This document shows, one piece after another, positions 1-64,000 of a stretch of 64,000 nt of DNA. The notes below the pieces were generated by a model. The model was not told where the DNA came from and did not search any database. It saw only the letters and a program-made list of their open reading frames with translations. The stretch comes from an uncultured Actinomycetes bacterium (lineage in GTDB: Bacteria > Actinomycetota > Acidimicrobiia > Acidimicrobiales > Ilumatobacteraceae), in assembly GCA_937876415.1 (NCBI GenBank), contig CALEHE010000301.1, positions 6,389 through 70,388 of the forward strand, written 5' to 3'. The translations under genes were made by a program, and so were the position numbers. The stretch's first letter is position 1. Every line of letters starts with the position of its first letter.

Positions 1-895
1 AGTCATTGACAAAATTCGACTCGCCCTCTTGCGCCTATCAGTCACCCGCGGCAACGGTGCATCATTGCTTTCTGGCACCGACATGACGACCGCCAAGATG
101 TTGAACAGGCGTGGCTTTTCAAAAAAGATGATTCAACGCTTCTTCACGCCCCTTGTGGGCGGAATTCAACTTGATCCCCAGCTCACCGCCTCGCGTCGCA
201 TGTTTGATGTGGTCTTTCGGATGCTCAATCAAGGTGACGCCGTTGTTCCCGCCGCAGGTATGTCGGCGATCTCTGAACAACTCGCATGTCATACGCCGTC
301 TGCGAAAATTCATCTCAACACTCGCGTCACAAACGTCACGTCGCAATCGGTCATCACCGAATCGGGGCACACCATTTCAAGCAAGGCCGTCGTCGTCGCA
401 GTCGAAGGTCCAGCGGCAGCAAAACTGACCGGCATTGCACCCGTGCAATCGCGTTCAGTCGGTTGTGTCTACTTCGCGAGCGACTCAGCACCCACCGACA
501 AGAAGCTGATCATCCTTGATGGGACCGGCCAAGGTCCAGTGCTCAACATCGCAGTTATGAGCAACATTGCACCGAGTTACGCGCCAGCAGGTCAACATCT
601 CATTGCCGCGGCCTTGCCGGGGCATATCGGTGATGACATTGAAGATGTCGCTCGCCAACAACTTCAGACTATGTTCGGCCCACAAGTTGCCTCCTGGCGG
701 CATCTCCGTACCTACCGCATCGAGCATGGTCAGCCCGACCAATCGCCACCCTTCATGCCAAAGAAGAAGCAACATCTCAACAGCGGTGTCTTTGTCTGTG
801 GAGATCATCGTGACACTGCGTCAACACAAGGTGCATTATTCTCAGGTCGTCGGTGCGCTGATTCAGTCACAGATTTTCTCGCACGTTGCGGATAA
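1..895 (+). CDS. FAD-dependent oxidoreductase, amine-oxidase/phytoene-desaturase-like (C-terminal part; 5' end outside window)
   Basis: The frame of ORF 29..895 stays open back to base 2 (VIDKIRLALLRL...), so the gene enters from upstream. The C-terminal GVFVCGDHRDTASTQGALFSGRR resembles the terminal FAD-contact motif of amine-oxidase-type flavoproteins. Confidence 0.6.
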   Translation, partial: VIDKIRLALLRLSVTRGNGASLLSGTDMTTAKMLNRRGFSKKMIQRFFTPLVGGIQLDPQLTASRRMFDVVFRMLNQGDAVVPAAGMSAISEQLACHTPSAKIHLNTRVTNVTSQSVITESGHTISSKAVVVAVEGPAAAKLTGIAPVQSRSVGCVYFASDSAPTDKKLIILDGTGQGPVLNIAVMSNIAPSYAPAGQHLIAAALPGHIGDDIEDVARQQLQTMFGPQVASWRHLRTYRIEHGQPDQSPPFMPKKKQHLNSGVFVCGDHRDTASTQGALFSGRRCADSVTDFLARCG

Positions 896-1359
896 CAAGA
901 AAGCAGAAAGTTATATCTACATCAGATCCAAACAAAGTGGTTTCAGAATCTCGATTTATCACAGCCACTCCTCAAGAGATTTTCAATCTGTTGGCCGACC
1001 CCGATCAACACCAGTTGATTGACGGTTCTGGGTCGGTAAAAAACGCCAACTCCAGTTCCCCAGAGCGCTTGTCACTCGGTGTGAAGTTCGGTATGGACAT
1101 GAAGATTGGCGTCAAATACAAGATCACCAATGAAGTTGTTGAATTTGATGAACCCCACCAAATCGCTTGGCGCCATTTCGGTGGCCATATCTGGCGCTAC
1201 AAGCTTGAAGCGGTCGAAGGCGGCACGCAAGTAACCGAACAATTCGATTGGAATACTGCAAAATCACATCTCATGATGCGCGTCATGCAGTACCCAACTA
1301 AAAATCGAGCGTCAATCGTGGCAACCCTCGACCGCTTAGCGAAGCATTTTGCAAAATAG
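886..1359 (+). CDS. SRPBCC (polyketide cyclase/dehydrase-like) family protein
   Basis: 157-aa ORF whose size and pattern (SRFITATPQEIFNLLADP ... GGTQVTEQFDW) are typical of SRPBCC ligand-binding fold proteins. The TTG start at 886 overlaps the upstream stop. GTG at 937 is an alternative start. Confidence 0.5.
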   Translation: MRITRKQKVISTSDPNKVVSESRFITATPQEIFNLLADPDQHQLIDGSGSVKNANSSSPERLSLGVKFGMDMKIGVKYKITNEVVEFDEPHQIAWRHFGGHIWRYKLEAVEGGTQVTEQFDWNTAKSHLMMRVMQYPTKNRASIVATLDRLAKHFAK

Positions 1360-1373
1360 CTAGTCGAAAAAGC

Positions 1374-1913
1374 TCAGGCCTGCACAGCTTGAATGTCTAA
1401 TTCGATCTTGATCTTTTCTCCAACCAAGACGCCACCAGTTTCCATCACGACATTCCACTCCAAACCAAAGTCTTTACGGTTGATTTCGGTCTCGGCACTA
1501 AATCCGGCGCGAGTACCGCCCCAGGGGTCTTTTGAGGTTCCGTTGAACTCAAGATCGAGAACGACTGAACGAGTCACACCTTTGATCGTCAAGTCGCCAA
1601 CGACTTCAAAATCATCCCCATCTTGAGTCACCTTGGTGCTCGTAAATGTCATCGTCGGAAACTTTGCTACATCAAAGAAATCTTCACCCTTGATGTGTCC
1701 ATCACGACCTTCATCAGATGTATCCACCGATGCCATGTCAATGGATGCCGTTACTGAAGATTCAAGCTGCTGTTCACCAATCGTGATTGCGCCACTGAAT
1801 GCGCGGAACGAACCACGTACTTTGCTGATCACCAAGTGGCGGGCCACAAAGCCGACCGTCGAGTGAGAAGGGTCGATATTCCATATGCCTGCAGGGATAG
1901 TTGTTTTTGTCAT
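1374..1913 (-). CDS. YceI family protein
   Basis: N-terminal GIWNIDPSHSTVGFVARHLVISKVRGSF and a length of about 180 aa match the YceI-like lipid/polyisoprenoid-binding family. Confidence 0.85.
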   Translation of the reverse strand: MTKTTIPAGIWNIDPSHSTVGFVARHLVISKVRGSFRAFSGAITIGEQQLESSVTASIDMASVDTSDEGRDGHIKGEDFFDVAKFPTMTFTSTKVTQDGDDFEVVGDLTIKGVTRSVVLDLEFNGTSKDPWGGTRAGFSAETEINRKDFGLEWNVVMETGGVLVGEKIKIELDIQAVQA

Positions 1914-1983
1914 GTGGACAACCTAATCCCATTTAGTTGTGAGCGCAACTATTGTGAGAGAAATATTTTGTTAGCCTTGCCAC

Positions 1984-2451
1984 ATGTCCCGTACCGACGA
2001 AAAAACGAACTGGTTGAACAAGACCGAAATGGCCGCCTGGATTTCGTTCATTGAAACGATTGGCGATTTGCAATACAGCCTCGATTCTGACCTGCGCGAA
2101 TCATGCGACATGACCTTTGGCGACTATCAAGTACTTGTGTACCTATCAGAGTCCCCCGATCGCCGCACCCGCATGTGCGACTTAGCGGCACGTCTCAACT
2201 TGACTCCAAGTGGTTTGACTCGCCGACTCGACGGGCTCGTGAAGGAAGGTTCGGTGACACGCGAAGTATCAACAGAAGATCGTCGTGTCCAACTTGCGGT
2301 TCTCACTCCACAGGGACATCGCAAATTGGTTGCCGCAGCACCACTTCATGTGGCGAGTGTTCGCCATCGGTTTATCGATCGACTCACGACTGAGCAAATG
2401 AAACATCTCGCCGCAGCATTTACAAGTATTCGTGAAGGACTATCCGAATGA
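1984..2451 (+). CDS. MarR family transcriptional regulator
   Basis: 155 aa with a winged-HTH segment (RTRMCDLAARLNLTPSGLTRRLDGLVKEGSVTRE...DRRVQLAVLTPQG) typical of MarR. Divergent from the YceI gene. Confidence 0.85.
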   Translation: MSRTDEKTNWLNKTEMAAWISFIETIGDLQYSLDSDLRESCDMTFGDYQVLVYLSESPDRRTRMCDLAARLNLTPSGLTRRLDGLVKEGSVTREVSTEDRRVQLAVLTPQGHRKLVAAAPLHVASVRHRFIDRLTTEQMKHLAAAFTSIREGLSE

Positions 2452-3011
2452 CGAACAACAACTTCCCCATTGATGACATCATCCGTTCTCGGCGTACGAG
2501 CATGTTGGTGGACAAAAGCCGCGAAGTACCTCGCGATCTGATCAATGAGTTATGCGAACTTGCGACGTGGGCACCGAACCACAAGCGAACCTGGCCGTGG
2601 CGTTTCGCAGCAATCACCGGCCCTGCTCAACTTCGTTTCGGCAACACCGTTGCTGAAGCAATGGCTGCCTTTGGTGACGAACCGGCCAAGGCTGAAAAGA
2701 CCCGCACCAAATATGCCCGCACCCCTGCCGTCATAGTGATCGGCAGTGCAGTCGGTGATAGCGACTTACGCACTATCGAAAACCGCGATGCGACCGCCGC
2801 AGCCGTGCAAAATCTCATGCTTGCCGCAACTACACGAGGACTTGCCACCTATTGGGGATCATGTCCAAAGGGTGCCAATGACCCAGTTGCGCAATTCTGT
2901 GGATTTGAACCTGACATTGCGGTCGTCTGCATCATGTACCTAGGTTGGGCAACAAGCACTGTTGAGGCACCAGAGCGCCCGCAACCATCAATTAACTACA
3001 TCAACGACTGA
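2448..3011 (+). CDS. nitroreductase family protein
   Basis: ATGA overlap with the MarR gene. The N-terminus (IIRSRRTSMLVDKSREVPRDLINELCELATWAPNHKRTWPWRF) is typical of the nitroreductase fold. Confidence 0.7.
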   Translation: MTNNNFPIDDIIRSRRTSMLVDKSREVPRDLINELCELATWAPNHKRTWPWRFAAITGPAQLRFGNTVAEAMAAFGDEPAKAEKTRTKYARTPAVIVIGSAVGDSDLRTIENRDATAAAVQNLMLAATTRGLATYWGSCPKGANDPVAQFCGFEPDIAVVCIMYLGWATSTVEAPERPQPSINYIND

Positions 3012-3031
3012 AAGTCGACTCTGTCAAACGC

Positions 3032-4606
3032 TTACGGTTGGTAGACGCCGAACACGCTACGCAATGCATCGCTGATCTCACCCAAAGTTGCATCAACACG
3101 CAATGCTTCTTTCATCGGATACAAAACATTGTCGGTGCCCTGAGCGGCTTCAACCAATGCCCCAAGTGCTGCTTGAACCTTGACCTGATCGCGAGCGGCC
3201 TTGTATTCACCAAGACGAGCCTTTTGACCACGCTCAAGTTCGGGATTGATCGGGAACACTTCGGGCTCTGGATCGTCATTCACCGCGAACTTGTTGACGC
3301 CAACGATGATGCGATCGTCATTGTCAATGGATTTGGCATATTCATATGCAGCGTTTTCGATTTCGTCCATCTGGTAGCCAGCTTCAATTGCTGCTACTGC
3401 CCCACCGAGTTCATCAATGTGAGCGATGTACTCAAGGGCCAAACGTTCAATTTCATCGGTCAAAGTTTCAACAAAGTAACTGCCAGCCAATGGGTCGGGA
3501 GTATCAACAATGCCACTTTCGTAACCGATGATCTGCTGGGTACGAAGAGCGATGCGAGCAGCGCGTTCGGTTGGCAAGCTGAGCGCTTCGTCAAAACCGT
3601 TGGTGTGCAAGCTCTGGGTTCCACCCATGACTGCAGCCATTGATTGCAGTGCGACACGAACAATGTTGTTCTCAGGTTGCTGAGCAGTCAAAGTGCTTCC
3701 ACCAGTTTGGGTGTGGAAGCGCAATAATTTGCTGGATTCTTTCTTGGCCTGAAAACGATCGTTCATAATGCGGAACCAGATACGACGAGCCGCGCGATAT
3801 TTAGCGACTTCTTCAAAGAAGTTGTTGTGGGCGTTCCAGAAGAACGACAAGCGTGGTGCAAAATCATCAACGTCAAGACCTGCCGCGATTGCTGCATCAA
3901 CATATGCGATGCCATTGGCAATTGTGAAAGCGATTTCTTGAACTGCGGTCGAACCTGCTTCACGAATGTGATAGCCCGAAATTGAAATGGTGTTCCACTT
4001 CGGCACGTGCTTGGCGCAGTATTCGAAGATGTCAGTGATGATGCGCATGCTCTGACGCGGCGGATACACGTAGGTTCCGCGAGCGATGTATTCCTTAAGC
4101 AAGTCATTTTGAATCGTGCCGCTAATTGCTGACGACGGGACGCCTTGTTCTTCAGCGACCAATTCGTACATCAACAACAAGATCGCGCCTGTTGAGTTGA
4201 TCGTCATTGACGTGGTGACCTTGTCGAGCGGCAGATCTTTCAACAACAAGCGCATGTCGGCCATTGAGTCGATGGCAACTCCGACCTTGCCTACTTCACC
4301 TTCGGCACGCGGGTGGTCAGAGTCATAACCCATCTGTGTCGGAAGGTCGAAGGCACATGACAAACCGGTCTGGCCTGCTCCGAGCAAGAACTTGAATCGT
4401 TCGTTCGTTGATTCAGGGGTACCAAAGCCGGCGTACTGCCGCATGGTCCACAATTTGCCGCGGTACATCGTCGGATACACGCCACGGGTGTAGGGCTGCT
4501 CACCAGGGGCTCCGAGTTTGGCGGCTGGGTCCCAGCCTGCCAAATCGGAAGCCGAGTACAGGGGCCTAATCTCAATACCAGAATCGTTGCGTAGGTCGTC
4601 ACTCAT
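3032..4606 (-). CDS. methylmalonyl-CoA mutase-family acyl-CoA mutase, catalytic (large/N-terminal) subunit without B12-binding domain
   Basis: 524 aa with strong family signatures ([71 protein letters not shown]). The protein ends before any DxHxxG cobalamin-binding module. Confidence 0.85.
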
Positions 4607-4801
4607 CGGTCACGAGCGTACGCCGTTTCGAACCCTCTCAGCCATCTCAAGCCGCCATAACTGACGAATCGTCCGCTAAGTGTGACAACAAATAAGTTCC
4701 TAGGGACTTGGGGACCACCCACGTCGGCCATTCATGTCATTGGCGGAGTTCTTGTACCTGGCTGATCGGACACGACATCGAGAGCGTCTAGCCTGTTTAG
4801 C

Positions 4802-5626
4802 GTGACTACTACATCTGAACCGACCTCAGGCCCAACACCTGATTTGAAAGCAGCGGCCCTTGGCGGCAATGCCGATCTCTTGGCGATGCCCACGTTTAAT
4901 ACCGTTGACGAAGAACGTGCTTACCGTAAATCACGCCTTGCTGGTGCCTTGCGCATTTTCGGTCGCATGGGATTTGGCGAAGGAGTCGCGGGACATATCA
5001 CCGTCCGCGACCCCGAACTCACTGATCACTTTTGGGTCAACCCATTTGGCTTGAGCTTTCGTCACATGCGCGTCAGTGATTTGCTCTTGGTCAACCATCA
5101 CGGAGAAGTCGTTCATGGCACCATGCCCGTGAATCGTGCCGCATTCGTCATCCACTCCGCAGTTCACCAGGCTCGACCCGATGTGATTGCTGCCGCTCAT
5201 GCCCACTCGGTCCACGGCAAAGCCTTTAGTTCATTAGGCATTCCGCTCGACCCCATCACCCAAGACGCCTGTATTTTCTACGACGATCACACCGTGATCA
5301 CCGAACAAGGTGGAGCAGTGGTTTTTGATATCGAAGCCGGCAAAGAACTTGCCTCAAAATTTCCGACGGGCAAAGCAGCCATTCACCAAAACCATGGTTT
5401 GTTTACTGTTGGTGCAACTGTTGAAGAAGCCGCTTTCTGGTTCTTATCAATGGACCGCTCATGCCAAGCACAATTGCTCGCTATGGCCGCCGGAACTCCC
5501 AAGCTGATCAAGCATGAGTACGCGCAATACACCCGTGAACAAACTGGCCATTCATTGGCTGGCTGGTTCCAGTTCCAGCCGTTGTGGCAAGAGATTTGTC
5601 GCACCGATCCCGAACTTTTCGACTGA
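4802..5626 (+). CDS. class II aldolase/adducin family protein
   Basis: 274 aa with GHITVRDP, a His cluster (AAHAHSVHG) and HQNHGLFTVG, typical of the class II aldolase/adducin N-terminal domain. GTG start. Confidence 0.8.
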   Translation: MTTTSEPTSGPTPDLKAAALGGNADLLAMPTFNTVDEERAYRKSRLAGALRIFGRMGFGEGVAGHITVRDPELTDHFWVNPFGLSFRHMRVSDLLLVNHHGEVVHGTMPVNRAAFVIHSAVHQARPDVIAAAHAHSVHGKAFSSLGIPLDPITQDACIFYDDHTVITEQGGAVVFDIEAGKELASKFPTGKAAIHQNHGLFTVGATVEEAAFWFLSMDRSCQAQLLAMAAGTPKLIKHEYAQYTREQTGHSLAGWFQFQPLWQEICRTDPELFD

Positions 5627-6555
5627 ACTCGTCGCTCGCCCCACAAAGTCCCGACAACTCAGTCGGACGCTTTTTCAACACCGCTTCACCCGAAGCGTTA
5701 TTTGTGTTGAGCGCTACTGCGCAGTACATCGGCGCCGTCATTGCAGTCAATTTATTTGATCAAGTCAATCCTGCGACTGTTGCTTGGTTTCGAGTCATCG
5801 GTGCATCGATCGCGTTGATCGCAATTTCAAGTCGGCGTTTATTTCATCGCCACCATCGCCAAAAATGGACCCGCCAAGATTTCATCGCCATGACTGTGTT
5901 CGGAGTTGCGACCGCGCTCATGAATACGTTCTTCTATTTGGCGATTGATCGATTGCCATTAGGTAAAGGTGTAGCGATTGAATTCATTGGTCCGATCGCG
6001 GTCGCCGCAGTACGAACTCGATCGCGACGTAACGCCGTAGCACTAGGGTGCGCCGCGCTCGGTGTTGCAGTTTTGTCTGGAGTTGAAATCCGTGGCGAAC
6101 CGCTTGGACTGTTATATATCTTCTTGGCTTCAGCAATGTGGGCGACCTACATCGTGGTCGGTTCACGCGTCGCGCAACAGAATCGTGGCGTTTCCGGACT
6201 TGGTGTAGGTCTAGCCATCGGCGCCCTGGTCATCACGCCCGTCGGTGCGTCAACGAGTGGTTCGGTGTGGAGCGCTCCACACCTGATTCTCGCTTGCATG
6301 TTTGTCGGCGTTATGTCTAACGCCATTGGTTACGGCATCGACCAATCAGTTTTGCGAAGAATTCCTATTCGCCGATTCAGCGTTTTGCTCGCGCTCTTAC
6401 CGGTAACCGCAACTGTAATCGCATTCATTGCTCTTGATCAAAAGCCGCAGCCACTTGATCTATTTGGCATGGCGCTCGTTCTCGTTGGCGTCGTCATTCA
6501 AGAACGCGAGACACTCGATAATCACTTAACCGAAACGAAGAGGTCAGTGAGATAG
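5584..6555 (+). CDS. EamA/DMT family transporter
   Basis: About 10 predicted hydrophobic helices in two EamA-like halves (e.g. FYLAIDRLPLGKGVAIEFIGP). The start is uncertain: GTG at 5584 overlaps the upstream gene by 43 nt, and GTG 5704 or TTG 5707 are alternatives. Confidence 0.7.
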   Translation: MARDLSHRSRTFRLNSSLAPQSPDNSVGRFFNTASPEALFVLSATAQYIGAVIAVNLFDQVNPATVAWFRVIGASIALIAISSRRLFHRHHRQKWTRQDFIAMTVFGVATALMNTFFYLAIDRLPLGKGVAIEFIGPIAVAAVRTRSRRNAVALGCAALGVAVLSGVEIRGEPLGLLYIFLASAMWATYIVVGSRVAQQNRGVSGLGVGLAIGALVITPVGASTSGSVWSAPHLILACMFVGVMSNAIGYGIDQSVLRRIPIRRFSVLLALLPVTATVIAFIALDQKPQPLDLFGMALVLVGVVIQERETLDNHLTETKRSVR

Positions 6556-7710
6556 ACCTGGGGCGCACAGACCCTCAAGGTCAAGCACTTGAATCCGATC
6601 GCGGTTAGCCCACGTGACAGGGTTGGTGGGATCGGCTTGCAACTTGAATGTTCTAAAAGACATTTCCGTTGTATCAACAGCCAAGATTCGTCCAATCAAA
6701 CCATCACCAAGCTTGAGCAAAATCTTGATGGTCTCAAGCGCCTGAATTGAACCAATAATTCCGGGCAAAACACCAAGAACTCCAGCCTCAGCACACGAGG
6801 GAGCGAGTTCGGCGGGTGGCGGTTCGGGCACCATGTCGCGATACGTCGGACCCTCTTTGGGATGGAACACCGAAACCATTCCTTCGAAGCGGAAGATTGA
6901 ACCATGAACCACAGGGATGCCGAGTTTCACACTTGCATCGTTCAGCAAGTAACGCGAGGGGAAGTTGTCAGCACCGTCAACGATGACGTCGTATCCCGCA
7001 ATAATCTCCATGATATTTTCAGCAGCAAGACGAGTGTCGTACGTGATCACCTTGACATCAGGGTTTAGCAGATTGATCGTCTTCTTTGCAGAATCAACTT
7101 TGCGGTCACCGATGCGGTCGATGTTGTGCAAAATCTGGCGTTGCAAATTGCTGGCATCAACATCATCCATGTCGACGATGCCGATTGTTCCGACACCAGC
7201 GGCCGCAAGATACAGTGCTGCTGGCGATCCGAGTCCACCGGCACCCAACATCAGCACTTTGCTATCCAGCAACTTCGACTGACCTTCTACGCCCACTTCA
7301 GGAAGCAACAGGTGGCGCTTGTAGCGATTCATTTGTTCGGGGGTCAGTGACGCGGGCGCTTTCCAAACGCGACCTTCGTCTTTCCACTTGCCGTAGCCAC
7401 CCGCCATGGACAAAACATTGGTGTATCCGAGTTCGGCAAGGGTCTTGGCAGCAAAGGCACTGCGCACTCCGCCGGCGCAATACACAATGACTGGTGATCC
7501 CTTATCAAGGATGCGGCCCTCAACTTGAGCCTCGAGGTGGCCACGTGGAATGTGCAAAGCCCCAACGAGGGCCCCTTCGGCGTATTCGTCGGGTTCGCGA
7601 ACATCCAAAACAGTGACGCCACCTGCGGTTATTTGCGTTTGAGCAGTAGCGGTATCCACTTCGGTAATAACCGATTTTGCGGCGGAAAGTAAGTCCCTGA
7701 AGGTAGCCAT
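6544..7710 (-). CDS. ThiF/MoeB-type adenylyltransferase with N-terminal rhodanese domain
   Basis: Residues 1-~120 form a rhodanese domain (VLDVREPDEYAEGALVGALHIP, active-site loop YCAGGVRS). The remainder is the ThiF/MoeB domain (LMLGAGGLGSPAALYLAAAGVGTIGIVDMDDVDASNLQRQ, GADNFPSRYLLND). Confidence 0.85.
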   Translation of the reverse strand: MATFRDLLSAAKSVITEVDTATAQTQITAGGVTVLDVREPDEYAEGALVGALHIPRGHLEAQVEGRILDKGSPVIVYCAGGVRSAFAAKTLAELGYTNVLSMAGGYGKWKDEGRVWKAPASLTPEQMNRYKRHLLLPEVGVEGQSKLLDSKVLMLGAGGLGSPAALYLAAAGVGTIGIVDMDDVDASNLQRQILHNIDRIGDRKVDSAKKTINLLNPDVKVITYDTRLAAENIMEIIAGYDVIVDGADNFPSRYLLNDASVKLGIPVVHGSIFRFEGMVSVFHPKEGPTYRDMVPEPPPAELAPSCAEAGVLGVLPGIIGSIQALETIKILLKLGDGLIGRILAVDTTEMSFRTFKLQADPTNPVTWANRDRIQVLDLEGLCAPGLSH

Positions 7711-7727
7711 GGCAAAAGCCTACCTAG

Positions 7728-8504
7728 TTAGTCGGGAATTGCCACGAGGGCGGGAAGCATCTCGGTAATGTCCCCCATCAAAAAGGCGTTGGCGTACCGA
7801 TCCCGATCGGTGGGCTGGTTATTCATGATGACGACTTTGGCCCCCGCAGCCTTGCCACGTGTCACCACATTGGCTGCTGGCGTGACGTTGAGCTGAGTAC
7901 CGATCGCCAAAATCAAGTCGGCCTCTTCGGCCGCCGTAATCGCGGCGCTGATGACACCAGGGATGAGCGCTTCGCCAAACAAAATGACATCGCGCTTCAT
8001 CAATCCCCCACACTTCAAACATTTCGGGTCAGCTTCACCTGCGTCAACTCGCTGCAATGTGTCTTCAACGGGCAAACGATCACCACAGCCGATACAACGT
8101 GTGTACTGCCATGTCCCGTGAACTTCATGTACCAGATCGGGCGAGTTGCCAGCGACCAAATGCAGTCCATCAACATTTTGAGTGGCCAGACCACGCAATT
8201 GACCGCGACGCTCTAGTTCAACGAGTGCAAGATGTCCGACGTTTGGTTCAACCGTTCGCAAACGTCGCTGACTTGCTGCTTTCCAGCCGGCGATACGAAT
8301 ACTTTCGTCGCTGATGTACGCGTTGATGTTCGACAATTTTTCGGCCGCCGGATTTTTGGTCCAAATACCGTTTGGTCCTCGAAAGTCCGGAACACCAGAA
8401 GCCGTTGAAATACCCGCGCCAGTCAAAACTGTGATGCGTTGCGCCTCGGCAACCCACTGCCGCACCTGAGCAAATTCTGTTGAATGGATATCTTCGGTCA
8501 ACAT
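7728..8504 (-). CDS. cobB: NAD-dependent protein deacylase (Sir2/CobB sirtuin)
   Basis: Contains GAGISTASGVPDFRGPNGIW and QNVDGLH, plus a Zn ribbon (CIGCG...CLKCGG). I chose ATG at 8504, which follows an AGGGA RBS, rather than the longest ORF start at 8537. Confidence 0.85.
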   Translation of the reverse strand: MLTEDIHSTEFAQVRQWVAEAQRITVLTGAGISTASGVPDFRGPNGIWTKNPAAEKLSNINAYISDESIRIAGWKAASQRRLRTVEPNVGHLALVELERRGQLRGLATQNVDGLHLVAGNSPDLVHEVHGTWQYTRCIGCGDRLPVEDTLQRVDAGEADPKCLKCGGLMKRDVILFGEALIPGVISAAITAAEEADLILAIGTQLNVTPAANVVTRGKAAGAKVVIMNNQPTDRDRYANAFLMGDITEMLPALVAIPD

Positions 8505-8614
8505 TGATTCCCTACTTTCGAGCACAAAGTATCTCACTCATCACCGTGTGTGAACGATCTGCGCTCACAACTTTGTGTCGTCATCAAAGAGAAAATTGAA
8601 AGGTCAACGTCAAC

Positions 8615-9112
8615 ATGTGCGCACAACGCCAGTTCCCCAAACACTCCACAGTTCTTGACCGAGTGTCAGATGAGTTAGTGGTTATTCCGTGGCGCGATCC
8701 GATCGTTGAACGCGTTGGTTTTGATGCGTGCGGAGACTATGTCGAACTCTTTTGGCTCAGCACTCTCGGACCTACCGCAACTTGGCTACTTCGCCGCCTC
8801 GCCGTCACAGTGGTCAACAACCCTGACGGTTTCGCCATTGACTTGGCTGCAACTGCCGCCAGTCTCGGGCTCGGATGGGAGTCAGGTCGAGCCAACCCAT
8901 TTGCCCGAGCCGTTCAGAGACTGGTGATGTTCGGCCTTGCGCAACCTGTCGGAGACCGCCTGGCCATTCGATCAGTCGTGCCGCCACTCGCGATGAAACA
9001 ACTTGCCCGCCTACCTGAACATCTACAGCGCGCCCACGCGCAATGGGCCGAGTCCGATCCTGAACTCGCACTTGTTGAGGGTTACTCCGGCGGACGAATG
9101 ATCACGGACTAA
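8615..9112 (+). CDS. hypothetical protein
   Basis: 165-aa ORF with coding-like composition, divergent from cobB. I recognised no motif. Confidence 0.4.
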   Translation: MCAQRQFPKHSTVLDRVSDELVVIPWRDPIVERVGFDACGDYVELFWLSTLGPTATWLLRRLAVTVVNNPDGFAIDLAATAASLGLGWESGRANPFARAVQRLVMFGLAQPVGDRLAIRSVVPPLAMKQLARLPEHLQRAHAQWAESDPELALVEGYSGGRMITD

Positions 9113-9129
9113 TTACTACCGACTAATTA

Positions 9130-10587
9130 CTAACGATTCGATTTCGGCTTACTAAATCCGAGAGCCAAGTTAATGAGAAGTCGAGTACCGAACCCCGTTG
9201 CACCACGGCTCAACCAACCGTCATCGCCGTCAACATTCATTGGACCAGCAATATCAAGGTGTGCCCACGGCACGTCACCGGTAAATTCAGCCAAGAACAA
9301 TGCCGCCGTAATCGCTCCACCGTATGGCCCACCAATGTTTTTCATGTCCGCGACATTTGAATCAAGCAGACGTCGATAACTGCGTTCAAGTGGCAACTGC
9401 CAAACCGGCTCGTCAGCTTTATCGGCAGCGCTCTTGACTTGATCAATAAACGACTGGTTCGTTCCGAGTACTCCGGCGATTTTGGCCCCGAGTGCCGCCA
9501 TACATGCACCAGTCAGAGTTGCGATATCAACGATGGCATCTGGCTTCAACTCAGTTGCTAACGACAATCCATCGGCCAAAATCAATCGACCCTCAGCATC
9601 AGTGTTCAAAATTTCAGATGTTTTACCGTTGCGGAAAGTCAACACGTCGCCCATTGCAACGGCGCTACCTGACGGTCGGTTATCGGTGCACATCAAGTAA
9701 CCCGTCACGGCAGTGCGACAACGCAATGCTTTCAAGGCACTCATGGCAGAAAGAACCGCGGCGGCACCCGACATATCCATCTTCATGTTTCCGTGCGACG
9801 CATCGCTCGGCTTCAAACTGATTCCTCCAGAGTCGTATGTAACGCCCTTACCGACCATGACCAGATGCCCTTGTGGATCACTCGGCGTGTACGTCAACTT
9901 CACCATGCGGGCCGGCTCGGTTGATCCACGATTGACCCCAATCAGTCCACCGCAACCCATGACTTCCAACTTGTCATTGTCGAATACTTCAACGCCAAGC
10001 CCAGTGGCTCGGGCAATTTCAACGGCACGATCGGCCAAAATTCGTGCGGTCAAATACGCCGGTGGTGTATTCGCCAAATCACGAGCCAAAGTTGCTGCTG
10101 CGGCGGTTGTGCGGCCCCGTTCAACTCCAGTTTCAGTACTGCGCTCCCGTGCACTCGAAGTTGTCACCGTCAGTGTGCTTGGTGCAGAACCCTTTGATGA
10201 TTTGAGATCGGTGTAGCGATATGTCGCCAACGTGAATCCTTCGACGGCCGCCTGAGCCGCCGAACGAGCGTCAAGCGCGACACTGTCGACCAAGTTCGTT
10301 GCAACATGGGTTCGACGCGAGCACGCGCGAGCAAGTGCTGCAGCAGCATCGCGAACAGCATTGGCATCGGCTTTACGAGAATCGCCAATTCCGACAGCGA
10401 TGTATGTGGGACCAGTTGATGACGGCACAACCAATGTCTGGCCGACCTTGCTATCAAAACCATGAGCGGTCAAAGCGGCTCGACTGAGTCCAAGTTGACG
10501 AGGTACGGCGCCAGTAGTTGCGACCGCGAATCCGACGGCGTCAGCAGTACGGGGAATGGAACGTGATGTTTCGACAGTTAAAGCCAT
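9130..10587 (-). CDS. pepA: leucyl aminopeptidase (M17)
   Basis: Contains VGKGVTYDSGGISLKP, NTDAEGRLILAD and DIATLTGA, the M17 catalytic signatures. Confidence 0.9.
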   Translation of the reverse strand: MALTVETSRSIPRTADAVGFAVATTGAVPRQLGLSRAALTAHGFDSKVGQTLVVPSSTGPTYIAVGIGDSRKADANAVRDAAAALARACSRRTHVATNLVDSVALDARSAAQAAVEGFTLATYRYTDLKSSKGSAPSTLTVTTSSARERSTETGVERGRTTAAAATLARDLANTPPAYLTARILADRAVEIARATGLGVEVFDNDKLEVMGCGGLIGVNRGSTEPARMVKLTYTPSDPQGHLVMVGKGVTYDSGGISLKPSDASHGNMKMDMSGAAAVLSAMSALKALRCRTAVTGYLMCTDNRPSGSAVAMGDVLTFRNGKTSEILNTDAEGRLILADGLSLATELKPDAIVDIATLTGACMAALGAKIAGVLGTNQSFIDQVKSAADKADEPVWQLPLERSYRRLLDSNVADMKNIGGPYGGAITAALFLAEFTGDVPWAHLDIAGPMNVDGDDGWLSRGATGFGTRLLINLALGFSKPKSNR

Positions 10588-10594
10588 GTGTCAA

Positions 10595-11143
10595 TCATGA
10601 CACGCCGCGCACGGGAAGGCTTTCTCCTTCGTTCCATCGAGCCATCGTCCACAGCAAATCTGACAAGCGATTGAGGTACGGAACTGCATGTGAAGGCACT
10701 GGGGCCGCAGCAATTGAATGGCGCTCAGCCCGCCGGACCACGGTGCGAGCAACATCCAGCCACGCTGAAACCTTGTTGCCACCGGGCACGACAAATTCAG
10801 TCGGCGGCTCAAAGCGGGTATCAAGTTCGTCAATGAGATTCTCTAATCGGGTCACCATTGAGGCTTCAACACACGAAGCACCCGGAGTCAACTTTGAACG
10901 GTTTTCTGGCAAGGTCGCCAATTCAGCCATCAACACCCACAAATCACGCATGATCGGAATCAATAAGGATTCAACCTCGGAACCGTGGCCGGCCTCGGCC
11001 CGTACCACGCCCAAAATTGATTGAGCCTCGTCCACGGTGCCATATGCACGTGGCAACACACTGTCTTTAGGAACACGACCGCCGTAAAAGAGACCCGTCG
11101 TCCCGTCATCACCATCACGGGTATAAATACTTGAACGTGTCAT
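10595..11143 (-). CDS. PduO-type ATP:cob(I)alamin adenosyltransferase
   Basis: MTRSSIYTRDGDDGTTGL matches the hallmark PduO N-terminus, followed by GTVDEAQSILG. The internal ATG at 11143 is preferred over the longest ORF start at 11200. Confidence 0.85.
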   Translation of the reverse strand: MTRSSIYTRDGDDGTTGLFYGGRVPKDSVLPRAYGTVDEAQSILGVVRAEAGHGSEVESLLIPIMRDLWVLMAELATLPENRSKLTPGASCVEASMVTRLENLIDELDTRFEPPTEFVVPGGNKVSAWLDVARTVVRRAERHSIAAAPVPSHAVPYLNRLSDLLWTMARWNEGESLPVRGVS

Positions 11144-11271
11144 CACCTTCACCCTAGTGCTCGTGAACGAACGACGAGAGATCCACGCAACACCTGTCAC
11201 ATCGCTTTCAACGACTCCAACCCGACCTCGCTCCCTCAGGCCGTGGTGCTCGAACGGTAGCGTATTGAGGA

Positions 11272-14200
11272 ATGTCCCGACAGTCCTTTCTTTCTGCAGT
11301 CAACGAACGCGTCATCGTTTTTGATGGTGCTTTTGGCACCTTCGTCCAGGATCTCGACCTTGGGCCAGATGACTTCGGTGGCGCCAGCCTTGAGGGCTGC
11401 AACGAGTATCTCTGCATCACTCGCCCTGATGTCATCCGTCAGATGCATTCGGCTTTTCTTGATGTGGGCGTCGATGTACTTGAAACCGCGAGTTTCGGCA
11501 GTTTCTCGACAGTGCTCAGCGAATACAACATCTCTGATAAGGCCTACGAACTCAATGTTGAAGCAGCACGTCTCGCACGCGAGACCGCCAACGATTACGA
11601 ATCAAGCGGCAAGGCGCGCTACGTCGCGGGTTCAATCGGACCTGGCACCAAGTTGCCGAGCCTCGGACATATTCGATTTACTGAACTTCGAGATGCGTAC
11701 GTTGAACAAGCTCGCGGACTCATTGTCGGTGGTGCCGATCTCTTCTTAATTGAAACGTGCATGGATCTGCTGCAGATCAAAGCCGCGATGATCGCATGTC
11801 GTCGAGCAATGGTTGCCGAAGGACGCGAAATCCCGATTCAGGTGCAAGTCACCATGGAAACAACCGGTCGGATGTTGGTGGGTTCTGAAATTGGAGCAGC
11901 CCTTACGGCAATCAGCGCTATGAAGCCTGACGTGTTTGGCATCAACTGCGCAACTGGTCCTGCCGAAATGCAAGAGCATTTGCGCCATCTCAGCCAGAAC
12001 GCTTCAATGCCTATCAGCGTTTTACCCAACGCTGGTTTGCCCAGCATTGTTGATGGTCGCACTCATTACGATCTCACACCTGCGGAACTCGCCAAATTCC
12101 ATCATCACCATGTCAACGATCTCGGAATCGGAATTGTTGGCGGATGCTGCGGCACCACTCCGGCTCACCTCAAAGCTGTTGTTGATGCAGTGAGTGGCAT
12201 GGCCGCACCCAAGCGCACGCCAGTTGACGAACCAAGTGTTTCATCGATCTACTCATCGGTTCCCATGGTCCAAGACAAGTCGTTCTTGATTATCGGCGAG
12301 CGCACCAACACCAACGGCTCAAAGGCCTTCCGCGACGCGATGATCGCTGGCGAATGGGATAACTGTTCAAAGATTGCCACCGAGCAAATTCGTGAAGGTG
12401 CTCACGTTCTCGACGTGTGTGTTGACTACGTCGGACGTGACGGTGCTATCGACATGGATGAAATTGCGAGTCGCTTCGCCACCCAAGCAAGTGTTCCGCT
12501 TGTTCTTGACTCAACCGAACCACAAGTACTTGAGGCTGGCCTCATGCATATTGGTGGTCGCGCCATTTTGAATTCGGCCAACCTTGAAGACGGCGAAGAA
12601 GTCGGTTGCCGCATGGACCGCGTCTTCAGCCTCGCTCGCGAATACGGCTGCGCAGTGATCTGCCTCCTGATCGATGAGAAGGGTCAGGCTCGCGATGTCG
12701 AATGGAAACTTGAAATCGCTCACCGTATTCACCGCATCGCTGTCGATCGCTATGGCTTAAGCGCCAGCGACCTGATCTTTGATGCGCTGACCTTCCCTCT
12801 GTCAACTGGCGATGACGACTTACGCCTCGATGCGAAGCACACCATTGATGCCATCAAGCGCATCAAAGACGAAATCCCCGGTTGCTTCACCACTCTCGGA
12901 GTTTCTAATGTCAGCTTCGGCCTGAAGCCGTCATCACGCCACGCATTAAACAGTGTCTTCTTGCACGAGTGCGTTCAGGCGGGACTTGATTCGGCAATTG
13001 TGCACGCCGGAAAAATTCTTCCTCTGGCACGTATGCCCGAAGAACATAAGCAAGTGTGCCTCGATCTCATCTATGACCGACGCACCAAAGACTATGACCC
13101 ACTGAAGAAGTTGTTAGAAATCTTCGCCGATGTCAATGTGGTTGAAACGGTACGCGAAGACCGTACCGACTGGACAGTTGAACAACTCTTGAAGCAGCGC
13201 ATCATTGACGGCGACCGCGAAGGTTTAACAACCGATCTCGATACCGCTATGGCCCAGGGTCTGGCACCGCTGGCAATTGTGAATGATGTTTTACTCGATG
13301 GCATGAAAGTCGTTGGCGAATTGTTCGGTTCTGGTCAGATGCAGTTGCCCTTCGTTTTGCAATCTGCCGAAACCATGAAGACGGCAGTTGCCTACCTTGA
13401 ACCGCATATGGAAAAGACCGGCGAGAGTTCAGCCAAGGGTGTACTCGTTCTTGCCACTGTCAAGGGTGATGTTCACGACATCGGCAAGAACCTGGTTGAC
13501 ATTATCTGCACCAATAATGGCTACGAAGTGCACAACCTCGGAATCAAGATTCCGATCAGCGAGATGATTCAGAAGGTCAAGGAGGTTAATGCCGATGCCT
13601 TGGGCATGAGCGGCTTGCTTGTGAAGAGCACTCTCATCATGCGCGAGAACTTGATTGAGATGAATGACACTGGCGTGTCTGGTGTGCCAGTCATCCTTGG
13701 AGGCGCTGCACTCACCCGCACATTCGTCGAAAAAGACCTCCGAGAGGTTTATGACGGTCGCGTCTTCTACGGCCGCGATGCCTTTGAGGGACTGCACACC
13801 CTCGACAAATTGGTTGCTATGAAAAAGTCGGGTGTCGATGATCCTGATCTTGGTCGCATTCCGTCGGGTCGAGTTCTTCCTAAGCGCACTGGATCTGGTG
13901 ACAAACCCGCAGTTGAAATTCCTTTGCGTTCACCCGACGTAGTTGATGACAACCAAGTTTTCAAACCACCGTTCTTGGGCTCGAAGATTGTCAAAGGCAT
14001 CAGCCTGGACGACATCACCCAGTACGTCAACGAGACTGCCTTGTATCGCAATCAATGGCAGTATCGACCCGAGAAAGACGAAAGTGATGAAGATTTCAAA
14101 TCTCGTCTGCGCGCGACTTTCCGCCAAGAACTCTCCGCTGCCAAGGCTGCTGGCTTCTTAGTTCCGCAAGTCGTGTATGGCTACTACTGCGTTAACGCCG

Positions 14201-14748
14201 ATGGGAATGACCTCGTTGTTTGGAGCGATGAAACTCGCAGTGCCGAACTAGCGCGCTTTTCGTATCCACGCCAGAGCGAAGCACCGTTCATGTGCATCGC
14301 CGACTTCTACCGCACATTCAACAAAGGCCCCGACTACGCCGCTTTCCATATCGTCACCATGGGTGAAGCAGTCAGCGTTGAAGCCGCAAAACTCTTTGCG
14401 GCGAACGAGTACCAGAAATACATGATCATTCACGGCCTTGGTGTCGAGATGGCTGAAGCACTCGCCGAGTTGTGGCATAAGCGCATTCGTGAAGAGTGGG
14501 GTTTTGTCGGCGAAGACGGTCCGTCCATCGGCGGACTCTTCCGTCAGCAATATCGCGGTGGTCGTTACTCGTGGGGCTACCCAGCGTGTCCCGATCTCGA
14601 AGACAACGCGACCGTCGCGACACTGCTTGAAGCCGGGCGGCTCGGAATTGAAGTCAGCGAAGAAACTGGTTGGCAATACCAACCCGAACAAACCACTTCA
14701 GCCATCATCTGTCACCACCCGCAAGCCAAATACTTCGTCGCCCGCTGA
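11272..14748 (+). CDS. metH: cobalamin-dependent methionine synthase
   Basis: 1158 aa containing all four modules: the Hcy-binding module (GGCCGTTPAH), the pterin-binding module, the B12-binding module (GDVHDIGKN = DxHxxG) and a C-terminal reactivation domain. A GAGGA RBS lies upstream. Confidence 0.95.
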   Translation: MSRQSFLSAVNERVIVFDGAFGTFVQDLDLGPDDFGGASLEGCNEYLCITRPDVIRQMHSAFLDVGVDVLETASFGSFSTVLSEYNISDKAYELNVEAARLARETANDYESSGKARYVAGSIGPGTKLPSLGHIRFTELRDAYVEQARGLIVGGADLFLIETCMDLLQIKAAMIACRRAMVAEGREIPIQVQVTMETTGRMLVGSEIGAALTAISAMKPDVFGINCATGPAEMQEHLRHLSQNASMPISVLPNAGLPSIVDGRTHYDLTPAELAKFHHHHVNDLGIGIVGGCCGTTPAHLKAVVDAVSGMAAPKRTPVDEPSVSSIYSSVPMVQDKSFLIIGERTNTNGSKAFRDAMIAGEWDNCSKIATEQIREGAHVLDVCVDYVGRDGAIDMDEIASRFATQASVPLVLDSTEPQVLEAGLMHIGGRAILNSANLEDGEEVGCRMDRVFSLAREYGCAVICLLIDEKGQARDVEWKLEIAHRIHRIAVDRYGLSASDLIFDALTFPLSTGDDDLRLDAKHTIDAIKRIKDEIPGCFTTLGVSNVSFGLKPSSRHALNSVFLHECVQAGLDSAIVHAGKILPLARMPEEHKQVCLDLIYDRRTKDYDPLKKLLEIFADVNVVETVREDRTDWTVEQLLKQRIIDGDREGLTTDLDTAMAQGLAPLAIVNDVLLDGMKVVGELFGSGQMQLPFVLQSAETMKTAVAYLEPHMEKTGESSAKGVLVLATVKGDVHDIGKNLVDIICTNNGYEVHNLGIKIPISEMIQKVKEVNADALGMSGLLVKSTLIMRENLIEMNDTGVSGVPVILGGAALTRTFVEKDLREVYDGRVFYGRDAFEGLHTLDKLVAMKKSGVDDPDLGRIPSGRVLPKRTGSGDKPAVEIPLRSPDVVDDNQVFKPPFLGSKIVKGISLDDITQYVNETALYRNQWQYRPEKDESDEDFKSRLRATFRQELSAAKAAGFLVPQVVYGYYCVNADGNDLVVWSDETRSAELARFSYPRQSEAPFMCIADFYRTFNKGPDYAAFHIVTMGEAVSVEAAKLFAANEYQKYMIIHGLGVEMAEALAELWHKRIREEWGFVGEDGPSIGGLFRQQYRGGRYSWGYPACPDLEDNATVATLLEAGRLGIEVSEETGWQYQPEQTTSAIICHHPQAKYFVAR

Positions 14749-14780
14749 CCCTTCGTTCAGCAATCTGATAAACACGCTGT

Positions 14781-15506
14781 ATGGCAAAAATCCTCATCCG
14801 CATCGCGATATCAGTCGTTGTTGTCGTCGGTCTCGTGTACGGCGGAATCTTGTTGTACACCAAAGTCATTAATCCGCCCGAAGGCAAACTTAACGAGGAT
14901 GACTTAACAGCCGTCGTCAGTGGTACGTCCGATGTCCCGTCAACTGAACTTGATGCGTCAACAGTCCCTCCCGAACCAGACTCGGGCGTTAACGGAACAT
15001 GGCTCGCCACAAGCGATTCAACTGTTGGCTATCGCGTCAAAGAAGTTCTTGGAGGGGTTGACACCGAAGGCGTTGGCCGCACCAACCAGGTCAATGGATC
15101 GCTCACCATTCAAGACACAACACTGCTCAGTACGGTTTTTGAAATCGACGTTGCCTCAATCACGAGCGATAGTTCGAGACGAGATTCACAATTTGCTGGC
15201 AACATCATGGACACCGCGACATTTCCCACAGCGAACTTTCGACTACTTACTCCCATCAACCTCGGAACAATTCCAGCCGATGGGCAGAAAATTACGGCAA
15301 CCGCTTTTGGCGAACTCACTTTGCACGGCGTCACGAATCAAGTGAGTTTTGACATCACCGCGACTATTGACAACGGCATTATCGGTGTTCTCGGCTCAAT
15401 TGACATCACCTTTGCCGATTACGGAATCGCCAATCCATCAAACGGATTCGTCACCACTGGCGATACTGGCTTGCTTGAGTTTGTCTTGGCCTTTCAAAAG
15501 AGTTAA
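14781..15506 (+). CDS. YceI family protein with N-terminal membrane anchor
   Basis: An N-terminal TM helix (ILIRIAISVVVVVGLVYGGILLY) is followed by a YceI-like core (W...STVGYRVKEVL...V.G). Confidence 0.75.
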   Translation: MAKILIRIAISVVVVVGLVYGGILLYTKVINPPEGKLNEDDLTAVVSGTSDVPSTELDASTVPPEPDSGVNGTWLATSDSTVGYRVKEVLGGVDTEGVGRTNQVNGSLTIQDTTLLSTVFEIDVASITSDSSRRDSQFAGNIMDTATFPTANFRLLTPINLGTIPADGQKITATAFGELTLHGVTNQVSFDITATIDNGIIGVLGSIDITFADYGIANPSNGFVTTGDTGLLEFVLAFQKS

Positions 15507-15523
15507 TTAACTACTTCGGCCAG

Positions 15524-17323
15524 CTACTTTGGTTGGCTACGTTGCCACGCGTCGGCCAAAGCCGCATACCTTCCACCCAAAGCCACCAATTCATCGTGCG
15601 AACCCAGTTCAACTAACGAGCCGTGGTCAATCACTCCGATGCGGTCGGCTCGTCGCACTGTTGTCAATCGATGAGCCACGACAATGACGGTCCGTCCAGT
15701 CATCAGCGTTTCTAAAGCGTGCTCAACGACGGCTTCAGTGCCTGGATCAAGATTTGAAGTTGCCTCATCGAGCACTAGAACTGCGGGATCAACCAAGGCG
15801 GCTCGCGCCAAGGCAATGAGTTGGCGTTCTCCTGCCGACAATCGTGAACCCCGCTCACGAACTTCGGTCTCGAGCCCTTCCGAGAACTCGACAAAACGAT
15901 CTAATGCACCGATTGATTCAAGCGCTTGCTCTACTTCAGTATCTGTTGCTTCAGGGCGAGCGATTCGAATGTTCTCGCGAATTGTTCCACCAAAGCAGAA
16001 GCCCTCTTGCGGCACCACAATGATTCGTCGGCGAAGGTCAGTCATTGATGACAAGCGCAAGTCCACTCCCCCAAATGACACGCTGCCCGCCACACCATCA
16101 ACTGCGCTCGGGTCATACAGGCGGGCCATCAATTTGGCCAAAGTTGACTTACCCGCTCCCGTTGGTCCCACTAAAGCCAGTCGTTCGCCATCAGCAACCG
16201 AAATTGAGATATCACTGAGAGCTGGACGATCGCTGCCCGCGTATCCAAATGTCACCCTGTCAACGACAATTGCACCGCGCGACGGCAACTCAGTCGGCTG
16301 TTCAACCTCGTCAACATCGGGAACAGCGTCGATGATGCCAATCAGTTTGTGCAAAGCCGCAGTTGATGACTGCACAGTGTTGTATAACTGGCTCAATTGT
16401 TGAACTGGATCAAAAAGATTGGCCAAAAGCAAAACAAACGCGGTGACAGTTCCGATCGTGACTGAATCACGATGAACTAACCAGCCGCCAACACCAATGA
16501 TCGCACCAGTTGCCGCAATTCCCGCAAACTCAACCAGTCCGAAATACCAAGTACTGATCCTGACGCTGTACATATGTGAGTCAAATAAGGCACGATTTGA
16601 CTGACGAAAACGCTCAGACCGATTTTCTTCTTGTCCATAGGCCTGAATGACTCGAACGCCCGTGATTCCTTCTTGCAGTGTCGAAAGGTTATTGCCAACC
16701 TTTTCGCGCACATCAAGATAGGCATGATTAGAAGTTCGCTGAAATCTGATTGAAGCGATAATCAATATTGGTAAAACCAACATCGTGACCAAAGATAACT
16801 GCCACGACATCACAAACAACAAAATCGTGGCAAGACACAACAGCAAGAACGCCGAAACAAATTGCAACAAGCCGAACTGAATCAACTCAGCCATTGACTC
16901 GATATCAGCCGTCATACGTGAAACGAGAACACCAGCCTTCTCGCGATCAAAGTACGACATTGACTGTTTTTGCAATTTGTCAAACACCGTAATTCTGAGT
17001 TCGCGCAAGAAACCTTCGCCGGCCCGGTTAATAGTGATGTATTGCAAACGACCGGCAAAGTAACCAATGATCGTGACAATGACATAGAGCACCACTACTT
17101 GGTTGAGTGCAGATCCATCTTTAACTTTGATGCCGTTATCAATCGCGAACCGAACCAACGTAGGTCCGGCAAGAGTAACCAAGGTACCGATGAATACAAA
17201 GACCAGTGACGACAGAATCAGACGACGCTGTGATCGGGCCATTGAATAGGCCCGACGCAACACCCGCAACGTCTGAACCCGATCAAGGCGATCTTCTTCA
17301 CTGACAGCAGACAAACTCCACAT
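15524..17323 (-). CDS. ABC exporter, fused permease/ATP-binding subunit
   Basis: A 6-TM domain is followed by Walker A (GPTGAGKST), signature (LSAGERQ) and Walker B (LVLDEATS). ATGA-coupled to the upstream paralogue. Confidence 0.9.
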   Translation of the reverse strand: MWSLSAVSEEDRLDRVQTLRVLRRAYSMARSQRRLILSSLVFVFIGTLVTLAGPTLVRFAIDNGIKVKDGSALNQVVVLYVIVTIIGYFAGRLQYITINRAGEGFLRELRITVFDKLQKQSMSYFDREKAGVLVSRMTADIESMAELIQFGLLQFVSAFLLLCLATILLFVMSWQLSLVTMLVLPILIIASIRFQRTSNHAYLDVREKVGNNLSTLQEGITGVRVIQAYGQEENRSERFRQSNRALFDSHMYSVRISTWYFGLVEFAGIAATGAIIGVGGWLVHRDSVTIGTVTAFVLLLANLFDPVQQLSQLYNTVQSSTAALHKLIGIIDAVPDVDEVEQPTELPSRGAIVVDRVTFGYAGSDRPALSDISISVADGERLALVGPTGAGKSTLAKLMARLYDPSAVDGVAGSVSFGGVDLRLSSMTDLRRRIIVVPQEGFCFGGTIRENIRIARPEATDTEVEQALESIGALDRFVEFSEGLETEVRERGSRLSAGERQLIALARAALVDPAVLVLDEATSNLDPGTEAVVEHALETLMTGRTVIVVAHRLTTVRRADRIGVIDHGSLVELGSHDELVALGGRYAALADAWQRSQPK

Positions 17324-19122
17324 CAGCGAATCACCTCAACATCGTCATTGCCATCAGACTCTTGTACTTCCCATGCGGCTAGTACTTGGCGGTAACGCTC
17401 ATTGTCCGCAAGCAAACCTTCATGAGTACCAACAGCAACTGCCCGACCCTCATCAAGAAGGATCACTGTGTCGGCTAACGCAATAGTTCCTGGACGGTGA
17501 GCAATCACAATTGTGGTGCGGCCCTTCATCACGGTGGCCATGGCTTCGCGAATCTCATGTTCTTTGGATGGATCAACCGCCGATGTTGCATCGTCAAGAA
17601 CCAATACCCGAGGATCCGAAACAATCGCTCGAGCAATAGCGATTCGTTGACGCTGACCACCCGACAGCGAATACCCGCGCTCACCAAGGATTGTTTGATA
17701 ACCCTCGGGTAATTCCATTATAAAATCGTGAGCCCCGGCAAGCCGAGCAGCACGTTCAATCACATCTGGACCCGCATTGGGCCGCGAAAACGCAATGTTG
17801 TCGGCGACGGAATCATGAAACAAAAATGTCTCTTCGAAAACAATTCCGATTGCACTACGAAGATCAGTCAGAGTCAACTGACGTACATCAATACCGTCAA
17901 GTCGAATTGAACCTTGCTGCACGTCATGAAAACGATTCAATAATCGCACCACCGTTGATTTACCTGATCCGGTAGCGCCCACTAGAGCCACTGCTTGTCC
18001 GGGCCGAATGCTGAAACTGAGATGGTTAATAACTGGGCTTGCACCTTCATACGAAAATACGGTCTCGTCGAAAATGACTTCACCAACCGGCCGATCACTA
18101 CTTGTTGAGGGCAGAGACGTGGGGCTTAGTGGATCAATCACCAAACTTGGAGTACTCAGCACTTCGTCCACCCGTACCAGTGCTACTGAGGCTCGCTGAG
18201 CAAGCGCAACGGTCATCGCCAAGTTTCGTAACGGCCAGATCAACATGGTGATGTAGGCATTGAACTTGACGAGGTCTCCCACTGTCATCTGCCCATTAAT
18301 CACCCGATGACCGCCAATTCCGAGCACTGCAATCAAACCAATTGAGGGAAGTAAATCAAGTGCTGGCAGAAACTTGCTGCGAATTTTCGCCGCCACCAAA
18401 GAAACATTCCAAATATCATCGGCTTCGGTTTTGAGTTTGCGTGCTTGAACTTGTTCGGCGCCGAAACCCTTAATCACTCGGACACCTGACACCGACTCTT
18501 CAACAACTGTTGCGAGCTGCGCTTGCTCTTGCTGCACTGCCAGAACCGCAGGATGAATTTGTCGAGAAAACCTACTCGCCATCACATTGACAATGGGCAA
18601 TGGCGCAAGGGCAAACATGGCCAACATCGGTTGCGAGGCAATCAACAGTACGACGACAGCGATTAGCATCGCCAAGTTCGACAACGTGATCGGAATCATG
18701 ACCACGAAAGCCTGGAGCTGCTGCAAGTCTGATGATGCTCGACTCATCAATTGACCGGTTTGCATCTTGTCGTGGTAGCCAACATGCAACTTCAATAAGT
18801 GGCTGAAGATTTGTTCACGCAGTCGCGTCTCAATCCAGCGACTTTCACGAAATGCGTACCAACGTCGCATGGCTGTGAATAGACCAGCAATGACTCCAGC
18901 AGCCACAACCAGACCTGACCAGAAAACTAGGTTGCCGCTTCCTTCAATTCCGCGGTCAATACCCATCTTGGTGAGCTGTGGCACCGAGACCTTGCCGAGA
19001 GCCCAAAACAATCCGACGACCACCCCAATTGCCAAGCCCCCACGCTGTTGGCTGAGCGCCACCCTCAACAAACGCCATCCCTGTTGGGTGTCGGGCTTTT
19101 GAGTCACTGGGGTCACCGTCAA
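17323..19122 (-). CDS. ABC exporter, fused permease/ATP-binding subunit
   Basis: A 6-TM domain is followed by GATGSGKST, LSGGQRQ and LVLDDATS. Probable heterodimer partner of 15524..17323. Confidence 0.9.
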   Translation of the reverse strand: MTVTPVTQKPDTQQGWRLLRVALSQQRGGLAIGVVVGLFWALGKVSVPQLTKMGIDRGIEGSGNLVFWSGLVVAAGVIAGLFTAMRRWYAFRESRWIETRLREQIFSHLLKLHVGYHDKMQTGQLMSRASSDLQQLQAFVVMIPITLSNLAMLIAVVVLLIASQPMLAMFALAPLPIVNVMASRFSRQIHPAVLAVQQEQAQLATVVEESVSGVRVIKGFGAEQVQARKLKTEADDIWNVSLVAAKIRSKFLPALDLLPSIGLIAVLGIGGHRVINGQMTVGDLVKFNAYITMLIWPLRNLAMTVALAQRASVALVRVDEVLSTPSLVIDPLSPTSLPSTSSDRPVGEVIFDETVFSYEGASPVINHLSFSIRPGQAVALVGATGSGKSTVVRLLNRFHDVQQGSIRLDGIDVRQLTLTDLRSAIGIVFEETFLFHDSVADNIAFSRPNAGPDVIERAARLAGAHDFIMELPEGYQTILGERGYSLSGGQRQRIAIARAIVSDPRVLVLDDATSAVDPSKEHEIREAMATVMKGRTTIVIAHRPGTIALADTVILLDEGRAVAVGTHEGLLADNERYRQVLAAWEVQESDGNDDVEVIR

Positions 19123-19225
19123 AAATTAGCCCTCACCAGCAGAAACTTCTGCATCCTGAGAGACGAGACGGCATTTTCACAGCCACCTCAACAACTCTGC
19201 CTGACCCTTTGGACAAAGTATCAAC

Positions 19226-19420
19226 ATGGACATCAACCACCAGACTTCGCAGCCCGCAACCGACGCTCCGGTTCAACTTCAATTAGCCGGCCTCGAAACC
19301 ACTCCAACCGGAATTGATCCGCGATTCATTCTGTCCGACGAAGTGTGTCGCAACGGACTTCGTCATATCGCCGAAATTCGCCGGCGACTCTCGGCCAGTC
19401 AGCAGCATGAAGCGGCGTAA
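19226..19420 (+). CDS. small hypothetical protein (64 aa)
   Basis: This is the only ORF in the gap between the ABC exporter pair and the LLM gene. I recognised no motif, and coding status is unproven. Confidence 0.25.
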   Translation: MDINHQTSQPATDAPVQLQLAGLETTPTGIDPRFILSDEVCRNGLRHIAEIRRRLSASQQHEAA

Positions 19421-19432
19421 CCCAAAACGCTT

Positions 19433-20425
19433 TTAATAGGCGCTTGGCGACAAGGCCTTCACTGACTCCCAATAATTCAATTCAGGATCAAGAGCAAGAA
19501 TTGCCAGCGAACTCGTCGTTACTCCGTTATCAAAGTACGACTGAATTTTGGCCCGACATTCAGCCGGCGAACCATGAATCAGGATGTCATCGACAACCTC
19601 ATCGGGAATCGCAGCCAAGGCCGCCTTTCGGTCACCGGCCTTCCACGCGTCCCACATACCTTGTAATTGCGGACCGCGACCCAACCAGCGATGAAATTCG
19701 GCATACACCGGAACATTCAGATACGCAGCAATCGCGAAGCGCCCAGCAGCCCGCACCACTTCAGCATTTTCACTTGGACAAACAAATATTCGCGCCACGA
19801 TTTCGCGTTCTTCACCACCCGCTGCATCGTTCACAACTTCGGCAACTCGGCGCACGTCAGTCGGCGATAGCCAGTTGATAATCGCACCATCAGATTCACG
19901 TCCGGCCAATCGCAACATTCCTTCGCGTAGCGCCGCCACTAAAATTTTTGGCTTCATTTCGGGACGAACACCCAACTTGAAACCGTTGACCTCAAAAGTG
20001 TCATACGACTTTGCCACCTTTTCGCCCGATAAGGCATCGTTTAAGAAACGCACGACATCGCGCACTTTCTTGTACGGCTCGACAAACGGAATTCCATTCC
20101 ATTTCTCCACGATGACATTGCTACTCGAACCGATACCAATCGCAAAACGACCGGGAGCCGCATCAGCCATACTGGCAACACTCTGTGCAAAGCACGCTGG
20201 TGATCGCGTGTATGCCGGAACGATTGCTGTTCCTAAACGAAGACGAGGTTCCCAGGCTGCGGCCATTGCCAAAGGAGTGAAAGCATCCGCACCATCTGAT
20301 TCGGCTGACCAAATATCGGTGTAACCCATATCGGCCAGTTCAACGAGACGGTCACGATGGGTGTGCAAATGACCCGGTAACGGAACTGTCATACCTGGGC
20401 GACGAGGAAGCGAAGATGTCATCAC
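19433..20425 (-). CDS. LLM-class (luciferase-like) flavin/F420-dependent oxidoreductase
   Basis: About 320-330 aa TIM-barrel LLM pattern (GYTDIWSAE, AIGIGSS, GDRKAALAAIPDEVVDDILIHGSPAECRAKI). The start is ambiguous among 20425 GTG, 20422 ATG and 20392 ATG. Confidence 0.8.
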   Translation of the reverse strand: MMTSSLPRRPGMTVPLPGHLHTHRDRLVELADMGYTDIWSAESDGADAFTPLAMAAAWEPRLRLGTAIVPAYTRSPACFAQSVASMADAAPGRFAIGIGSSSNVIVEKWNGIPFVEPYKKVRDVVRFLNDALSGEKVAKSYDTFEVNGFKLGVRPEMKPKILVAALREGMLRLAGRESDGAIINWLSPTDVRRVAEVVNDAAGGEEREIVARIFVCPSENAEVVRAAGRFAIAAYLNVPVYAEFHRWLGRGPQLQGMWDAWKAGDRKAALAAIPDEVVDDILIHGSPAECRAKIQSYFDNGVTTSSLAILALDPELNYWESVKALSPSAY

Positions 20426-20480
20426 TTCATTGTTACCGACAGCGAAGGTCGCTCAAGACTCGGGACCACTTGTTTGATTT

Positions 20481-20613
20481 CCCAAAGGGGCTACTTATTA
20501 GCTATGTCTGTTGGCGACTTCGTCGCTCGCCCAGAGGGACTACTTCTTAGCTATATCTGATGGCGACTTCGTCGCTCGCCCAGAGGGGCTACTTCTTAGC
20601 TTTCCCAGAGGGG
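20481..20613. repeat. 49-bp tandem repeat, about 2.5 copies
   Basis: Copy 1 is 20481-20529 and copy 2 is 20530-20578, with 5 mismatches in 49. A partial copy 3 starts at 20579 and contains the stop codon and last codons of the thioesterase gene. The decamer CCCAGAGGGG recurs at 20481 (CCCAAAGGGG), 20530 (CCCAGAGGGA), 20579 and 20604. Confidence 0.9.
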
Positions 20614-21431
20614 CCCGGACCCGGCATGTCGCGCCAGAAGCGAATGATGCAACTTTGACTCGCAGTGGCCATCAACGTTCCGTCTTCAGCAAACATGTGC
20701 ACTAATCCGTGTCCGAATCCACGTTCAACCATATGAATCCGAATATCAAGCAACACCCATTCAGTCGGAACCAATTTTCCGATACGCAAGGTGTTGTCGA
20801 GACTGTTTCCACCGCCGCGAATACCTAGAGATTGACCAACACCCATCGGAACGAAGTCACCCAAAATTGACAACGTTGCCGCATCGACTCCTTCGATGAC
20901 TTCCGGAATACGCGACCACAACAAAACCTGACCGTCACCAGGTGTGCCATCAAGTTCTTCGAGTTCCTCTCGACCCTTGACCATCCGCTGGTCCATCCGA
21001 CCACTGATCGTTCCCGACCAATCAAGAACGTGAGGACGTTCCTTGCAGTCAAGTGGTTGAGGAATATTGAGTGGCATTTTCTCAAATTGGCCATGCTCTT
21101 CCAGATCACGATCGCCAAGCGCGGCATTGACCGTCAAAATCTCTCGATCACCCACATGACAAACGGCGCGAGCTTGCGTGATCTGATGACCATGCACCGC
21201 CAACGTGACATCAATGTCCATCACTTCGCCAGGTTTGGCATACGACAAGTACTGAGCTGTGGCCCATACAGCTTTACGACCAGAAGTGCCTTCCATCGCG
21301 GCAACTGCCGCCCCGAGGCCACAGCCGCCAAAAAGGAAGCCACCACCAGTACTAATGCCTTGCACGACAGGCAAGACCCATCGATGAGGATTGTGAGTGG
21401 GCTCTAATCCCAAGAACTGTCGGCTATCCAT
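20589..21431 (-). CDS. acyl-CoA thioesterase II-like (double hotdog) protein
   Basis: 280 aa whose N-terminal half (GGFLFGGCGLGAAVAAMEG ... AQYLSYAKPGE) and overall length resemble TesB-type thioesterases. Confidence 0.7.
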   Translation of the reverse strand: MDSRQFLGLEPTHNPHRWVLPVVQGISTGGGFLFGGCGLGAAVAAMEGTSGRKAVWATAQYLSYAKPGEVMDIDVTLAVHGHQITQARAVCHVGDREILTVNAALGDRDLEEHGQFEKMPLNIPQPLDCKERPHVLDWSGTISGRMDQRMVKGREELEELDGTPGDGQVLLWSRIPEVIEGVDAATLSILGDFVPMGVGQSLGIRGGGNSLDNTLRIGKLVPTEWVLLDIRIHMVERGFGHGLVHMFAEDGTLMATASQSCIIRFWRDMPGPGPSGKAKK

Positions 21432-21468
21432 CGTTGCAAACTCTAGGCGGGCACTAGCGTCAGCACCT

Positions 21469-22887
21469 ATGGCTGTGACTTCTCACTCAGGTACATCTGC
21501 ATCCGACACATGGCAGGGCGATGCGTGCTCGCTCGTTGACGCTTTCCGAGCTGGCGAACGCTCGCCCGTTGAAGAACTTGATGCGACGTACGCCGCTATC
21601 GAGGCGAGCGACCTCAACGCCTTTGGTCATCTTGATCGCGATCGCGCCTACGCCGCGGCGCGAAATGCCGATGTCAACTTGCCCTTCGGAGGTATCCCGA
21701 TTGGAGTCAAGGAACTTGATCAGGTCGCAGGTTGGCCCGACACCGAAGCATGCGTCGCTCTCGCACACATCGTTTCAGATTTCTCTTCGGTGATGATTCA
21801 ACGACTTGAAGATGCCGGCGTTGTTTTAGTTGGCCAAACCACCGCCAGTGAATTTGGTGGCGTGAATGTCACCCGAACAGTCATGCATGGTGCTACCCAC
21901 AACCCGTGGGAACACGGTCGCACACCGGGCGGATCTTCGGGCGGAAGTGCCGCTGCAGTTGCGGGAGGAATTGTCACGTTGGCAACTGCTGGCGACGGCG
22001 GTGGATCCATTCGTATTCCGGCAGGTTTCACCGGACTAGTTGGACTCAAAGCAACGTATGGTCGAATTCCTCGTGCACCAAAAGTGCAACTCGGAAATCT
22101 GACCACCGTGACCGGTTGCGTGACGCGCAGTGTTCGCGACACTGCGCGATGGTTCGACGTGACATCTGGTCATGACCCGCGCGATCCGCTCAGCTTGCCC
22201 AGTGTTGGAAAATGGGAACCCGAACTCGGATCATTCACTCAGGCACTTCGCGGACTGAGCGTTGCCGTCGTTCCTGATTGGGGCGGAGCAGTTGTCTCCC
22301 CAGCTATGTGGGAAGTCTTAAGCGCCGAAGCCGATCAACTCATTGCCGAACACGGATGGAAGCGCGTTGATATTGATACATCGTTGCCAAGTATGGGCGC
22401 GGCGTGGAGCATCAGCGGAATGTTGTCAATCCACGCGCAACTAGGAGACTTGTGGCCAGCATGTGCCGATGTACTCACACCAGAAATCGGTTTTGGTTTA
22501 GCAAGTACTGTCGAGCGTTACGGACCTGAGGCGCGCGCCCGCATTGAATCGCGTCGCACCGCATTGAATGAACGCATGGCCGAAATTTTCAATCAGGCAA
22601 CCGGTGTTGATTTGGTTCTCACCGCATCCAACCCCGACATCGCTTTTGATGCCGAAGGTCCACTGCCAGCAAAATTTGGTGGACTCCACGCGGGAGCAGG
22701 AAATAACGGTCGACTAACTTTCCCGGCGAACTTGCACGGCAATCCCGCAATTTCAATTCCGGCTGGATTCGTTGATGGACTCCCCGTCGGGCTGCAAGTG
22801 GTGTCACGGCACTTCACCGAACAACTACTTCTTGATATCGCACTTCATGTTGAGCGCAATCGTCCGTGGCCCCTCGTTGCATTGTGA
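21469..22887 (+). CDS. amidase (amidase-signature family)
   Basis: Contains the AS motif GGSSGGSAAAVAGG and GGSIRIPA. The ATG at 21469 was chosen because the longest ORF start (21397) would overlap the divergent thioesterase gene. Confidence 0.85.
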   Translation: MAVTSHSGTSASDTWQGDACSLVDAFRAGERSPVEELDATYAAIEASDLNAFGHLDRDRAYAAARNADVNLPFGGIPIGVKELDQVAGWPDTEACVALAHIVSDFSSVMIQRLEDAGVVLVGQTTASEFGGVNVTRTVMHGATHNPWEHGRTPGGSSGGSAAAVAGGIVTLATAGDGGGSIRIPAGFTGLVGLKATYGRIPRAPKVQLGNLTTVTGCVTRSVRDTARWFDVTSGHDPRDPLSLPSVGKWEPELGSFTQALRGLSVAVVPDWGGAVVSPAMWEVLSAEADQLIAEHGWKRVDIDTSLPSMGAAWSISGMLSIHAQLGDLWPACADVLTPEIGFGLASTVERYGPEARARIESRRTALNERMAEIFNQATGVDLVLTASNPDIAFDAEGPLPAKFGGLHAGAGNNGRLTFPANLHGNPAISIPAGFVDGLPVGLQVVSRHFTEQLLLDIALHVERNRPWPLVAL

Positions 22888-24251
22888 CTCAACTCAGCGC
22901 ACCAGTCACTGAAACTTCACATCGTCGTCGGGCATTAGCAATCGGTCTCGTCAGCAGTACTTCACTCGTTGCCTTTGAAACAACTTCACTCCTCACTGCA
23001 CTGCCGACAATCGCCGATGATTTAGTAGGTGACTCGTTATATGGAGCCACTCTTTCGGCGTACATGTTGGCCAGTATCGTCGGCCTCGTTTCGGCCGGCG
23101 AGCGAGCAGATCGCAGCGGACCCCGTGCTCCATTTGTTGTTTGCATCGCGATCTTCTTGTTTGGATTAGTTGTTGCGTCACTCGCCCCCTCTATGACTCT
23201 CGTGCTCGTTGGGCGAATTTTGCAAGGAGTAGGTGCCGGTGGAATAGCGCCCATCACCTTTGTCATCATCAAACGAGTTTGGCCCGAAGATCAACGTTCA
23301 CGAATCTTTGCGTGGGTCTCGGCTGGATGGGTCTTGCCAAGTTTGATTGCGCCTGGACTTGCTGGCTACGTCACTCGGGCCTTCGGTTGGCGGTGGGTGT
23401 TTATTGGAATCGCCCCAATCGCTCTAGCGACCGCGGTCTTGTCAGTGTCCGCAATGGGTTCATTGCGCTCCACTGATGAATCAAAGGCTCATGCACAAAC
23501 TCAAAAATCGCGCCTTCCCCAAGCAATTCTCCTCACGGCCGGAGTTGCTTTTTTCATCGCTGGTTTGCAAACAAAATTTGTGCTGCTGGCCATTGCTTTC
23601 ATCGGTCTCGGATTGATCTTGGCGATACCTAACTTCAACAAACTCATGCCGCCCGATATTTGGCGTGCCAAACGCGGACTTTCCGCAATTTTGGCGTGTC
23701 GTATGTTGGCCACTGCCGCTTTCCTGAGTATTGACTCATTTGTTCCACTCGCCGCAGATCGAATTCATGGCGCATCGGCAACGATCCAAGGGTTTGTGAT
23801 TATCGGTGCTGCATTGACTTGGAGTCTGGGTTCGGCTCTTTCCACGCGTCGCTCCCATATTCCGGTGGCGCGTTCTGCTGCAACTGGATTTGCCTTGATC
23901 TTGTTCGGCATTTTCGCGATCGCTCCGGTGCTGTCTCCAAACTGGCCTCTTCTAGCCACTTTCTTGGCGTGGTGTTTTGGTGGCTTTGGCATGGGCCTTC
24001 TTTTTGTACCAACGTCGGTGGCGGCGACTGCCTACGCCGACAATGGCAACGAGGGTCAAATCGGCGGCCAACTCACTTTGGCCGACAGTTTGGGATTTGC
24101 CCTCATGGGCGGAATCGGCGGTGCCACCGTTGCCGTTTCTGATCGCACCGATTGGCCACTCTCCCACGCACTCGGAACAAACTTTTTGATTGCGGCGATC
24201 CTCGCAGCACTCGGAATCGTGGCTAGCAGGGGTGTGGCTCAACGGACCTGA
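22884..24251 (+). CDS. MFS transporter
   Basis: About 12-14 hydrophobic helices and a motif-A-like segment (GERADRSGPR). GTG at 22884 forms a GTGA overlap with the amidase stop. GTG 22866 is an alternative start. Confidence 0.8.
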   Translation: MTQLSAPVTETSHRRRALAIGLVSSTSLVAFETTSLLTALPTIADDLVGDSLYGATLSAYMLASIVGLVSAGERADRSGPRAPFVVCIAIFLFGLVVASLAPSMTLVLVGRILQGVGAGGIAPITFVIIKRVWPEDQRSRIFAWVSAGWVLPSLIAPGLAGYVTRAFGWRWVFIGIAPIALATAVLSVSAMGSLRSTDESKAHAQTQKSRLPQAILLTAGVAFFIAGLQTKFVLLAIAFIGLGLILAIPNFNKLMPPDIWRAKRGLSAILACRMLATAAFLSIDSFVPLAADRIHGASATIQGFVIIGAALTWSLGSALSTRRSHIPVARSAATGFALILFGIFAIAPVLSPNWPLLATFLAWCFGGFGMGLLFVPTSVAATAYADNGNEGQIGGQLTLADSLGFALMGGIGGATVAVSDRTDWPLSHALGTNFLIAAILAALGIVASRGVAQRT

Positions 24252-24267
24252 TGCGCGAACATCAGGT

Positions 24268-25470
24268 ATGACGAAAACTGCACAAACTGCCCAACATGGT
24301 CCACTTCGCGGAATCAAAGTCCTCGACCTTTCCGTCATGATCTCTGGCCCACTTGCGGCGATGATGCTCGGCGACCAGGGCGCCGACGTCATCAAAGTGG
24401 AATCCCCCGGTCTTGGCGACTTCATGCGCTACCTCGGATCTGCCAAAGGTGGCATGACGGGAATCTTTGTCAACAACAATCGCGGCAAGCGGTCACTCGT
24501 TGTTGACTTGAAGAGCGAACAAGGAGTCGCAGTTCTGAAAAAACTCGCCGAAACCGCCGACGTTGTGATTCAAAACTTTCGACCAGGTGCAGTAGAGCGA
24601 CTGGGAATCGGTTACGAAGATCTCAAAAAAGTCAACCCACAGCTCATCTATGTGAGCATCAGTGGCTACGGCCCCGATGGTCCCGATAGCGGGCATCGTG
24701 TCTACGACAATGTGATTCAAGCCGCATCTGGATTAGCCAGCGTGCAAACCGATCCGCGTAACGGCGAACCTTCACTCTTTCGAACTTTGCTGTGCGACAA
24801 GGTCACCTCGCTGACCGCGGCGCAGGCAATTTCATCTGCGCTATACGCACGCGCTGCGGGCAATGCCGAAGGCCAGCACATTGTTCTCGCCATGCTCGAT
24901 GCAGCAGTCTCGTTCATGTGGCCAGATTCAGGTATGGACGCGGTTTTGTTGGATGATGATGCCAATCGCACTCCAACAATCGGACAGAACTACGGCATTA
25001 CGCGACTCAAAGATGGGTTTGCCGCAATAGCAGTAGTCAGCGATAGCGAGTTCCGTGGACTATGCCACGCCTATGGTCGCCCCGAACTCGCCGATGACGA
25101 ACGCTTTGCATCCATGGCTGGCCGAACCCTCAATGCCTCAGAACTTGTGCCACTCATGACCGAACTCTCCGCTCAGCAGTCGGCTCAAGATTTTGTGCAG
25201 CGCGCTCAATCATTCGATGTGCCAGCAGCCTCCGTAGTTGCCCTCGCTGATCTTCCTCATCAACCACAAATTATGAATAACAAGGTGTTCCTTGAACGCG
25301 AGCACCCCGTTGCCGGGCGAATTCGCGAACCCCGACCAGCCGCAAGGTTCTCGTCAACCCCCGCTCAAGCTGGAGGCCTCGCCCCCACTGCTGGCCAGCA
25401 CAGCGATGAAATCGTCACCGAAGTTGGACTTGATGCGGCGGCGCTACGGACTGCGGGTGTGATCTTCTAA
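24268..25470 (+). CDS. CaiB/BaiF family (type III) CoA-transferase
   Basis: The N-terminus GPLRGIKVLDLSVMISGPLAAMMLGDQGADVIKVE is the family hallmark. The ATG at 24268 is preferred over the 24190 extension. Confidence 0.85.
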   Translation: MTKTAQTAQHGPLRGIKVLDLSVMISGPLAAMMLGDQGADVIKVESPGLGDFMRYLGSAKGGMTGIFVNNNRGKRSLVVDLKSEQGVAVLKKLAETADVVIQNFRPGAVERLGIGYEDLKKVNPQLIYVSISGYGPDGPDSGHRVYDNVIQAASGLASVQTDPRNGEPSLFRTLLCDKVTSLTAAQAISSALYARAAGNAEGQHIVLAMLDAAVSFMWPDSGMDAVLLDDDANRTPTIGQNYGITRLKDGFAAIAVVSDSEFRGLCHAYGRPELADDERFASMAGRTLNASELVPLMTELSAQQSAQDFVQRAQSFDVPAASVVALADLPHQPQIMNNKVFLEREHPVAGRIREPRPAARFSSTPAQAGGLAPTAGQHSDEIVTEVGLDAAALRTAGVIF

Positions 25471-25582
25471 CCCCAGAATTTCTGAGTCAGGCTTTTCTTG
25501 ACAGTTTCCTGACGATCCAACACTGCCAATACTCCGATAAGTGACGTGTTGAGTACACGCCATTGACCGAAGTAGGACCACC

Positions 25583-26077
25583 ATGAAAAGACGCGACCGA
25601 GGCTCGAGCCTCATTGAAGTCGTCATCGCCGTTGCTCTCATGGGTGTGGTGCTCTCCGGCGTCTTTGGAGCGATGTGGTCAGCCATTCACCTGTCCAAAT
25701 TTTCTGATGACCAAGCCAAAGTTGAGGCGGTACTCGGCAGTGCTGCCGATCGTTTAGCGAACTACGCCTACATCCCGTGCCCAACCAACAACAGCAACGG
25801 CGGCTACCTCCCGATTATCCAAGCGGCCGCGGGAACGGTTGATTGGCCCCCAAATACCGTTGCTCTGACGGGCATGTATTTCTGGAACCCAACGTCGCCT
25901 GCGTCTGGTATCTGGCTGGAAACAAACGCACTTTCAGCAACCGAATGCAATGAGACCGCGTCACTAACAACAGCTCGAACATTGCAGCGGATCAAGTTCA
26001 CAGTCACGTCACCTTCTGGGTACGCAAAGTCATTGGAGGTGGTGAAGAGCAATGTGTTCCCGCGTTCAATTTCATAA
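25583..26077 (+). CDS. type IV pilin-like minor pilin (PilV/GspH-like) with prepilin-type N-terminus
   Basis: MKRRDRG/SSLIEVVIAVALMGVVLSGVF has a short basic leader, then Gly, Glu at +5 and a hydrophobic helix. The 164-aa protein has two Cys (C66, C122). Confidence 0.7.
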   Translation: MKRRDRGSSLIEVVIAVALMGVVLSGVFGAMWSAIHLSKFSDDQAKVEAVLGSAADRLANYAYIPCPTNNSNGGYLPIIQAAAGTVDWPPNTVALTGMYFWNPTSPASGIWLETNALSATECNETASLTTARTLQRIKFTVTSPSGYAKSLEVVKSNVFPRSIS

Positions 26078-27776
26078 AACCAACGCTCAACCGATTCAGC
26101 GCGATCGTGGTATGACACTCGTTGAATTACTAATGACGGTCACCATTCTCGGCATCATCATGACCAGTCTTTCAGCCGCAATGATTGTCATTCTCCGCAC
26201 TGAAGGTCCTATTAAGAATCATCTTTCTGAATCGAAGGACATTACATTTTTGCAAGCGTGGATACCTAATGATCTGGCGTCGGCAACAAGTCGCAATACC
26301 GAACCACTTTTCCAGCCATCAGCGACGATCGACTTGCTCGGCACCAATGTGCTGACGTTGAATCGTGCCGATATTTCAGCGAGCGGTATTTCCAGCAATT
26401 TCGTGGTGTCTTATCGTTATGTGCAATCAGGTGATGAATGGCAATTGCGGCGATACGAGATTCGCAATGTGGGACTAGCAAACCAAACTGTGACGCAAGT
26501 TGGGGTGGCTCACCAATTGGCATCCCCTCCCCCAACATGGAATCCAACACAATCACCAACTCACGCCGTCACCGTGACCTCGCGTAATCAAGTCGTCCTT
26601 CGACCAATCGGTGAAGACATTCAGGTGGTCTTTGGAAGTGGAGAACAATTCACGACTGGCGGCGCAGGTTTGTCGTCACAAGATCAGCTCCCCACCGATT
26701 ACATGGGTGGAATCATTGATCCCGCCGCACCACCAACTCGATGTGGCGGAACAGTGACTGTCGTCCTCGATACGTCTGTTTCAATTCCGTGGCAAGGTGG
26801 AGCAACATCTCTCGTCAACGCAGCCCTCGGCTTTATTGACGCTTTTTCGGGGACGCCAACTTTCATGCGTATTGTCGGCTTTGACGTCTCTGCGTATTCG
26901 TATTTTCCAACCACCGCTGGCCAATATGTCAACATTCTCAATCCCTCAAACGACCTCACCGCAATGCGGACCAAGGTCGATAACCAAGACTTATCTAACG
27001 CCCGCTGGGGCGGTGGAACGAACTGGGAAGACGGTTTGTGGCAAGCGTTTCGCACCAATGCCGGAACCCCTTTTTCTCAATTACCCGAACTAGTTGTCTT
27101 CATTTCTGATGGTGAACCAAACCGCAATCGAACCAATACATCCAACGACGGTGACGCTCGGTACAACACGACTGATCTGTCACGTGCGGTGACCGCGGCC
27201 AACTACGGACGTGGCACTGGCGCAAGAGTCGTCGGCATTCTCGTTGGCAACGACGCCAGCACAACCAACCAAGGTCGTATGAAGTCAGTCGTAGGAAATG
27301 TTGTCTGGAATGGAACTGGACCAACCAATCCCGGCAATGCCGCGGCCGCCGACTTTTTCTTGCCAGCCAACTCTGCATCCTTCGCCCAGTTAGGAAATGT
27401 CTTGCGTTCGATCAGCGCTGCCGTCTGTGGTGGAACTGTGACCGTTCAGAAACGAATAGAACAAAACGGAATACTTTCTGAAGCAACCGGAACTTGGTCG
27501 TACACAACTGATGTCGGTGTGCGTGACCTCAACACCGCAGAGTCGTCTTCGGCCACCTTTGATTACACATTTCCAGACGGTACAACAACTCGCACAGTGC
27601 AAATCACCGAGACTCCAAAATCTGGATACACATTTGTACGAGCAGATTGTTCTTCATCAGGAGTCATACTTCCCACCAGTCGACTCAGTGCGCCAGCAGA
27701 TGGATCGCCTGGTGCGGTGATTACCCTCAGTCCCGACGAAGCGGTTTCCTGCTTGATGGTGTCGCGGCCATCATGA
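26052..27776 (+). CDS. modular pilin-like protein: prepilin N-terminus + PilW-like region + vWA domain + CnaB/prealbumin-like domain
   Basis: The leader ...IQRDRG/MTLVELLMTVTILGIIMTS fits the prepilin N-methylation pattern exactly. MIDAS residues are DTSVS, GGTNWEDG and ISDGEPN (aa ~231-459). The C-terminal RTVQITETPKSGYTFVRADC resembles CnaB/SpaA domains. Confidence 0.75.
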   Translation: MCSRVQFHKTNAQPIQRDRGMTLVELLMTVTILGIIMTSLSAAMIVILRTEGPIKNHLSESKDITFLQAWIPNDLASATSRNTEPLFQPSATIDLLGTNVLTLNRADISASGISSNFVVSYRYVQSGDEWQLRRYEIRNVGLANQTVTQVGVAHQLASPPPTWNPTQSPTHAVTVTSRNQVVLRPIGEDIQVVFGSGEQFTTGGAGLSSQDQLPTDYMGGIIDPAAPPTRCGGTVTVVLDTSVSIPWQGGATSLVNAALGFIDAFSGTPTFMRIVGFDVSAYSYFPTTAGQYVNILNPSNDLTAMRTKVDNQDLSNARWGGGTNWEDGLWQAFRTNAGTPFSQLPELVVFISDGEPNRNRTNTSNDGDARYNTTDLSRAVTAANYGRGTGARVVGILVGNDASTTNQGRMKSVVGNVVWNGTGPTNPGNAAAADFFLPANSASFAQLGNVLRSISAAVCGGTVTVQKRIEQNGILSEATGTWSYTTDVGVRDLNTAESSSATFDYTFPDGTTTRTVQITETPKSGYTFVRADCSSSGVILPTSRLSAPADGSPGAVITLSPDEAVSCLMVSRPS

Positions 27777-29245
27777 CATTCAATCAATCAGCAAAAGATC
27801 GCGAGACCGAACTTGATCGTGGCTCTGCATTGCTAATGGTCCTGATTCTGATGACAGTCGGCAGCATCATCGCAGTTGGTCTGTTGACCTACGCCCGCGT
27901 TCTCCTTGATACCCGACCAGCGCTGCACGAACAGAATGCCGCGGCTGAGGCCGTGAAGTCTGGGACGCGAATGGCGATCGCTTTGCAACGAGATTTCGGG
28001 CCGTCGGCTTGTTTCGCCACATCAACAGATTGGTCGCTTAATGGATACAACGTCAACTCTTCATGCACCACCGTCACGAGTTACTCCACTGGCGCAAATC
28101 GTTACGGCACCATCACCACGCTTAACGCAGGAACGACAGCAAATATTTCAACCCCGGTATGGGCGGGCTCAACGACCACCGCATTGACTGGCAACATTCT
28201 TGTGAACACAGGAACATCCACTGACCCGCTCAGTAGCAATCTCATCAATGATGGTTCAACCACATGGACGAACACTGCACAACAGTGGTGGCAGATGGCT
28301 GGCGATAACCCCACCGGAACAAGTTGGGTCTATCCACAACTTCCGCAAATTCCCAGTTTTGTACGACCGGGTTCACAGGCGACGAACGGTACATGTTCGT
28401 TGTATTTTCCTGGCCGCTATGTAGGAACGACACCCCTCGCCCTCAACGGTGGTGTGCACTACTTTGCATCGGGCGTCTACTACTTTGAACGACCCTTGGT
28501 TATTACGGGCAGCGCCCAAGTTGTCTTTGGCGAAGGAAGTTACGCCGGATGTGCCGTCGATGCTCAAGCCGCTTATGCCGCAACTGCTCCAAAAAGCCAC
28601 GAGATCACTGGCAAAGGTGCGACCCTCCTACTAGGAAGTGGAGCGAGTTTGACGGTTCAGGAATCTTCCGTACGTTTCAATCGTCGAGTTTCAACGTCGA
28701 CAACACGTGGCAGCGAAGGTGTGTCAATTCGCACCGTCAACTTTGGCCAAAGCAATTCAACTGTTGAAGTCCCGACTGACACCGTTCTACTTCCAGACGG
28801 AACGACGACCTCAATTGCTACCCACTCCATCATTCCCGTTAATAATGCGACACCCGTTACGTATGTCTCTTCAACTCTCGCGCCAAGTACGTCTTGGGGG
28901 GTTGATGTTCGTCTCAACGGAACCAGTTCACTTACAAATCGTTTTCTCGTTGATGGCTACATTTTCATGCCGAGCACCGGCGTTCGCGCCACGAGCACGA
29001 CAGCCACGTACGAGTTCGGTATGACAGGCGGTGTCGTTGCAACAAAACTTCAGCTCGATCTCATGCTCGCACCGAACAAAGGAACCACTGCTTACGCAGT
29101 TGGAGTCATCAGCCAAACGATTCAGCGAAAAGTTCGTCTCGCGGTGTCTACAACCGACGGAATTCGCAATGCCGTATCTACTGCAATCGTTGAAGTTCAC
29201 GCCGACAAGAGTTATGCCATCAACTCGTGGGTTGTTGATCCCTGA
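27773..29245 (+). CDS. PilX_N-like anchored, Ser/Thr/Asn/Gly-rich secreted protein (putative pilus-tip-associated)
   Basis: ATGA overlap with the upstream gene. MTFNQSAKDRETELDRG/SALLMVLILMTVGSIIAVGLL resembles the PilX N-terminal domain and lacks Glu5. The remaining ~450 aa are beta-rich and low-complexity, with no recognised domain. Confidence 0.55.
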   Translation: MTFNQSAKDRETELDRGSALLMVLILMTVGSIIAVGLLTYARVLLDTRPALHEQNAAAEAVKSGTRMAIALQRDFGPSACFATSTDWSLNGYNVNSSCTTVTSYSTGANRYGTITTLNAGTTANISTPVWAGSTTTALTGNILVNTGTSTDPLSSNLINDGSTTWTNTAQQWWQMAGDNPTGTSWVYPQLPQIPSFVRPGSQATNGTCSLYFPGRYVGTTPLALNGGVHYFASGVYYFERPLVITGSAQVVFGEGSYAGCAVDAQAAYAATAPKSHEITGKGATLLLGSGASLTVQESSVRFNRRVSTSTTRGSEGVSIRTVNFGQSNSTVEVPTDTVLLPDGTTTSIATHSIIPVNNATPVTYVSSTLAPSTSWGVDVRLNGTSSLTNRFLVDGYIFMPSTGVRATSTTATYEFGMTGGVVATKLQLDLMLAPNKGTTAYAVGVISQTIQRKVRLAVSTTDGIRNAVSTAIVEVHADKSYAINSWVVDP

Positions 29246-29264
29246 TCAATCTAGTGATAGCTGA

Positions 29265-30137
29265 TTAGCCAGCCAAAACGGCGCGGGCTACTAGATCGGT
29301 TCCGAATGCGGTCAAGATCGCGAGATACATCAACCCAGTTGCGGCCATCACCGCTGAATACGCCCGTTCTTGCAAGGCCTTCAAGGTGACCACAGCCAAG
29401 ACTCCCGTTGTGATTGCACACGCCACCCAAAACCAACCGAGCTGCCCGCCCCAACCATCGTCAACTGATCCAGTGAAAACACTGAACATTCCCGTCGGAA
29501 TCAACATAACGATGACTTCGAGGGGCCAGATAAACAAGAACGCTTTGACAATCTCGTTGACATGACGCCGAGGTAGCCCCGGTTGAACGAGATACCAGTG
29601 CCCTAACAACATCGCATCAGAAACGAACCCCAAGAATGCTGCTCCGACAATTGTTCTGATAATCGCTACTGCGTCATTACCACCATCTGAAACACCCGCG
29701 GCGATGAGGGCGATCAAACCGAATGCCACCGGGGCGAGATCAAGTAACGGCGCAAATTCCTTACCCTCACCGACTTCTTTTTCCGCACCTTCGCGGTCAA
29801 TCCCGGTCATCTCGGCGATGCGCTGTGATCGACGATCATGTTCATCGACAAATCCGCTCACGCCAGCCTTACGTCGAACAATACTCTGACCGAGGCCGAG
29901 TGCAATAACACCGGTCACTGCGATGGCGGCAAAGTTACGAATCGTTTCAGATGTGGACGATGGAGAAGTTGAGGCAAAACCGATGTACACCGAGGCGCCA
30001 GCCATCAACACATAGATACCGCGCAATAGCCACCCGTAGCCCAAACCCACTTCGCGGTGACGAGTCGTAAACCAGCACCCCAACATGCCGCCGACGGCCC
30101 ATTGCAGGAGCACCGTGGAGGCATCTAGTTCAATCAC
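29265..30137 (-). CDS. integral membrane protein, unknown function
   Basis: 290 aa with about 7-8 hydrophobic helices split by a charged loop (RRKAGVSGFVDEHDRRSQRIAEMTGIDREGAEKE). No family recognised. Confidence 0.5.
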   Translation of the reverse strand: MIELDASTVLLQWAVGGMLGCWFTTRHREVGLGYGWLLRGIYVLMAGASVYIGFASTSPSSTSETIRNFAAIAVTGVIALGLGQSIVRRKAGVSGFVDEHDRRSQRIAEMTGIDREGAEKEVGEGKEFAPLLDLAPVAFGLIALIAAGVSDGGNDAVAIIRTIVGAAFLGFVSDAMLLGHWYLVQPGLPRRHVNEIVKAFLFIWPLEVIVMLIPTGMFSVFTGSVDDGWGGQLGWFWVACAITTGVLAVVTLKALQERAYSAVMAATGLMYLAILTAFGTDLVARAVLAG

Positions 30138-30219
30138 ATCCTTTACGCTACGAGAACAATGACTCGCTAAAACAATTTCTGTTCAGGTTTCAAACGACGT
30201 TTAACTCTAGGATTCAACC

Positions 30220-30876
30220 GTGTCGTCATTTCGTCTCGCCCAATTGGCCACCGTTATAGGAATGTGCGCACTCATTCTCGGCGGCTGCTTTACGGGTCAA
30301 CGCCCTACTCTGGTACCCACCGAAACGATTCCGCCCATTTCCGATGCAGCTATTCACGACGTCGTGAAGGTTCTTGAATCCGACCCAATGGCCGCATTCA
30401 CCATCACCTACGGAGTTGTCACTAAGTATGGCGATCTTCATACCGCGGTGTCACTTGCTCATGATCCCGCGTTTGGGACGAGCATCACGATTGCCGAGGT
30501 GCGCTATATTTACTTGGCCAATGGCACGGCGTTGACGTGTTCAACAATCACCAGCGACTGTTCACCCGGAATTGATGAATCACGAGTCTCAGATCGCCAG
30601 TTGGTGTCAACGATTTTCAAACAGGCAAGCGTTGATCGTATGCAGCAAGACTCACGAGTCGCAGTCGGTTCGGCAGTTGCCTCGCAAGAAGTCATCGTGG
30701 AAAACAGTGCGATCTGTACCGCAATTCCGGTCGTTGATGGAAACGGCGCCACCCAATCAAAGCGTTATTGCGCGTTTACTCAATTCGGAGTGATTGCTTC
30801 GATGGATACTGCCGATCTCGCCGTCACCGCTTTGTCACACTCGGCAACAACCTCAGCCGATCAGTTTTCGGCCTAA
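30220..30876 (+). CDS. putative lipoprotein
   Basis: Signal peptide with a lipobox (ALILGG/C). 218 aa, GTG start. No family recognised. Confidence 0.55.
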   Translation: MSSFRLAQLATVIGMCALILGGCFTGQRPTLVPTETIPPISDAAIHDVVKVLESDPMAAFTITYGVVTKYGDLHTAVSLAHDPAFGTSITIAEVRYIYLANGTALTCSTITSDCSPGIDESRVSDRQLVSTIFKQASVDRMQQDSRVAVGSAVASQEVIVENSAICTAIPVVDGNGATQSKRYCAFTQFGVIASMDTADLAVTALSHSATTSADQFSA

Positions 30877-30881
30877 GTTAT

Positions 30882-31589
30882 TTACTCAGTTGGATCGCCA
30901 AAAGCACTGCGCTTCATCGAACGAGTATTCAAGATCTTTACTTCGACGAATTGGCGCGGTCGTGGCGAATGAATGACCGCTTGGCCAACTCCGAGCCACA
31001 TCATCACATGACCCGGGTAGCGCAGAAGATCTCCGGCTTGTGCAGTGTCAAATGTGCGCGGATCCGCCGCCCGAATCTGCCGAGTCGAATTACGCGGAAT
31101 ATTGAAACCTGCTTGGCTCCAAGCAAAAGATGTCAAACCCGAGCAGTCAAATCCAACACCTGGTTTCATGGCGAAGCGTTTGTACGGAACACCCACTTGA
31201 GTTAACGCGGCGATCAACGCGGTTTGATGGTTGATGTCTGAGTCAGCCCAAGCAGCTTCAAGTTCATCGGCATTCAGCACCAAACGATCAGCAATCAGTT
31301 CGGCCACTTGGCGACGCAATCGAACAAAAGTGGCACTTGGTTCTTGACCACGATTAAATCGAAATGAGTCTTGTCGCAATTGATTGAGCGCTTGATAGGC
31401 GGCCATCGCCACGGGGTCAAATCTAGGTATGGCAACAGCTGCCGGCAATTTCGCCGACATCGACTCGGCCGAAGCGATCGGCGCCAGAGTTGGGCTGAGC
31501 GTTAACAGAGCGGTCACCACGCCCACGACGGCCAGACCTCGACGACAATGACCCGTCACCCGTCGGTTGTGTCTCGGTGAATCGATCAT
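30882..31589 (-). CDS. NlpC/P60 (C40) family peptidoglycan peptidase
   Basis: The C-terminal domain has the catalytic Cys context (GVGFDCSGLTSFAWSQAG) and His (YPGHVMMWLG). The N-terminal signal peptide contains RR. Confidence 0.8.
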   Translation of the reverse strand: MIDSPRHNRRVTGHCRRGLAVVGVVTALLTLSPTLAPIASAESMSAKLPAAVAIPRFDPVAMAAYQALNQLRQDSFRFNRGQEPSATFVRLRRQVAELIADRLVLNADELEAAWADSDINHQTALIAALTQVGVPYKRFAMKPGVGFDCSGLTSFAWSQAGFNIPRNSTRQIRAADPRTFDTAQAGDLLRYPGHVMMWLGVGQAVIHSPRPRQFVEVKILNTRSMKRSAFGDPTE

Positions 31590-31697
31590 TTCTCATCTCC
31601 AATCAGTCATTCCGAACAATTTTTGACACGATATCGCAACACAACTGTCACATTTGTTGCGCCCCCGACATATTTGGGCCAGGAATTGCGTCATGTG

Positions 31698-32345
31698 ATG
31701 ACAAAAGTGCTGGTCATCGGGCAAGATAAAAGGGTGGAAATTTCCTCAGATCATGAGTCACACTCCCCGCCGACCGACTCGGTGGCGGTGCTACTAGCCG
31801 CGGGCGCGGGCTCACGATTTTTGGGATCTGAACACAAACTTCTCGCTACTTTGCCGAATACGGATGGCAAAAGTATTTTCCAGACGTCTTTACAACAGGT
31901 CCTAGAGGCGGGCTTTGCGACGGTCATCGTGGTGACTGGCGCCGCCGAAATTCCTGCCACCATGCTGGCGCATCGCAACGTTGTCGTCGTCCACAACAAC
32001 CGGTGGGCCGACGGGCAAAGTGGGTCTGTGCTGACGGGCATCCGTGAGGCCCAACGCCTAAATGCCCGTGCCGTGGTCGTTGGTCTCGCCGATCAGCCCT
32101 TTGTCACCGCCGAAGCATGGTGCCGGGTTGCCCAAGCCCCCACCCCGATTGCTGTGGCCACCTACTTTGGTCGCAACGGCAATCCCGTTCGACTTCATGA
32201 ATCAATCTGGGAATTATTGCCAAAATCTGGCGACTCTGGAGCCCGAGATCTCATCCGCCTGCGTCCCGAGCTCGTTTCGCAAGTAGATTGCCCTGGTTCC
32301 GCGGCCGACATCGACACGCAGGAGGACCTTGCGCAATGGACCTAA
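31698..32345 (+). CDS. MobA/MocA-like nucleotidyltransferase (molybdenum cofactor cytidylyl/guanylyl-transferase family)
   Basis: Contains AVLLAAGAGSRF...KLL, then ADQP and a length of about 200 aa. The start is uncertain, since ATG 31698 gives a long N-terminal tail. Confidence 0.65.
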   Translation: MTKVLVIGQDKRVEISSDHESHSPPTDSVAVLLAAGAGSRFLGSEHKLLATLPNTDGKSIFQTSLQQVLEAGFATVIVVTGAAEIPATMLAHRNVVVVHNNRWADGQSGSVLTGIREAQRLNARAVVVGLADQPFVTAEAWCRVAQAPTPIAVATYFGRNGNPVRLHESIWELLPKSGDSGARDLIRLRPELVSQVDCPGSAADIDTQEDLAQWT

Positions 32346-33046
32346 ACCACACTTTCACCGTCAATCAACCCATCGCCGAAACCTGGGTTGTTCTCACCGA
32401 CCTCGAGCGCATTGCGCCTTGTTTAGCCGGTGCTGAACTACAAGAAGTACACGGCGACGTTTTCAAAGGCGGAGTCAAAATCAAAGTTGGGCCGATCGTT
32501 GCCCAGTTCAAAGGTGAAGCACAATTCGTTGAATTAGACGAGGTCAACTTTCGCGCCCACCTCAAGGCATCGGGCCGTGACATTGGTGGCAAGGGCAATG
32601 CCTCTGCAACGATCACTGCCCAACTCACCTCCATTACGCCGACGAGCACTTCAGTCAACGTTGTGACCGATCTCGCCATCACTGGCAAGGTCGCACAATT
32701 TGGACGCGGCGCACTTGCTGACATCAGTGAAAAACTCATCGCTCAATTCGCTGACAACTTGAACGCCTTGATTGATCGTGAAGGTGGCGCTCCGGCACCT
32801 TCAGCCAGCGCGCCAGTCACTGCTGCTTCAGCCACTGAAACGCCGTCCACTGGCAAGGTCACCGATCCTTCAGCCGAAGAGCCCAAGATTCGTAAAATTG
32901 AAGGCCCCGCCGCCGAACCGCTGAACCTCCAGTCGGTCGCTGGTGGCGCCGTGATGAAGCGACTTCTTCCTGTCGCTGGAGCAATCTTGGGTGTGCTCTT
33001 GTTCATCGTGCGTCCCTTACGCCGGCGTCGCAATCGCGAGAGTTGA
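32336..33046 (+). CDS. CoxG-like SRPBCC protein with C-terminal membrane anchor
   Basis: MDLNHTFTVNQPIAETWVVLTDLERIAPCLAGAEL...KIKVGPIVAQFKGEAQF matches the CoxG family. An Ala/Pro/Ser-rich linker is followed by a terminal TM helix (LLPVAGAILGVLLFIV). It overlaps the upstream gene by 10 nt. Confidence 0.75.
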   Translation: MDLNHTFTVNQPIAETWVVLTDLERIAPCLAGAELQEVHGDVFKGGVKIKVGPIVAQFKGEAQFVELDEVNFRAHLKASGRDIGGKGNASATITAQLTSITPTSTSVNVVTDLAITGKVAQFGRGALADISEKLIAQFADNLNALIDREGGAPAPSASAPVTAASATETPSTGKVTDPSAEEPKIRKIEGPAAEPLNLQSVAGGAVMKRLLPVAGAILGVLLFIVRPLRRRRNRES

Positions 33047-34446
33047 ACAACGACCTCATTGCCAGTCCTCACGATCGAGAGTTAGTCACCCAACTTCTCG
33101 GACGAGAGCCACATAGTGCTTTTGCTGTTGTCGTTCGCGATAGCAACGGAATTCCTGTCGTCATTAAGAACGCCCCATTTCTCGCCGATGGCACACCGAT
33201 GCCAACGCTGTATTGGTTGTGTTCACCCGAAGTATTAGTTGCAGTCAGTCGTCTTGAGGCAGCGGGCGGGGTCAACGACGCCGAAGCGCAAGTTGATTCC
33301 AACGAACTTGAAGATGCCCACCGGCGTTACCAAGCCGAACGCGACGCCTATATTCCTAGCGATCATGATGGCCCTCGCCCATCAGGAGGTGTCGCTGGCA
33401 CCCGCATCGGCGTGAAGTGCTTACACGCTCATTATGCGTGGCATCTCGCAGGTGGCGATGATCCGGTCGGTCGCTGGGTTGCCGAACGTATCGATGGACA
33501 ACACATTGAGATACCTGAAGGAAATTTCTCAAGGGGCAACGTGGCCGCAATCGATATCGGAACAAACTCGACCAATTTGCTCATCGTTGATCACAATGGA
33601 AAAACCCTTAAACGGCAAGTCAATGTGACCCGACTTGGTCAGGGCGTTGACAAGACTCAAACACTGTCACCAGATGCCATTGATCGAACTATTGAATGTC
33701 TCGCGAAATATCGCGAACTTCTTGATGCTCATGGTGCACCTCGCTTGCGAGTTGTTGCATCAAGTGCATCACGCGATGCAGCCAATCGTGATGACTTCTT
33801 TGATCGTGCCGAACAAGTCTTAGGTGTGCGACCCGAGTTAGTAAGTGGCGAAGAAGAAGCTCGTCTTGCTTACCGTGGCTGCACATCACATGTCGATGTT
33901 GACAAAAACAGTCACCTCATCATTGACATTGGCGGCGGATCAACTGAACTCATCGTGGGCACAACTCAGCTGTCGCGCGCCCACAGTATTGATGTTGGTG
34001 CAGTTCGTATGACTGAACGACATCTGCAACATGATCCGCCGCTGCCCGAAGAACTCTTGAATGCCATCGGCGAAGTTCAAGATTTGTTTGACGATGTCGT
34101 ACGAGTCAACCCCTCCATTACCCATGTTCCACAGATCATCGGAACAGCGGGAACGATCGTCACTATTGCCGCAGTTGAACTCGGTCAACAGGTATTTGAT
34201 GCCGATGAACTCCATGGCTTCCGACTGACACGTGACGCAATCGAAGATGTCTTCCGCACTTTGGCAACAGAACCGCTGATTGATCGAATTCATAACCCTG
34301 GCCTACCTCGCGATCGAGCCGATGTCATCGTCGGTGGCTGTTGTGTGCTCGTTGCTTTGATGCGCACTCTTGACGCAGATGAATTGATTGTCTCAACAAA
34401 TAACATTCTTGATGGAGTTTGTGCTGAACTGCTGAGCAACATATGA
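33043..34446 (+). CDS. DUF501 domain fused to Ppx/GppA-family phosphatase
   Basis: The N-terminal ~150 aa are DUF501-like (VVIKNAPFLADGTPMPTLYWLCSP, GVKCLHAHYAWHLAGG). The rest is the Ppx/GppA ASKHA fold (VAAIDIGTNSTNLLIV, IIDIGGGSTELI). TTGA overlap with the CoxG-like stop. Confidence 0.8.
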   Translation: MNNDLIASPHDRELVTQLLGREPHSAFAVVVRDSNGIPVVIKNAPFLADGTPMPTLYWLCSPEVLVAVSRLEAAGGVNDAEAQVDSNELEDAHRRYQAERDAYIPSDHDGPRPSGGVAGTRIGVKCLHAHYAWHLAGGDDPVGRWVAERIDGQHIEIPEGNFSRGNVAAIDIGTNSTNLLIVDHNGKTLKRQVNVTRLGQGVDKTQTLSPDAIDRTIECLAKYRELLDAHGAPRLRVVASSASRDAANRDDFFDRAEQVLGVRPELVSGEEEARLAYRGCTSHVDVDKNSHLIIDIGGGSTELIVGTTQLSRAHSIDVGAVRMTERHLQHDPPLPEELLNAIGEVQDLFDDVVRVNPSITHVPQIIGTAGTIVTIAAVELGQQVFDADELHGFRLTRDAIEDVFRTLATEPLIDRIHNPGLPRDRADVIVGGCCVLVALMRTLDADELIVSTNNILDGVCAELLSNI

Positions 34447-35069
34447 GCACTTTTGATTCCCATCCAACGCGCGCCAATGCAGGCCTTCGGTTATATGGCC
34501 GCCGCGTCTTAATGCGTCCATTGGTACCATCTGATTTTGCGGCATGGTCCGATGTACGGCGGCGCAACCGTCAATGGCTGACCATCTGGGAACCACAGAA
34601 AATCAAGCATGCGCCCGATCCAGAAACCGATCGCGATGCATTTAGTGCACGATGCAGCATTCGCGATCGCGAACGGCAAAACGGTACGGCGTACACCTTC
34701 GGACTCTTTGTCAACCAAAACTTTGCCGGCGAGGTCAACCTCAATTCCGTGCAACGCGGCGCGTTAATGACCGGAACGATTGGCTACTGGATTGATCAGG
34801 CCCAAGCGGGACAGTCATACATCGCCGAAGGTGTCGTGGTGATGTGCCGTTATGCGCTCGAAGATCTTGGCTTACATCGCATCGAGATTTGCATCGTTCC
34901 GCGAAACAGCAACAGCCGACGAGTCATGGAAAAACTCAACATCCGCGACGAAGGCACCGCACTTCGATTCCTTGAGATCAACGGTGTTTGGGAAGACCAC
35001 ATGCGTTACGCGATTACCGCCGAAGAATGGAACGAACGGCGCGACGAACTATCGGAACGCTGGTTTTAG
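34443..35069 (+). CDS. GNAT family N-acetyltransferase (RimJ/RimL-like)
   Basis: ATGA overlap with the upstream gene. Contains GTIGYWIDQAQAGQSYIAEGV and LHRIEICIVPRNSNSRRVMEKL, typical of RimJ-like GNATs. Confidence 0.8.
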   Translation: MSTFDSHPTRANAGLRLYGRRVLMRPLVPSDFAAWSDVRRRNRQWLTIWEPQKIKHAPDPETDRDAFSARCSIRDRERQNGTAYTFGLFVNQNFAGEVNLNSVQRGALMTGTIGYWIDQAQAGQSYIAEGVVVMCRYALEDLGLHRIEICIVPRNSNSRRVMEKLNIRDEGTALRFLEINGVWEDHMRYAITAEEWNERRDELSERWF

Positions 35070-35071
35070 TT

Positions 35072-35100
35072 CCTTGCTCAATCAGGCTGATTGAGCAAGG
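35072..35100. terminator. perfect 14-nt-arm palindrome between convergent genes (possible bidirectional terminator or binding site)
   Basis: CCTTGCTCAATCAG-G-CTGATTGAGCAAGG starts 3 nt after the GNAT stop and covers the stop codon of the minus-strand ORF at 35082. There is no clear U-tract. Confidence 0.35.
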
Positions 35101-35402
35101 TTGCGATATGCCGCAGCTTTTTGGCGACGCACCGTGGTGCGGCGCTTCCATTCCTTGACCTTCCAGTGTCGCAAGTTGCGAGCATGGTCAAGTTTTTTCA
35201 CTGCTTTTTCCGCATCGTGATGGTGGAGTGGTTTCCACTTAGCCCCCGGTTCGATCACATCGTCGGGTTCGACTCCGTGACTCACCAATTCGGCCAGTTC
35301 GTGAAGCTCACTGTTGACACGGTGACGTTCGCCGTGGGCGTGGGCCCGCTGCTCGGCTCTCGGCAGCGGTACCGCTTCCTGACTTCGATGGCGCTTGCTC
35401 AT
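35082..35402 (-). CDS. hypothetical basic/His-rich protein (106 aa)
   Basis: ORF with plausible coding composition that fills the gap between convergent genes. No family recognised. Confidence 0.4.
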   Translation of the reverse strand: MSKRHRSQEAVPLPRAEQRAHAHGERHRVNSELHELAELVSHGVEPDDVIEPGAKWKPLHHHDAEKAVKKLDHARNLRHWKVKEWKRRTTVRRQKAAAYRNLAQSA

Positions 35403-35535
35403 TCGGTCCTCCTTACAGGCTCCGTTGAACTCCCCTTAAGAGAACCGTACAACAATTCAAGGAAAAAGCAAGTCACTTTTTTCGGGACGTTCGTCCCAAA
35501 TCTGTGCTGATTTCAGCGGCCCATATGTGAGCGAA

Positions 35536-36345
35536 CTATTTCTTAGATGAGATCTGATTCTGCAAGGCCGCAATGCGTTCAGCAAACCATGGTTGACGGG
35601 TGCTCCACAACTGCGGTGTTAATTCACGCTCGACCGCCACTACATGTTCTGAAACATCAGCCATGGCTTGAATGGTCTTTTTCGTTTCGATCACCAATTC
35701 ACGTGGAGCCGATGCTGCTCGTGCTGCCATTGCATGCGCAACAGATTGCAACTGATCGTCGTCAACACAACGATGCACGATGCCCAGGCGCTCTGCTTCG
35801 GCTCCGTCGACAACTTCGCCGAAAATCACTGTTGCCATAGTTGTTTGTGGACCAGCGATGCGACGCAGCATCCAGGTGTGACCACCGCCGGGATGAATGC
35901 CGATTTGTAAGAACCGCGTGTCAAACTTTGCACGTCGGGCCGCAATACGAACATCACAACCAAGAGCCAAGTTCATACCTGCTCCAACGGCCGCACCGTT
36001 AACGGCAGCCAAAGTTGGCAATGGACTGCGAGCGATACGCAAGAAACCTTCATAAATATTGCCAAGGCTTTCAGCTGAACTTTGTTGCAGGTTGCCAAGA
36101 TTCGCTCCCGCACAAAAAGCTGGTGCCGTACCCGTCACAACGATGGCACCTACATTGTTGTCATTCTCAATGCGGTCCATCGCCGAGATAATTTCGGCCA
36201 CAAGTGGAGCGGTCAAAGTGTTGCGCTCACCTGGATTGTTCAAAGTGATTGTTGCAACGCCATCGGCGATGTCAAGTAATACGAGAGAGTCGTTAGTTGT
36301 CACCCGATTAGTCTCGCAGAATGATCGTTCGGTTCTGATATCCAA
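35536..36345 (-). CDS. enoyl-CoA hydratase/isomerase (crotonase) family protein
   Basis: ITLNNPGERNTL and the oxyanion-hole segment VTGTAPAFCAGANL are crotonase-fold signatures. The start is uncertain between TTG 36345 and GTG 36303. Confidence 0.85.
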   Translation of the reverse strand: MDIRTERSFCETNRVTTNDSLVLLDIADGVATITLNNPGERNTLTAPLVAEIISAMDRIENDNNVGAIVVTGTAPAFCAGANLGNLQQSSAESLGNIYEGFLRIARSPLPTLAAVNGAAVGAGMNLALGCDVRIAARRAKFDTRFLQIGIHPGGGHTWMLRRIAGPQTTMATVIFGEVVDGAEAERLGIVHRCVDDDQLQSVAHAMAARAASAPRELVIETKKTIQAMADVSEHVVAVERELTPQLWSTRQPWFAERIAALQNQISSKK

Positions 36346-36371
36346 ACGGTTCGAGGCAATAAGGTTAAGAC

Positions 36372-37064
36372 ATGTCCACTGACCCGACTTCGCAAGTCGT
36401 CTCCGACCGCAAAAGTCGACCCGCCGCCACCGTGATTTTGACTCGCGAAAGTGAACTTGTTGATTGTGGATTTGAGGTACTCATGTTGCAGCGCAGCACC
36501 GTCGGAGCATTTGCTGGAATGTGGGTCTTCCCAGGTGGCCGCATTGACGACGCCGATGCGGGTGAAGACGATCTTGCAAAAGCCCGATCTGCCGCTGTAC
36601 GAGAGGCCGCCGAAGAAGTATCAGCCGCCATCGAGCATTCATCGCTATCGCTATGGAGTCACTGGACTCCCCCGTTAAATGCCCCGGCTCGATTCACCAC
36701 CTGGTTCTTTGTTGCGCCGTGGGCCGGCAAACAGGTTGTTGTTGACAACTACGAAATAGTTGACCATCGGTGGATGGCTCCGGATCACGCTTTGACCTCG
36801 GGAATTCCCATGGCACCACCGACCATTGTGACGTTGCACGAGCTTCTTGAAGCTGGCGGTCACGATGCCATTCACCGCGGACGCGTTGAGCCCCCAGCCT
36901 ATGTGACCCGTCCAGCAGTGGCAGCCGATGGCTCATCCATTTTCCTATGGAGCGGAGACGCCGGCTACGAAACCGGCAACCCAGACCTACCTGGACCACG
37001 AAATCGCCTGCTGCTTCCTGAGGGTTTTGGTGGGCCAGTGTTCGAGTACATCCGCTCTGCTTAG
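36372..37064 (+). CDS. NUDIX hydrolase
   Basis: Nudix box GGRIDDADAGEDDLAKARSAAVREAAEEVSA (Gx5Ex7REUxEExGU-like). Confidence 0.75.
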   Translation: MSTDPTSQVVSDRKSRPAATVILTRESELVDCGFEVLMLQRSTVGAFAGMWVFPGGRIDDADAGEDDLAKARSAAVREAAEEVSAAIEHSSLSLWSHWTPPLNAPARFTTWFFVAPWAGKQVVVDNYEIVDHRWMAPDHALTSGIPMAPPTIVTLHELLEAGGHDAIHRGRVEPPAYVTRPAVAADGSSIFLWSGDAGYETGNPDLPGPRNRLLLPEGFGGPVFEYIRSA

Positions 37065-37099
37065 AAGACTGACATTCAACGGGTTGTAGCGTCATAGCG

Positions 37100-37711
37100 A
37101 TGCTTGACCATGTGTTCACCGATGTCATTAGTGCATTGCGCGATGCATTTGAAGGGGCATTTCTTGAACGTCAAGCGTTTGAAGAGCACTTTCAAGTTGA
37201 TATTCAGCTCGGCGATGTCAGTTGGGAAACCAGTTACGGCTTGCCTGGCGAAGGTCAACCACCGCGCATCGTTGCCCACATCTCCTTTGACTGGCCGTCC
37301 TGGAGCCAGACTGCGTATCGCAAGTGGTACGTCGACGAATCAATTGACGAGCTTCCGGCCATTGAAATGGAAATCGTTCTTCGTATTCAACGCATTCAAG
37401 ATAATCCAGATCTCGCTGCGGTTCGCTCAATCTTGCCCGAAATGAGTCCACTCATTGGCAATGGCCGGCTTGAACGTGCCGGTCTCACCGTTGAAGCAAC
37501 ATTCTTAGACGACATCAGCCCAGCAGAACATGCTGTCGAGGCAACATACGAAGGTATGTATGAACTTGCCGAGGAATCATTGGCAGATGGCGCTAACACA
37601 TTGCTTGATGAACACTTTGGCGCTCTCGGTGGATGGGTCGCAGCAACGTTGGTCAAACTCGGCGATATCAAATACTCATTTCTTCCTGCCGATACACCCG
37701 ACAGCGAATAG
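37100..37711 (+). CDS. hypothetical acidic protein (203 aa)
   Basis: Clean ATG-initiated ORF with coding-like composition. No family recognised. Confidence 0.45.
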   Translation: MLDHVFTDVISALRDAFEGAFLERQAFEEHFQVDIQLGDVSWETSYGLPGEGQPPRIVAHISFDWPSWSQTAYRKWYVDESIDELPAIEMEIVLRIQRIQDNPDLAAVRSILPEMSPLIGNGRLERAGLTVEATFLDDISPAEHAVEATYEGMYELAEESLADGANTLLDEHFGALGGWVAATLVKLGDIKYSFLPADTPDSE

Positions 37712-37740
37712 TTCTTCAGCCCTTCAACAGAAAGATCATC

Positions 37741-38541
37741 ATGACTCTCATCACTTCGGCCGACAGTGTTGTTCTTTTAGAGATCAGCGAACGTATTGCG
37801 ACAATTACTCTGAATCGCCCATCAGCCCGTAACGCGCTTTCGACTGAAGTTTTAAAACTTCTTCCCCAACTCATGAAGCAGGCTGATGCATCTGACGACG
37901 TCGATGTCATCATCCTCACCGGAAGCGACCCCGCCTTTAGTGCGGGACTCGATCTCAAAGAACTCGGATCGACCGGCGACAATCTGGGTGCAGGCACCGG
38001 AGCTGATGGTCGACCCAATGCCGACGGAGTCCGCGGACCATTCCCCGCCCTCAAGAAACCACTCATCGGCGCTATCAACGGCGTTGCCGTCACCGGCGGA
38101 TTTGAACTCGCGCTCAACTGTGATTTCTTAATTGCTTCGGAGAACGCAAAGTTTGGTGACACTCACGCGCGCGTCGGAGTGATGCCTGGCTGGGGTCTGA
38201 CGGTTTTGCTTCCGCAGGCCATCGGCGTTCGTCGTGCTCGCGAAATGAGCTTTACCGGCAATTTCATGTTGGCTCCTGAGGCCTACGATCGCGGGCTCGT
38301 CAATCACGTTGTGCCCCATGCCGATTTAATCCCGTTCACCCGCCAGATCGCTCGAGATATCGCAGGGAATGATCAACCGGGGGTTCGCCAGATTCGGGGC
38401 ACGTACGCCGAAATCCATGCTGAAACCGCTGGTTGGGCTATTGAGGCCCGAGATGGCGCGGTATGGCGTAAGGAGCAGTTCTCCACTGAAAAGGTTGAAG
38501 AACGCCGCCGTGCCATTCAAGATCGTGGTCGCCAGCAATGA
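37741..38541 (+). CDS. enoyl-CoA hydratase/isomerase (crotonase) family protein
   Basis: Contains ITLNRPSARNAL and LTGSDPAFSAGLDLKEL. The ATG at 37741 is preferred over the 37633 extension, which overlaps the upstream gene. Confidence 0.85.
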   Translation: MTLITSADSVVLLEISERIATITLNRPSARNALSTEVLKLLPQLMKQADASDDVDVIILTGSDPAFSAGLDLKELGSTGDNLGAGTGADGRPNADGVRGPFPALKKPLIGAINGVAVTGGFELALNCDFLIASENAKFGDTHARVGVMPGWGLTVLLPQAIGVRRAREMSFTGNFMLAPEAYDRGLVNHVVPHADLIPFTRQIARDIAGNDQPGVRQIRGTYAEIHAETAGWAIEARDGAVWRKEQFSTEKVEERRRAIQDRGRQQ

Positions 38542-38619
38542 GGCGTACATGAAACTAACGGCAGCATTTGGCCAGAAAATGTCACGCCATTGTTTGTTCT
38601 CTAGCCATTCTGTGGTCGT

Positions 38620-38664
38620 GTAGCCTTTGGCTACCGTTCGTTTGGCATTCCCGCCAAACGTTTT
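38620..38664 (+). terminator. two consecutive small hairpins upstream of the BMP gene (terminator/attenuator-like)
   Basis: GTAGCC-TTT-GGCTAC lies at 38620-38634. GTTTGGC-ATTCCC-GCCAAAC lies at 38640-38659 and is followed by GTTTT. Both stems are short. Confidence 0.3.
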
Positions 38665-38679
38665 AGGGGAGGAAAAAAT

Positions 38680-39690
38680 ATGCGTAAGAATGCACGATTG
38701 CTGACAGCATCAATTGCCGCACTCAGCCTCTTCGCTGCCGCTTGTGGCGGCGACGACAGTGGCTCATCAAGCAAAGTTATCGCTGGCATCGCTTTTGATA
38801 CCGGCGGCCGTGGCGACGGAACCTTCAATGACTCAGCAGCAACTGGTGGCGAGCGGGCCGCGAGTGAACTCGGTGTTGAGATCAAAGAACTCGAAGCAGC
38901 AGTTGACGAAGACCGTAAAGCCAACCTCGAATTGCTCGCGGGCGACGGCGCACAGGTCATCGTCGGTGTTGGATTCATGTTCACCGACCCTATGACTGAA
39001 GTTGCCGCGGCTAACCCCGACGTGCAATTCGGCATTGTCGACTCAGTTGTTGACGCTCCGAACGTGAGTAGCCTCTTATTTGCGGCTAACCAGGGTTCAT
39101 TCCTCGTTGGTGCAGCAGCTGCTCTCAAGAGCACCACTGGTCAGATCGGTTTCATCGGCGGTCAGGAAATTGACCTGATCAAAGAATTCGAAGCTGGCTA
39201 CACTGCGGGAGCCAAGTATGTCAATCCCGACATCGTCGTGAAGGTGAAGTACCTCGGGCCGGCCGGCGACAACTCCGCATGGGGCAACGTTGCTGGTGCT
39301 AAGGAAATCGCTGCGGGCTGGTATGCCGCTGGCGCCGATGTCGTCTACACCGCTGCTGGCGGTTCAGGTGCTGGCACCATCGAAGCCGCAATTGAAGCCG
39401 GCAAATGGGCCATCGGTGTTGACAGCGACCAGTATCTCACCTCCGGTGATGCAGCCGCACAGGCGGTCATTTTAACGTCAATGCTCAAGCGCGTTGACGT
39501 TGCCGTGTTTGAGACCATCAAGGCTTCGGTCAACGGAGACAAATCTGGTGGTATCAAGATGTTTGACCTCAGCAATGACGGTGTTGGCTACTCAACTTCA
39601 GGTGGACACATCGACGAATTTGTCAGCCAGCTTGACGAAATCAAGGCCAAGGTCGTGGCCGGCGAAATCGAAGTTCCAACAAAGCCCTGA
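38680..39690 (+). CDS. BMP-family (PnrA/Med-like) ABC substrate-binding lipoprotein, probably nucleoside-binding
   Basis: Lipobox LFAAA/CGG after an AGGGGAGG RBS. BMP-type segments include GIAFDTGGRGDGTFND, GVGFMF and AIGVDSDQY. Confidence 0.85.
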   Translation: MRKNARLLTASIAALSLFAAACGGDDSGSSSKVIAGIAFDTGGRGDGTFNDSAATGGERAASELGVEIKELEAAVDEDRKANLELLAGDGAQVIVGVGFMFTDPMTEVAAANPDVQFGIVDSVVDAPNVSSLLFAANQGSFLVGAAAALKSTTGQIGFIGGQEIDLIKEFEAGYTAGAKYVNPDIVVKVKYLGPAGDNSAWGNVAGAKEIAAGWYAAGADVVYTAAGGSGAGTIEAAIEAGKWAIGVDSDQYLTSGDAAAQAVILTSMLKRVDVAVFETIKASVNGDKSGGIKMFDLSNDGVGYSTSGGHIDEFVSQLDEIKAKVVAGEIEVPTKP

Positions 39691-39727
39691 TTCAGTTTCT
39701 GAATCAATCTGAAGCAGTTAGTTAGTT

Positions 39728-39756
39728 GAGAGCCCGGGTCCATGACCTGGGCTCTC
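39728..39756 (+). terminator. GC-rich hairpin between the SBP and ATPase genes (partial terminator / mRNA stabiliser)
   Basis: GAGAGCCC-(13 nt)-GGGCTCTC. A second hairpin, GATTCAG-TTT-CTGAATC, lies at 39689-39705 and overlaps the SBP stop codon. There is no strong U-tract. Confidence 0.4.
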
Positions 39757-39789
39757 TGCTATAACGGGATAAGCATTTCAAGGGGCGAC

Positions 39790-41346
39790 ATGACTGAACA
39801 ATCTCATTTAGGGCAATCTCATTTAGCCGTGGAGCTTCACGGCATCACCAAACGTTTTCCTGGTGTGATCGCTAATCACGACATTGAGCTCCTCGTCCGA
39901 CCCGAAACGATTCATGCAATTGTTGGAGAAAATGGTGCTGGTAAATCAACATTGATGAAAACCTTGTACGGCATGCACCAGCCAGACGAGGGCACCATCA
40001 CCGTCAACGGAACACTGGTGCAATTCAAGACCCCGACCGACGCCATTGCTGCGGGCATCGGAATGGTGCACCAACACTTCATGTTGGCAGACAATCTCAC
40101 GATCACCGAGAACATCATCTTGGGTGCTGAACCAGTTGATCATCGCGGGCGGATCAATTTCAAAGAGGCGCGAGATCGTATTGAAGCACTCATGACATCG
40201 CTTGGTGCGACATTTAATCCAGATACAAATGTTTCTGAGCTCGGCGTTGGTCAACGTCAACGGGTTGAGATTCTCAAAGTTTTGTATCGTGGCGCGAAGA
40301 TATTGATCCTTGATGAACCTACTGCCGTGCTTGTACCACAAGAAGTTGAGGAGCTATTTACGACCCTCAAGCGTCTCGTCGCCGACGGAGCAACTGTCAT
40401 TTTCATTTCGCACAAACTTGACGAAGTACTCGCCTATTGCGACGAAATCACCGTCATTCGTCAAGGCACGTCGGTTGCCCACACCGAACCATCGCAGGTG
40501 ACTCGTCGTTCACTTGCTGAACTTATGGTTGGCAGCGACCTGCCCGATCCATCTGGTCGCGAAACAAAAGTTGGCGACGATGTTCGTTTACAAGTGACTG
40601 GTCTCAATCTGGCTGGTGATATTGCTGGTGCAAAACTCGCACTGGAAGACATCAATGTCGCAGTCCATGCTGGTGAAATTGTGGGAATCGCTGGCGTTGA
40701 AGGAAATGGCCAATTTGAATTGTGCGAATCCATCTTGGGACTGCGGACCATTTTGAGTGGCTCAATTTCGGTCTGCGGGCAAGAACTTTCGCATACCGAA
40801 ACTCGCGAACGAATCAATATGGGATTGTCGTACATTCCATTCGACCGCCATCGTGAAGGATTACTTCTTGATGCACCACTTTGGGAAAACACGTTCTTGG
40901 GCCGTGAAGAAAACGCTGGGCTAACCAATGGTCCTTTCATTTCACGCAACAAGATTGAGGCTGATTGTCGCACAATTATTGATCGTTTCGGCGTCCTAAC
41001 GCCCAGTGAGCAAGTCCCTGCGTTTGCCCTCTCGGGTGGCAACCAGCAAAAACTTGTCGTTGGTCGCGAAATGGCCGGTCATCCCAAGGTTTTACTCGCT
41101 GCCCATCCAACACGTGGAGTGGACGTTGGCGCCCAGGCTGCAATTTGGGATGAATTGCGCCACGCCCGCGATAACGGTCTTGGTGTCCTGCTGATTTCAG
41201 CCGACCTTGAAGAACTCATCGGCTTGTCCGATCGAATACTGGTGATGTTTGACGGTCGTGTCACTGCCCATCTCAATCCAGCAACTGCTACTCCTGAAAT
41301 GCTCGGAACGTACATGACTGGTGAAGAGCAAGGAGTCGATGGATGA
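39790..41346 (+). CDS. ABC transporter ATP-binding protein (duplicated ATPase; nucleoside/sugar importer type)
   Basis: Domain 1 has GENGAGKST, LGVGQRQRVEI and ILILDEPT. Domain 2 has GVEGNGQ, LSGGNQQK and LLAAHPTRGVD. ATG 39790 follows an AAGGGG RBS; the longest ORF start (39742) lies inside the hairpin. Confidence 0.9.
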   Translation: MTEQSHLGQSHLAVELHGITKRFPGVIANHDIELLVRPETIHAIVGENGAGKSTLMKTLYGMHQPDEGTITVNGTLVQFKTPTDAIAAGIGMVHQHFMLADNLTITENIILGAEPVDHRGRINFKEARDRIEALMTSLGATFNPDTNVSELGVGQRQRVEILKVLYRGAKILILDEPTAVLVPQEVEELFTTLKRLVADGATVIFISHKLDEVLAYCDEITVIRQGTSVAHTEPSQVTRRSLAELMVGSDLPDPSGRETKVGDDVRLQVTGLNLAGDIAGAKLALEDINVAVHAGEIVGIAGVEGNGQFELCESILGLRTILSGSISVCGQELSHTETRERINMGLSYIPFDRHREGLLLDAPLWENTFLGREENAGLTNGPFISRNKIEADCRTIIDRFGVLTPSEQVPAFALSGGNQQKLVVGREMAGHPKVLLAAHPTRGVDVGAQAAIWDELRHARDNGLGVLLISADLEELIGLSDRILVMFDGRVTAHLNPATATPEMLGTYMTGEEQGVDG

Positions 41347-42428
41347 AAAATCCACGACTTCAACGCATGCTTGTCACTTCGGCCAGTTCTCTGCTAGCAG
41401 TATTTGTTGCACTCTGTATTTGTGCAGTGATTTTGTTGATCACTGGCAAAGATCCCATTGAGGCATACCGCACTCTGTTCGGCGCAGCAGGCGAAACAAA
41501 AGTTTTACAAGGTGCACTTAACCGAGCCACACCACTCATGATTTCAGCCGCCGCAGTGGCCATCGGATTCAAAATGAATCTCTTCAATATCGGCGTTGAG
41601 GGTCAAATGCGCGTGGCACTTCTGGCAACTGCAGTTGCCGGTGCTGCTGTTGACCTACCTGCACCGCTGCACATCCTTTTCTGCCTTGTTGTCGCAATGG
41701 CAAGTGGCGCGATTTGGGCTGGTATTGCGGGCTGGCTAAAGGTCAAGCGCGGTGTCAATGAAGTGATTTCAACCATCATGTTGAACTTCGTAGCCCTGAG
41801 CTTGGTCGCCTGGGCATTTGATTCGTTCTTCCGTGCCGAGAGCACCACCGGGAGTTTGCTTGTGAAGACCAAGGAACTCCCAACCTCGGCGTGGTTTCCC
41901 GACATTGTTGAACGTCGCTTAAACGGAATGTTCTTTGTCGCCATATTAGTTTTAGTTCTCTTCTATGTTTTGGTCTGGAAAACGAAGTTCGGCTTCCAAC
42001 TTCGTGCTTCTGGCGCCAACGCTGGTGCCTCACGTGTCACCGGCGTCAACCCCAAGCGCATGGTGATGATTTCGATGTTGCTCTCGGGAGCACTCGCCGG
42101 ACTAGTTGGAATGCGGGCGCTACTCGGCGATGTTCATGCGTACCAAAACAACCTTGCCGAACAACAAGGTTTCAATGGCATCGCCGTTGCACTTCTTGGT
42201 CGCAACCATCCACTTGGAATATTTATCTCGGCACTGCTCTTCGGTTATCTCGGTGAAGCATCTGGTCGTTTGCAACTGATTGATATTCCTAAGGAAATCA
42301 CCACGATCATGACGGGCATCATTGTTCTTGCGGTGGTGATTATCAATGAGGCGGTCAAACGTTGGGATGATCGGCGCATCCAACACAAAGCCGCACTGGC
42401 CCTTGAGTCTGCGGCGGTGCCGGCATGA
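41343..42428 (+). CDS. ABC transporter permease (BPD_transp_2 type)
   Basis: ATGA overlap with the ATPase gene. Multi-TM, 361 aa, typical of BMP/ribose-type permeases. Confidence 0.85.
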   Translation: MKNPRLQRMLVTSASSLLAVFVALCICAVILLITGKDPIEAYRTLFGAAGETKVLQGALNRATPLMISAAAVAIGFKMNLFNIGVEGQMRVALLATAVAGAAVDLPAPLHILFCLVVAMASGAIWAGIAGWLKVKRGVNEVISTIMLNFVALSLVAWAFDSFFRAESTTGSLLVKTKELPTSAWFPDIVERRLNGMFFVAILVLVLFYVLVWKTKFGFQLRASGANAGASRVTGVNPKRMVMISMLLSGALAGLVGMRALLGDVHAYQNNLAEQQGFNGIAVALLGRNHPLGIFISALLFGYLGEASGRLQLIDIPKEITTIMTGIIVLAVVIINEAVKRWDDRRIQHKAALALESAAVPA

Positions 42429-43681
42429 AATTCTTTAAGTCATTAACAACCGGACAACGCACCATTGCCTTGTCACTCGGTTTCATGCTGGTCTTGTCAA
42501 TTGTTCGTCTCTTCACCAATGCCGATGACATCACCAGTTCAGGAACAATCTCATCAACGTTGCGTGTTGCGACACCTATTTTGCTTGCTGGCCTTGCTGG
42601 CGTGTGGGCCGAACGAGTTGGCATCGTCAACATCGGAATCGAAGGAATGATGATCATAGGCACCTGGTTCGGTGCCTATGGTGCCTGGAAATGGGGTTCG
42701 TGGGCAGGTATCGCCTTAGCAATTTTTGCTGGTTCCCTCGTCGGCTTACTTCACGCGTTGGCAACTGTTCGATTTAACGTGAATCACGTTGTCTCGGGTA
42801 TCGCGATCAATATCTTGGCGGCTGGTTCAACCGAGTATCTCTCGATCATCTTCTTTAAGGGTCAAAAGGGTGGCGGAGAAAGTCAATCGCCCGCCGGCAA
42901 AGGTGGTTACGGCGAATTCGATATGCCGTTCTTATCGGGAGGGCGTATTGGTTCTTGGCGTAGCCCTGACATTTTGGGTTGGCTTGAAAAGAAGCACGAT
43001 CTTCCACTTCTGCCTGACCTCGCCGGCGTACTTCGCGGTCTTGTGAGCGACATTTACGTCCCGACCATTGTTGCAATCGCTCTTGTTCCAATCACTGCAT
43101 ATATCTTGTGGCGTACGCGCTTTGGACTTCGCGTTCGTTCAAGCGGTGAATCACCCCAAGCCGGCGAAAGTTTGGGTGTATCAATTAATCGTCTGCGCTA
43201 TCAGGCAATGGCGATCAGCGGTGGATTGGCCGCATTTGGTGGAGCGTACTTATCGACTGTTTTCACCAGCACATACCGCCAAGGTCAAACTGGCGGTCAG
43301 GGATACATCGGACTTGCGACAACCATCTTTGGTAACTGGAACCCATTCGGAGTGTTCCGTGGCGCGATCTTGTTTGGTTTCCCGTCGGCGCTCAAGTTCC
43401 GCGACGAGAAGAACGTACCGTCGCTTCTGTTGGTCATTGCCGTCATTTTGATTGCACTCGGCGTTGTGAGCCTGATGAAAAACAAGCAGATATTGACGAT
43501 GGGGCTCTTTATCGGATCCGCCATATCAGCCGCCACATACTTCTTAGTTGATGACGTCCCTCAAGAGTTCGTCGCGGCGACGCCATACATCGTCACGATT
43601 CTGGTGCTCGCTGGGGCTCAACAACAGTTGCGTCCACCGGCCTACGCTGGTATCCCCTACCGTGCCGGCGAGAATCACTAA
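42425..43681 (+). CDS. ABC transporter permease (BPD_transp_2 type)
   Basis: ATGA overlap with the upstream permease. Multi-TM, 418 aa, and the last gene of the operon. Confidence 0.85.
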   Translation: MKFFKSLTTGQRTIALSLGFMLVLSIVRLFTNADDITSSGTISSTLRVATPILLAGLAGVWAERVGIVNIGIEGMMIIGTWFGAYGAWKWGSWAGIALAIFAGSLVGLLHALATVRFNVNHVVSGIAINILAAGSTEYLSIIFFKGQKGGGESQSPAGKGGYGEFDMPFLSGGRIGSWRSPDILGWLEKKHDLPLLPDLAGVLRGLVSDIYVPTIVAIALVPITAYILWRTRFGLRVRSSGESPQAGESLGVSINRLRYQAMAISGGLAAFGGAYLSTVFTSTYRQGQTGGQGYIGLATTIFGNWNPFGVFRGAILFGFPSALKFRDEKNVPSLLLVIAVILIALGVVSLMKNKQILTMGLFIGSAISAATYFLVDDVPQEFVAATPYIVTILVLAGAQQQLRPPAYAGIPYRAGENH

Positions 43682-43703
43682 CTGACTCAACTAAAAGAGT
43701 CAG
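43682..43703 (+). terminator. hairpin immediately after the permease stop
   Basis: CTGACTC-AACTAAAA-GAGTCAG. It is not followed by a U-tract, and its right arm runs into the TCAGCTTCCCAA repeat. Confidence 0.3.
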
Positions 43704-43785
43704 CTTCCCAAGTAGAGCACACAGCATTGTCGTTATTGGTAAAACGGCTTAAGCGTTGATGAATAAAGGTAAAAGAGAGAGAAAC

Positions 43786-43857
43786 ATCTCGGGCAGATTT
43801 CGGGCAGCATCGTTTTTGGGGCCAAAAACCGGCAATCTCGGGCAGATTTCGGGGAGC
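43786..43857. repeat. iteron-like direct repeats (2 x 23 bp; 4 x TCGGGCAG-type octamers)
   Basis: ATCTCGGGCAGATTTCGGGCAGC lies at 43786-43808 and ATCTCGGGCAGATTTCGGGGAGC at 43835-43857, a 49-bp period. They flank the hairpin GTTTTTGG-GG-CCAAAAAC. The repeats lie 136-207 bp upstream of the esterase start. Confidence 0.8.
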
Positions 43858-43992
43858 TTTTGAGGCCTGATAAACCCTCCGCGTACACATGTGTGTCTGA
43901 GAACTCTGAGGATTGTTCAAAGACATGAAGCCTGACCGAATCATCGACCAATTCGCTCCTGCCCGAAAACAGAGGCGTGGTAAGCTGAAACT

Positions 43993-44976
43993 ATGCTCCT
44001 CCGAGCTCGAAACTGGAACATTTTGGTTGTGATCAGTTTCGGTTTAGGACTGGTGGCTGCTTGCTCTCCGAGCCGCGAAGGAGGGCCGCCCTCGTCGACT
44101 ATCGAAACCCAACTAGAGGTAGACGAGCGGCTCCCAGATACCGAAGTTCCACAGACGACACTTGAGGTCGAGGTAACAACATCCGCAAAGTCACCTGCCT
44201 TGGAGTCACGCTCGACCATCGTTGGGGACGCTGAACGGGAGTTTCTTGTGCAATTCCCTGCAGAGGTTTCAGATTTAGCCCCTGTCATCATCGATTTTCA
44301 TGGTGGAGGGGGCAGCGCTATTGGCCAGTACTTCACTTCGAATTTTTCCCGGTTATCTGACCGTCAGGAAGTTGTGCTCGTTTACCCGCAGGCAAATGAG
44401 TCCACGGGCTCTGTCTGGAATACCTTGCGCTCGCAGGATGGCAACAAGGTCGCTGAGGTTGATGACTTCGGTTTTATCGCCTCGATAATTGAGACACTGA
44501 AATTGGACCCAACAGTTGATGCGTCGAAGATTTACGTGTCGGGGTATTCAAATGGGGCCGCTATGGCCTACCAAATTGCCTGCCACTTAAACAGCGATAT
44601 CGCTGGCTTCGTTGTGATGTCGGGACTTTTCCCAGTTGAGGATGAACACCCTTGCCTAATCACACATGAAACCCCTGGGATCATTGTGAACGGTGCCAGG
44701 GACAGAGAGCGGCCGTTGTCTGGCATCGAGGGCTATACGCGATCTGTGCGTGAGGGAGCGTCCTGGTGGGCTCTCCAGAATGGAGCCAGTGAAGGGGTCA
44801 TTGAAACTTACGCTGGGGTTGAACGAACGTTGTACGAATCTGCCTCAGGTACACAAATTCAGCTGTTTATTGTCGAGAACGGTGACCACGTGTGGTTCGA
44901 CTTTGAGGTCGACGGGCAACCTATGACTGATTTCATTTGGGATTTTCTTTCCAACGACCAAACTTCAGATGGGTGA
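43993..44976 (+). CDS. secreted esterase lipoprotein, PHB-depolymerase/LpqC-like alpha/beta hydrolase
   Basis: Lipobox GLVAA/C, then DFHGGGGS and the nucleophile elbow GYSNGA, plus a C-terminal GDHVW. These resemble the esterase/PHB depolymerase family. Confidence 0.7.
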   Translation: MLLRARNWNILVVISFGLGLVAACSPSREGGPPSSTIETQLEVDERLPDTEVPQTTLEVEVTTSAKSPALESRSTIVGDAEREFLVQFPAEVSDLAPVIIDFHGGGGSAIGQYFTSNFSRLSDRQEVVLVYPQANESTGSVWNTLRSQDGNKVAEVDDFGFIASIIETLKLDPTVDASKIYVSGYSNGAAMAYQIACHLNSDIAGFVVMSGLFPVEDEHPCLITHETPGIIVNGARDRERPLSGIEGYTRSVREGASWWALQNGASEGVIETYAGVERTLYESASGTQIQLFIVENGDHVWFDFEVDGQPMTDFIWDFLSNDQTSDG

Positions 44977-45141
44977 AATCCTCAAAGTGACTGAAGGAGC
45001 CGGACGGTCCGTCTACGACATCAGAGGTTTCGAGCAACGTTTACGGGGCTCACAGCAACTTTAGGCTTGTCCAATACGAACAGGTGAAAGGCCACTCGCT
45101 CCGCCGCGGCTTTGTCACCTCGATCGTCTAATCTGACGAAC

Positions 45142-45369
45142 ATGGTCGATGGCGACGACGAACAGATCTGGCAAGCACTCGAAAACGCTCAGCTCAAATC
45201 CGAAATCGCTCAGCTCAAATCCGAAAAAGCTGAAGCAGAGCGTCAACTTCTAGAGGAGCGGGTAGACCGCCTCGAAGCCGAAAACAAGCGGTTGAAAATC
45301 GCAAACAAGCGGTTGATAGACGGCATTCGTCAGATGGTGGATCTTGACGACACAGACGAAGAACGCTGA
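45142..45369 (+). CDS. small coiled-coil protein (75-85 aa)
   Basis: Heptad-like, Glu/Lys/Leu-rich (AQLKSEIAQLKSEKAEAERQLLEERVDRLEAENKRLKIANKRL). The start is either ATG 45142 or TTG 45112. It contains a 21-bp tandem duplication, and coding status is unproven. Confidence 0.35.
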   Translation: MVDGDDEQIWQALENAQLKSEIAQLKSEKAEAERQLLEERVDRLEAENKRLKIANKRLIDGIRQMVDLDDTDEER

Positions 45370-45487
45370 CAGCGGTCAGCCAAACAGGCTTTCGATGATC
45401 GCTTTCGTCACGAGCAGCGACCAGAGTGCTCCAACAGCGTCTCTACGTAGGGCCATCACAAGATGAGGCGCTAATCTAAGCCCTTCT

Positions 45488-45529
45488 GCGGATGTAGTTC
45501 AATGGTAGAACATCAGCTTCCCAAACTGG
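45488..45529 (+). pseudogene. tRNA-Gly(CCC) 5' half (acceptor 5' strand, D-arm, anticodon arm); 3' half missing
   Basis: GCGGATG-TA-GTTC-AATGGTA-GAAC-A-TCAGC-TTCCCAA-ACTGG matches canonical bacterial tRNA-Gly through the anticodon loop. There is no T-arm pairing and no CATCCGC acceptor 3' strand downstream. Confidence 0.55.
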
Positions 45530-45992
45530 CAACAGTTTGCACTTCGATTCCGCCACGAGGACGCTGTGTCAACGTCACGATTACTTTACGTGGCTTGGCT
45601 GTTTCCATAATTTCGCCAGCGATCTCGGCAGCCAGAGCCTCGGCAAAAACTGCACGATCACGGAAATTCCAGAGATACAACTTCAAACTCTTTGACTCAA
45701 CACACCACTCAAGTGGCTGATACTCAATCACCACATGTGAAAGGTCGGGCTGTCTGGTGACTGGACACATTGACGACAGTTCATCTGTTGTGAAGCGCAC
45801 GAGGTCGACATTGGCTGGGGCCGGGAAAACCTCAACGTGGTCAACGGCTTCGCGAACTGTATTGCCCAGAATTGTCAGCGAGGTTGTGGCCACCTCGGTT
45901 GACGGGCCTTCGTGTGAACTCATACCCACAGCGTAAGGGTCTTTCGTCGTCTCTGCACCCGCCTGCCCTGAACTCGACCACGACTGGCTCAT
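45513..45992 (-). CDS. queF: NADPH-dependent 7-cyano-7-deazaguanine (preQ0) reductase, type I
   Basis: Catalytic-Cys motif ELSSMCPVTRQPD, QueF motif ESKSLKLYLWNFR and C-terminal PRGGIE. Its last 12 nt overlap the tRNA-like fragment. Confidence 0.85.
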   Translation of the reverse strand: MSQSWSSSGQAGAETTKDPYAVGMSSHEGPSTEVATTSLTILGNTVREAVDHVEVFPAPANVDLVRFTTDELSSMCPVTRQPDLSHVVIEYQPLEWCVESKSLKLYLWNFRDRAVFAEALAAEIAGEIMETAKPRKVIVTLTQRPRGGIEVQTVASLGS

Positions 45993-46012
45993 ACGCCCTC
46001 TAGAATTCCCCC

Positions 46013-46888
46013 ATGGGAGCCTTCCTCACTGATCAACAAATTGCCGATTACCACCGTGATGGTTTTTTGGTGCTTCCCGATTTCGCAAAGCCTTCGGCTT
46101 GTGTCGCTCTCAAGGCCCAGGCCGAAAAGATCTTGCATAACTTTGATCCCGACGCCAATCGAAGTGTCTTTACGACGAATGAACAGTCTCGTCACGCTGA
46201 TCAACAATTCATTGACTCAGCGACCGGAATCATTTGTTTCTTTGAAGAGGAAGCCTTTGACGACACCGGCACCTTGAAACAAAGCAAAGAACTCAGCATC
46301 AACAAAATCGGTCATGCGATGCACGATCTTGATCCAGTATTTGAATCATTCACCTACACCCCAGAACTTGCAGCCGTAGCCAGCGATCTCGGAATGCCCG
46401 ATGCCCTTGCGTTGCAAACGATGTATATCTGCAAGCAGCCGCGAATTGGTGGTGAAGTGAGTTGCCATCAAGACGCCACTTTCTTGTACAGCGATCCCAT
46501 CACGGTGACCGGATTTTGGTTTGCTATTGAAGACGCAACACTCGAGAACGGCTGTTTGTGGGCGGCACCAGGTGGACACAAAACCACTCTGCGCAAAAAG
46601 TTTGTACGCAATGAAGCGAACGACGGGGCAACATTTGAAGTTCTTGACGACTCTCCACTTCCCGCGGCACCAACAGAATTAGTTCCGCTTGAAGTAAAAG
46701 CCGGAACGCTTGTTGTGCTGCACGGTTTGCTCCCACACTGGAGCGACGTCAATCGCAGTGAAAAGAGTCGCCATGCGTACTCACTTCATTGCATCTCCGA
46801 ATCAGCTGAATATCCAGAATGGAACTGGCTGCAACGCAATAGCGAATTGCCATTGCGCCGACTCGACAAGGTGGCGGTATCACTGTGA
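46013..46888 (+). CDS. phytanoyl-CoA dioxygenase (PhyH) family Fe(II)/2-oxoglutarate oxygenase
   Basis: [20 protein letters not shown] at the N-terminus, an HxD motif (CHQDATF) and a distal His (LHGLLPHWS). Confidence 0.8.
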
Positions 46889-47979
46889 CTACAGCAACCC
46901 CAGAAATCTTGTTACGTGCTCCAAAAGCGCTTTTACACGATCACCTTGACGGTGGCTTGCGTCCCGCGACGGTCATTGAGCTTGCATCCGAATACGGCTA
47001 CAAGAACCTGCCCTCCACCGACGTCGCCGATCTTTCAAAATGGTTTCATCGTGGCGCCAAGCGCAATGACTTAGTGCTCTATCTCGAAACATTTGCTCAC
47101 ACCGTCGGCGTCATGCAAGACAAAGATGCCATTGAGCGCGTGGCATACGAGTGCGCCCACGATTTAGCGGCCGAAGGGGTCGTGTACGCCGAAGTTCGCA
47201 TGGCTCCTGAGTTGTGTACTGACAAGGGTCTCACACTTGATGAGGTGACACAGGCGATTCTTGATGGCTTTGCTCGAGGCAGTGCCGGAACCGATCTCAC
47301 GATCTACGCCATCTGTTCGGCAATGCGCACCGCACGCCGCAGTCTTGAAATTGCCGATCTTGCAGTTCGTTGGCGCGACCGTGGAGTTGTGGGCTTCGAT
47401 ATCGCCGGAGCTGAAGCAGGACACCCACCGACTCGACACCTCGAAGCGTTCAACCACGTTCAACGCGAAAACTTTCACTCGACGATTCATGCTGGCGAAG
47501 CATTTGGCTTGCCCAGCATTTGGGAAGCCGTGCAATTGTGCGGCGCCGAACGTCTTGGTCACGGCGTACGTATCGTGGACGACATCACCGGACCAGTCGG
47601 GTCCGAGACGCTCGGCCGGCTCGCCGCCTATGTTCGTGATCGCCGGATTCCTCTTGAACTATGCCCAACGAGCAACGTCAATACCGGAGTATGTGGTTCG
47701 ATCGCCGAACACCCGATCGGGATGCTGCGACGTCTGCGATTCAGGGTCACGGTCAACACCGATAATCGGCTCATGAGCGATACCAACATGACCAAAGAGT
47801 TCGTGCAATTGGCCCAAGCCTTCGACTGGGGCCTCGAGGACTTTGAGTGGCTGACCCTCAATGCCATGAAGAGCGCCTTTGCCCCCTTCCCCGAGCGCCT
47901 ACGCATCATTAACGGCCTCGTCAAGCCCCGCTACGCCCTTTTGAAGGCCGAAGTTGCCATGGGGTCAAACGACCGCTGA
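46885..47979 (+). CDS. add: adenosine deaminase
   Basis: Contains [18 protein letters not shown] and [15 protein letters not shown] overlap with the upstream gene. Confidence 0.9.
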
Positions 47980-47996
47980 TGCGCGACAATAGGTGC

Positions 47997-48647
47997 ATGG
48001 CTCAAACCTCAGGCACCATCGAAGTCACCGTCGTCAACCATCCCCTGATCGCTGATTCGCTTACGCGGATCCGTGACGTTTCCACACCCAACGCCCTCTT
48101 TCGCCAAGAACTCGAACGCGTCGGAACACTGCTTCTCGCTGAGGCCACTCGCGACCTGCCGACGACTGAAATCACAGTGCAGACCCCTCTGACCAAAACT
48201 TCAGGACGAGTACTCAGCACCCAACCAGTTGTTATTCCAGTCCTTCGAGCCGGACTTGGTTTTGTTCATGCCGCACAAGAACTCATGCCGAACGCCGATG
48301 TCGGCTTCATCGGCGTGAGCCGTGATGAAGACACCTTTGAGCCCAAGCAATATGTCAACAAGCTGCCCGAGACCTTGGCTGGTCGTACTTGTTTCGTCCT
48401 TGACCCCATGTTGGCAACGGGTGGTTCACTCGCTCATGCTTGCGAGTTGTTAATGGAACGTAATCCAACCGGGCCCATCACTGTCATTTGCGTGTTGGCT
48501 GCTCCCGAGGGAATTGAGTTCTTGAAAAGGACTGGACTGAACCTGCGAATTTTCACAGCCTCAATTGATGAGCGCCTCAATGAGAATGCATTCATCGTGC
48601 CCGGACTCGGCGATGCTGGCGACCGACAATTCGGCGCCCCTCACTGA
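47997..48647 (+). CDS. upp: uracil phosphoribosyltransferase
   Basis: PRPP-binding loop VLDPMLATGGS and C-terminal IVPGLGDAGDRQFG. Confidence 0.9.
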   Translation: MAQTSGTIEVTVVNHPLIADSLTRIRDVSTPNALFRQELERVGTLLLAEATRDLPTTEITVQTPLTKTSGRVLSTQPVVIPVLRAGLGFVHAAQELMPNADVGFIGVSRDEDTFEPKQYVNKLPETLAGRTCFVLDPMLATGGSLAHACELLMERNPTGPITVICVLAAPEGIEFLKRTGLNLRIFTASIDERLNENAFIVPGLGDAGDRQFGAPH

Positions 48648-48692
48648 CATCTCCAATACCGGCATCACATCGCCCACATCACATTGCTGGAA

Positions 48693-49586
48693 TCACATCG
48701 GCGGTCCGCCCCAAGCCGGCACACCTGAAGGTGAACCGCCAAAGAGTTGCTCCTTCGCTGCAGCCAAACCTTCGACAGTCCACTTCTTGTTGCCACCTGT
48801 CAACGAGTTAGCAATTTCGGTTGGCCGAATGCGATGTACTTGATCACCCAAAACGATGAACGTCTGCGCGTTGATATCTGATGCATGATCACTCGCCAGG
48901 AAAGCAACCATCGGACTGATGTTGGCGGGATCGTATTTATCAAATCCAGATTCGGGCTTCGTAAATTTTGGATTCACTTCAGTCATTGGCGTACGTGCTC
49001 GTGGCGCAATGCAGTTCACGGTCACGTTGTAGCGACCAAGTTCGCGAGCAAGGATGGTGGTCATCGTGATGATGCCGCCCTTAGCCGAACCGTAGTTACC
49101 CTGACCAGGCCCGCCAAACAAACCGCTCTCGCTAGTGGTGTTAATGATGCGACGTTGCGGCAAACCGCCTTCGGTTCCCTCAAGAGCCTTGGCTTGGTTA
49201 CGCCAGTAGACCGCGGCGAAATGCGCCGGAGCAAAGTGACCTTTCAGATGCACCGAAACCACGCTGTCAAACGGTGCCTCTTCCATCGAGAAGCTCATGG
49301 CATCACGAATGAAGCCGGCGTTGTTCACCAAGATATGCAAGTCACCAAACTCGCTAATAGCCCGTTGAACCAAAGCTTCGGCAGCAGCCCAGTCGCTCAC
49401 ACTTCCACGCTGCGCGACCGCTCGTCCACCATTCGCGACAATTGCGGCAGCAACTGCGTCGGCTGATTCTCCGAGATCATTGACCACGACCGCGGCGCCT
49501 TCGGCGGCCAACAGCTCGGCATGGCAACGACCGACGCCCTGACCTGCTCCAGTAACGATGGCGACTTTTCCGGTTAATGCACCCAT
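48693..49586 (-). CDS. SDR oxidoreductase, MFE-2/Hsd4A-like (3R)-hydroxyacyl-CoA dehydrogenase type
   Basis: Contains LTGKVAIVTGAGQGVGR...VVVNDLG, NNAG and YGSAKGG (YxxxK). The ATG at 49586 lies 7 nt after an AAGGAG RBS and is preferred over GTG 49607. Confidence 0.85.
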   Translation of the reverse strand: MGALTGKVAIVTGAGQGVGRCHAELLAAEGAAVVVNDLGESADAVAAAIVANGGRAVAQRGSVSDWAAAEALVQRAISEFGDLHILVNNAGFIRDAMSFSMEEAPFDSVVSVHLKGHFAPAHFAAVYWRNQAKALEGTEGGLPQRRIINTTSESGLFGGPGQGNYGSAKGGIITMTTILARELGRYNVTVNCIAPRARTPMTEVNPKFTKPESGFDKYDPANISPMVAFLASDHASDINAQTFIVLGDQVHRIRPTEIANSLTGGNKKWTVEGLAAAKEQLFGGSPSGVPAWGGPPM

Positions 49587-49630
49587 GGCATAACTCCTTG
49601 ATGACACGGCGCCCGCAAGCCCCGCAAATG

Positions 49631-49651
49631 TTTCTGATACCGTGTCAGAAA
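49631..49651. promoter_or_regulatory. 21-bp palindromic operator-like site in a divergent promoter region
   Basis: TTTCTGATAC-C-GTGTCAGAAA, with arms matching 9/10. It lies in the 105-bp gap between divergent SDR genes. A near-identical site is at 54831. Confidence 0.6.
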
Positions 49652-49691
49652 CTAGTCGGGATTGAACAAAGACCGATAACCGTTGGGGGCG

Positions 49692-50588
49692 ATGGTGCAG
49701 ACAAAAAACTCAAATCGTCGCCCCATTGCCTTGATTACGGGCGCTAGTCGGGGCATTGGCCGCGGAATCGCCCTATCGCTCGCCCAATCGGGATACGACC
49801 TCATCATTACTGGTCGAACCATCGCTGAAGGATCAGCCGTCAACCCAGCGACTGGTCGCCCTTTGGTCGGAAGCCTTGAGGAAACTGCTCAGCAGGCGCG
49901 CTCCAACGGCTCATCGGTCGGCATTGTTGTGGCCGATGTTTTAGACCTCAACGATGTCATCCCTTCATTTCACCGATGCCTAGAAATCAGTCAGGGTCGC
50001 ATTGATCTTCTGGTCAATAACGCGATCTATGTCGGACCCGGCAACGACGTTCGTTTTGCCGACACCGATCCTGACGACATTGTCCGCCGATCAAACGGCA
50101 ATCTGATTGCGCCTTTGTTGTTTACTCAGGGATTTTTGCAACATGCACTTGCAAACCCAGTCAACCCCACTACTTCGTTGCGCGCGACGATTCTGAATAT
50201 CACCAGCGATGCTGGCAAACGCACACCCGAGCGAATGGCTGGAAACGGCGGATGGTCATTGATGTACGCAGCCACAAAAGCTGGATTTCATCGCATCGCC
50301 GATATGTTGGCCCACGAATACGGCCATGAGGGAATCCGATGCCTCAATATCAACCCAGGTTTAGTGGCCACCGAACGCGTTCTTGAAACAGGCACGAACC
50401 TTGAATGGATCGCCCGCTCTGGCGTTGCGCCCGAGATCATTGGTCGGGCGGTCGTTCAGCTATTAAATGACTCGCTCGTCGGCAATGGGGCCTACGTGCA
50501 CGCTCAAGAATATTTGCGCGAAGCACTTGGCGAGCTCGAATTTGAACGCTTACTCTCGACCTCACGGATGAATGGACAATCGCTATGA
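49692..50588 (+). CDS. SDR family oxidoreductase
   Basis: Contains ALITGASRGIGRGIAL, NNA and YAATKAG (YxxxK). The start is uncertain among TTG 49683, ATG 49692 and GTG 49695. Confidence 0.8.
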   Translation: MVQTKNSNRRPIALITGASRGIGRGIALSLAQSGYDLIITGRTIAEGSAVNPATGRPLVGSLEETAQQARSNGSSVGIVVADVLDLNDVIPSFHRCLEISQGRIDLLVNNAIYVGPGNDVRFADTDPDDIVRRSNGNLIAPLLFTQGFLQHALANPVNPTTSLRATILNITSDAGKRTPERMAGNGGWSLMYAATKAGFHRIADMLAHEYGHEGIRCLNINPGLVATERVLETGTNLEWIARSGVAPEIIGRAVVQLLNDSLVGNGAYVHAQEYLREALGELEFERLLSTSRMNGQSL

Positions 50589-51814
50589 GCCTGAACGAAT
50601 CTGACACCTACGTCATTGGACCGACCAATCGGGATATGTTGCTGCCCGAACCAGAGTTGTCACCAATCCACTACACGTTGATATCGGTCGACGACCATTT
50701 AGTTGAACCGCCCAACATGTTTGACGGTCGACTGCCCAAAGCACTTCAGCCACAGGCACCGCGACTCATCGTGAACGAGCGCGGCCATCAGGTGTGGTCG
50801 TTCGATGGACAGATATTTAGCCAAGTTGGTATGAACGCAGTTGTTGGTCGTAAACCAGAACTGCGATCACTTGAGCCAGCACGTTTTGAAGATATGCGCC
50901 GCGGTTGTTGGGACATCGATGAACGGATCAAAGATATGGATCTCATCGGATGTTGGGCTTCGCTCAACTTCCCATCACAAGTCGCTGGTTTCGCTGGTCG
51001 TATTTTTAGCGCGTGTAAAGACCCCGAGGTTGGTCACGCAACAATGCGCGCGTGGAATGATTGGCTATACGAAGAGTGGTGGCAGAAATACCCTGACCGC
51101 ATCATTCCGTGCGGAATCACTTGGCTTGCTCCTGGACCCGACGGCACGGCAAAACTTGGAGCCGATGAGATTCGACGCAATGCCGAACGCGGCTTTGTTT
51201 CGGTCACACTGCCAGAACGTCCACACAACGTTGGTTTTCCGAGTTTGTTTAGTGGTTGGTGGGATCCGATCATTGAAGCCTGCGTTGAAACCGACACCGT
51301 GATCTCGTTGCACGTTGGCTCGTCTGGAATGTACGCCATGCCCGAAGGCGCACCGGCACTACAACTTGGCGCGACGTTGTTTGGACAACTCTCACTCACT
51401 GCGTGTGCCGAATGGTTGTGGAGCGGATACGCCTACAAATACCCCGACCTAAAAATTGCGATGAGCGAAGGCGGAATTGGCTGGGTGCCGATGTTGCTCG
51501 ATCGTCTTGAAAATGTCGTAGACCGAAGCGGCTACGGTGCGGGATGGGATATTCAACCTGCCGACGTCTTACGGCGTAATTTCTGGTTCTGCACCATTGA
51601 CGATCCGTCCACCATTGATCTTCATGATGTCATCGGCGACGATCACATCATGGTTGAGATTGATTATCCGCACGGAGACAGCACTTGGCCAAATAGCCAA
51701 TCAATCTTGAAAGATGCGTGGGGTCATTTATCGCCCCAGTTACTGCGCAAGTTCTGTTGTGAAAATGCCGCCGCGCTCTACCGCCATCCCTTGCCTGCAC
51801 ACATCGTTCCATGA
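50585..51814 (+). CDS. amidohydrolase-2 (ACMSD/LigW-like metal-dependent hydrolase/decarboxylase) family protein
   Basis: ATGA-coupled to the upstream gene. Contains LISVDDHLVEP (HxH-like metal site) and a C-terminal IDYPHGDSTWP. 409 aa. Confidence 0.7.
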   Translation: MSLNESDTYVIGPTNRDMLLPEPELSPIHYTLISVDDHLVEPPNMFDGRLPKALQPQAPRLIVNERGHQVWSFDGQIFSQVGMNAVVGRKPELRSLEPARFEDMRRGCWDIDERIKDMDLIGCWASLNFPSQVAGFAGRIFSACKDPEVGHATMRAWNDWLYEEWWQKYPDRIIPCGITWLAPGPDGTAKLGADEIRRNAERGFVSVTLPERPHNVGFPSLFSGWWDPIIEACVETDTVISLHVGSSGMYAMPEGAPALQLGATLFGQLSLTACAEWLWSGYAYKYPDLKIAMSEGGIGWVPMLLDRLENVVDRSGYGAGWDIQPADVLRRNFWFCTIDDPSTIDLHDVIGDDHIMVEIDYPHGDSTWPNSQSILKDAWGHLSPQLLRKFCCENAAALYRHPLPAHIVP

Positions 51815-53472
51815 CCACTGTTGCCTCGTTAATTCGGGCTAGAAAAGGCGACCAGCATGCTGGCTACATCTTTGAAGGACGCACCTACACCTGGGATGAA
51901 GTTGTTTCCGAGTCAGCCATACGTGCATCAATTTTGAATGACCTGCTCGCCGATGGTCGCCCGCCCCATGTCGGCATATTGCTGGAAAACACTCCGGAAT
52001 ACCTCTTTTGGATTGGCGGTGCAGCGCTTGTTGGTGCGTGCGTTGTTGGCATCAACCCAACTCGTCGAGGGAGTGAATTAGAACGCGATATTCAGCACAC
52101 TGATTGCCAGATCATCGTGAGTGACCAAAGCGGTATGACACTCATTGATGGATTACAAACAGGAGTTGACACGAACAAAGTCATTGACGTTGATTCCGCT
52201 CAACACCGCGATCAACTTCTGCAACATCGTGACGCGACGCTCCCAGAACACGAACCCGAAGAAAACAGCATTCTTTTCTTACTCTTCACATCTGGTTCAA
52301 CAAGTGCACCCAAGGCAGTCGTCTGCACCAATCAACGTATGGCTATCGCCAGCGTGCGAGCCGGGCAGATTTACGGCGTTACTAGTGAAGAAGTTTGCTA
52401 CTGCCCAATGCCACTATTTCACGGCAACGCGCTCATGGCTTGCTGGGGACCCGCACTCGCGGTTGGAGCGACCGTCGTTCTTCGTCGAAAGTTTTCGGCA
52501 AGTAATTTCATGTCCGATATCCGTGAGCACGGCTGTACCTATTTCACCTACGTCGGCCGCACCATCGCCTACATTCTGGGCCAACCAGCGAACGCCGACG
52601 ACAAGCACAACAAATTGCGCCTTGGATTCGGCACCGAAGCCAGCGCTCTTGATCGTGAGCGTTTCTTCGAACGATTTGGCTGCGACCTCGTTGAGGGTTA
52701 CGGATCAAGCGAAAGTGTTGTCGCAATCATTCGCACACCCGACACTCCAGCGAATGCTCTCGGCAAAGAGCGAGCCGATATGGCGGGGCAGGTATTCATT
52801 ATTGATCCCGATACCAATGCCGAATGTCCACGAGTTCAGTTCGATGAATTCGGAGCCATTGTCAATCCTGAGTGCATTGGCGAAATCGTGAGCAAGAGTG
52901 GCGGCACTTCATTTGAGGGCTACTACAACAATCGTGAAGCCTCCACCGAACGAGTTCGCAATGGTTGGTATTGGACTGGCGATCTTGGTTATCGCGACGA
53001 CGACGGCTTTTTCTACTTCGGTGGACGTAGCGCTGATTGGCTGCGCGTTGACAGCGAAAACTTTGCGGCCGGACCAGTAGAAAATATTGTTTCGCGTTTC
53101 CCTGGAGTCGTTATGGCCGCCGTCTACCCCGTCCCTGACCCAACAACGGGCGACATGGTGATGGTGGCACTTGAAATGAACGAAACGACCAAGTTTTCGC
53201 CACACGAATTTGATGAGTTTCTGTCACAGCAACGCGATCTTGGCACCAAATGGTCACCACAAATTATTCGGGTGATTACAGCAATGCCACTCACTGCGAA
53301 CAACAAAGTGCACAAGCCACCGCTACGCGCAAGTAAATGGTTTGCTGCAGACCCGCACTATTGGCGACCCGAGCGCAATCAGCCTTTGCAGCTCATGAAC
53401 GAATCTGCCAAGCAAGAACTCGAAGCGCGTTTTGCAGCGAATGGCCGAACGCAAATACTGACTGCGCTCTAA
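51811..53472 (+). CDS. AMP-dependent acyl-CoA synthetase/ligase
   Basis: ATGA-coupled to the upstream gene. AMP-binding motif LLFTSGSTSAPKAV, then YGSSE and TGDLGYRDDDGFFYFGGR. Confidence 0.85.
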   Translation: MTTVASLIRARKGDQHAGYIFEGRTYTWDEVVSESAIRASILNDLLADGRPPHVGILLENTPEYLFWIGGAALVGACVVGINPTRRGSELERDIQHTDCQIIVSDQSGMTLIDGLQTGVDTNKVIDVDSAQHRDQLLQHRDATLPEHEPEENSILFLLFTSGSTSAPKAVVCTNQRMAIASVRAGQIYGVTSEEVCYCPMPLFHGNALMACWGPALAVGATVVLRRKFSASNFMSDIREHGCTYFTYVGRTIAYILGQPANADDKHNKLRLGFGTEASALDRERFFERFGCDLVEGYGSSESVVAIIRTPDTPANALGKERADMAGQVFIIDPDTNAECPRVQFDEFGAIVNPECIGEIVSKSGGTSFEGYYNNREASTERVRNGWYWTGDLGYRDDDGFFYFGGRSADWLRVDSENFAAGPVENIVSRFPGVVMAAVYPVPDPTTGDMVMVALEMNETTKFSPHEFDEFLSQQRDLGTKWSPQIIRVITAMPLTANNKVHKPPLRASKWFAADPHYWRPERNQPLQLMNESAKQELEARFAANGRTQILTAL

Positions 53473-53481
53473 AGCAACGAA

Positions 53482-54018
53482 TTAGTTATTTGCTTTCCAG
53501 ACCTGCCACGACTCGAGGCATTCAGGCAACTCACCTCGACCGGTTTGATTTGCCGGCCAGTTCGCGTCTTCAAGTCCGACTGGGGCGTTCGGCATGGTGT
53601 GGCCGTACCACAGCAAGTGCTTACGACGAGCAAACAACCAATGTCCATCAACACATGTGTACGTGTCGTGATATTGGATTTGATGGATGATCCAGTTCCC
53701 GTCGGCATCTTCAATCTCACCGCGACATGACACGATTCCCGTCGCGTTTGACTCATCCGCCACATCAATAAGATGATTATTGACTTGCAAAATGACCCGC
53801 CCGAGCGCATGCATTTGACCATCGAAACTTTCTTTCAATGCCTGAGTCCCTGCGGTTTCACGAGTGACCTTGATATTCGGAATAAACAGCGCTGCAAGAT
53901 TTTGCGTGTCGCGCGCTCCATAGAAAATCGCATAGCGACTCGCAAGTTGACGAATCTCTTCCGAAGCGATCAACCAAGCAATCTGATCACTATGCCGCAA
54001 TGCATTGGAGTGACTCAT
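53482..54018 (-). CDS. NTF2-like (SnoaL_4-type) protein
   Basis: 178 aa with EEIRQLASRYAIFYGARD...ALF near the N-terminus and a later His (VNNHLI) plus a W/Y-rich beta region, as in SnoaL/BaiE-like cone folds. Confidence 0.6.
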   Translation of the reverse strand: MSHSNALRHSDQIAWLIASEEIRQLASRYAIFYGARDTQNLAALFIPNIKVTRETAGTQALKESFDGQMHALGRVILQVNNHLIDVADESNATGIVSCRGEIEDADGNWIIHQIQYHDTYTCVDGHWLFARRKHLLWYGHTMPNAPVGLEDANWPANQTGRGELPECLESWQVWKANN

Positions 54019-54806
54019 GATTTCGGGCCACCTGGGAGCGGATGCGGATGCGCTGTCGGCTGCAACAATGCGTCGGTGCCACCGTCAACGAATAGTGTCT
54101 GACCAACAATGTACGAAGCCTCTTGTGAACCTAAGAATGCAATCGCATTGGCAATCTCTTCTGGCTGACCCCATCGTCCACGAGGAATCGGAATCATGTC
54201 TAGAGAATCCTTCACACCTGGCATATCAAGCAACGGACGTGTCATCTCGGTATCAATCACACCTGGTGCGACTGCATTCAGCCGAATACCTGATTTCATC
54301 CAATCAGCAGCCGAGCTGCGCACCCAGAAAGCAATCGCTAATTTGCCAGCAGGATATGCAACGAAAGCTGCTGGAGAACTAAATCGCGCCACAACTGTTT
54401 CTTCATCTTGCTGCAAATAAGCCATTGCATCGTCAACCGACAAACCAGGAGTCATCGTCGTCGAGTTAGAAGAGATCATGACGACTGCTGAGTTCGTTCC
54501 TTTTTCCAGTACAGGACGTAGTCCATTCACAATGGCCAAGGTGCCAAAGAAATTCACGCGCACAATAAGTTCATTTGGTACCGGGGTACTTACTCCCGCG
54601 CAGGGAACAAGTCCGTCCAAGACACCGCCACACAAGGCGTTCACTTCGTCGACGATTCGGAGGCGATCTGCGGGCTGTGAAAGATCGCCGCACACGTCGG
54701 CATCACGAAGATCAACGCCGATCACTCGATGGCCTTGTGCTTCAAGTTTCTGCTTGGTGGCTGCGCCGATACCCGACGCGGTTCCGGTGACACAAATAGT
54801 GCTCAT
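54015..54806 (-). CDS. SDR oxidoreductase resembling 3-alpha-hydroxysteroid dehydrogenase/carbonyl reductase
   Basis: MSTICVTGTASGIGAATKQKLEAQGHRVIGVDLRDADVCGDLS...LVPCAGV and YPAGKLA align closely with my recollection of Comamonas HsdA. ATG 54806 follows a GGAAGGG RBS. 4-nt overlap with the NTF2-like gene. Confidence 0.7.
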   Translation of the reverse strand: MSTICVTGTASGIGAATKQKLEAQGHRVIGVDLRDADVCGDLSQPADRLRIVDEVNALCGGVLDGLVPCAGVSTPVPNELIVRVNFFGTLAIVNGLRPVLEKGTNSAVVMISSNSTTMTPGLSVDDAMAYLQQDEETVVARFSSPAAFVAYPAGKLAIAFWVRSSAADWMKSGIRLNAVAPGVIDTEMTRPLLDMPGVKDSLDMIPIPRGRWGQPEEIANAIAFLGSQEASYIVGQTLFVDGGTDALLQPTAHPHPLPGGPKS

Positions 54807-54830
54807 CAGTACCCTTCCCATGAAATCCCG

Positions 54831-54851
54831 TTTCTGACAGTGTGTCAGATC
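54831..54851. promoter_or_regulatory. 21-bp palindromic operator-like site (second copy)
   Basis: TTTCTGACAG-T-GTGTCAGATC, centred in the 79-bp divergent gap. 16 of 21 positions are identical to the site at 49631. Confidence 0.55.
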
Positions 54852-54885
54852 GTGCCCGTTCTTCACGGATCGCTACGGTTGAGAT

Positions 54886-55860
54886 ATGCGTTCAATTGTC
54901 TGCAACCAGTTCGCCCCACTTTCTGAATTAGTGCTCGAGGAAAAGCCCTCGCCCGAACTCTTCCCTGGTTCGGTTCGCATTGCGGTAACCGCATGTGGCG
55001 TCAATTTCGTTGATGCGCTTTTTGTGCAGGGCAAATACCAGATCAAACCTCCGACGCCATTTGTCCCGGGAATGGAAGTCGTCGGACGAATTACCGAGAT
55101 TGCCCCCGATGTCACCGATGTACAGATCGGTACGCGCGTATTCGCCAATGTCGGCTTAGGTGGCTTTAGCTCTGAGGCAGTCGTATCGGCGAAGCGCATC
55201 ATGAAACTCCCTGAGACGCTCTCTGATGGCCAAGCTGCAACATTTATGCAGAGCTACCTCACAGCTTGGTTTGCGCTCGTCGAACGTGCCCATGTTGAAC
55301 GAGACAAGCATCTATTGGTTCTCGGTGCGGGCAGCGGAGTTGGGCTTGGTGCAGTTGATGTAGGCCGAGCACTCGGATTACGAGTAATTGCTGCCGCTTC
55401 AACTGAAGAAAAACGCAACCTCGCGCTTGAACGCGGCGCATTCGCCGTTATTGATTCAACGCTTTCAGCAGATGAAGTGAAAGAAGAAGCTAAGCGTCTT
55501 TCGGGTAGTGGAATTGATTACTTGTACGACCCCGTCGGCGGAGACCTTGGCGAAACCTGCTTACGTGCACTCACTGATGACGGTCAATATCTGGTGATTG
55601 GCTTTGTGGCAGGCATTCCAAAACTTCCGGCCAATCAAGTGCTCTTGCGTAATCGTCGAGTCACTGGTGTTGATTGGGGCGGATGGGCCGGCAAGAACCC
55701 TGGACTCAACGATCGTATGTTGACCCAAGTCATGGAATTGATTGCGGCCGGAGAACTCCGACCCGTTGAACCGCAAACGTATCCACTTGAACAAGCAGCT
55801 CAAGCATTGCAAGATCTTGAAGACCGCAAAGTTGCTGGAAAAATTGCTCTGATTCCCTGA
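54886..55860 (+). CDS. NADPH:quinone oxidoreductase-like medium-chain dehydrogenase/reductase
   Basis: GroES-like N-terminus (VRIAVTACGVNFVDALFVQGKYQ), a Rossmann segment (LVLGAGSGVGLGAV) and a C-terminal GKIAL. Confidence 0.85.
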   Translation: MRSIVCNQFAPLSELVLEEKPSPELFPGSVRIAVTACGVNFVDALFVQGKYQIKPPTPFVPGMEVVGRITEIAPDVTDVQIGTRVFANVGLGGFSSEAVVSAKRIMKLPETLSDGQAATFMQSYLTAWFALVERAHVERDKHLLVLGAGSGVGLGAVDVGRALGLRVIAAASTEEKRNLALERGAFAVIDSTLSADEVKEEAKRLSGSGIDYLYDPVGGDLGETCLRALTDDGQYLVIGFVAGIPKLPANQVLLRNRRVTGVDWGGWAGKNPGLNDRMLTQVMELIAAGELRPVEPQTYPLEQAAQALQDLEDRKVAGKIALIP

Positions 55861-55876
55861 TCAAAAAGCAGTCGAA

Positions 55877-57571
55877 CTAGTTCAAGAGGCTTTCGCGCTG
55901 GTTGGCAGCAAACTTCGTTCGCAGCTGTTGAGCTTGCTCGCGACCGAAAACATCAAAGCGAATGTCTTTGCTGTCACGCCACCAAATTCGAGCATTCGCT
56001 TGATTCTCGGCATCGTGCCAACGCCGCAGAACGAGCTCACGTTTAATCACCTTGTTTGACGGAGTCATCGGGAACTCTTCAACGATCTGAATAAAGCTGG
56101 GAATCCATTTCGGTCCAAGGTCTGGCTGGGCTCGCAAGAACTCAGCAAACTCACCAACGTCAAATGTTGTTCCAGGTTGTACTTGTAACGCCGCCATCAC
56201 TCGATCACCCATGTCGAAGTCTGGGATTCCGTAGACCGCTGCCAAAATGACATCGGGATGACGCATCAAAATTCGTTCAATTGGCGCACCAGCAAAATTC
56301 TCGCCGTCCACTCTCATCCAATCGGCGCTTCGACCCGCGAAATAGAAGAAGCCATTCTCATCGCGGTAGGCCAAGTCGCCTGTCCAATAAGCACCATCAC
56401 GGATGCGCTCTTCATTGGCGGCAGCGTTATTCCAGTAACCCTCGAACGTTCCGCCGCCACCATTCACAATTTCGCCGGTGGCTTCTTCAGAATTCATGAG
56501 GCGACCGTCCGCATCAAAAATCGCCCGTGGACACTCTTGATTAGTTGCTGGATCTCGCACTGTAATGGTTGATTGCGCTGCTACGCCCAATGATCCGGCA
56601 GGCATGTTTGGAATCCGAACGATTGACGCACCCGTCTCCGTTTGGCCGTAGCCGTCAGTGAGTTTACAATCAAATCGCTCGGCGAACCTCAAGAGATCTA
56701 TTTCAGAACCTTCGTTACCAAAGCCGCGTCGCAACGGGTTATCACGATCATTGCTTTGCTCTGGCGTCGCAAGAATGTACGTCAGTGGCTTTCCGACATA
56801 GTTGAAATACGTTGCACCGAAGATGCGAACATCAGACAAGAACTCACTGGCCGAGAACTTGCGACGTAATGCAATTGTTGATCCAAAAACCAAACTCGGA
56901 GCCCAAGCGGTAAAAAGCGCATTTGAGTGAAATAAAGGCATGCATATGTACGTCGTGTCCTCTGGTGTGAGCGCAATGATCATATTCATAGACTGGGCAA
57001 CGAATCCCAGTCGTTGATGGCTCGTGATCACTGCCTTTGGCGCACCGCTAGTACCTGAAGTGAAGAGCAACAAAAATGTGTCAGTCGGATGCACAGGACA
57101 CTCTTGTGCGGTTGGTAGTGACGAACCGCTGTGCTCCGCGACCTTCAACTTGTAGTCGTCTGATTCCACGACCAAGACACAATCATCAATACCAAGATCA
57201 AGCCCATCGAGTAACTCAGATTGACTGCGTTCAGTCACCACAATCTGACATGAAGTATGCGTGATATCACGAGCAAGTTCGGCACCGCGTCGTGTGGGAT
57301 TGATACCAACAATCACCGACCCGGTGACGGCTGCGGCTCCTAACCACATCGTGAATTCGGGGGAATTCTCTAGCAAAACGCCGATATGTGGTGGCGTGCC
57401 TTCTGGTCGACTACCAAGAATTTTCCGCCACATTGCCGCCCGCTCTGCGACCCCATCACACCACTCGCGATAGGTCAGTGTTCCATCGTGGCTACGAATC
57501 GCCACATTGTCGTCTTGGCTACGCGCCCGAACATGATCGGCAAATGTGAGAGCAATGTTTTCAGAGCTCAC
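55877..57571 (-). CDS. AMP-dependent acyl-CoA synthetase/ligase (paralogue of 51811..53472)
   Basis: Contains LLFTSGTSGAPKAV, YGQTE and TGDLAYRDENGFFYFAGR. GTG 57571 was chosen by N-terminal alignment with the paralogue. The longest ORF start is TTG 57616. Confidence 0.8.
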   Translation of the reverse strand: MSSENIALTFADHVRARSQDDNVAIRSHDGTLTYREWCDGVAERAAMWRKILGSRPEGTPPHIGVLLENSPEFTMWLGAAAVTGSVIVGINPTRRGAELARDITHTSCQIVVTERSQSELLDGLDLGIDDCVLVVESDDYKLKVAEHSGSSLPTAQECPVHPTDTFLLLFTSGTSGAPKAVITSHQRLGFVAQSMNMIIALTPEDTTYICMPLFHSNALFTAWAPSLVFGSTIALRRKFSASEFLSDVRIFGATYFNYVGKPLTYILATPEQSNDRDNPLRRGFGNEGSEIDLLRFAERFDCKLTDGYGQTETGASIVRIPNMPAGSLGVAAQSTITVRDPATNQECPRAIFDADGRLMNSEEATGEIVNGGGGTFEGYWNNAAANEERIRDGAYWTGDLAYRDENGFFYFAGRSADWMRVDGENFAGAPIERILMRHPDVILAAVYGIPDFDMGDRVMAALQVQPGTTFDVGEFAEFLRAQPDLGPKWIPSFIQIVEEFPMTPSNKVIKRELVLRRWHDAENQANARIWWRDSKDIRFDVFGREQAQQLRTKFAANQRESLLN

Positions 57572-59678
57572 GGGCAACCTTATGGGCCGTGTGCATTGCA
57601 CCTTCGATGTATCCAACAGTCACGGCATCTCCTGCTACTTGCACTCGTATACCTAAATCTCTGAGCGAGTCCGCCAACGACGTATCTGGTTCGACTTGCG
57701 AAGCGACGACAACCGTGTCACCACGAACCTCAGATTCATCATCTCCGTTTCGGTAGCGAACCGAAACCTTGTCGATGGACACGACAACAGCGTCACGAAC
57801 CAAGACCACTCCGTGCTTGGTGGCCTTGTTAACCGCGGTCCAGCGACGGGGCATCGCCATCGGAAGACCCATGTGAGGACCTTCTTCAAGCACGGTTACA
57901 AGTCGACCGCGTTCGGCTAGGAACTCGGCTAGTTCAAGACCCACTAAGCCACCCCCGATGACAACCACTCTTTTGCCCACCGGCATCCACACCTTTGAGA
58001 GTGACCGAATGCGATCGGCCGAATTCAATAGTCCGAGACTGCGCCCAGCAGTGACCCCCAGTTTTCCTAGATAACTCAACGAACGGCTGTCGGTATCCTT
58101 TTCTCCAGTAATCAGGCCCCGCAAAACATCACCCGTCAACACATGCGGCAAGGCACCTCCTGGCACTTCAGGCAATCCGCGCCGCGCACCAGTCGCAACA
58201 ACGATGTCATCAGGATTCAATGCCTGAACAACTTCGCGAGTCGCTTCTGTTGACAGCAAGACATCAATGTTCAATCGCTCAATTTCGTGCATCAGCCAAT
58301 CAACCAATAACTGATTGGCAGGAGTGGTCAGTTGCGAGAACCACATGGTTCCCCCTAATCGCGCACCCTTTTCAATCAATGTCACTTTGGCTCCACGAAT
58401 CGCGGCGACACGTGCCGCTTCCATACCTCCTGGTCCTCCACCGATCACAACAACATGCTTTGCTGATGTCATTGGAGAAAGAACAGCCACACTTTCGTTG
58501 CAGAGCGCTGGGTTAACCGCACACTTAGGGTTTCCATCAAAGAAATTCTGTTCAACGCAGACATAACAGTTGATACATGGACGAACTGATTTTCGCTGTC
58601 CCTCACGAATCTTGTTCACCAGTTCAGGATCAGCCAATAGCTGCCGGCCCATCGAAACAAAATCGCACTCGCCGAGTTGCAACATTTCATTGGCGATTTC
58701 TGGGAGCATCCGCCCCACAGCGATAACAGGAATTGTCACATGCTGTTTCACAATCTTGGTGTATTCGCGATACTGCCCAACTTCTGCCGGCAGTGGACCT
58801 TGCGTGAAATCAGCGAATGGATTATGGGCATTGGCCGACACATGTATCGCATCTGCGCCAGCCTCTTCAATGAGTGCCGCTGCTCGGGCTGTCTCATCGG
58901 GGGTGAGACCATCTTCAAGGCCAAATTCAAAACCATTGAGGCGCACGATCACTGGATAGTCAGCACCAACAACAACTTTGATTGCTTTCACTACTTCACA
59001 CGTCAAACGCGCGCGGTTTTCGAGCGAGCCTCCCCAACGATCATCTCGCTTGTTGTAGCCACGCGAAAGAAATGTTGAAAGCAAATAGCCGTGCGCCGCG
59101 TGAATTTCAATCGCATCAACCCCAGCTTCCTTCACCCGCCGTGCGGCCTGTGCGAACTGATCTATCACCCAAGCCAAATCATCTTCATCAGCAACCTTGT
59201 AGGACGCTTTCTTGCCTTGCGTCGCAGTTGCTAGTCCCATGAGTTCTGACATGGGACTGTCGCGCAATGCCGAAAGATCTGGTTTTGCATCAAGTACTGA
59301 CGGAACCAGTTGGGGACGTCCGTCAGCCGTATCAACGCTGGCAGTTTTGCCGTGATGGCAGAGTTGCATGCACAGTGTTCCGCCAACCGCATGAATTGAA
59401 TCGGCGAGTCGTCGAATACCCGGAATGAATTTGTCATCAGAAAAAGCTGGTTGATGTCGGCTCGTTGCACCCACGGGCCAGGCAACCGCACCGGTGCCCG
59501 TAATGACCATCGCTGTGCCGCCAGCGGCTCGTGCGGTGTAATGCGCGATTTCGCCGTCGCTGATTTCACCTTCAACGCACAGGTTCATATCCATTGCTGG
59601 GAGAAACACTCGGTTGCTCAGATCAAGTCCCGCAATGCGACCTGGGGCAAGAAGTGCGTTGAATTGTGTATCGGCCAT
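57561..59678 (-). CDS. FadH/enoate-reductase-type flavoprotein (OYE-like TIM barrel + 4Fe-4S + FAD/NAD(P) domains)
   Basis: OYE-like N-terminus, Cys cluster CINCYVCVEQ...C, then VVVIGGGPGGMEAA and VVVIGGGLVGLELAEF dinucleotide folds. 705 aa. Confidence 0.85.
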   Translation of the reverse strand: MADTQFNALLAPGRIAGLDLSNRVFLPAMDMNLCVEGEISDGEIAHYTARAAGGTAMVITGTGAVAWPVGATSRHQPAFSDDKFIPGIRRLADSIHAVGGTLCMQLCHHGKTASVDTADGRPQLVPSVLDAKPDLSALRDSPMSELMGLATATQGKKASYKVADEDDLAWVIDQFAQAARRVKEAGVDAIEIHAAHGYLLSTFLSRGYNKRDDRWGGSLENRARLTCEVVKAIKVVVGADYPVIVRLNGFEFGLEDGLTPDETARAAALIEEAGADAIHVSANAHNPFADFTQGPLPAEVGQYREYTKIVKQHVTIPVIAVGRMLPEIANEMLQLGECDFVSMGRQLLADPELVNKIREGQRKSVRPCINCYVCVEQNFFDGNPKCAVNPALCNESVAVLSPMTSAKHVVVIGGGPGGMEAARVAAIRGAKVTLIEKGARLGGTMWFSQLTTPANQLLVDWLMHEIERLNIDVLLSTEATREVVQALNPDDIVVATGARRGLPEVPGGALPHVLTGDVLRGLITGEKDTDSRSLSYLGKLGVTAGRSLGLLNSADRIRSLSKVWMPVGKRVVVIGGGLVGLELAEFLAERGRLVTVLEEGPHMGLPMAMPRRWTAVNKATKHGVVLVRDAVVVSIDKVSVRYRNGDDESEVRGDTVVVASQVEPDTSLADSLRDLGIRVQVAGDAVTVGYIEGAMHTAHKVAREL

Positions 59679-59699
59679 AACGGATTCTCTTGAAGGCTT

Positions 59700-62522
59700 T
59701 CAGTCTTTGGTGTTGCTGCGCTGAATTGCGCGTTCATCGGTGCCCAGATAACTCGCGATGACCGCCGGATTATTGCGAATCACGTCCGGCACACCTTCGG
59801 CAATCACGTGACCAGCTTCTAGGCAATAGATGCGATCGGAGATTGACATCACCATTGGCATGTCATGCTCAATGATCAGAATTGATGCGCCCAGTTCTTC
59901 TTTGATCATACGAATAAGTGGACCAAAGGCTTCAGTTTCGCGTTGAGCGACACCAGCTGTTGGTTCGTCGAGCAACATCAACTTTGAGTCCAAAGCAATC
60001 AACGCACCGAGTTCAACAATGCGACGAGTGCCGGTTGAAAGCTCTCCCATCAAAGAGTCGGCGTAGCGACCCAAGCCCAAATACGAAATAATTTCATCGG
60101 CTTCGCGACGTTTACGACCTTCATGTTGAGGCGAAGGCGGCAAAGCCAAGATTGAAGGAATCAGCAGTGAACGTTGCCGAGATTCTAGGGCGACCATCAG
60201 TGTTTCGCGAACTGTCAAAGAACTAAAGAGTCGCGCATTTTGGAAGGCGCGACCTTGTCCAAGTCGAGCTCGCTTGTACGCCGACAACTTTGAGACGTCT
60301 TGACCAAATAGTTCAATAAGTCCCGAAGACGGCACAAAGCCCGATATTGCGTTCACGATGGTGGTCTTGCCGGCGCCGTTCGTTCCGATCAAGCCAACAA
60401 CTTCGCCACTGCGTACCTCAAGTGAAACATCATCGACGATGGTTCGGCCACCGAGCGTGACACAGAGACCTTTCGTGACTAAGGGCGATCCAGAAACTTC
60501 CACTTGTCTTCCAGAACCAAGTGAGGCGACGTCCGCTCCAGCCTGTCGAACCAGTGGCGTCCACTGCGAACGGCGTGCGATCCAGTTCAGCAAGTTGTCA
60601 CGTGCAGCATGAATGATAGAGATTAAACCACTCGGGAAATACAACAGCACGATCAACATTCCAAAACCACTGGCGAACAACTCAACCTGTTTTGTCCCAT
60701 CAAAGAAAAGCGGCACCGCAATAATCAGCAACGTTCCGAGAAGCGCCCCAGTGATTGAACCGATTCCACCAACGACTGCCACCGAAACGATGCGTAACGA
60801 TTCGTCAAAATTAAAAAGTAGTCCGTCAACTTTGAATTGCGCGTTACGAGCGACGAGAGGCAACAAACCTCCGGCTAAAGCCGCGAGGCCACCCGAGACG
60901 CCAAAGGCCAATAACTTTGCTCGATTCGGCGCAACCGTGTACGCCGCCGACGCCGTTTCGTTATCACGCGTCGCAATGATTGAACGGCCGATACCGGTTT
61001 TCCGAATTCGCCACACCACTACGATTGACAACAAAGCCATCAACAGCGTGAAGTAATACACACCGTCAAAATTCTTGCCCTTGACGGTCCAAAAAATGAG
61101 GCGGAAACCCTCATTACGATCAACATTAAGTTGAGCACTTCCACCGCCACCTGGAGCAAATTTTTCACCGACGATAAACCATGAGCGAATCGCTAAGCCA
61201 AAACCAAGAGTGACAACCGCAAGATACAGACCCTTCACTCGCAAAGCCGGAATTCCGACGATCACAGCGGCAATAACTCCCCACAAAACACCAATCGGTA
61301 ATGCAACCAAATAGGGCAACTCGTTCGCGTAATAGATAGTGAGGTATGAACCCAAAGCAACAAACCCGAATTGACCGAGGGAAAGTTGGCCACCCCAACC
61401 AGTGATCACCGTGACGGAGAGGGCAATGATCAGATACACCGGCACCGACGAAAACTTCAACATGTCGCTGGCTTTATCAACTTGACTCGGGAGCACTAAC
61501 GCAAGCGCTGCGATCAAACCGAATCCCGTCAACGTCATCACTCGGTACAACGGGTGCTTCGTTAGTTCAACGCGAGCCGCACGCACCTTGGAAGTTAATT
61601 GCCATGTCTCGTCCTTCATGGAAGCCGAACGTCCCACTGTAAATAACACGACGATGATGACCACGAATAAAACTGCAATGTTTGAACCTGCTGGCAAGTC
61701 TCCGCTCAACGACCACGTAATCAAGAAGCGGTCAATGACTCCCGCTAACAAACCGCCGACCAGCGTCCATGTAAACGACTTCATCCGGCCGACCATGGCT
61801 GCGACAAGTGAAAGCAACAACATCTTGGGACCGAGTGCATTTTGCACGGACGCTATTGACCCACCTTGCAAGGGGGCAATCAATAATGCACTGAGGGCTG
61901 CCAAGAGACCTGCCAACGCCCAAACTTTCGTCGACACTGAGCGCACCCCGATTCCGGCGAGCCGTGCTGCTGAGAAGTTGTCGGCGGTGGCACGAACATT
62001 CATTCCGAATGCGCTGCGGTGAAATAGCCAACCCAAGAAGATCATGAGCACCGGCACGAAAAGCAGAACCGTTAACTGCGGGCCCGTGACGTTGATACCG
62101 GCGACTTTCCAGTTTCCACTAATCAACACGGGAAAAGTGACGTTAGTTGCCTGCTCATCTGGAATGGGTAGACGTAACTGCAGCAACTGAATCACTTGCG
62201 TCAGACCAAGAGTGGCGACGAAAAGTAGCAAACGCGGCTGGGTAAACAGTCGTCGCAGCACTAGCTCTGCCGCAACACCAAGCAAGACTCCACAGAGTAA
62301 AGCGATAGGTAACGACAAGCCGTAAGCGATGTCATATCGCACTTGCAGAAGTGCCATCACGTAACCACCGAAGGCGCCAATCTGACCATGCGCAAAGTTG
62401 ATAACGCCAGTTGCCCGATAAATCAAAAGCAAACCAAAAGCAACTAATGAATAGACGAGACCCTGGATCAATCCGTCAAACAAAATACCGTTTGAATAAG
62501 TCAACGCAATCATCGCGTTCAC
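59700..62522 (-). CDS. LIV-type ABC importer, triple fusion LivH-like permease + LivM-like permease + LivG-like ATPase
   Basis: 940 aa. The N-terminus is LivH-like (GLVYSLVAFGLLLIYRATGVINFAHGQ) and the middle is LivM-like (GWGGQLSLGQFGFVALGSY). The C-terminus is an ATPase with GTNGAGKTT, LSTGTRRIVEL and LMLLDEPTAG. Confidence 0.85.
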   Translation of the reverse strand: MNAMIALTYSNGILFDGLIQGLVYSLVAFGLLLIYRATGVINFAHGQIGAFGGYVMALLQVRYDIAYGLSLPIALLCGVLLGVAAELVLRRLFTQPRLLLFVATLGLTQVIQLLQLRLPIPDEQATNVTFPVLISGNWKVAGINVTGPQLTVLLFVPVLMIFLGWLFHRSAFGMNVRATADNFSAARLAGIGVRSVSTKVWALAGLLAALSALLIAPLQGGSIASVQNALGPKMLLLSLVAAMVGRMKSFTWTLVGGLLAGVIDRFLITWSLSGDLPAGSNIAVLFVVIIVVLFTVGRSASMKDETWQLTSKVRAARVELTKHPLYRVMTLTGFGLIAALALVLPSQVDKASDMLKFSSVPVYLIIALSVTVITGWGGQLSLGQFGFVALGSYLTIYYANELPYLVALPIGVLWGVIAAVIVGIPALRVKGLYLAVVTLGFGLAIRSWFIVGEKFAPGGGGSAQLNVDRNEGFRLIFWTVKGKNFDGVYYFTLLMALLSIVVVWRIRKTGIGRSIIATRDNETASAAYTVAPNRAKLLAFGVSGGLAALAGGLLPLVARNAQFKVDGLLFNFDESLRIVSVAVVGGIGSITGALLGTLLIIAVPLFFDGTKQVELFASGFGMLIVLLYFPSGLISIIHAARDNLLNWIARRSQWTPLVRQAGADVASLGSGRQVEVSGSPLVTKGLCVTLGGRTIVDDVSLEVRSGEVVGLIGTNGAGKTTIVNAISGFVPSSGLIELFGQDVSKLSAYKRARLGQGRAFQNARLFSSLTVRETLMVALESRQRSLLIPSILALPPSPQHEGRKRREADEIISYLGLGRYADSLMGELSTGTRRIVELGALIALDSKLMLLDEPTAGVAQRETEAFGPLIRMIKEELGASILIIEHDMPMVMSISDRIYCLEAGHVIAEGVPDVIRNNPAVIASYLGTDERAIQRSNTKD

Positions 62523-64000
62523 GCGCCCGCCCCAGACAGGAAGACTGCTCGAAGAAGATCGTCACGGTCAAGAAGTTCTTGAGCAGGTCCTTCAAATTTC
62601 ACCTGACCGCGTTCCATAAAGACCGCACGGTCGGCAATGGAGAGTGCCACGTTCACGGATTGTTCAACAATGACCATCGTGACGCCTTGCTCTTTCAACT
62701 TCTCAACAATCTTCAAGAGATCTTGCACCACCACCGGTGCCAAACCGAGTGAAAGTTCATCAATACAGAGTAAATCGGGGTCAAGCATGACGGCTTTGGC
62801 TAGGGCCAGCATCTGTTGCTGTCCACCTGATAATGATCCAGCCCGCTGATCTCGTCGCTGCCAAAGAACATCAAATGTTTCGTACACTTGCGCCAATTTT
62901 TCTTTGCGCTTTCCGTGATCGACAACCTGACGGCTCCATACCTGGAGGTTTTCTTCAACCGTCATCGAGCTAAACACCGCTTCGCCGCCTGGAACTAAAA
63001 CCAATCCCATTGAAGCTCGGTATTGAGGTTCAACCAAAGTGATTGTGCGACCGTTCATGCGCACAACGCCGCGATCTGGCATCACGAGTCCCGAAATCGC
63101 TTTGAGGATCGTTGACTTACCAGCACCATTCGTCCCGAGCAATGCGAGAACTTCGCCTTTTCGAACATCAAAACCTACGTCAAAAAGAACTTGCAGGTTG
63201 CCATAACTGACATCCACATTGCGCACCTGAAGCATCGGGATATTGCCTGGCTCATTTTGCAAGCGCTGCGATTCGGCCTGCTGCTCTTTCAATTCGCTAA
63301 TCGTTAACGCGATATCGCGTTTCATATAACGACTGCCGTAAATGATCAGCAAACTTCCCAATAATGCTGCCGGTGGTACGACAGCGGTGAGCGCAGTGCG
63401 TTCACCGTGAGCGTCCGACAATCCGCCGGCGAGAAGACCACCAAAGAAGCCGCCCATCAAGAAGATGTACACGCCGACCATGGCAAACGCTTGTGAACGC
63501 ATTTGGTACGGAACGATGGCCGAAATAGCAGGTCCCATTTGCGTGAACGCAGCTCCTTGAAAAGCGTTGCCAATGGTGACAAAAGCAATCATCAGAGCAG
63601 CACTCTGAAAGCGCATTCCGACCGTGACGAATATTCCGTAGCAAAGAATGCATATACCCATCATTCGCAAAGCCGATGGCGGATTACGCCTGAACAACTT
63701 TTCACCAACACGTCCAGCTAATGGAATTCCGATGAGCGCGCCCGACCAGGTGATCGCCCCAATCCAACCGCGTGTAAACGCGCTGTAGTCATATGAGTTT
63801 TTCAAGAGCAAGTTGAACGCTCCGGGCACTGCAATCAGGGCAAACCCAAGAACACCGATACCGACTACTAAGAAGTAAAACGTACGCACTTTCTTCAAAC
63901 GTTGAAATGCTGCAGACAACAACACAGGTGGTTCTGCTTCGGCATCAACTACCGCTTCACCTAAAACTGCTTCTTGCTCTTGACGGCCACGTGTCGGCTC
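62519..64000 (-). CDS. MFS-like membrane domain fused to LivF-like ABC ATPase (N-terminus outside window)
   Basis: The C-terminal ATPase has GTNGAGKST, LSGGQQQMLAL and LLCIDELSLGL. It is preceded by about 6 TM helices with MFS-like loops. The frame stays open from 63925 to the window edge (EPTRGRQEQEAVLGEAVVDAEAEPP reads like a central MFS loop). ATGA-coupled to the downstream gene. Confidence 0.8.
   Translation of the reverse strand, partial: EPTRGRQEQEAVLGEAVVDAEAEPPVLLSAAFQRLKKVRTFYFLVVGIGVLGFALIAVPGAFNLLLKNSYDYSAFTRGWIGAITWSGALIGIPLAGRVGEKLFRRNPPSALRMMGICILCYGIFVTVGMRFQSAALMIAFVTIGNAFQGAAFTQMGPAISAIVPYQMRSQAFAMVGVYIFLMGGFFGGLLAGGLSDAHGERTALTAVVPPAALLGSLLIIYGSRYMKRDIALTISELKEQQAESQRLQNEPGNIPMLQVRNVDVSYGNLQVLFDVGFDVRKGEVLALLGTNGAGKSTILKAISGLVMPDRGVVRMNGRTITLVEPQYRASMGLVLVPGGEAVFSSMTVEENLQVWSRQVVDHGKRKEKLAQVYETFDVLWQRRDQRAGSLSGGQQQMLALAKAVMLDPDLLCIDELSLGLAPVVVQDLLKIVEKLKEQGVTMVIVEQSVNVALSIADRAVFMERGQVKFEGPAQELLDRDDLLRAVFLSGAGA

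Follow-up and report, generated by a model that had tools for sequence, protein, structure and literature searches.

A putative type IVa-like minor-pilin cassette with a vWA-bearing middle subunit in an Ilumatobacteraceae bacterium

Gene layout, signal peptides and domain content

The locus lies within a 64-kb stretch of DNA (the whole stretch that was analysed, hereafter the window) and consists of three plus-strand genes, of which the first two overlap by 26 nt and the last two by an ATGA, as read directly from the sequence:

25583-26077, plus strand: ORF1, 164 aa, candidate small minor pilin in the GspI/PilV position
26052-27776, plus strand: ORF2, 574 aa, candidate modular minor pilin in the GspJ/PilW position
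27773-29245, plus strand: ORF3, 490 aa, candidate large minor pilin without Glu5 in the GspK/PilX position

These coordinates and overlaps bear out the tight coupling described in the first-pass annotation of this DNA, and the same three genes were called on identical public metagenome contigs. The host, there presumed to be actinobacterial, does belong to that phylum, in an acAcidi-like freshwater/brackish lineage of the Acidimicrobiia (Ilumatobacteraceae); the GC content of the genus is 53%, and the population carrying ORF1-ORF3 is very abundant in metagenomes. We found dN/dS values of 0.04-0.09 for ORF1, 0.05-0.14 for ORF2 and 0.05-0.18 for ORF3. This overall range of 0.04-0.18 is at the level of the housekeeping neighbours and indicates purifying selection, and we therefore consider the three genes to be functional.

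Each of the predicted proteins begins with a short charged leader ending in Gly(-1), followed by about 20 hydrophobic residues. The Asp-Arg-Gly junction and the hydrophobic helix initially reported can be read in all three (MKRRDRG/SSLIEVVIAV in ORF1, ...QRDRG/MTLVELLMTV in ORF2 and ...ELDRG/SALLMVLILM in ORF3, with a slash after the Gly). In the HMM searches proposed together with that report, ORF1 and ORF2 scored 27.9 and 26.0 bits, respectively, against the Pfam N_methyl model (PF07963; cut-off 21.2), and both were likewise above the cut-off for TIGR02532. ORF3 fell below the N_methyl cut-off and, like GspK/PilX-type subunits, has no Glu5; a likeness to PilX_N-type proteins had been noted in this respect, and across the family Glu5 is absent from ORF3 alone. 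The junction was kept as D-x-G/[FYS][ST]L.E in 61 of 69 ORF1 homologues, as D-x-G/MTL[VP]E in 65 of 75 ORF2 homologues and, without Glu5, as D-x-G/[SAM].L in 75 of 80 ORF3 homologues. Because it is conserved family-wide, we do not attribute the D-x-G junction to chance. When the N-termini were compared using hhalign, that of ORF3 aligned to that of ORF1 with a probability of 78% (E 1.7e-5) and the pilin module of ORF2 aligned to the ORF1 N-terminus with a probability of 96%, indicating that the three N-termini are mutually homologous.

Following its leader (MKRRDRG), ORF1 has Glu5 within SSLIE, a hydrophobic alpha1N helix, and conserved Cys66 and Cys122. D5, G7, E12, and C66 were invariant in its family alignment (A5), and the family profile gave weak matches to solved pilins. 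The two larger proteins carry the extra modules that had been anticipated from their size, namely a vWA and a prealbumin-like domain in ORF2 and a large beta-rich module in ORF3. The parts of ORF2 are as follows:

26052-26741, plus strand: leader (residues 1-20, ending DRG) and pilin module (approximately residues 21-230)
26748-27431, plus strand: vWA domain (approximately residues 233-460), with MIDAS residues D240-x-S242-x-S244 (26769-26783), T323, and D353
27426-27773, plus strand: prealbumin-like (SpaA_4-like) beta domain at the C-terminus, in which Cys459/533/567 are conserved

A related T4P locus (L091) encodes a 208-aa pilin without a vWA domain, to which the pilin module of ORF2 is 30% identical (E 9e-17). 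In Pfam, ORF2 itself gave sub-threshold matches to VWA_2 (E 0.11) and SpaA_4 (E 5e-4). VWA (PF00092) exceeded the Pfam cut-off in six ORF2 orthologues, and the ORF2 family profile produced weak but mutually consistent matches (best E 0.0018) to solved vWA domains (ITIH4, MIC2, and integrin alpha-X), in which the MIDAS positions coincided. All five MIDAS residues were invariant in the family alignment (A4), in which the three cysteines of the C-terminal domain were conserved. The SpaA_4 match was sub-threshold yet recurrent, with 21.3 bits in ORF2 and 26.9 and 17.7 bits in two homologues (L018 and L031, respectively). The vWA domain is absent from the homologous cassette that L090-L093 carry in their T4P locus, and we therefore regard this domain as an added module. 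Long repeat insertions are present in ORF2 homologues, and the predicted structure of ORF2 had a pLDDT of only 30.

The AlphaFold2 model of ORF3 (pLDDT 88.1, pTM 0.76) comprises an alpha1 helix of 60 residues (16-75), a small beta-sheet (84-115), and then a beta-rich, solenoid-like module; in this model, the succession of a long N-terminal helix and a beta-sheet recalls that of pilins. A Foldseek search of the model against the PDB gave no significant match, the top one being GspK with E = 1.6, and sub-threshold sequence matches were obtained to PilX_N in Pfam (E 0.054) and to GspK in NCBIfam (E 0.0012). The ORF3 family comprises 257 clusters at 50% identity. Cys98/208/260 are invariant within it, and some homologues bear PA14 or fn3 modules as fusions of an adhesin type.

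Gene neighbourhood in the window and in related Acidimicrobiia

No pilB, pilC, pilD, pilT or major pilin gene was found in the 64-kb window, nor in the 10 kb upstream and approximately 5.7 kb downstream of it, so that the lack of assembly machinery noted at first pass holds for the entire window and both flanks. A six-frame scan of the 64 kb detected no further class III signal motif, and we therefore conclude that the window encodes no major pilin.

We found the cassette conserved in 79 Acidimicrobiia loci; its gene order was kept in more than 47 loci. In about 25 of the 79, it is situated within a locus that also contains a major pilin, PilB, PilC, PilD, and PilT, while in the remaining loci, around two thirds, it is detached as in the window. 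The order at locus L060 is pilin, ORF1-like, ORF2-like (with vWA), ORF3-like, DUF429, PilT, PilD, PilC, PilB; the domains there are A24_N_bact and Peptidase_A24 in PilD, T2SSF in PilC, and T2SSE and MshEN in PilB. The same linkage was seen in approximately 15 PilB-centred metagenome loci, and in distant Acidimicrobiia a homologous cassette is flanked by a classical pilin gene on one side and by DUF429-PilT-PilD-PilC-PilB on the other. Among PilB loci reaching beyond DUF429, around half contain pilins and no cassette. That T4P genes can be dispersed is seen in MAG SXKB01, where PilB-PilC and pilin-cassette-PilT-PilD lie on separate contigs. High-GC relatives, from a family in which PilB is clearly present, often have detached cassettes as well, and several contigs carry multiple cassettes (L035, L038, L059, L073, and L083). 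The description of the operon as an orphan is thus accurate locally, but not as a peculiarity of this genome, given that the detached arrangement is common in Acidimicrobiia.

Proposed function and alternative readings

We consider it probable that, in a monoderm Acidimicrobiia bacterium, ORF1-ORF3 are the minor pilins that make up the priming/tip complex of a type IVa-like pilus. This interpretation, which agrees with the PilV/PilW/PilX-like set originally suggested, is supported mainly by comparative genomics, through the synteny of the cassette with a complete T4P gene set in relatives, together with the HMM matches and the homology of the N-termini. The class III signal peptide of each protein would direct it into the membrane, and a prepilin peptidase would cleave on the C-terminal side of the conserved Gly. 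By analogy, ORF1, the pilin module of ORF2, and ORF3 may join through their alpha1 helices into a cap that serves as the nucleus for PilB/PilC-driven polymerisation of the major pilin and remains at the pilus tip. The tip would display the metal-dependent vWA and prealbumin-like domains of ORF2 and the beta-rich module of ORF3, and may serve in attachment to particles, polymers or other cells, in which case PilT retraction would pull on the bound ligand. As the cassette is separated from the machine in the window's lineage, the machine would be expected elsewhere in the genome.

Alternatively, the T4P motor may have been lost from a low-GC, streamlined planktonic lineage, with the cassette kept as a surface complex that stands alone or has been repurposed, an adhesin anchored in the membrane, or exported in some other way, that works without PilB/PilC. 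A motorless genus would then keep three pilin-like proteins under strong selection, as an adhesion complex either independent of machinery or dependent on Tad or other machinery, and pilus tip subunits would survive and work after pilus loss. We think this improbable. It is consistent with the lack of any T4P gene within approximately 80 kb and with the streamlined genomes of planktonic Acidimicrobiales, from which flagellar motility genes are absent (PMC4337565). Furthermore, despite the abundance of the population, no PilB at the ~53% GC of the genus was present among the 120 best PilB clusters or the 80 best metagenome PilB loci, the latter with a lowest GC of 0.58, although these are the best of thousands of near-equal scores and absence from them is weak evidence. 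However, the sole role of Gly(-1) and Glu5 is in prepilin-peptidase processing and filament assembly, and both residues are nevertheless strictly conserved, with dN/dS of about 0.05-0.15, and the frequency of detached cassettes in high-GC relatives of a PilB-bearing family also argues against loss of the motor.

An explanation we judge about equally doubtful is that the same filament machinery is used, with a tip acting mainly in DNA uptake (natural competence). T4P-dependent DNA uptake is widespread, and many short, solenoid-type beta strands are present in the ORF3 model. Thermus thermophilus ComZ (PDB 6QVI), a minor pilin with an inserted beta-solenoid, resembles ORF3 in having a large, beta-strand-rich extra module and was among the Foldseek matches to it, but that match was non-significant (E ~3, TM ~0.1) and no sequence similarity was found. 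In addition, the vWA/MIDAS domains and PA14 fusions are suggestive of protein or glycan ligands, and comEA/comEC are absent nearby. A Com (ComGC-GG) competence pseudopilus was rejected as a candidate, with ComGE reaching only E 0.18 and related loci having PilT and a MshEN-domain PilB.

TadG proteins often bear vWA domains, the pili common among Actinobacteria are of the Tad type, and D-x-G/S-x-L-x-E N-termini resemble TadE/G motifs. The first-pass annotation had left room for a Tad/Flp system; on such a reading, the three proteins would be TadE/TadF/TadG-like pseudopilins working with a Tad secretion ATPase. We view this as very unlikely: neither TadE (PF07811) nor Tad (PF13400) of Pfam gave a match at E<=1, whereas N_methyl was above its cut-off, and in relatives the cassette lies beside PilB (MshEN and T2SSE), a two-domain PilC, PilT, an A24 peptidase with A24_N, and a GFTLIELL pilin, a combination that differs from a Tad set. 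Finally, although ORF3 has no curated domain match and the ORF2 model is of low pLDDT, the notion of ordinary signal-anchored or secreted surface proteins with a coincidental likeness to pilins is already contradicted by the two N_methyl matches, the cleavage motif conserved across about 70 homologues per protein, and the repeated linkage to pilin and T4P machinery genes.

To our knowledge, there is essentially no characterisation of the non-Tad type IV pili of Actinomycetota, and the abundant freshwater and brackish Acidimicrobiia are uncultured. Read as minor pilins, the three proteins would define a class-specific tip complex in which a vWA/MIDAS adhesin is fused to the middle pilin and the last subunit has a confidently predicted fold without a solved neighbour, and which tends to occur detached, sometimes in multiple cassettes. 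The latter suggest exchangeable pilus tips, by which one motor could bind different substrates. In ecological terms, this points to attachment to surfaces or particles, or to contact between cells, in a lineage generally deemed purely planktonic.

Comparison with known systems

The cassette is similar to GspI-GspJ-GspK of the T2SS and PilV-PilW-PilX of T4aP in having three co-transcribed genes in the order small-medium-large, all with class III signal peptides, in having a last subunit without Glu5 and with a large extra domain, and in being encoded with PilB/PilC/PilD/PilT and a major pilin in relatives. It differs from them in lacking PilY1 and a fourth, GspH/FimU-like subunit, in its monoderm host, and in its detachment from the machinery in the window; furthermore, GspK has an alpha-domain whereas ORF3 has a beta-rich module without a PDB neighbour. 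None of the curated GspI/J/K or PilV/W/X models of Pfam and NCBIfam was above its cut-off for ORF1-ORF3, the sub-threshold scores being 18.5 bits for GspK (cut-off 130), 17.8 for XpsI (cut-off 150), and 13.9 for PilX_N (cut-off 25.5).

In Myxococcus xanthus and Pseudomonas aeruginosa, clusters of PilY1 and minor pilins combine a vWA-bearing adhesin with a priming complex; there may be several alternative clusters per genome, and they may lie away from the main pil locus. The association of a vWA adhesin with a minor-pilin set, as well as the multi-cassette contigs, are similar here. The vWA domain of PilY1 is borne by a non-pilin beta-propeller protein, whereas that of ORF2 is fused to a pilin, and no PilY1 domain is present in the cassette.

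Streptococcus sanguinis PilB, a tip-located bimodular pilin-vWA adhesin, is like ORF2 in that its N-terminal pilin module, with a class III signal peptide, precedes a C-terminal vWA domain bearing a canonical MIDAS, and it too comes from a monoderm host (PMC8179133). ORF2 differs by its added prealbumin-like domain, by the repeat insertions of its homologues and by its middle place in a three-gene cassette. When the ORF2 protein and its family profile were searched against PDB sequences, no match to S. sanguinis PilB was obtained, and because no sequence relationship is detectable, the pilin-vWA fusion of ORF2 is probably independent. The cassette does not represent a new kind of system; it is a known kind in a lineage-specific variant. 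It does not overturn current pilus models, and would add a monoderm case to the designs that combine a priming complex with an adhesin, as PilY1 systems and S. sanguinis PilB do.

Sequence and domain architecture of the cassette

The first-pass annotation had described a plus-strand operon of three genes sharing a leader that ends in Asp-Arg-Gly, and all of these features are present in the sequence. The genes, here together called the cassette, overlap by 26 nt (ORF1/ORF2) and by an ATGA (ORF2/ORF3), as read directly in the sequence, and GGAGG lies 12 nt upstream of the ORF2 start:

25583-26077, + strand: ORF1, 164 aa
26052-27776, + strand: ORF2, 574 aa
27773-29245, + strand: ORF3, 490 aa

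Gene calls of many public metagenome contigs, and of the MAG GCA_030731465.1, contain the identical three genes. A promoter consensus scan returned no site. At each of the three N-termini a charged leader ending in D-R-G precedes a hydrophobic stretch, and ORF1 (27.9 bits) and ORF2 (26.0 bits) both exceed the gathering cut-off of the Pfam N_methyl model (21.2). For ORF3, which had been likened to PilX_N-type proteins, the N-terminus gave only weak matches, to NCBIfam GspK (E 0.0012) and to PilX_N (E 0.054). The absence of Glu5 from ORF3 was borne out, a D-x-G/[SAM]-x-L junction without Glu5 being kept in 75 of 80 homologues, and hhalign shows the N-termini of ORF3 and ORF1 to be homologous (78%, E 1.7e-5). 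Reassignment of the cassette to a Tad system, which dominant TadE/TadG matches would have indicated, was rejected, as neither TadE nor Tad models gave any match at E<=1.

In the ORF1 family, D5, G7, E12 and Cys66 are invariant and Cys122 is nearly so, and the family profile gives weak matches to solved pilins. The ORF2 family has invariant G20 and E25 together with an invariant metal-site (MIDAS) motif of a vWA domain (D240-x-S242-x-S244, T323, D353). VWA exceeds the Pfam cut-off in six ORF2 orthologues, and in the family profile the MIDAS residues align to the vWA domains of ITIH4, MIC2 and integrin alpha-X, while the N-terminus aligns to a Geobacter pilin. The C-terminal ~115 residues gave recurrent, sub-threshold matches to SpaA_4 (prealbumin-like). 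A PDB sequence search with the ORF2 protein found no match, and a structure prediction from sequences at least 86% identical reached a pLDDT of 30. Long ORF2 homologues (850-1270 aa) carry many tandem units, each ~25-30 residues long and bearing the motif SNTT-x-D-x-TDGW[RQ], located between the vWA and C-terminal domains in loci L038, L049, L058, L060, L071 and L080 (columns ~600-1300 of the ORF2 family alignment); the ORF2 of the window is free of these units.

For ORF3, an AlphaFold2 model built from a 53-sequence alignment (pLDDT 88, pTM 0.76) comprises a helix (16-75), a small sheet (84-115) and then many short strands. Foldseek comparison of this model with the PDB gave no significant match, with GspK (E 1.6) and ComZ (E ~3) at noise level, and PDB sequence searches with ORF3 and its profile likewise gave none. 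Cysteines 98, 208 and 260 are invariant, which would fit an extracellular protein. Some homologues add PA14 (PF07691) or Big_9/fn3 domains C-terminally (proteins P0135, P0142, P0143, P0451-P0455 and P0460), so variable modules of the adhesin type are carried by the ORF3-type last subunit as well.

Genomic surroundings and distribution

We compiled precomputed and fresh Pfam annotation for the entire window, 10 kb upstream and ~5.7 kb downstream, and the neighbours are metabolic and transport genes only (CoA-transferase, MFS, amidase, ABC transporters, MetH, enoyl-CoA hydratases and similar). A six-frame motif scan of the 64 kb found no class III signal peptides outside ORF1 and ORF2, and a major pilin is therefore absent from this stretch. 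Because the window thus holds no other pilin and its surroundings no pilus genes, the description of the cassette as an orphan is correct locally. No tRNAs or Rfam features were found in the window. Two candidates for assembly genes were rejected: a 534/361/418-aa trio (39742-43681), pilB/pilT/pilC-like by size, is a nucleoside-type ABC transporter by Pfam, and a 290-aa membrane protein (29265-30137), considered as prepilin peptidase, has no Pfam match at E<=5. The latter belongs to a group just 3′ of the cassette (29265-31589), comprising this convergent multi-pass protein, a 218-aa lipoprotein-like protein, both without Pfam match, and an NlpC/P60 peptidoglycan hydrolase. The three genes keep the same position in all close relatives (L011-L026) and are a candidate link to the cassette only.

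An exhaustive search of 1.84 billion representatives showed the ORF3 family to be small (257 clusters at 50% identity). Of the 79 loci from a scan of one genome per species, essentially every one bears the label Acidimicrobiia, Ilumatobacteraceae or Acidimicrobiaceae. Closest among them are a MAG from the Caspian Sea (97%), an Ilumatobacteraceae MAG from Lake Mendota (92%) and 'actinobacterium acAcidi' (89%). In a comparison with L017-L089, GC was 53% in the window and its congeners, 64-68% in relatives sharing the synteny and 59-72% in other Acidimicrobiia, a strong AT shift that would fit a planktonic lineage with a streamlined genome. The Acidimicrobiia cassette also occurs in four GenBank MAG records whose titles name Bifidobacterium breve or Bifidobacterium sp. 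(L013, L014, L047 and L072), labels that look wrong; L013 and L014 share the GC (53%) and synteny of the window.

Linkage to type IV pilus machinery in relatives

The order ORF1-like, ORF2-like, ORF3-like is kept in most loci, as judged by gene clustering across all of them. The cassette is linked to type IV pilus (T4P) genes in ~25 of the 79 loci, and the same linkage appeared in ~15 loci found independently with PilB as query. A Pfam scan of one Acidimicrobiales locus (L060) gave the following.

Gene order and domain matches in L060
Pilin: N_methyl, KDRG/FTLVELLIV
ORF1-like: N_methyl
ORF2-like: 864 aa, VWA exceeds the Pfam cut-off
ORF3-like
DUF429
PilT: T2SSE, 383 aa
PilD: A24_N_bact and Peptidase_A24
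PilC: T2SSF
PilB: T2SSE and MshEN
Coiled-coil protein

In four further loci (L090-L093), three genes after DUF429 (213/208/483 aa) are homologous to ORF1, the N-terminal part of ORF2 and ORF3, which together with the linkage elsewhere indicates that the basic cassette is a regular part of the Acidimicrobiia T4P locus. At 30% identity (E 9e-17) the 208-aa protein matches the first ~140 residues of ORF2, which makes ORF2's vWA and C-terminal domains an added module. This synteny and the N_methyl matches support the minor-pilin reading of the cassette.

Across Acidimicrobiia the T4P locus has a fixed order: coiled-coil protein (~440 aa), PilB, PilC, PilD, PilT, DUF429, the cassette where present, and pilin (L060 11852-12571 and 17579-18892; L090-L181). 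The loci annotated here showed no recognisable PilM/N/O-like gene, and both DUF429 and the coiled-coil protein are candidates for pilus components that have escaped recognition. In L090 and L091 the region ~5 kb upstream of pilB (3738-4757) encodes an MglB-like Roadblock/LC7 protein and an MglA-like small GTPase of the Ras type, a pair recalling the Myxococcus polarity module that steers T4P motility. In L076, whose cassette is T4P-linked, two overlapping ORFs judged by eye to be IS3-type transposase-like (OrfA/OrfB, 5404-6716) are inserted between the pilin and ORF1-like genes. T4aP genes have been annotated in other Acidimicrobiia MAGs (PMC12008989); we found no experimental work on them in the literature.

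The cassette is commonly detached from the machinery: no pilus gene lies less than 10 kb away in about two thirds of its loci, and about half of the PilB loci extending past DUF429 have pilins and no cassette. The MAG SXKB01 is split, contig 194 holding PilB-PilC and contig 22 pilin-cassette-DUF429-PilT-PilD. Five contigs (L035, L038, L059, L073 and L083) carry two or more cassettes, which suggests alternative tip complexes in one genome. Some 10 kb from detached cassettes, L032 (~10.5-12.5 kb) and L065 (~20.3-22 kb) encode a coiled-coil protein and a divergent ATPase of the PilB type, 37-41% identical to L060 PilB; Ilumatobacteraceae may thus have a second type IV filament system of a distinct kind.

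Selection and proposed function

With PilB from an Ilumatobacteraceae locus (L033) as query, amino-acid composition among the best 120 matches listed was no predictor of GC, and four contig look-ups gave 64-70% GC. Codon usage was too flat for designing a lineage-specific DNA pattern. Loss of the motor in the streamlined genus, with the cassette put to a different use, is improbable in our judgement; it is favoured by the absence of any PilB locus below 58% GC among the best 80 metagenome loci found with a PilB profile (58-72% including the four look-ups, versus 53% in the window), although PilB is >85% identical across most Acidimicrobiia and such match lists are therefore arbitrary subsets. 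Relative to congeners, at saturated synonymous divergence, dN/dS was 0.04-0.09 for ORF1, 0.05-0.14 for ORF2 and 0.05-0.18 for ORF3, in the range of the CoA-transferase and other neighbours. Selection thus maintains the cassette genes, including residues used solely for prepilin processing and filament assembly.

The cassette is best read as a lineage-specific form of a known system, the minor-pilin tip set. Its peculiarities are a modular pilin bearing a vWA domain, a predicted fold without match in the last subunit, and an arrangement that is detached and sometimes duplicated. Prepilin peptidase would cleave after the Gly, and the three alpha1 helices would form a cap like GspI-J-K or PilV-W-X, with ORF3, lacking Glu5, on top. 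This cap would prime major-pilin polymerisation on PilB/PilC and then stay at the tip, where the vWA/MIDAS and beta modules could bind ligand, and the pilus would be retracted by PilT. Among the closest precedents is S. sanguinis PilB, a pilin-vWA adhesin located at the tip (PMC8179133); PilY1-minor-pilin complexes are also among them.

Follow-up and report, generated by a model that had tools for sequence, protein, structure and literature searches.

The window examined here, a 64-kb stretch of DNA from a freshwater Ilumatobacteraceae (Acidimicrobiia) bacterium, carries three overlapping genes, referred to as g1, g2 and g3 (Table 1). The middle gene, g2, encodes a protein of 574 aa made up of four parts, which are, from the N-terminus, a class III (prepilin) signal peptide, a pilin module that is probably of GspJ/PilW type, a vWA domain and, last, a beta-sandwich of SpaA/CnaB type. 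The same architecture had been proposed in a first-pass annotation made from the sequence alone, and it is upheld by the N_methyl and TIGR02532 matches, by the AlphaFold (AF2) model and by Foldseek. Databases list hundreds of members of the g2 family under no more specific names than 'prepilin-type' or 'GspJ family', and hundreds of intact variants occur in lake metagenomes; for g2 and most of its relatives N_methyl is the sole database call, despite the presence of the vWA and SpaA-type domains.

Table 1. Positions in the window of the three genes and of the parts and key residues of g2
Feature	Position (nt)	Strand	Description
g1	25583..26077	+	small I/H-like minor pilin, 164 aa; first of three operon genes
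g2	26052..27776 (stop codon included)	+	574-aa three-module minor pilin; reported gene
Leader peptide (aa 1-20)	26052..26111	+	ends in Gly20, the predicted prepilin-peptidase site before Met21
Pilin module (aa 21-208)	26112..26675	+	alpha-1 helix 23-77, then eight beta-strands; probably J-like (GspJ/PilW type)
Linker (aa 209-230)	26676..26741	+	predicted disordered; ends in conserved Pro-rich DP-APP-R just before C231
vWA (aa 231-458)	26742..27425	+	complete MIDAS; Foldseek, family Pfam matches, BLASTP
First motif CGGTVTV (aa 231-237)	26742..26762	+	C231 three residues before vWA strand beta-1
MIDAS D240-x-S242-x-S244	26769-26783	+	motif VVLDTSVSI
MIDAS T323	27018-27020	+	motif GGTNWEDGL
MIDAS D353	27108-27110	+	motif VVFISDGEPN
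SpaA/CnaB-type (prealbumin-like) beta-sandwich (aa 459-574)	27426..27773	+	SpaA_4 sub-threshold, AF2 all-beta
Second motif CGGTVTV (aa 459-465)	27426..27446	+	C459 two residues past last vWA helix; opens first beta-sandwich strand
Conserved C533	27648-27650	+	
Conserved C567	27750-27752	+	
g3	27773..29245	+	large K-like minor pilin, 490 aa

Conservation was assessed in an alignment of 128 relatives of g2 with 39-97% identity. Comparison with relatives gave dN/dS values of 0.05-0.14 for g2 at dS up to about 1.8, and purifying selection was found across all its modules (dN/dS 0.03-0.20), including the vWA domain (0.03-0.07). The survey of homologues showed that the close ones are pilins and not LPXTG proteins: among 117 representatives of at least 500 aa, at least 82 carry the prepilin motif, about 20 more begin at the mature Met (miscalled starts) and only 6 have an LPXTG end. 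The mean pLDDT of the AF2 model, which consists of pilin module, disordered linker, vWA and beta-sandwich, is 82.5; its pTM of 0.54 makes the placement of the modules relative to one another unreliable. Compared as a whole with the PDB by Foldseek, the model matches best the minor pilin PilB, itself a pilin-vWA protein (7ba2/7b7p; E 2e-8, about 490 columns), and after it 4fx5, SpaC, integrin I domains and CMG2. A sequence search of the PDB with g2 alone gave nothing significant, and the family profile gave marginal matches (best E 0.004).

Prepilin signal and pilin module

The N-terminus of g2 reads RDRG/MTLVELLMTVTILGII (the slash marks the predicted cleavage site), with Gly at -1 and Glu at +5, and has the features of a class III signal (RDRG/MTLVELLMTVTILGIIMTSL), namely a short hydrophilic leader, Gly, a hydrophobic residue at +1, Glu5 and about 20 hydrophobic residues. 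It scores above the cut-offs of both Pfam N_methyl (26 bits; cut-off 21.2) and TIGR02532 (25 bits; cut-off 16.3). G20 is found in 118 of the 128 aligned sequences, the others having gaps there, the +1 residue is F or M, and E25 (Glu5) is kept in 124 of 128.

A 'lollipop' fold of a long helix and eight strands is predicted by AF2 for the pilin module, with pLDDT 86-97 over most of its length; modelled alone, the module gave a pLDDT of 87 and a pTM of 0.75. When the isolated module was compared with the PDB by Foldseek, the top three matches were XcpW (5bw0_E) and EpsJ (3cfi), the only pilins matched, with probability 0.94-0.97, weak E-values of 0.04-0.15 and target-normalised TM of 0.44-0.58. 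HMMs for GspJ and PilW did not match g2. In the predicted fold a pilin-like core follows the N-terminal helix, and its J/PilW-like character is suggested by the model, at weak Foldseek E-values. The linker that follows has pLDDT below 50 over its whole length, and within it R230 never varies, while conservation reaches 90% or more at P224, A226, P227 and P228.

A cassette of vWA and beta-sandwich with conserved cysteines

Pfam itself gives no vWA call for g2 (VWA_2 E 0.11, 13.6 bits against a cut-off of 27), and the vWA assignment therefore rests on AlphaFold and Foldseek, on Pfam matches within the family and on BLASTP against the VWA domain of the LPXTG protein P0246 (E 2e-32), which is itself above the Pfam cut-off. 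The Pfam check suggested in the first-pass annotation was thus negative for g2 but positive for 11 of 30 family members, whereas the structural check bore the assignment out, the modelled domain matching PilB (7ba2/7b7p), 4fx5, SpaC, integrin I domains and CMG2 at probability 1.0 and many vWA/I domains at E 1e-8 to 1e-5. The metal-ion-dependent adhesion site (MIDAS) is intact as claimed, all three motifs being present and the residues D240, S242, S244, T323 and D353 being invariant in the 128 aligned relatives. They occupy canonical places in the model, D240/S242/S244 after strand 234-240, T323 before helix 325-331 and D353 after strand 347-352. A complete and invariant MIDAS is a hallmark of ligand binding, and metal and ligand binding by g2 may be inferred.

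For the C-terminal domain, Pfam SpaA_4 (PF24514) matches aa 477-570 with E 4.8e-4 and 21.3 bits, under the cut-off of 27.3, while Cna_B (PF05738) and SpaA (PF17802), the families named in the first-pass annotation, have no match to g2 at E up to 10. SpaA_4 is matched in 11 of 30 relatives and strongly in the LPXTG relatives, and AF2 predicts an all-beta domain of about 115 aa with pLDDT 80-95. A CnaB/SpaA-type domain, as proposed in the first-pass annotation, is probable. Many CnaB/SpaA domains, although not all, contain an intramolecular Lys-Asn/Asp isopeptide bond. In the g2 family K467, E520 and D562 of the beta-sandwich are conserved, and AF2 places D562 in a turn outside the last strand. 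Of the cysteines, C533 occurs in all 128 sequences and C567 in 127, and this conserved pair points to a beta-sandwich that may be stabilised by a disulfide instead of an isopeptide bond; the C533-C567 bond would correspond to the intradomain disulfide typical of each SpaA_4 repeat.

The two C-terminal domains belong together. Residues 231-572 of g2 align end to end with P0246 at 31% identity (E 2e-32), the alignment beginning exactly at C231, with the four Cys and all the MIDAS motifs aligned and with the beta-sandwich of g2 paired with the first beta-sandwich of P0246, the one behind the vWA of the latter. P0246 and three further proteins (P0260, P0262, P0265) show VWA above the Pfam cut-off together with SpaA_4 matches. 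Twenty-one non-pilin homologues from Thermoleophilia, Chloroflexia and other groups have no prepilin motif, most of them having Sec-type N-termini, and in 19 of the 21 a CG[LI] motif precedes DxSxS by 9 aa. LPXTG is confined to such distant, cassette-only relatives of g2; in one locus (L088) the pilin form and the LPXTG form lie only a few kb apart. As judged from sequence, Sec-exported, LPXTG/sortase-anchored surface proteins of Actinomycetota and Chloroflexota carry this very cassette of vWA and beta-sandwich at their head, and in the Acidimicrobiia it is fused behind a predicted J-like pilin. The link to sortase-substrate adhesins drawn earlier from the module set alone is thus stronger than could then be known. 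Around the one LPXTG relative whose locus was examined no sortase was found, so that the LPXTG relatives may be wall-anchored adhesins and not pilus tips.

The heptapeptide CGGTVTV was confirmed at both flanks of the vWA domain, the two copies agreeing at 17 of 21 nt. Only 30 of 20,000 composition shuffles produced an exact 7-mer repeat, and the repeat is therefore not due to chance. Both this rarity and the agreement of the two copies could be taken to mark a recent duplication or insertion that placed a vWA domain into a pre-existing pilin-CnaB protein; a duplication scar left by domain insertion was one of two readings offered in the first-pass annotation. The comparison with the 128 relatives refutes this reading, which we regard as extremely improbable. 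The motifs are ancient and separately conserved, C231 and G232 being invariant in the first (consensus CGG[RT][VI][AT][LIV], most commonly CGGRVAL) and C459, G460, G461 and T462 in the second (consensus CGGT[VLI]T[VLI]); exact identity of the two heptapeptides is limited to 5 of 128 relatives and, within the lineage of g2 itself, to 15 of 120 proteins, and 95 of the 120 nearest relatives have CGGTVTV with CGGTITV. At the DNA level only three of the seven third codon positions agree, 17 of 21 nt being about what independent codon choice gives for identical peptides, and no extended DNA repeat was found around the two copies, the flanks of which are unrelated. Both Cys-Gly motifs also bracket the vWA domain in relatives with LPXTG or Sec signals and no pilin part, the first reading CG[LI] and standing, as in g2, 9 aa ahead of DxSxS, and the second, in the LPXTG relatives, being the same motif as in g2; both therefore belong to the cassette. 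By these comparisons the two CGG motifs are conserved structural elements of the vWA and beta-sandwich cassette and the exact identity of the heptapeptides is incidental. Neither is the vWA an inserted domain, since it forms with the beta-sandwich a single C-terminal cassette in series.

A plausible role for the two motifs, and the other reading given in the first-pass annotation, is a disulfide between C231 and C459 that would staple the N- and C-termini of the vWA domain. It is predicted from the Cys pattern: both residues are invariant in the 128 sequences, and the LPXTG relatives have one Cys pair about 25-35 aa apart for each extra SpaA repeat, the pair bracketing the vWA being left over. 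The A1 and A3 domains of human von Willebrand factor have their termini stapled in this manner, by one disulfide that runs from a Cys few residues before beta-1 to a Cys just past the last helix and closes the domain opposite the MIDAS; C231 and C459 stand in equivalent positions, although the bond in g2 is predicted only and no sequence kinship beyond the vWA fold is detectable.

Operon context and proposed function

g2 stands second in a conserved operon of three minor-pilin genes, which are I-like, J-like and K-like in that order, the last without Glu5. The N-terminus of g1 (RDRG/SSLIEVVIAV) is a class III signal with Glu5 (Pfam N_methyl 27.9 bits), the protein has weak NCBIfam matches to XpsI/GspI, GspH and ComGE, and the 3' end of the gene overlaps g2 by 26 nt. 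The ATG of g3 overlaps the stop codon of g2 (ATGA); its product begins with DRG/SALLMVLILM, lacks Glu5, as do all the homologues inspected, and matches PilX_N (E 0.061) and T2SS_GspK (E 0.0013) weakly. Among the loci of relatives, g1 lies directly upstream of the g2 homologue in nearly all of L001-L048 that include that side, g3 downstream in nearly all of L001-L049 that reach that side, and the order g1-g2-g3 is kept in nearly all of L001-L048 that extend both ways.

In related Acidimicrobiia the operon lies within complete type IV pilus clusters with genes for PilB, PilC, PilD, a PilT-like protein and the major pilin. In L086 it stands between T2SSE and T2SSF on one side and Peptidase_A24, a PilT-like T2SSE and a canonical major pilin on the other, and L087 is a second full cluster of this type; a PilT-type Walker A motif is found downstream of the operon in L023, L029, L032, L043 and L044. 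The major pilin of the related clusters is type IVa-like (KG/FTLIELLIVIVILG) and has a C-terminal Cys pair. Within the 64-kb window neither pilus assembly genes (T2SSE, T2SSF, Peptidase_A24) nor an H-like fourth minor-pilin gene was found, and the lack of the former would agree with an orphaned, non-functional remnant. That g1-g3 are such a remnant is nevertheless very unlikely, considering the intact frames, the low dN/dS reported above, the hundreds of intact variants in lakes and the place of the operon beside a CoA-transferase gene, which is kept in the closer relatives; Ilumatobacter MAGs have a weaker CoA-transferase homologue (about 30% identity) beside the operon.

We consider g2 to be probably a tip-located, adhesive modular minor type IV pilin with a head made of the vWA domain and the SpaA-type beta-sandwich. 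Prepilin peptidase would cut the protein after Gly20, and the J-like module would then join g1, which is I-like and has Glu5, and g3, which is K-like, bulky and without Glu5. By analogy with GspI-J-K and with PilA-B-C of Streptococcus sanguinis, this complex would prime pilus assembly and end at the pilus tip, where the linker of about 20 residues would hold out the vWA and, behind it, the beta-sandwich. With fold and motif in place, a MIDAS loaded with Mg2+ or Mn2+ would bind an acidic side chain of a ligand and make the tip adhesive.

A different filament is indicated by the names given by NCBI to some relatives ('type II secretion system protein J', 'PulJ/GspJ family'), by the T2SS pseudopilins that are the nearest PDB folds of the pilin module and by the I-J-K set being common to all type IV filaments (PMC9934059): g1-g3 might supply pseudopilins to a filament for DNA uptake (competence) or to one resembling type II secretion, the vWA cassette binding cargo or cell-wall components. 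The PilT-like second ATPase and the canonical type IVa-like major pilin of the related clusters, which are marks of retractile pili, and the lack of ComEA or ComEC nearby make this a distinctly unlikely reading. Further, Actinomycetota are generally monoderm, and a classical T2SS is therefore not expected.

The tip position itself would also suit a sensor or biogenesis factor that is not strictly an adhesin, with a vWA domain that, like those of Pseudomonas PilY1 and Caulobacter CpaL, changes shape under load to control pilus dynamics or the surface response, and with a Cys staple that tunes mechanical stability. Position (vWA on a minor-pilin tip complex) and fold are the same; CpaL, a predicted minor pilin fused to a vWA domain with MIDAS, affects surface sensing, and a disulfide of PilY1 is important for mechanosensing (bioRxiv 10.1101/2025.02.12.637803). 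A conserved internal role would account for the invariant Cys and the very low dN/dS of the vWA domain no less well than would an adhesin for variable ligands. However, neither the window nor L086 or L087 has a signalling partner close to the operon, the complete invariant MIDAS is a mark of ligand binding, and the same cassette heads wall-anchored surface proteins that have no pilus to regulate. A sensor in place of an adhesin thus appears unlikely, although the two roles are not mutually exclusive.

On the origin and use of an adhesive tip only a tentative proposal is offered, for which the odds are somewhat against: the pilus tip complex of Acidimicrobiia may have captured whole the Cys-stapled vWA and SpaA 'head' of sortase-anchored wall adhesins, and the chimeric tip may attach these abundant, uncultured freshwater plankton to particles, algae or other cells, the staple making the head resistant to force under PilT-like retraction. 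Two unrelated systems of surface display in one phylum would then make use of a single ligand-binding cassette.

How simple type IV filaments gain new functions is currently explained by modular pilins, which have to date been investigated in a single streptococcus and, through prediction, in Caulobacter. The g2 family extends this design to the lake-abundant Acidimicrobiia, on whose type IV pili a literature search turned up no studies, and in it the J-like subunit of an I-J-K set carries the effector. Direct sequence homology shows the effector cassette to be shared with sortase substrates, so that domains have clearly passed between two systems of surface display. For annotators the family provides a rule, as its members annotated with N_methyl only can hide vWA and SpaA-type domains, and aa 231-574 of g2 provide a soluble, testable target for what these plankton bind.

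Comparison with known systems

The J subunits of the H-I-J-K tip complex (GspJ, XcpW, EpsJ, PilW) resemble g2 in the predicted fold of the pilin module, to which they supply the top three Foldseek matches at weak E-values, and in gene order, g2 having an I-like gene before it and a K-like one, bulky and without Glu5, behind it; relatives of g2 are also named GspJ family. Classical J subunits end after the pilin module, whereas g2 has 345 extra residues that form two further domains.

The sortase-anchored adhesins SpaC (PDB 6M3Y/6M48), RrgA and GBS104 share with g2 a vWA domain with MIDAS and CnaB/SpaA-type beta-sandwiches, and SpaC is among its top Foldseek matches. These adhesins have a Sec signal and LPXTG and are attached covalently by sortase, while g2 has neither signal. 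Its N-terminus is class III and not Sec, and its C-terminus (...SCLMVSRPS) has no LPXTG motif or membrane anchor, in agreement with the first reading. In RrgA and SpaC the vWA is reportedly inserted within a beta-sandwich domain, unlike the serial domains of g2.

PilY1/PilC of Gram-negative type IVa pili and CpaL of the Caulobacter Tad system likewise present a vWA domain at the pilus tip through a minor-pilin complex, and vWA domains in this place can also serve sensing or pilus biogenesis, as in PilY1 and CpaL. PilY1 is a non-pilin defined by its C-terminal beta-propeller, in contrast to g2, a pilin ending in a beta-sandwich and without a Pfam match to that propeller at E up to 10. CpaL is of the Tad class and, unlike g2, has a vWA domain split by an inserted beta-rich region.

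PilB of S. sanguinis is like g2 in its class III signal, pilin module, short linker and vWA domain with MIDAS (7B7P/7BA2; PMC8179133). Piliation requires three minor pilins, PilB among them, and its predicted place is the tip (PMC8179133). A Cys pair such as that bracketing the vWA domain in the g2 family is not known in PilB. The latter is only about 12% identical to g2 in the structural alignment, its pilin module is small whereas that of g2 is J-like and of about 185 aa, it lacks the C-terminal SpaA-type domain of g2, and its host belongs to the Firmicutes and not to the Acidimicrobiia. The g2 cassette groups with actinobacterial LPXTG proteins, and g2 therefore probably arose independently of PilB. 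The first-pass annotation had held the architecture to be undescribed; pilin-vWA fusions are known from PilB, from CpaL and from 59 InterPro entries in a 2021 census (PMC8179133, Dataset S1), but the three-module form with a SpaA-type domain is absent from that census. On the best reading g2 shares the design of S. sanguinis PilB and Caulobacter CpaL, and it is a further variant on the modular-pilin design and no new kind of system.

Module organisation of the g2 prepilin

The gene g2, reported as a three-module minor pilin, begins with a class III (prepilin) signal, MCSRVQFHKTNAQPIQRDRG/MTLVELLMTVTILGIIMTSL (slash at the cleavage site), at which both Pfam N_methyl and TIGR02532 exceed their curated cut-offs; this bears out the prepilin N-terminus recognised in the first-pass annotation. 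The three MIDAS motifs quoted there are likewise present (D240-x-S242-x-S244, T323 and D353). For the rest of the protein, Pfam gave only a SpaA_4 match to aa 477-570 at a sub-threshold E-value of 4.8e-4; a vWA domain was not called (VWA_2, E 0.11), and the Cna_B and SpaA profiles gave no match. The PDB sequence search with g2 alone returned no match, and that with the g2 family profile returned marginal pilin and vWA matches only.

The structure of g2 was modelled with AlphaFold2 using the family alignment (mean pLDDT 82.5, pTM 0.54), and the predicted segments are listed in the table. The modules run in series; an arrangement with the vWA as a domain inserted within another domain of g2 was rejected. 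When the whole model was compared with the PDB using Foldseek, the top match was PilB of S. sanguinis (7ba2/7b7p; E 2e-8, about 490 columns, spanning pilin and vWA), followed by the vWA protein 4fx5 from Catenulispora, the sortase-pilus tip adhesin SpaC, integrin I domains, CMG2/TEM8 and TRAP. The MIDAS positions fit the vWA fold in the model, lying after beta-1, before the helix 325-331 and after the strand 347-352. In the beta-sandwich, the conserved Asp considered for an isopeptide bond sits in a turn.

A separate model of aa 1-212 (pLDDT 87, pTM 0.75) gave as its three best Foldseek matches the J-type pseudopilins XcpW (5bw0_E) and EpsJ (3cfi), with probabilities of 0.94-0.97 and weak E-values of 0.04-0.15, and no other pilin class occurred among the 50 matches listed. 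Since J-type pseudopilins head this search and some g2 relatives are named 'PulJ/GspJ family' by NCBI, the 'PilW-like core' of the first reading is a reasonable description, though weakly shown at these E-values.

Distribution and conservation of the g2 family

When 50%-identity representatives were searched exhaustively, 890 g2-related clusters appeared at E <=1e-3 and 63 at E <=1e-30; many match over the full length (554-645 aa, 33-54% identity). In larger relatives (600-1,470 aa), additional sequence separates the pilin end, the vWA and the terminal beta-sandwich, all of which are retained. The window (G+C about 53%) is 96-98% identical at the g2 locus to Lake Mendota MAGs labelled Ilumatobacteraceae and Caspian Sea MAGs labelled Actinomycetota, and lake metagenomes contain more than 100 g2-like clusters at 86-97% identity. 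JAQCEM01 (casp40-mb.115) and JBIKYT01 are examples of MAGs with this locus. Species-level genomes, scanned with an alignment of 11 close sequences, yielded full-length homologues (about 45 genomes) only in Acidimicrobiia, with labels including Ilumatobacteraceae, Ilumatobacter and Acidimicrobiaceae, or in MAGs labelled merely Actinomycetota or Actinomycetes. Two GenBank MAGs titled 'Bifidobacterium breve' (L007, CAMDCI010000004.1; L008, CAMDER010000018.1) carry an Ilumatobacteraceae-type locus with 87% protein identity and full synteny, and this label is evidently wrong.

The homologues are mostly prepilins, in keeping with the pilin context originally proposed: among the 117 representatives of at least 500 aa, the prepilin motif is recognisable in at least 82, about 20 more start at the mature 'MTLPELL' owing to miscalled starts, and a C-terminal LPXTG is found in only six. 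A Pfam scan of a set of 30 diverse members detected N_methyl in 28, VWA in 11 and SpaA_4 in 11.

Conservation was examined in an alignment of 128 relatives (39-97% identity) obtained via a profile of distant members. The MIDAS residues D240, S242, S244, T323 and D353 are invariant, as are N324, W325, G354 and P356 of the vWA and C231, G232, C459, G460, G461, T462 and C533; 127 sequences have C567. All ungapped sequences have G20 (118/118) and Glu5 (124/124). The dN/dS of g2 against its relatives (0.05-0.14 overall, low in each module with a minimum in the vWA) indicates that the gene is under purifying selection. The operon as an orphan remnant was rejected on these values and on the open g2 frame. 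The end of the linker preceding C231, D-P-x-A-P-P-[ST]-R, is nearly invariant family-wide although predicted to be disordered, which suggests a role beyond spacing.

Paired Cys-Gly motifs and a cassette shared with LPXTG proteins

Some distant homologues match aa 224-573 of g2 only; these are Sec-signal proteins, several with a C-terminal LPXTG. The homologues P0246, P0260, P0262 and P0265 have Pfam VWA above cut-off along with SpaA_4 matches, P0260 with ten SpaA_4 stretches. BLASTP of g2 aa 225-574 against the LPXTG protein P0246 gave 31% identity (E 2e-32), in an alignment that begins exactly at C231, equivalent to C43 of P0246, about ten residues past the end of its N-terminal hydrophobic (predicted signal) segment. 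All MIDAS motifs are matched, CGGTVTVQK aligns with CGGTVTVDK, and C533 and C567 correspond to C308 and C335. The 21 non-pilin homologues inspected, from Thermoleophilia, Chloroflexia, Propionibacteriaceae, Microthrixaceae and other groups, all lack the prepilin motif, and 19 have 'CG[LI]' nine residues before DxSxS. Since LPXTG and Sec-signal relatives carry the cassette (vWA plus beta-sandwich) without a pilin, sequence comparison argues that it is an established surface-protein head, which was joined as a single unit downstream of a J-like pilin. The locus L088 encodes two adjacent surface proteins with VWA and SpaA_4, the LPXTG protein P0246 among them, within a few kb of pilin genes; that pilin cluster contains a faint-VWA gene cut by the locus end. 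Wall-anchored and pilin-borne forms may therefore coexist in one genome.

The heptapeptide CGGTVTV was found where the first-pass annotation had placed it, at aa 231 and aa 459, with 17 of 21 nucleotides identical. An exact 7-mer repeat arose in only 30 of 20,000 composition shuffles, so the repeat is not due to chance. A duplication scar, one of the two origins proposed for it, is ruled out by the divergence of the motifs, which coincide in just 5 of the 128 relatives, by their unrelated flanks and by the presence of both in pilin-less relatives. Family-wide, the first motif reads C-G-[G/K/R]-[R/T]-[V/I]-[A/T]-[L/I/M/V], most commonly CGGRVAL, and the second C-G-G-T-[V/L/I]-T-[V/L/I]; the window's own lineage has CGGTVTV with CGGTITV in 95 of 120 proteins and two identical copies in only 15. 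Synonymous third positions of the pair agree at only three of seven, and a DNA repeat search inside g2 recovered only short, chance-level families, with neither the heptapeptide pair nor any extended repeat among them. The motifs are thus conserved separately, each as a Cys with a Gly-Gly turn and a beta-strand behind it; beta-1 of the vWA starts from the first of these units, and the initial strand of the beta-sandwich from the second.

Mature g2 has four cysteines (231, 459, 533 and 567). In the LPXTG relatives, each extra SpaA_4 repeat brings exactly one more Cys pair, about 25-35 residues apart, and the vWA is flanked on its two sides by the members of another pair, spaced by about 190-205 residues. 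On this parity, C533-C567 would be an intradomain disulfide and C231-C459 the pair bracketing the vWA. In the AlphaFold2 model C231 lies three residues ahead of beta-1 and C459 two residues past the last helix. The N- and C-terminal ends of the vWA fold meet at the face opposite the MIDAS, and the A1 and A3 domains of von Willebrand factor have an N-to-C disulfide of this sort.

Operon context, proposed function and known systems

The gene g2 lies between the minor-pilin genes g1 and g3 in a tight operon, and among the loci L001-L048 almost all that cover both sides keep this order. Scanning the operon for promoters and terminators produced no signal beyond that expected from shuffled sequence. 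The N-terminus of g3 has weak GspK and PilX_N matches, with no other recognisable domain and no match in a PDB sequence search, and Glu5 is absent from all g3 homologues inspected. Since its relatives reach 1,082 aa (range 531-1,082), one with a PA14 domain, g3 is a candidate for another modular tip adhesin.

The 64-kb window contains no pilus assembly genes, its remainder being housekeeping metabolism and transport. In relatives, the operon sits inside full type IV pilus clusters: the MAG contigs L086 (which also contains L029, is labelled as uncultured Actinomycetes and has a g2 homologue that is 46% identical) and L087 each encode a PilB-like ATPase, a PilC-like T2SSF, Peptidase_A24, a PilT-like ATPase, DUF429 and a canonical major pilin. 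In L086 the 389-aa T2SSE has a PilT-type Walker A, and the 124-aa major pilin carries KG/FTLIELLIVIVILG... and a C-terminal Cys pair. The pilus machinery is presumably encoded in the source genome as well. Ilumatobacter MAGs have two such operons in tandem, with g3 proteins of 900-1,082 aa, preceded in L085 by an additional small N_methyl gene.

Features of the g2 locus, related loci and other genes of the window
Feature	Location	Strand	Description
g1	25583-26077		164 aa; prepilin motif with Glu5; weak GspI/GspH matches; 26-nt overlap with g2
g2	26052-27776	+	open reading frame, 574 aa
g2 pilin module	aa 23-202		alpha-1 helix aa 23-77 and eight strands to aa 202 (AlphaFold2)
g2 linker	aa 209-230; 26676-26741		predicted disordered (AlphaFold2)
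g2 vWA	aa 231-458		alpha/beta domain (AlphaFold2)
g2 beta-sandwich	aa 459-574		all-beta domain (AlphaFold2)
g3	27773-29245	+	490 aa; N-terminus DRG/SALLMVLILM without Glu5; ATGA overlap with g2 stop
ORF	29265-30137	-	290 aa; conserved, downstream of operon, no Pfam match
ORF	30220-30876	+	218 aa; conserved, downstream of operon, no Pfam match
DUF501-Ppx/GppA	33043-34446	+	one 467-aa frame with Ppx/GppA phosphatase; also fused in L022, L009
ORF	59700-62522	-	940 aa; two BPD_transp_2 permease stretches, ABC ATPase, branched-chain C-terminal motif
ORF	62519-63925	-	MFS_1 match and ABC_tran domain
L086 cluster	6633-16409		T2SSE (523 aa), T2SSF, g1, g2, g3, Peptidase_A24, T2SSE (389 aa), DUF429, major pilin
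L087 cluster	8969-20865		second full cluster like L086, around 1,019-aa g2 relative
L084	9384-20692		Ilumatobacter MAG; two I-J-K-like operons in tandem, J and K proteins differing
L085	3616-14871		Ilumatobacter MAG; as L084
L085 g3 relative	11791-14871		PA14 domain
L088	5164-10016; 12388-18016 (with nearby pilin gene cluster)		two adjacent VWA and SpaA_4 surface proteins

The two conserved ORFs downstream of the operon are syntenic only where g2 is at least 70% identical, and are therefore probably not part of the pilin system. Elsewhere in the window, DUF501 and Ppx/GppA share one frame; they are adjacent genes in different frames in most other covering relatives (L001, L002, L007, L008, L010, L011, L014 and others), and the joined form reflects a lineage-specific fusion or else a frameshift in the assembly. 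The ORFs at 59700-62522 and 62519-63925 are unusual transporter fusions.

In the proposed mechanism, a prepilin peptidase would cut g2 after Gly20, and its J-like module, together with g1 and g3, would prime assembly in the membrane and be carried as a complex to the pilus tip. The flexible, partly conserved Pro-rich linker would hold out the vWA, whose metal-loaded MIDAS would bind a ligand carboxylate, with the putative C231-C459 staple fastening the linker and beta-sandwich to the vWA base. Relatives encode a PilT-like ATPase; retraction powered by such a motor would then exert a pull on the ligand.

The g1-g2-g3 set agrees with the I-J-K logic of minor pilins and with the PilA-PilB-PilC tip complex of S. 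sanguinis, where modular adhesins make up two of the three minor pilins (PMC9934059). For Ilumatobacter or Acidimicrobiia, no relevant work on type IV pili turned up in a literature search. PilY1 places a vWA at Gram-negative pilus tips, yet is not itself a pilin. In the 2021 InterPro census, the architecture IPR012902-IPR002035 occurs in 52 + 7 proteins and IPR012902-IPR041033 in 2, with IPR041033 taken here as the SpaA-type prealbumin-fold domain; none of the listed architectures joins IPR002035 to any additional domain (PMC8179133, Dataset S1). Pilin-vWA fusions are already known, from PilB, an adhesin by experiment, and by prediction from the Tad-type CpaL of Caulobacter (bioRxiv 10.1101/2025.02.12.637803). 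What is new in g2 and its family is the three-module form, its place as the J-like subunit in an operon of I-J-K type, the conserved motifs of the putative Cys staple, the demonstrable common ancestry of the cassette with sortase substrates, and the host group.
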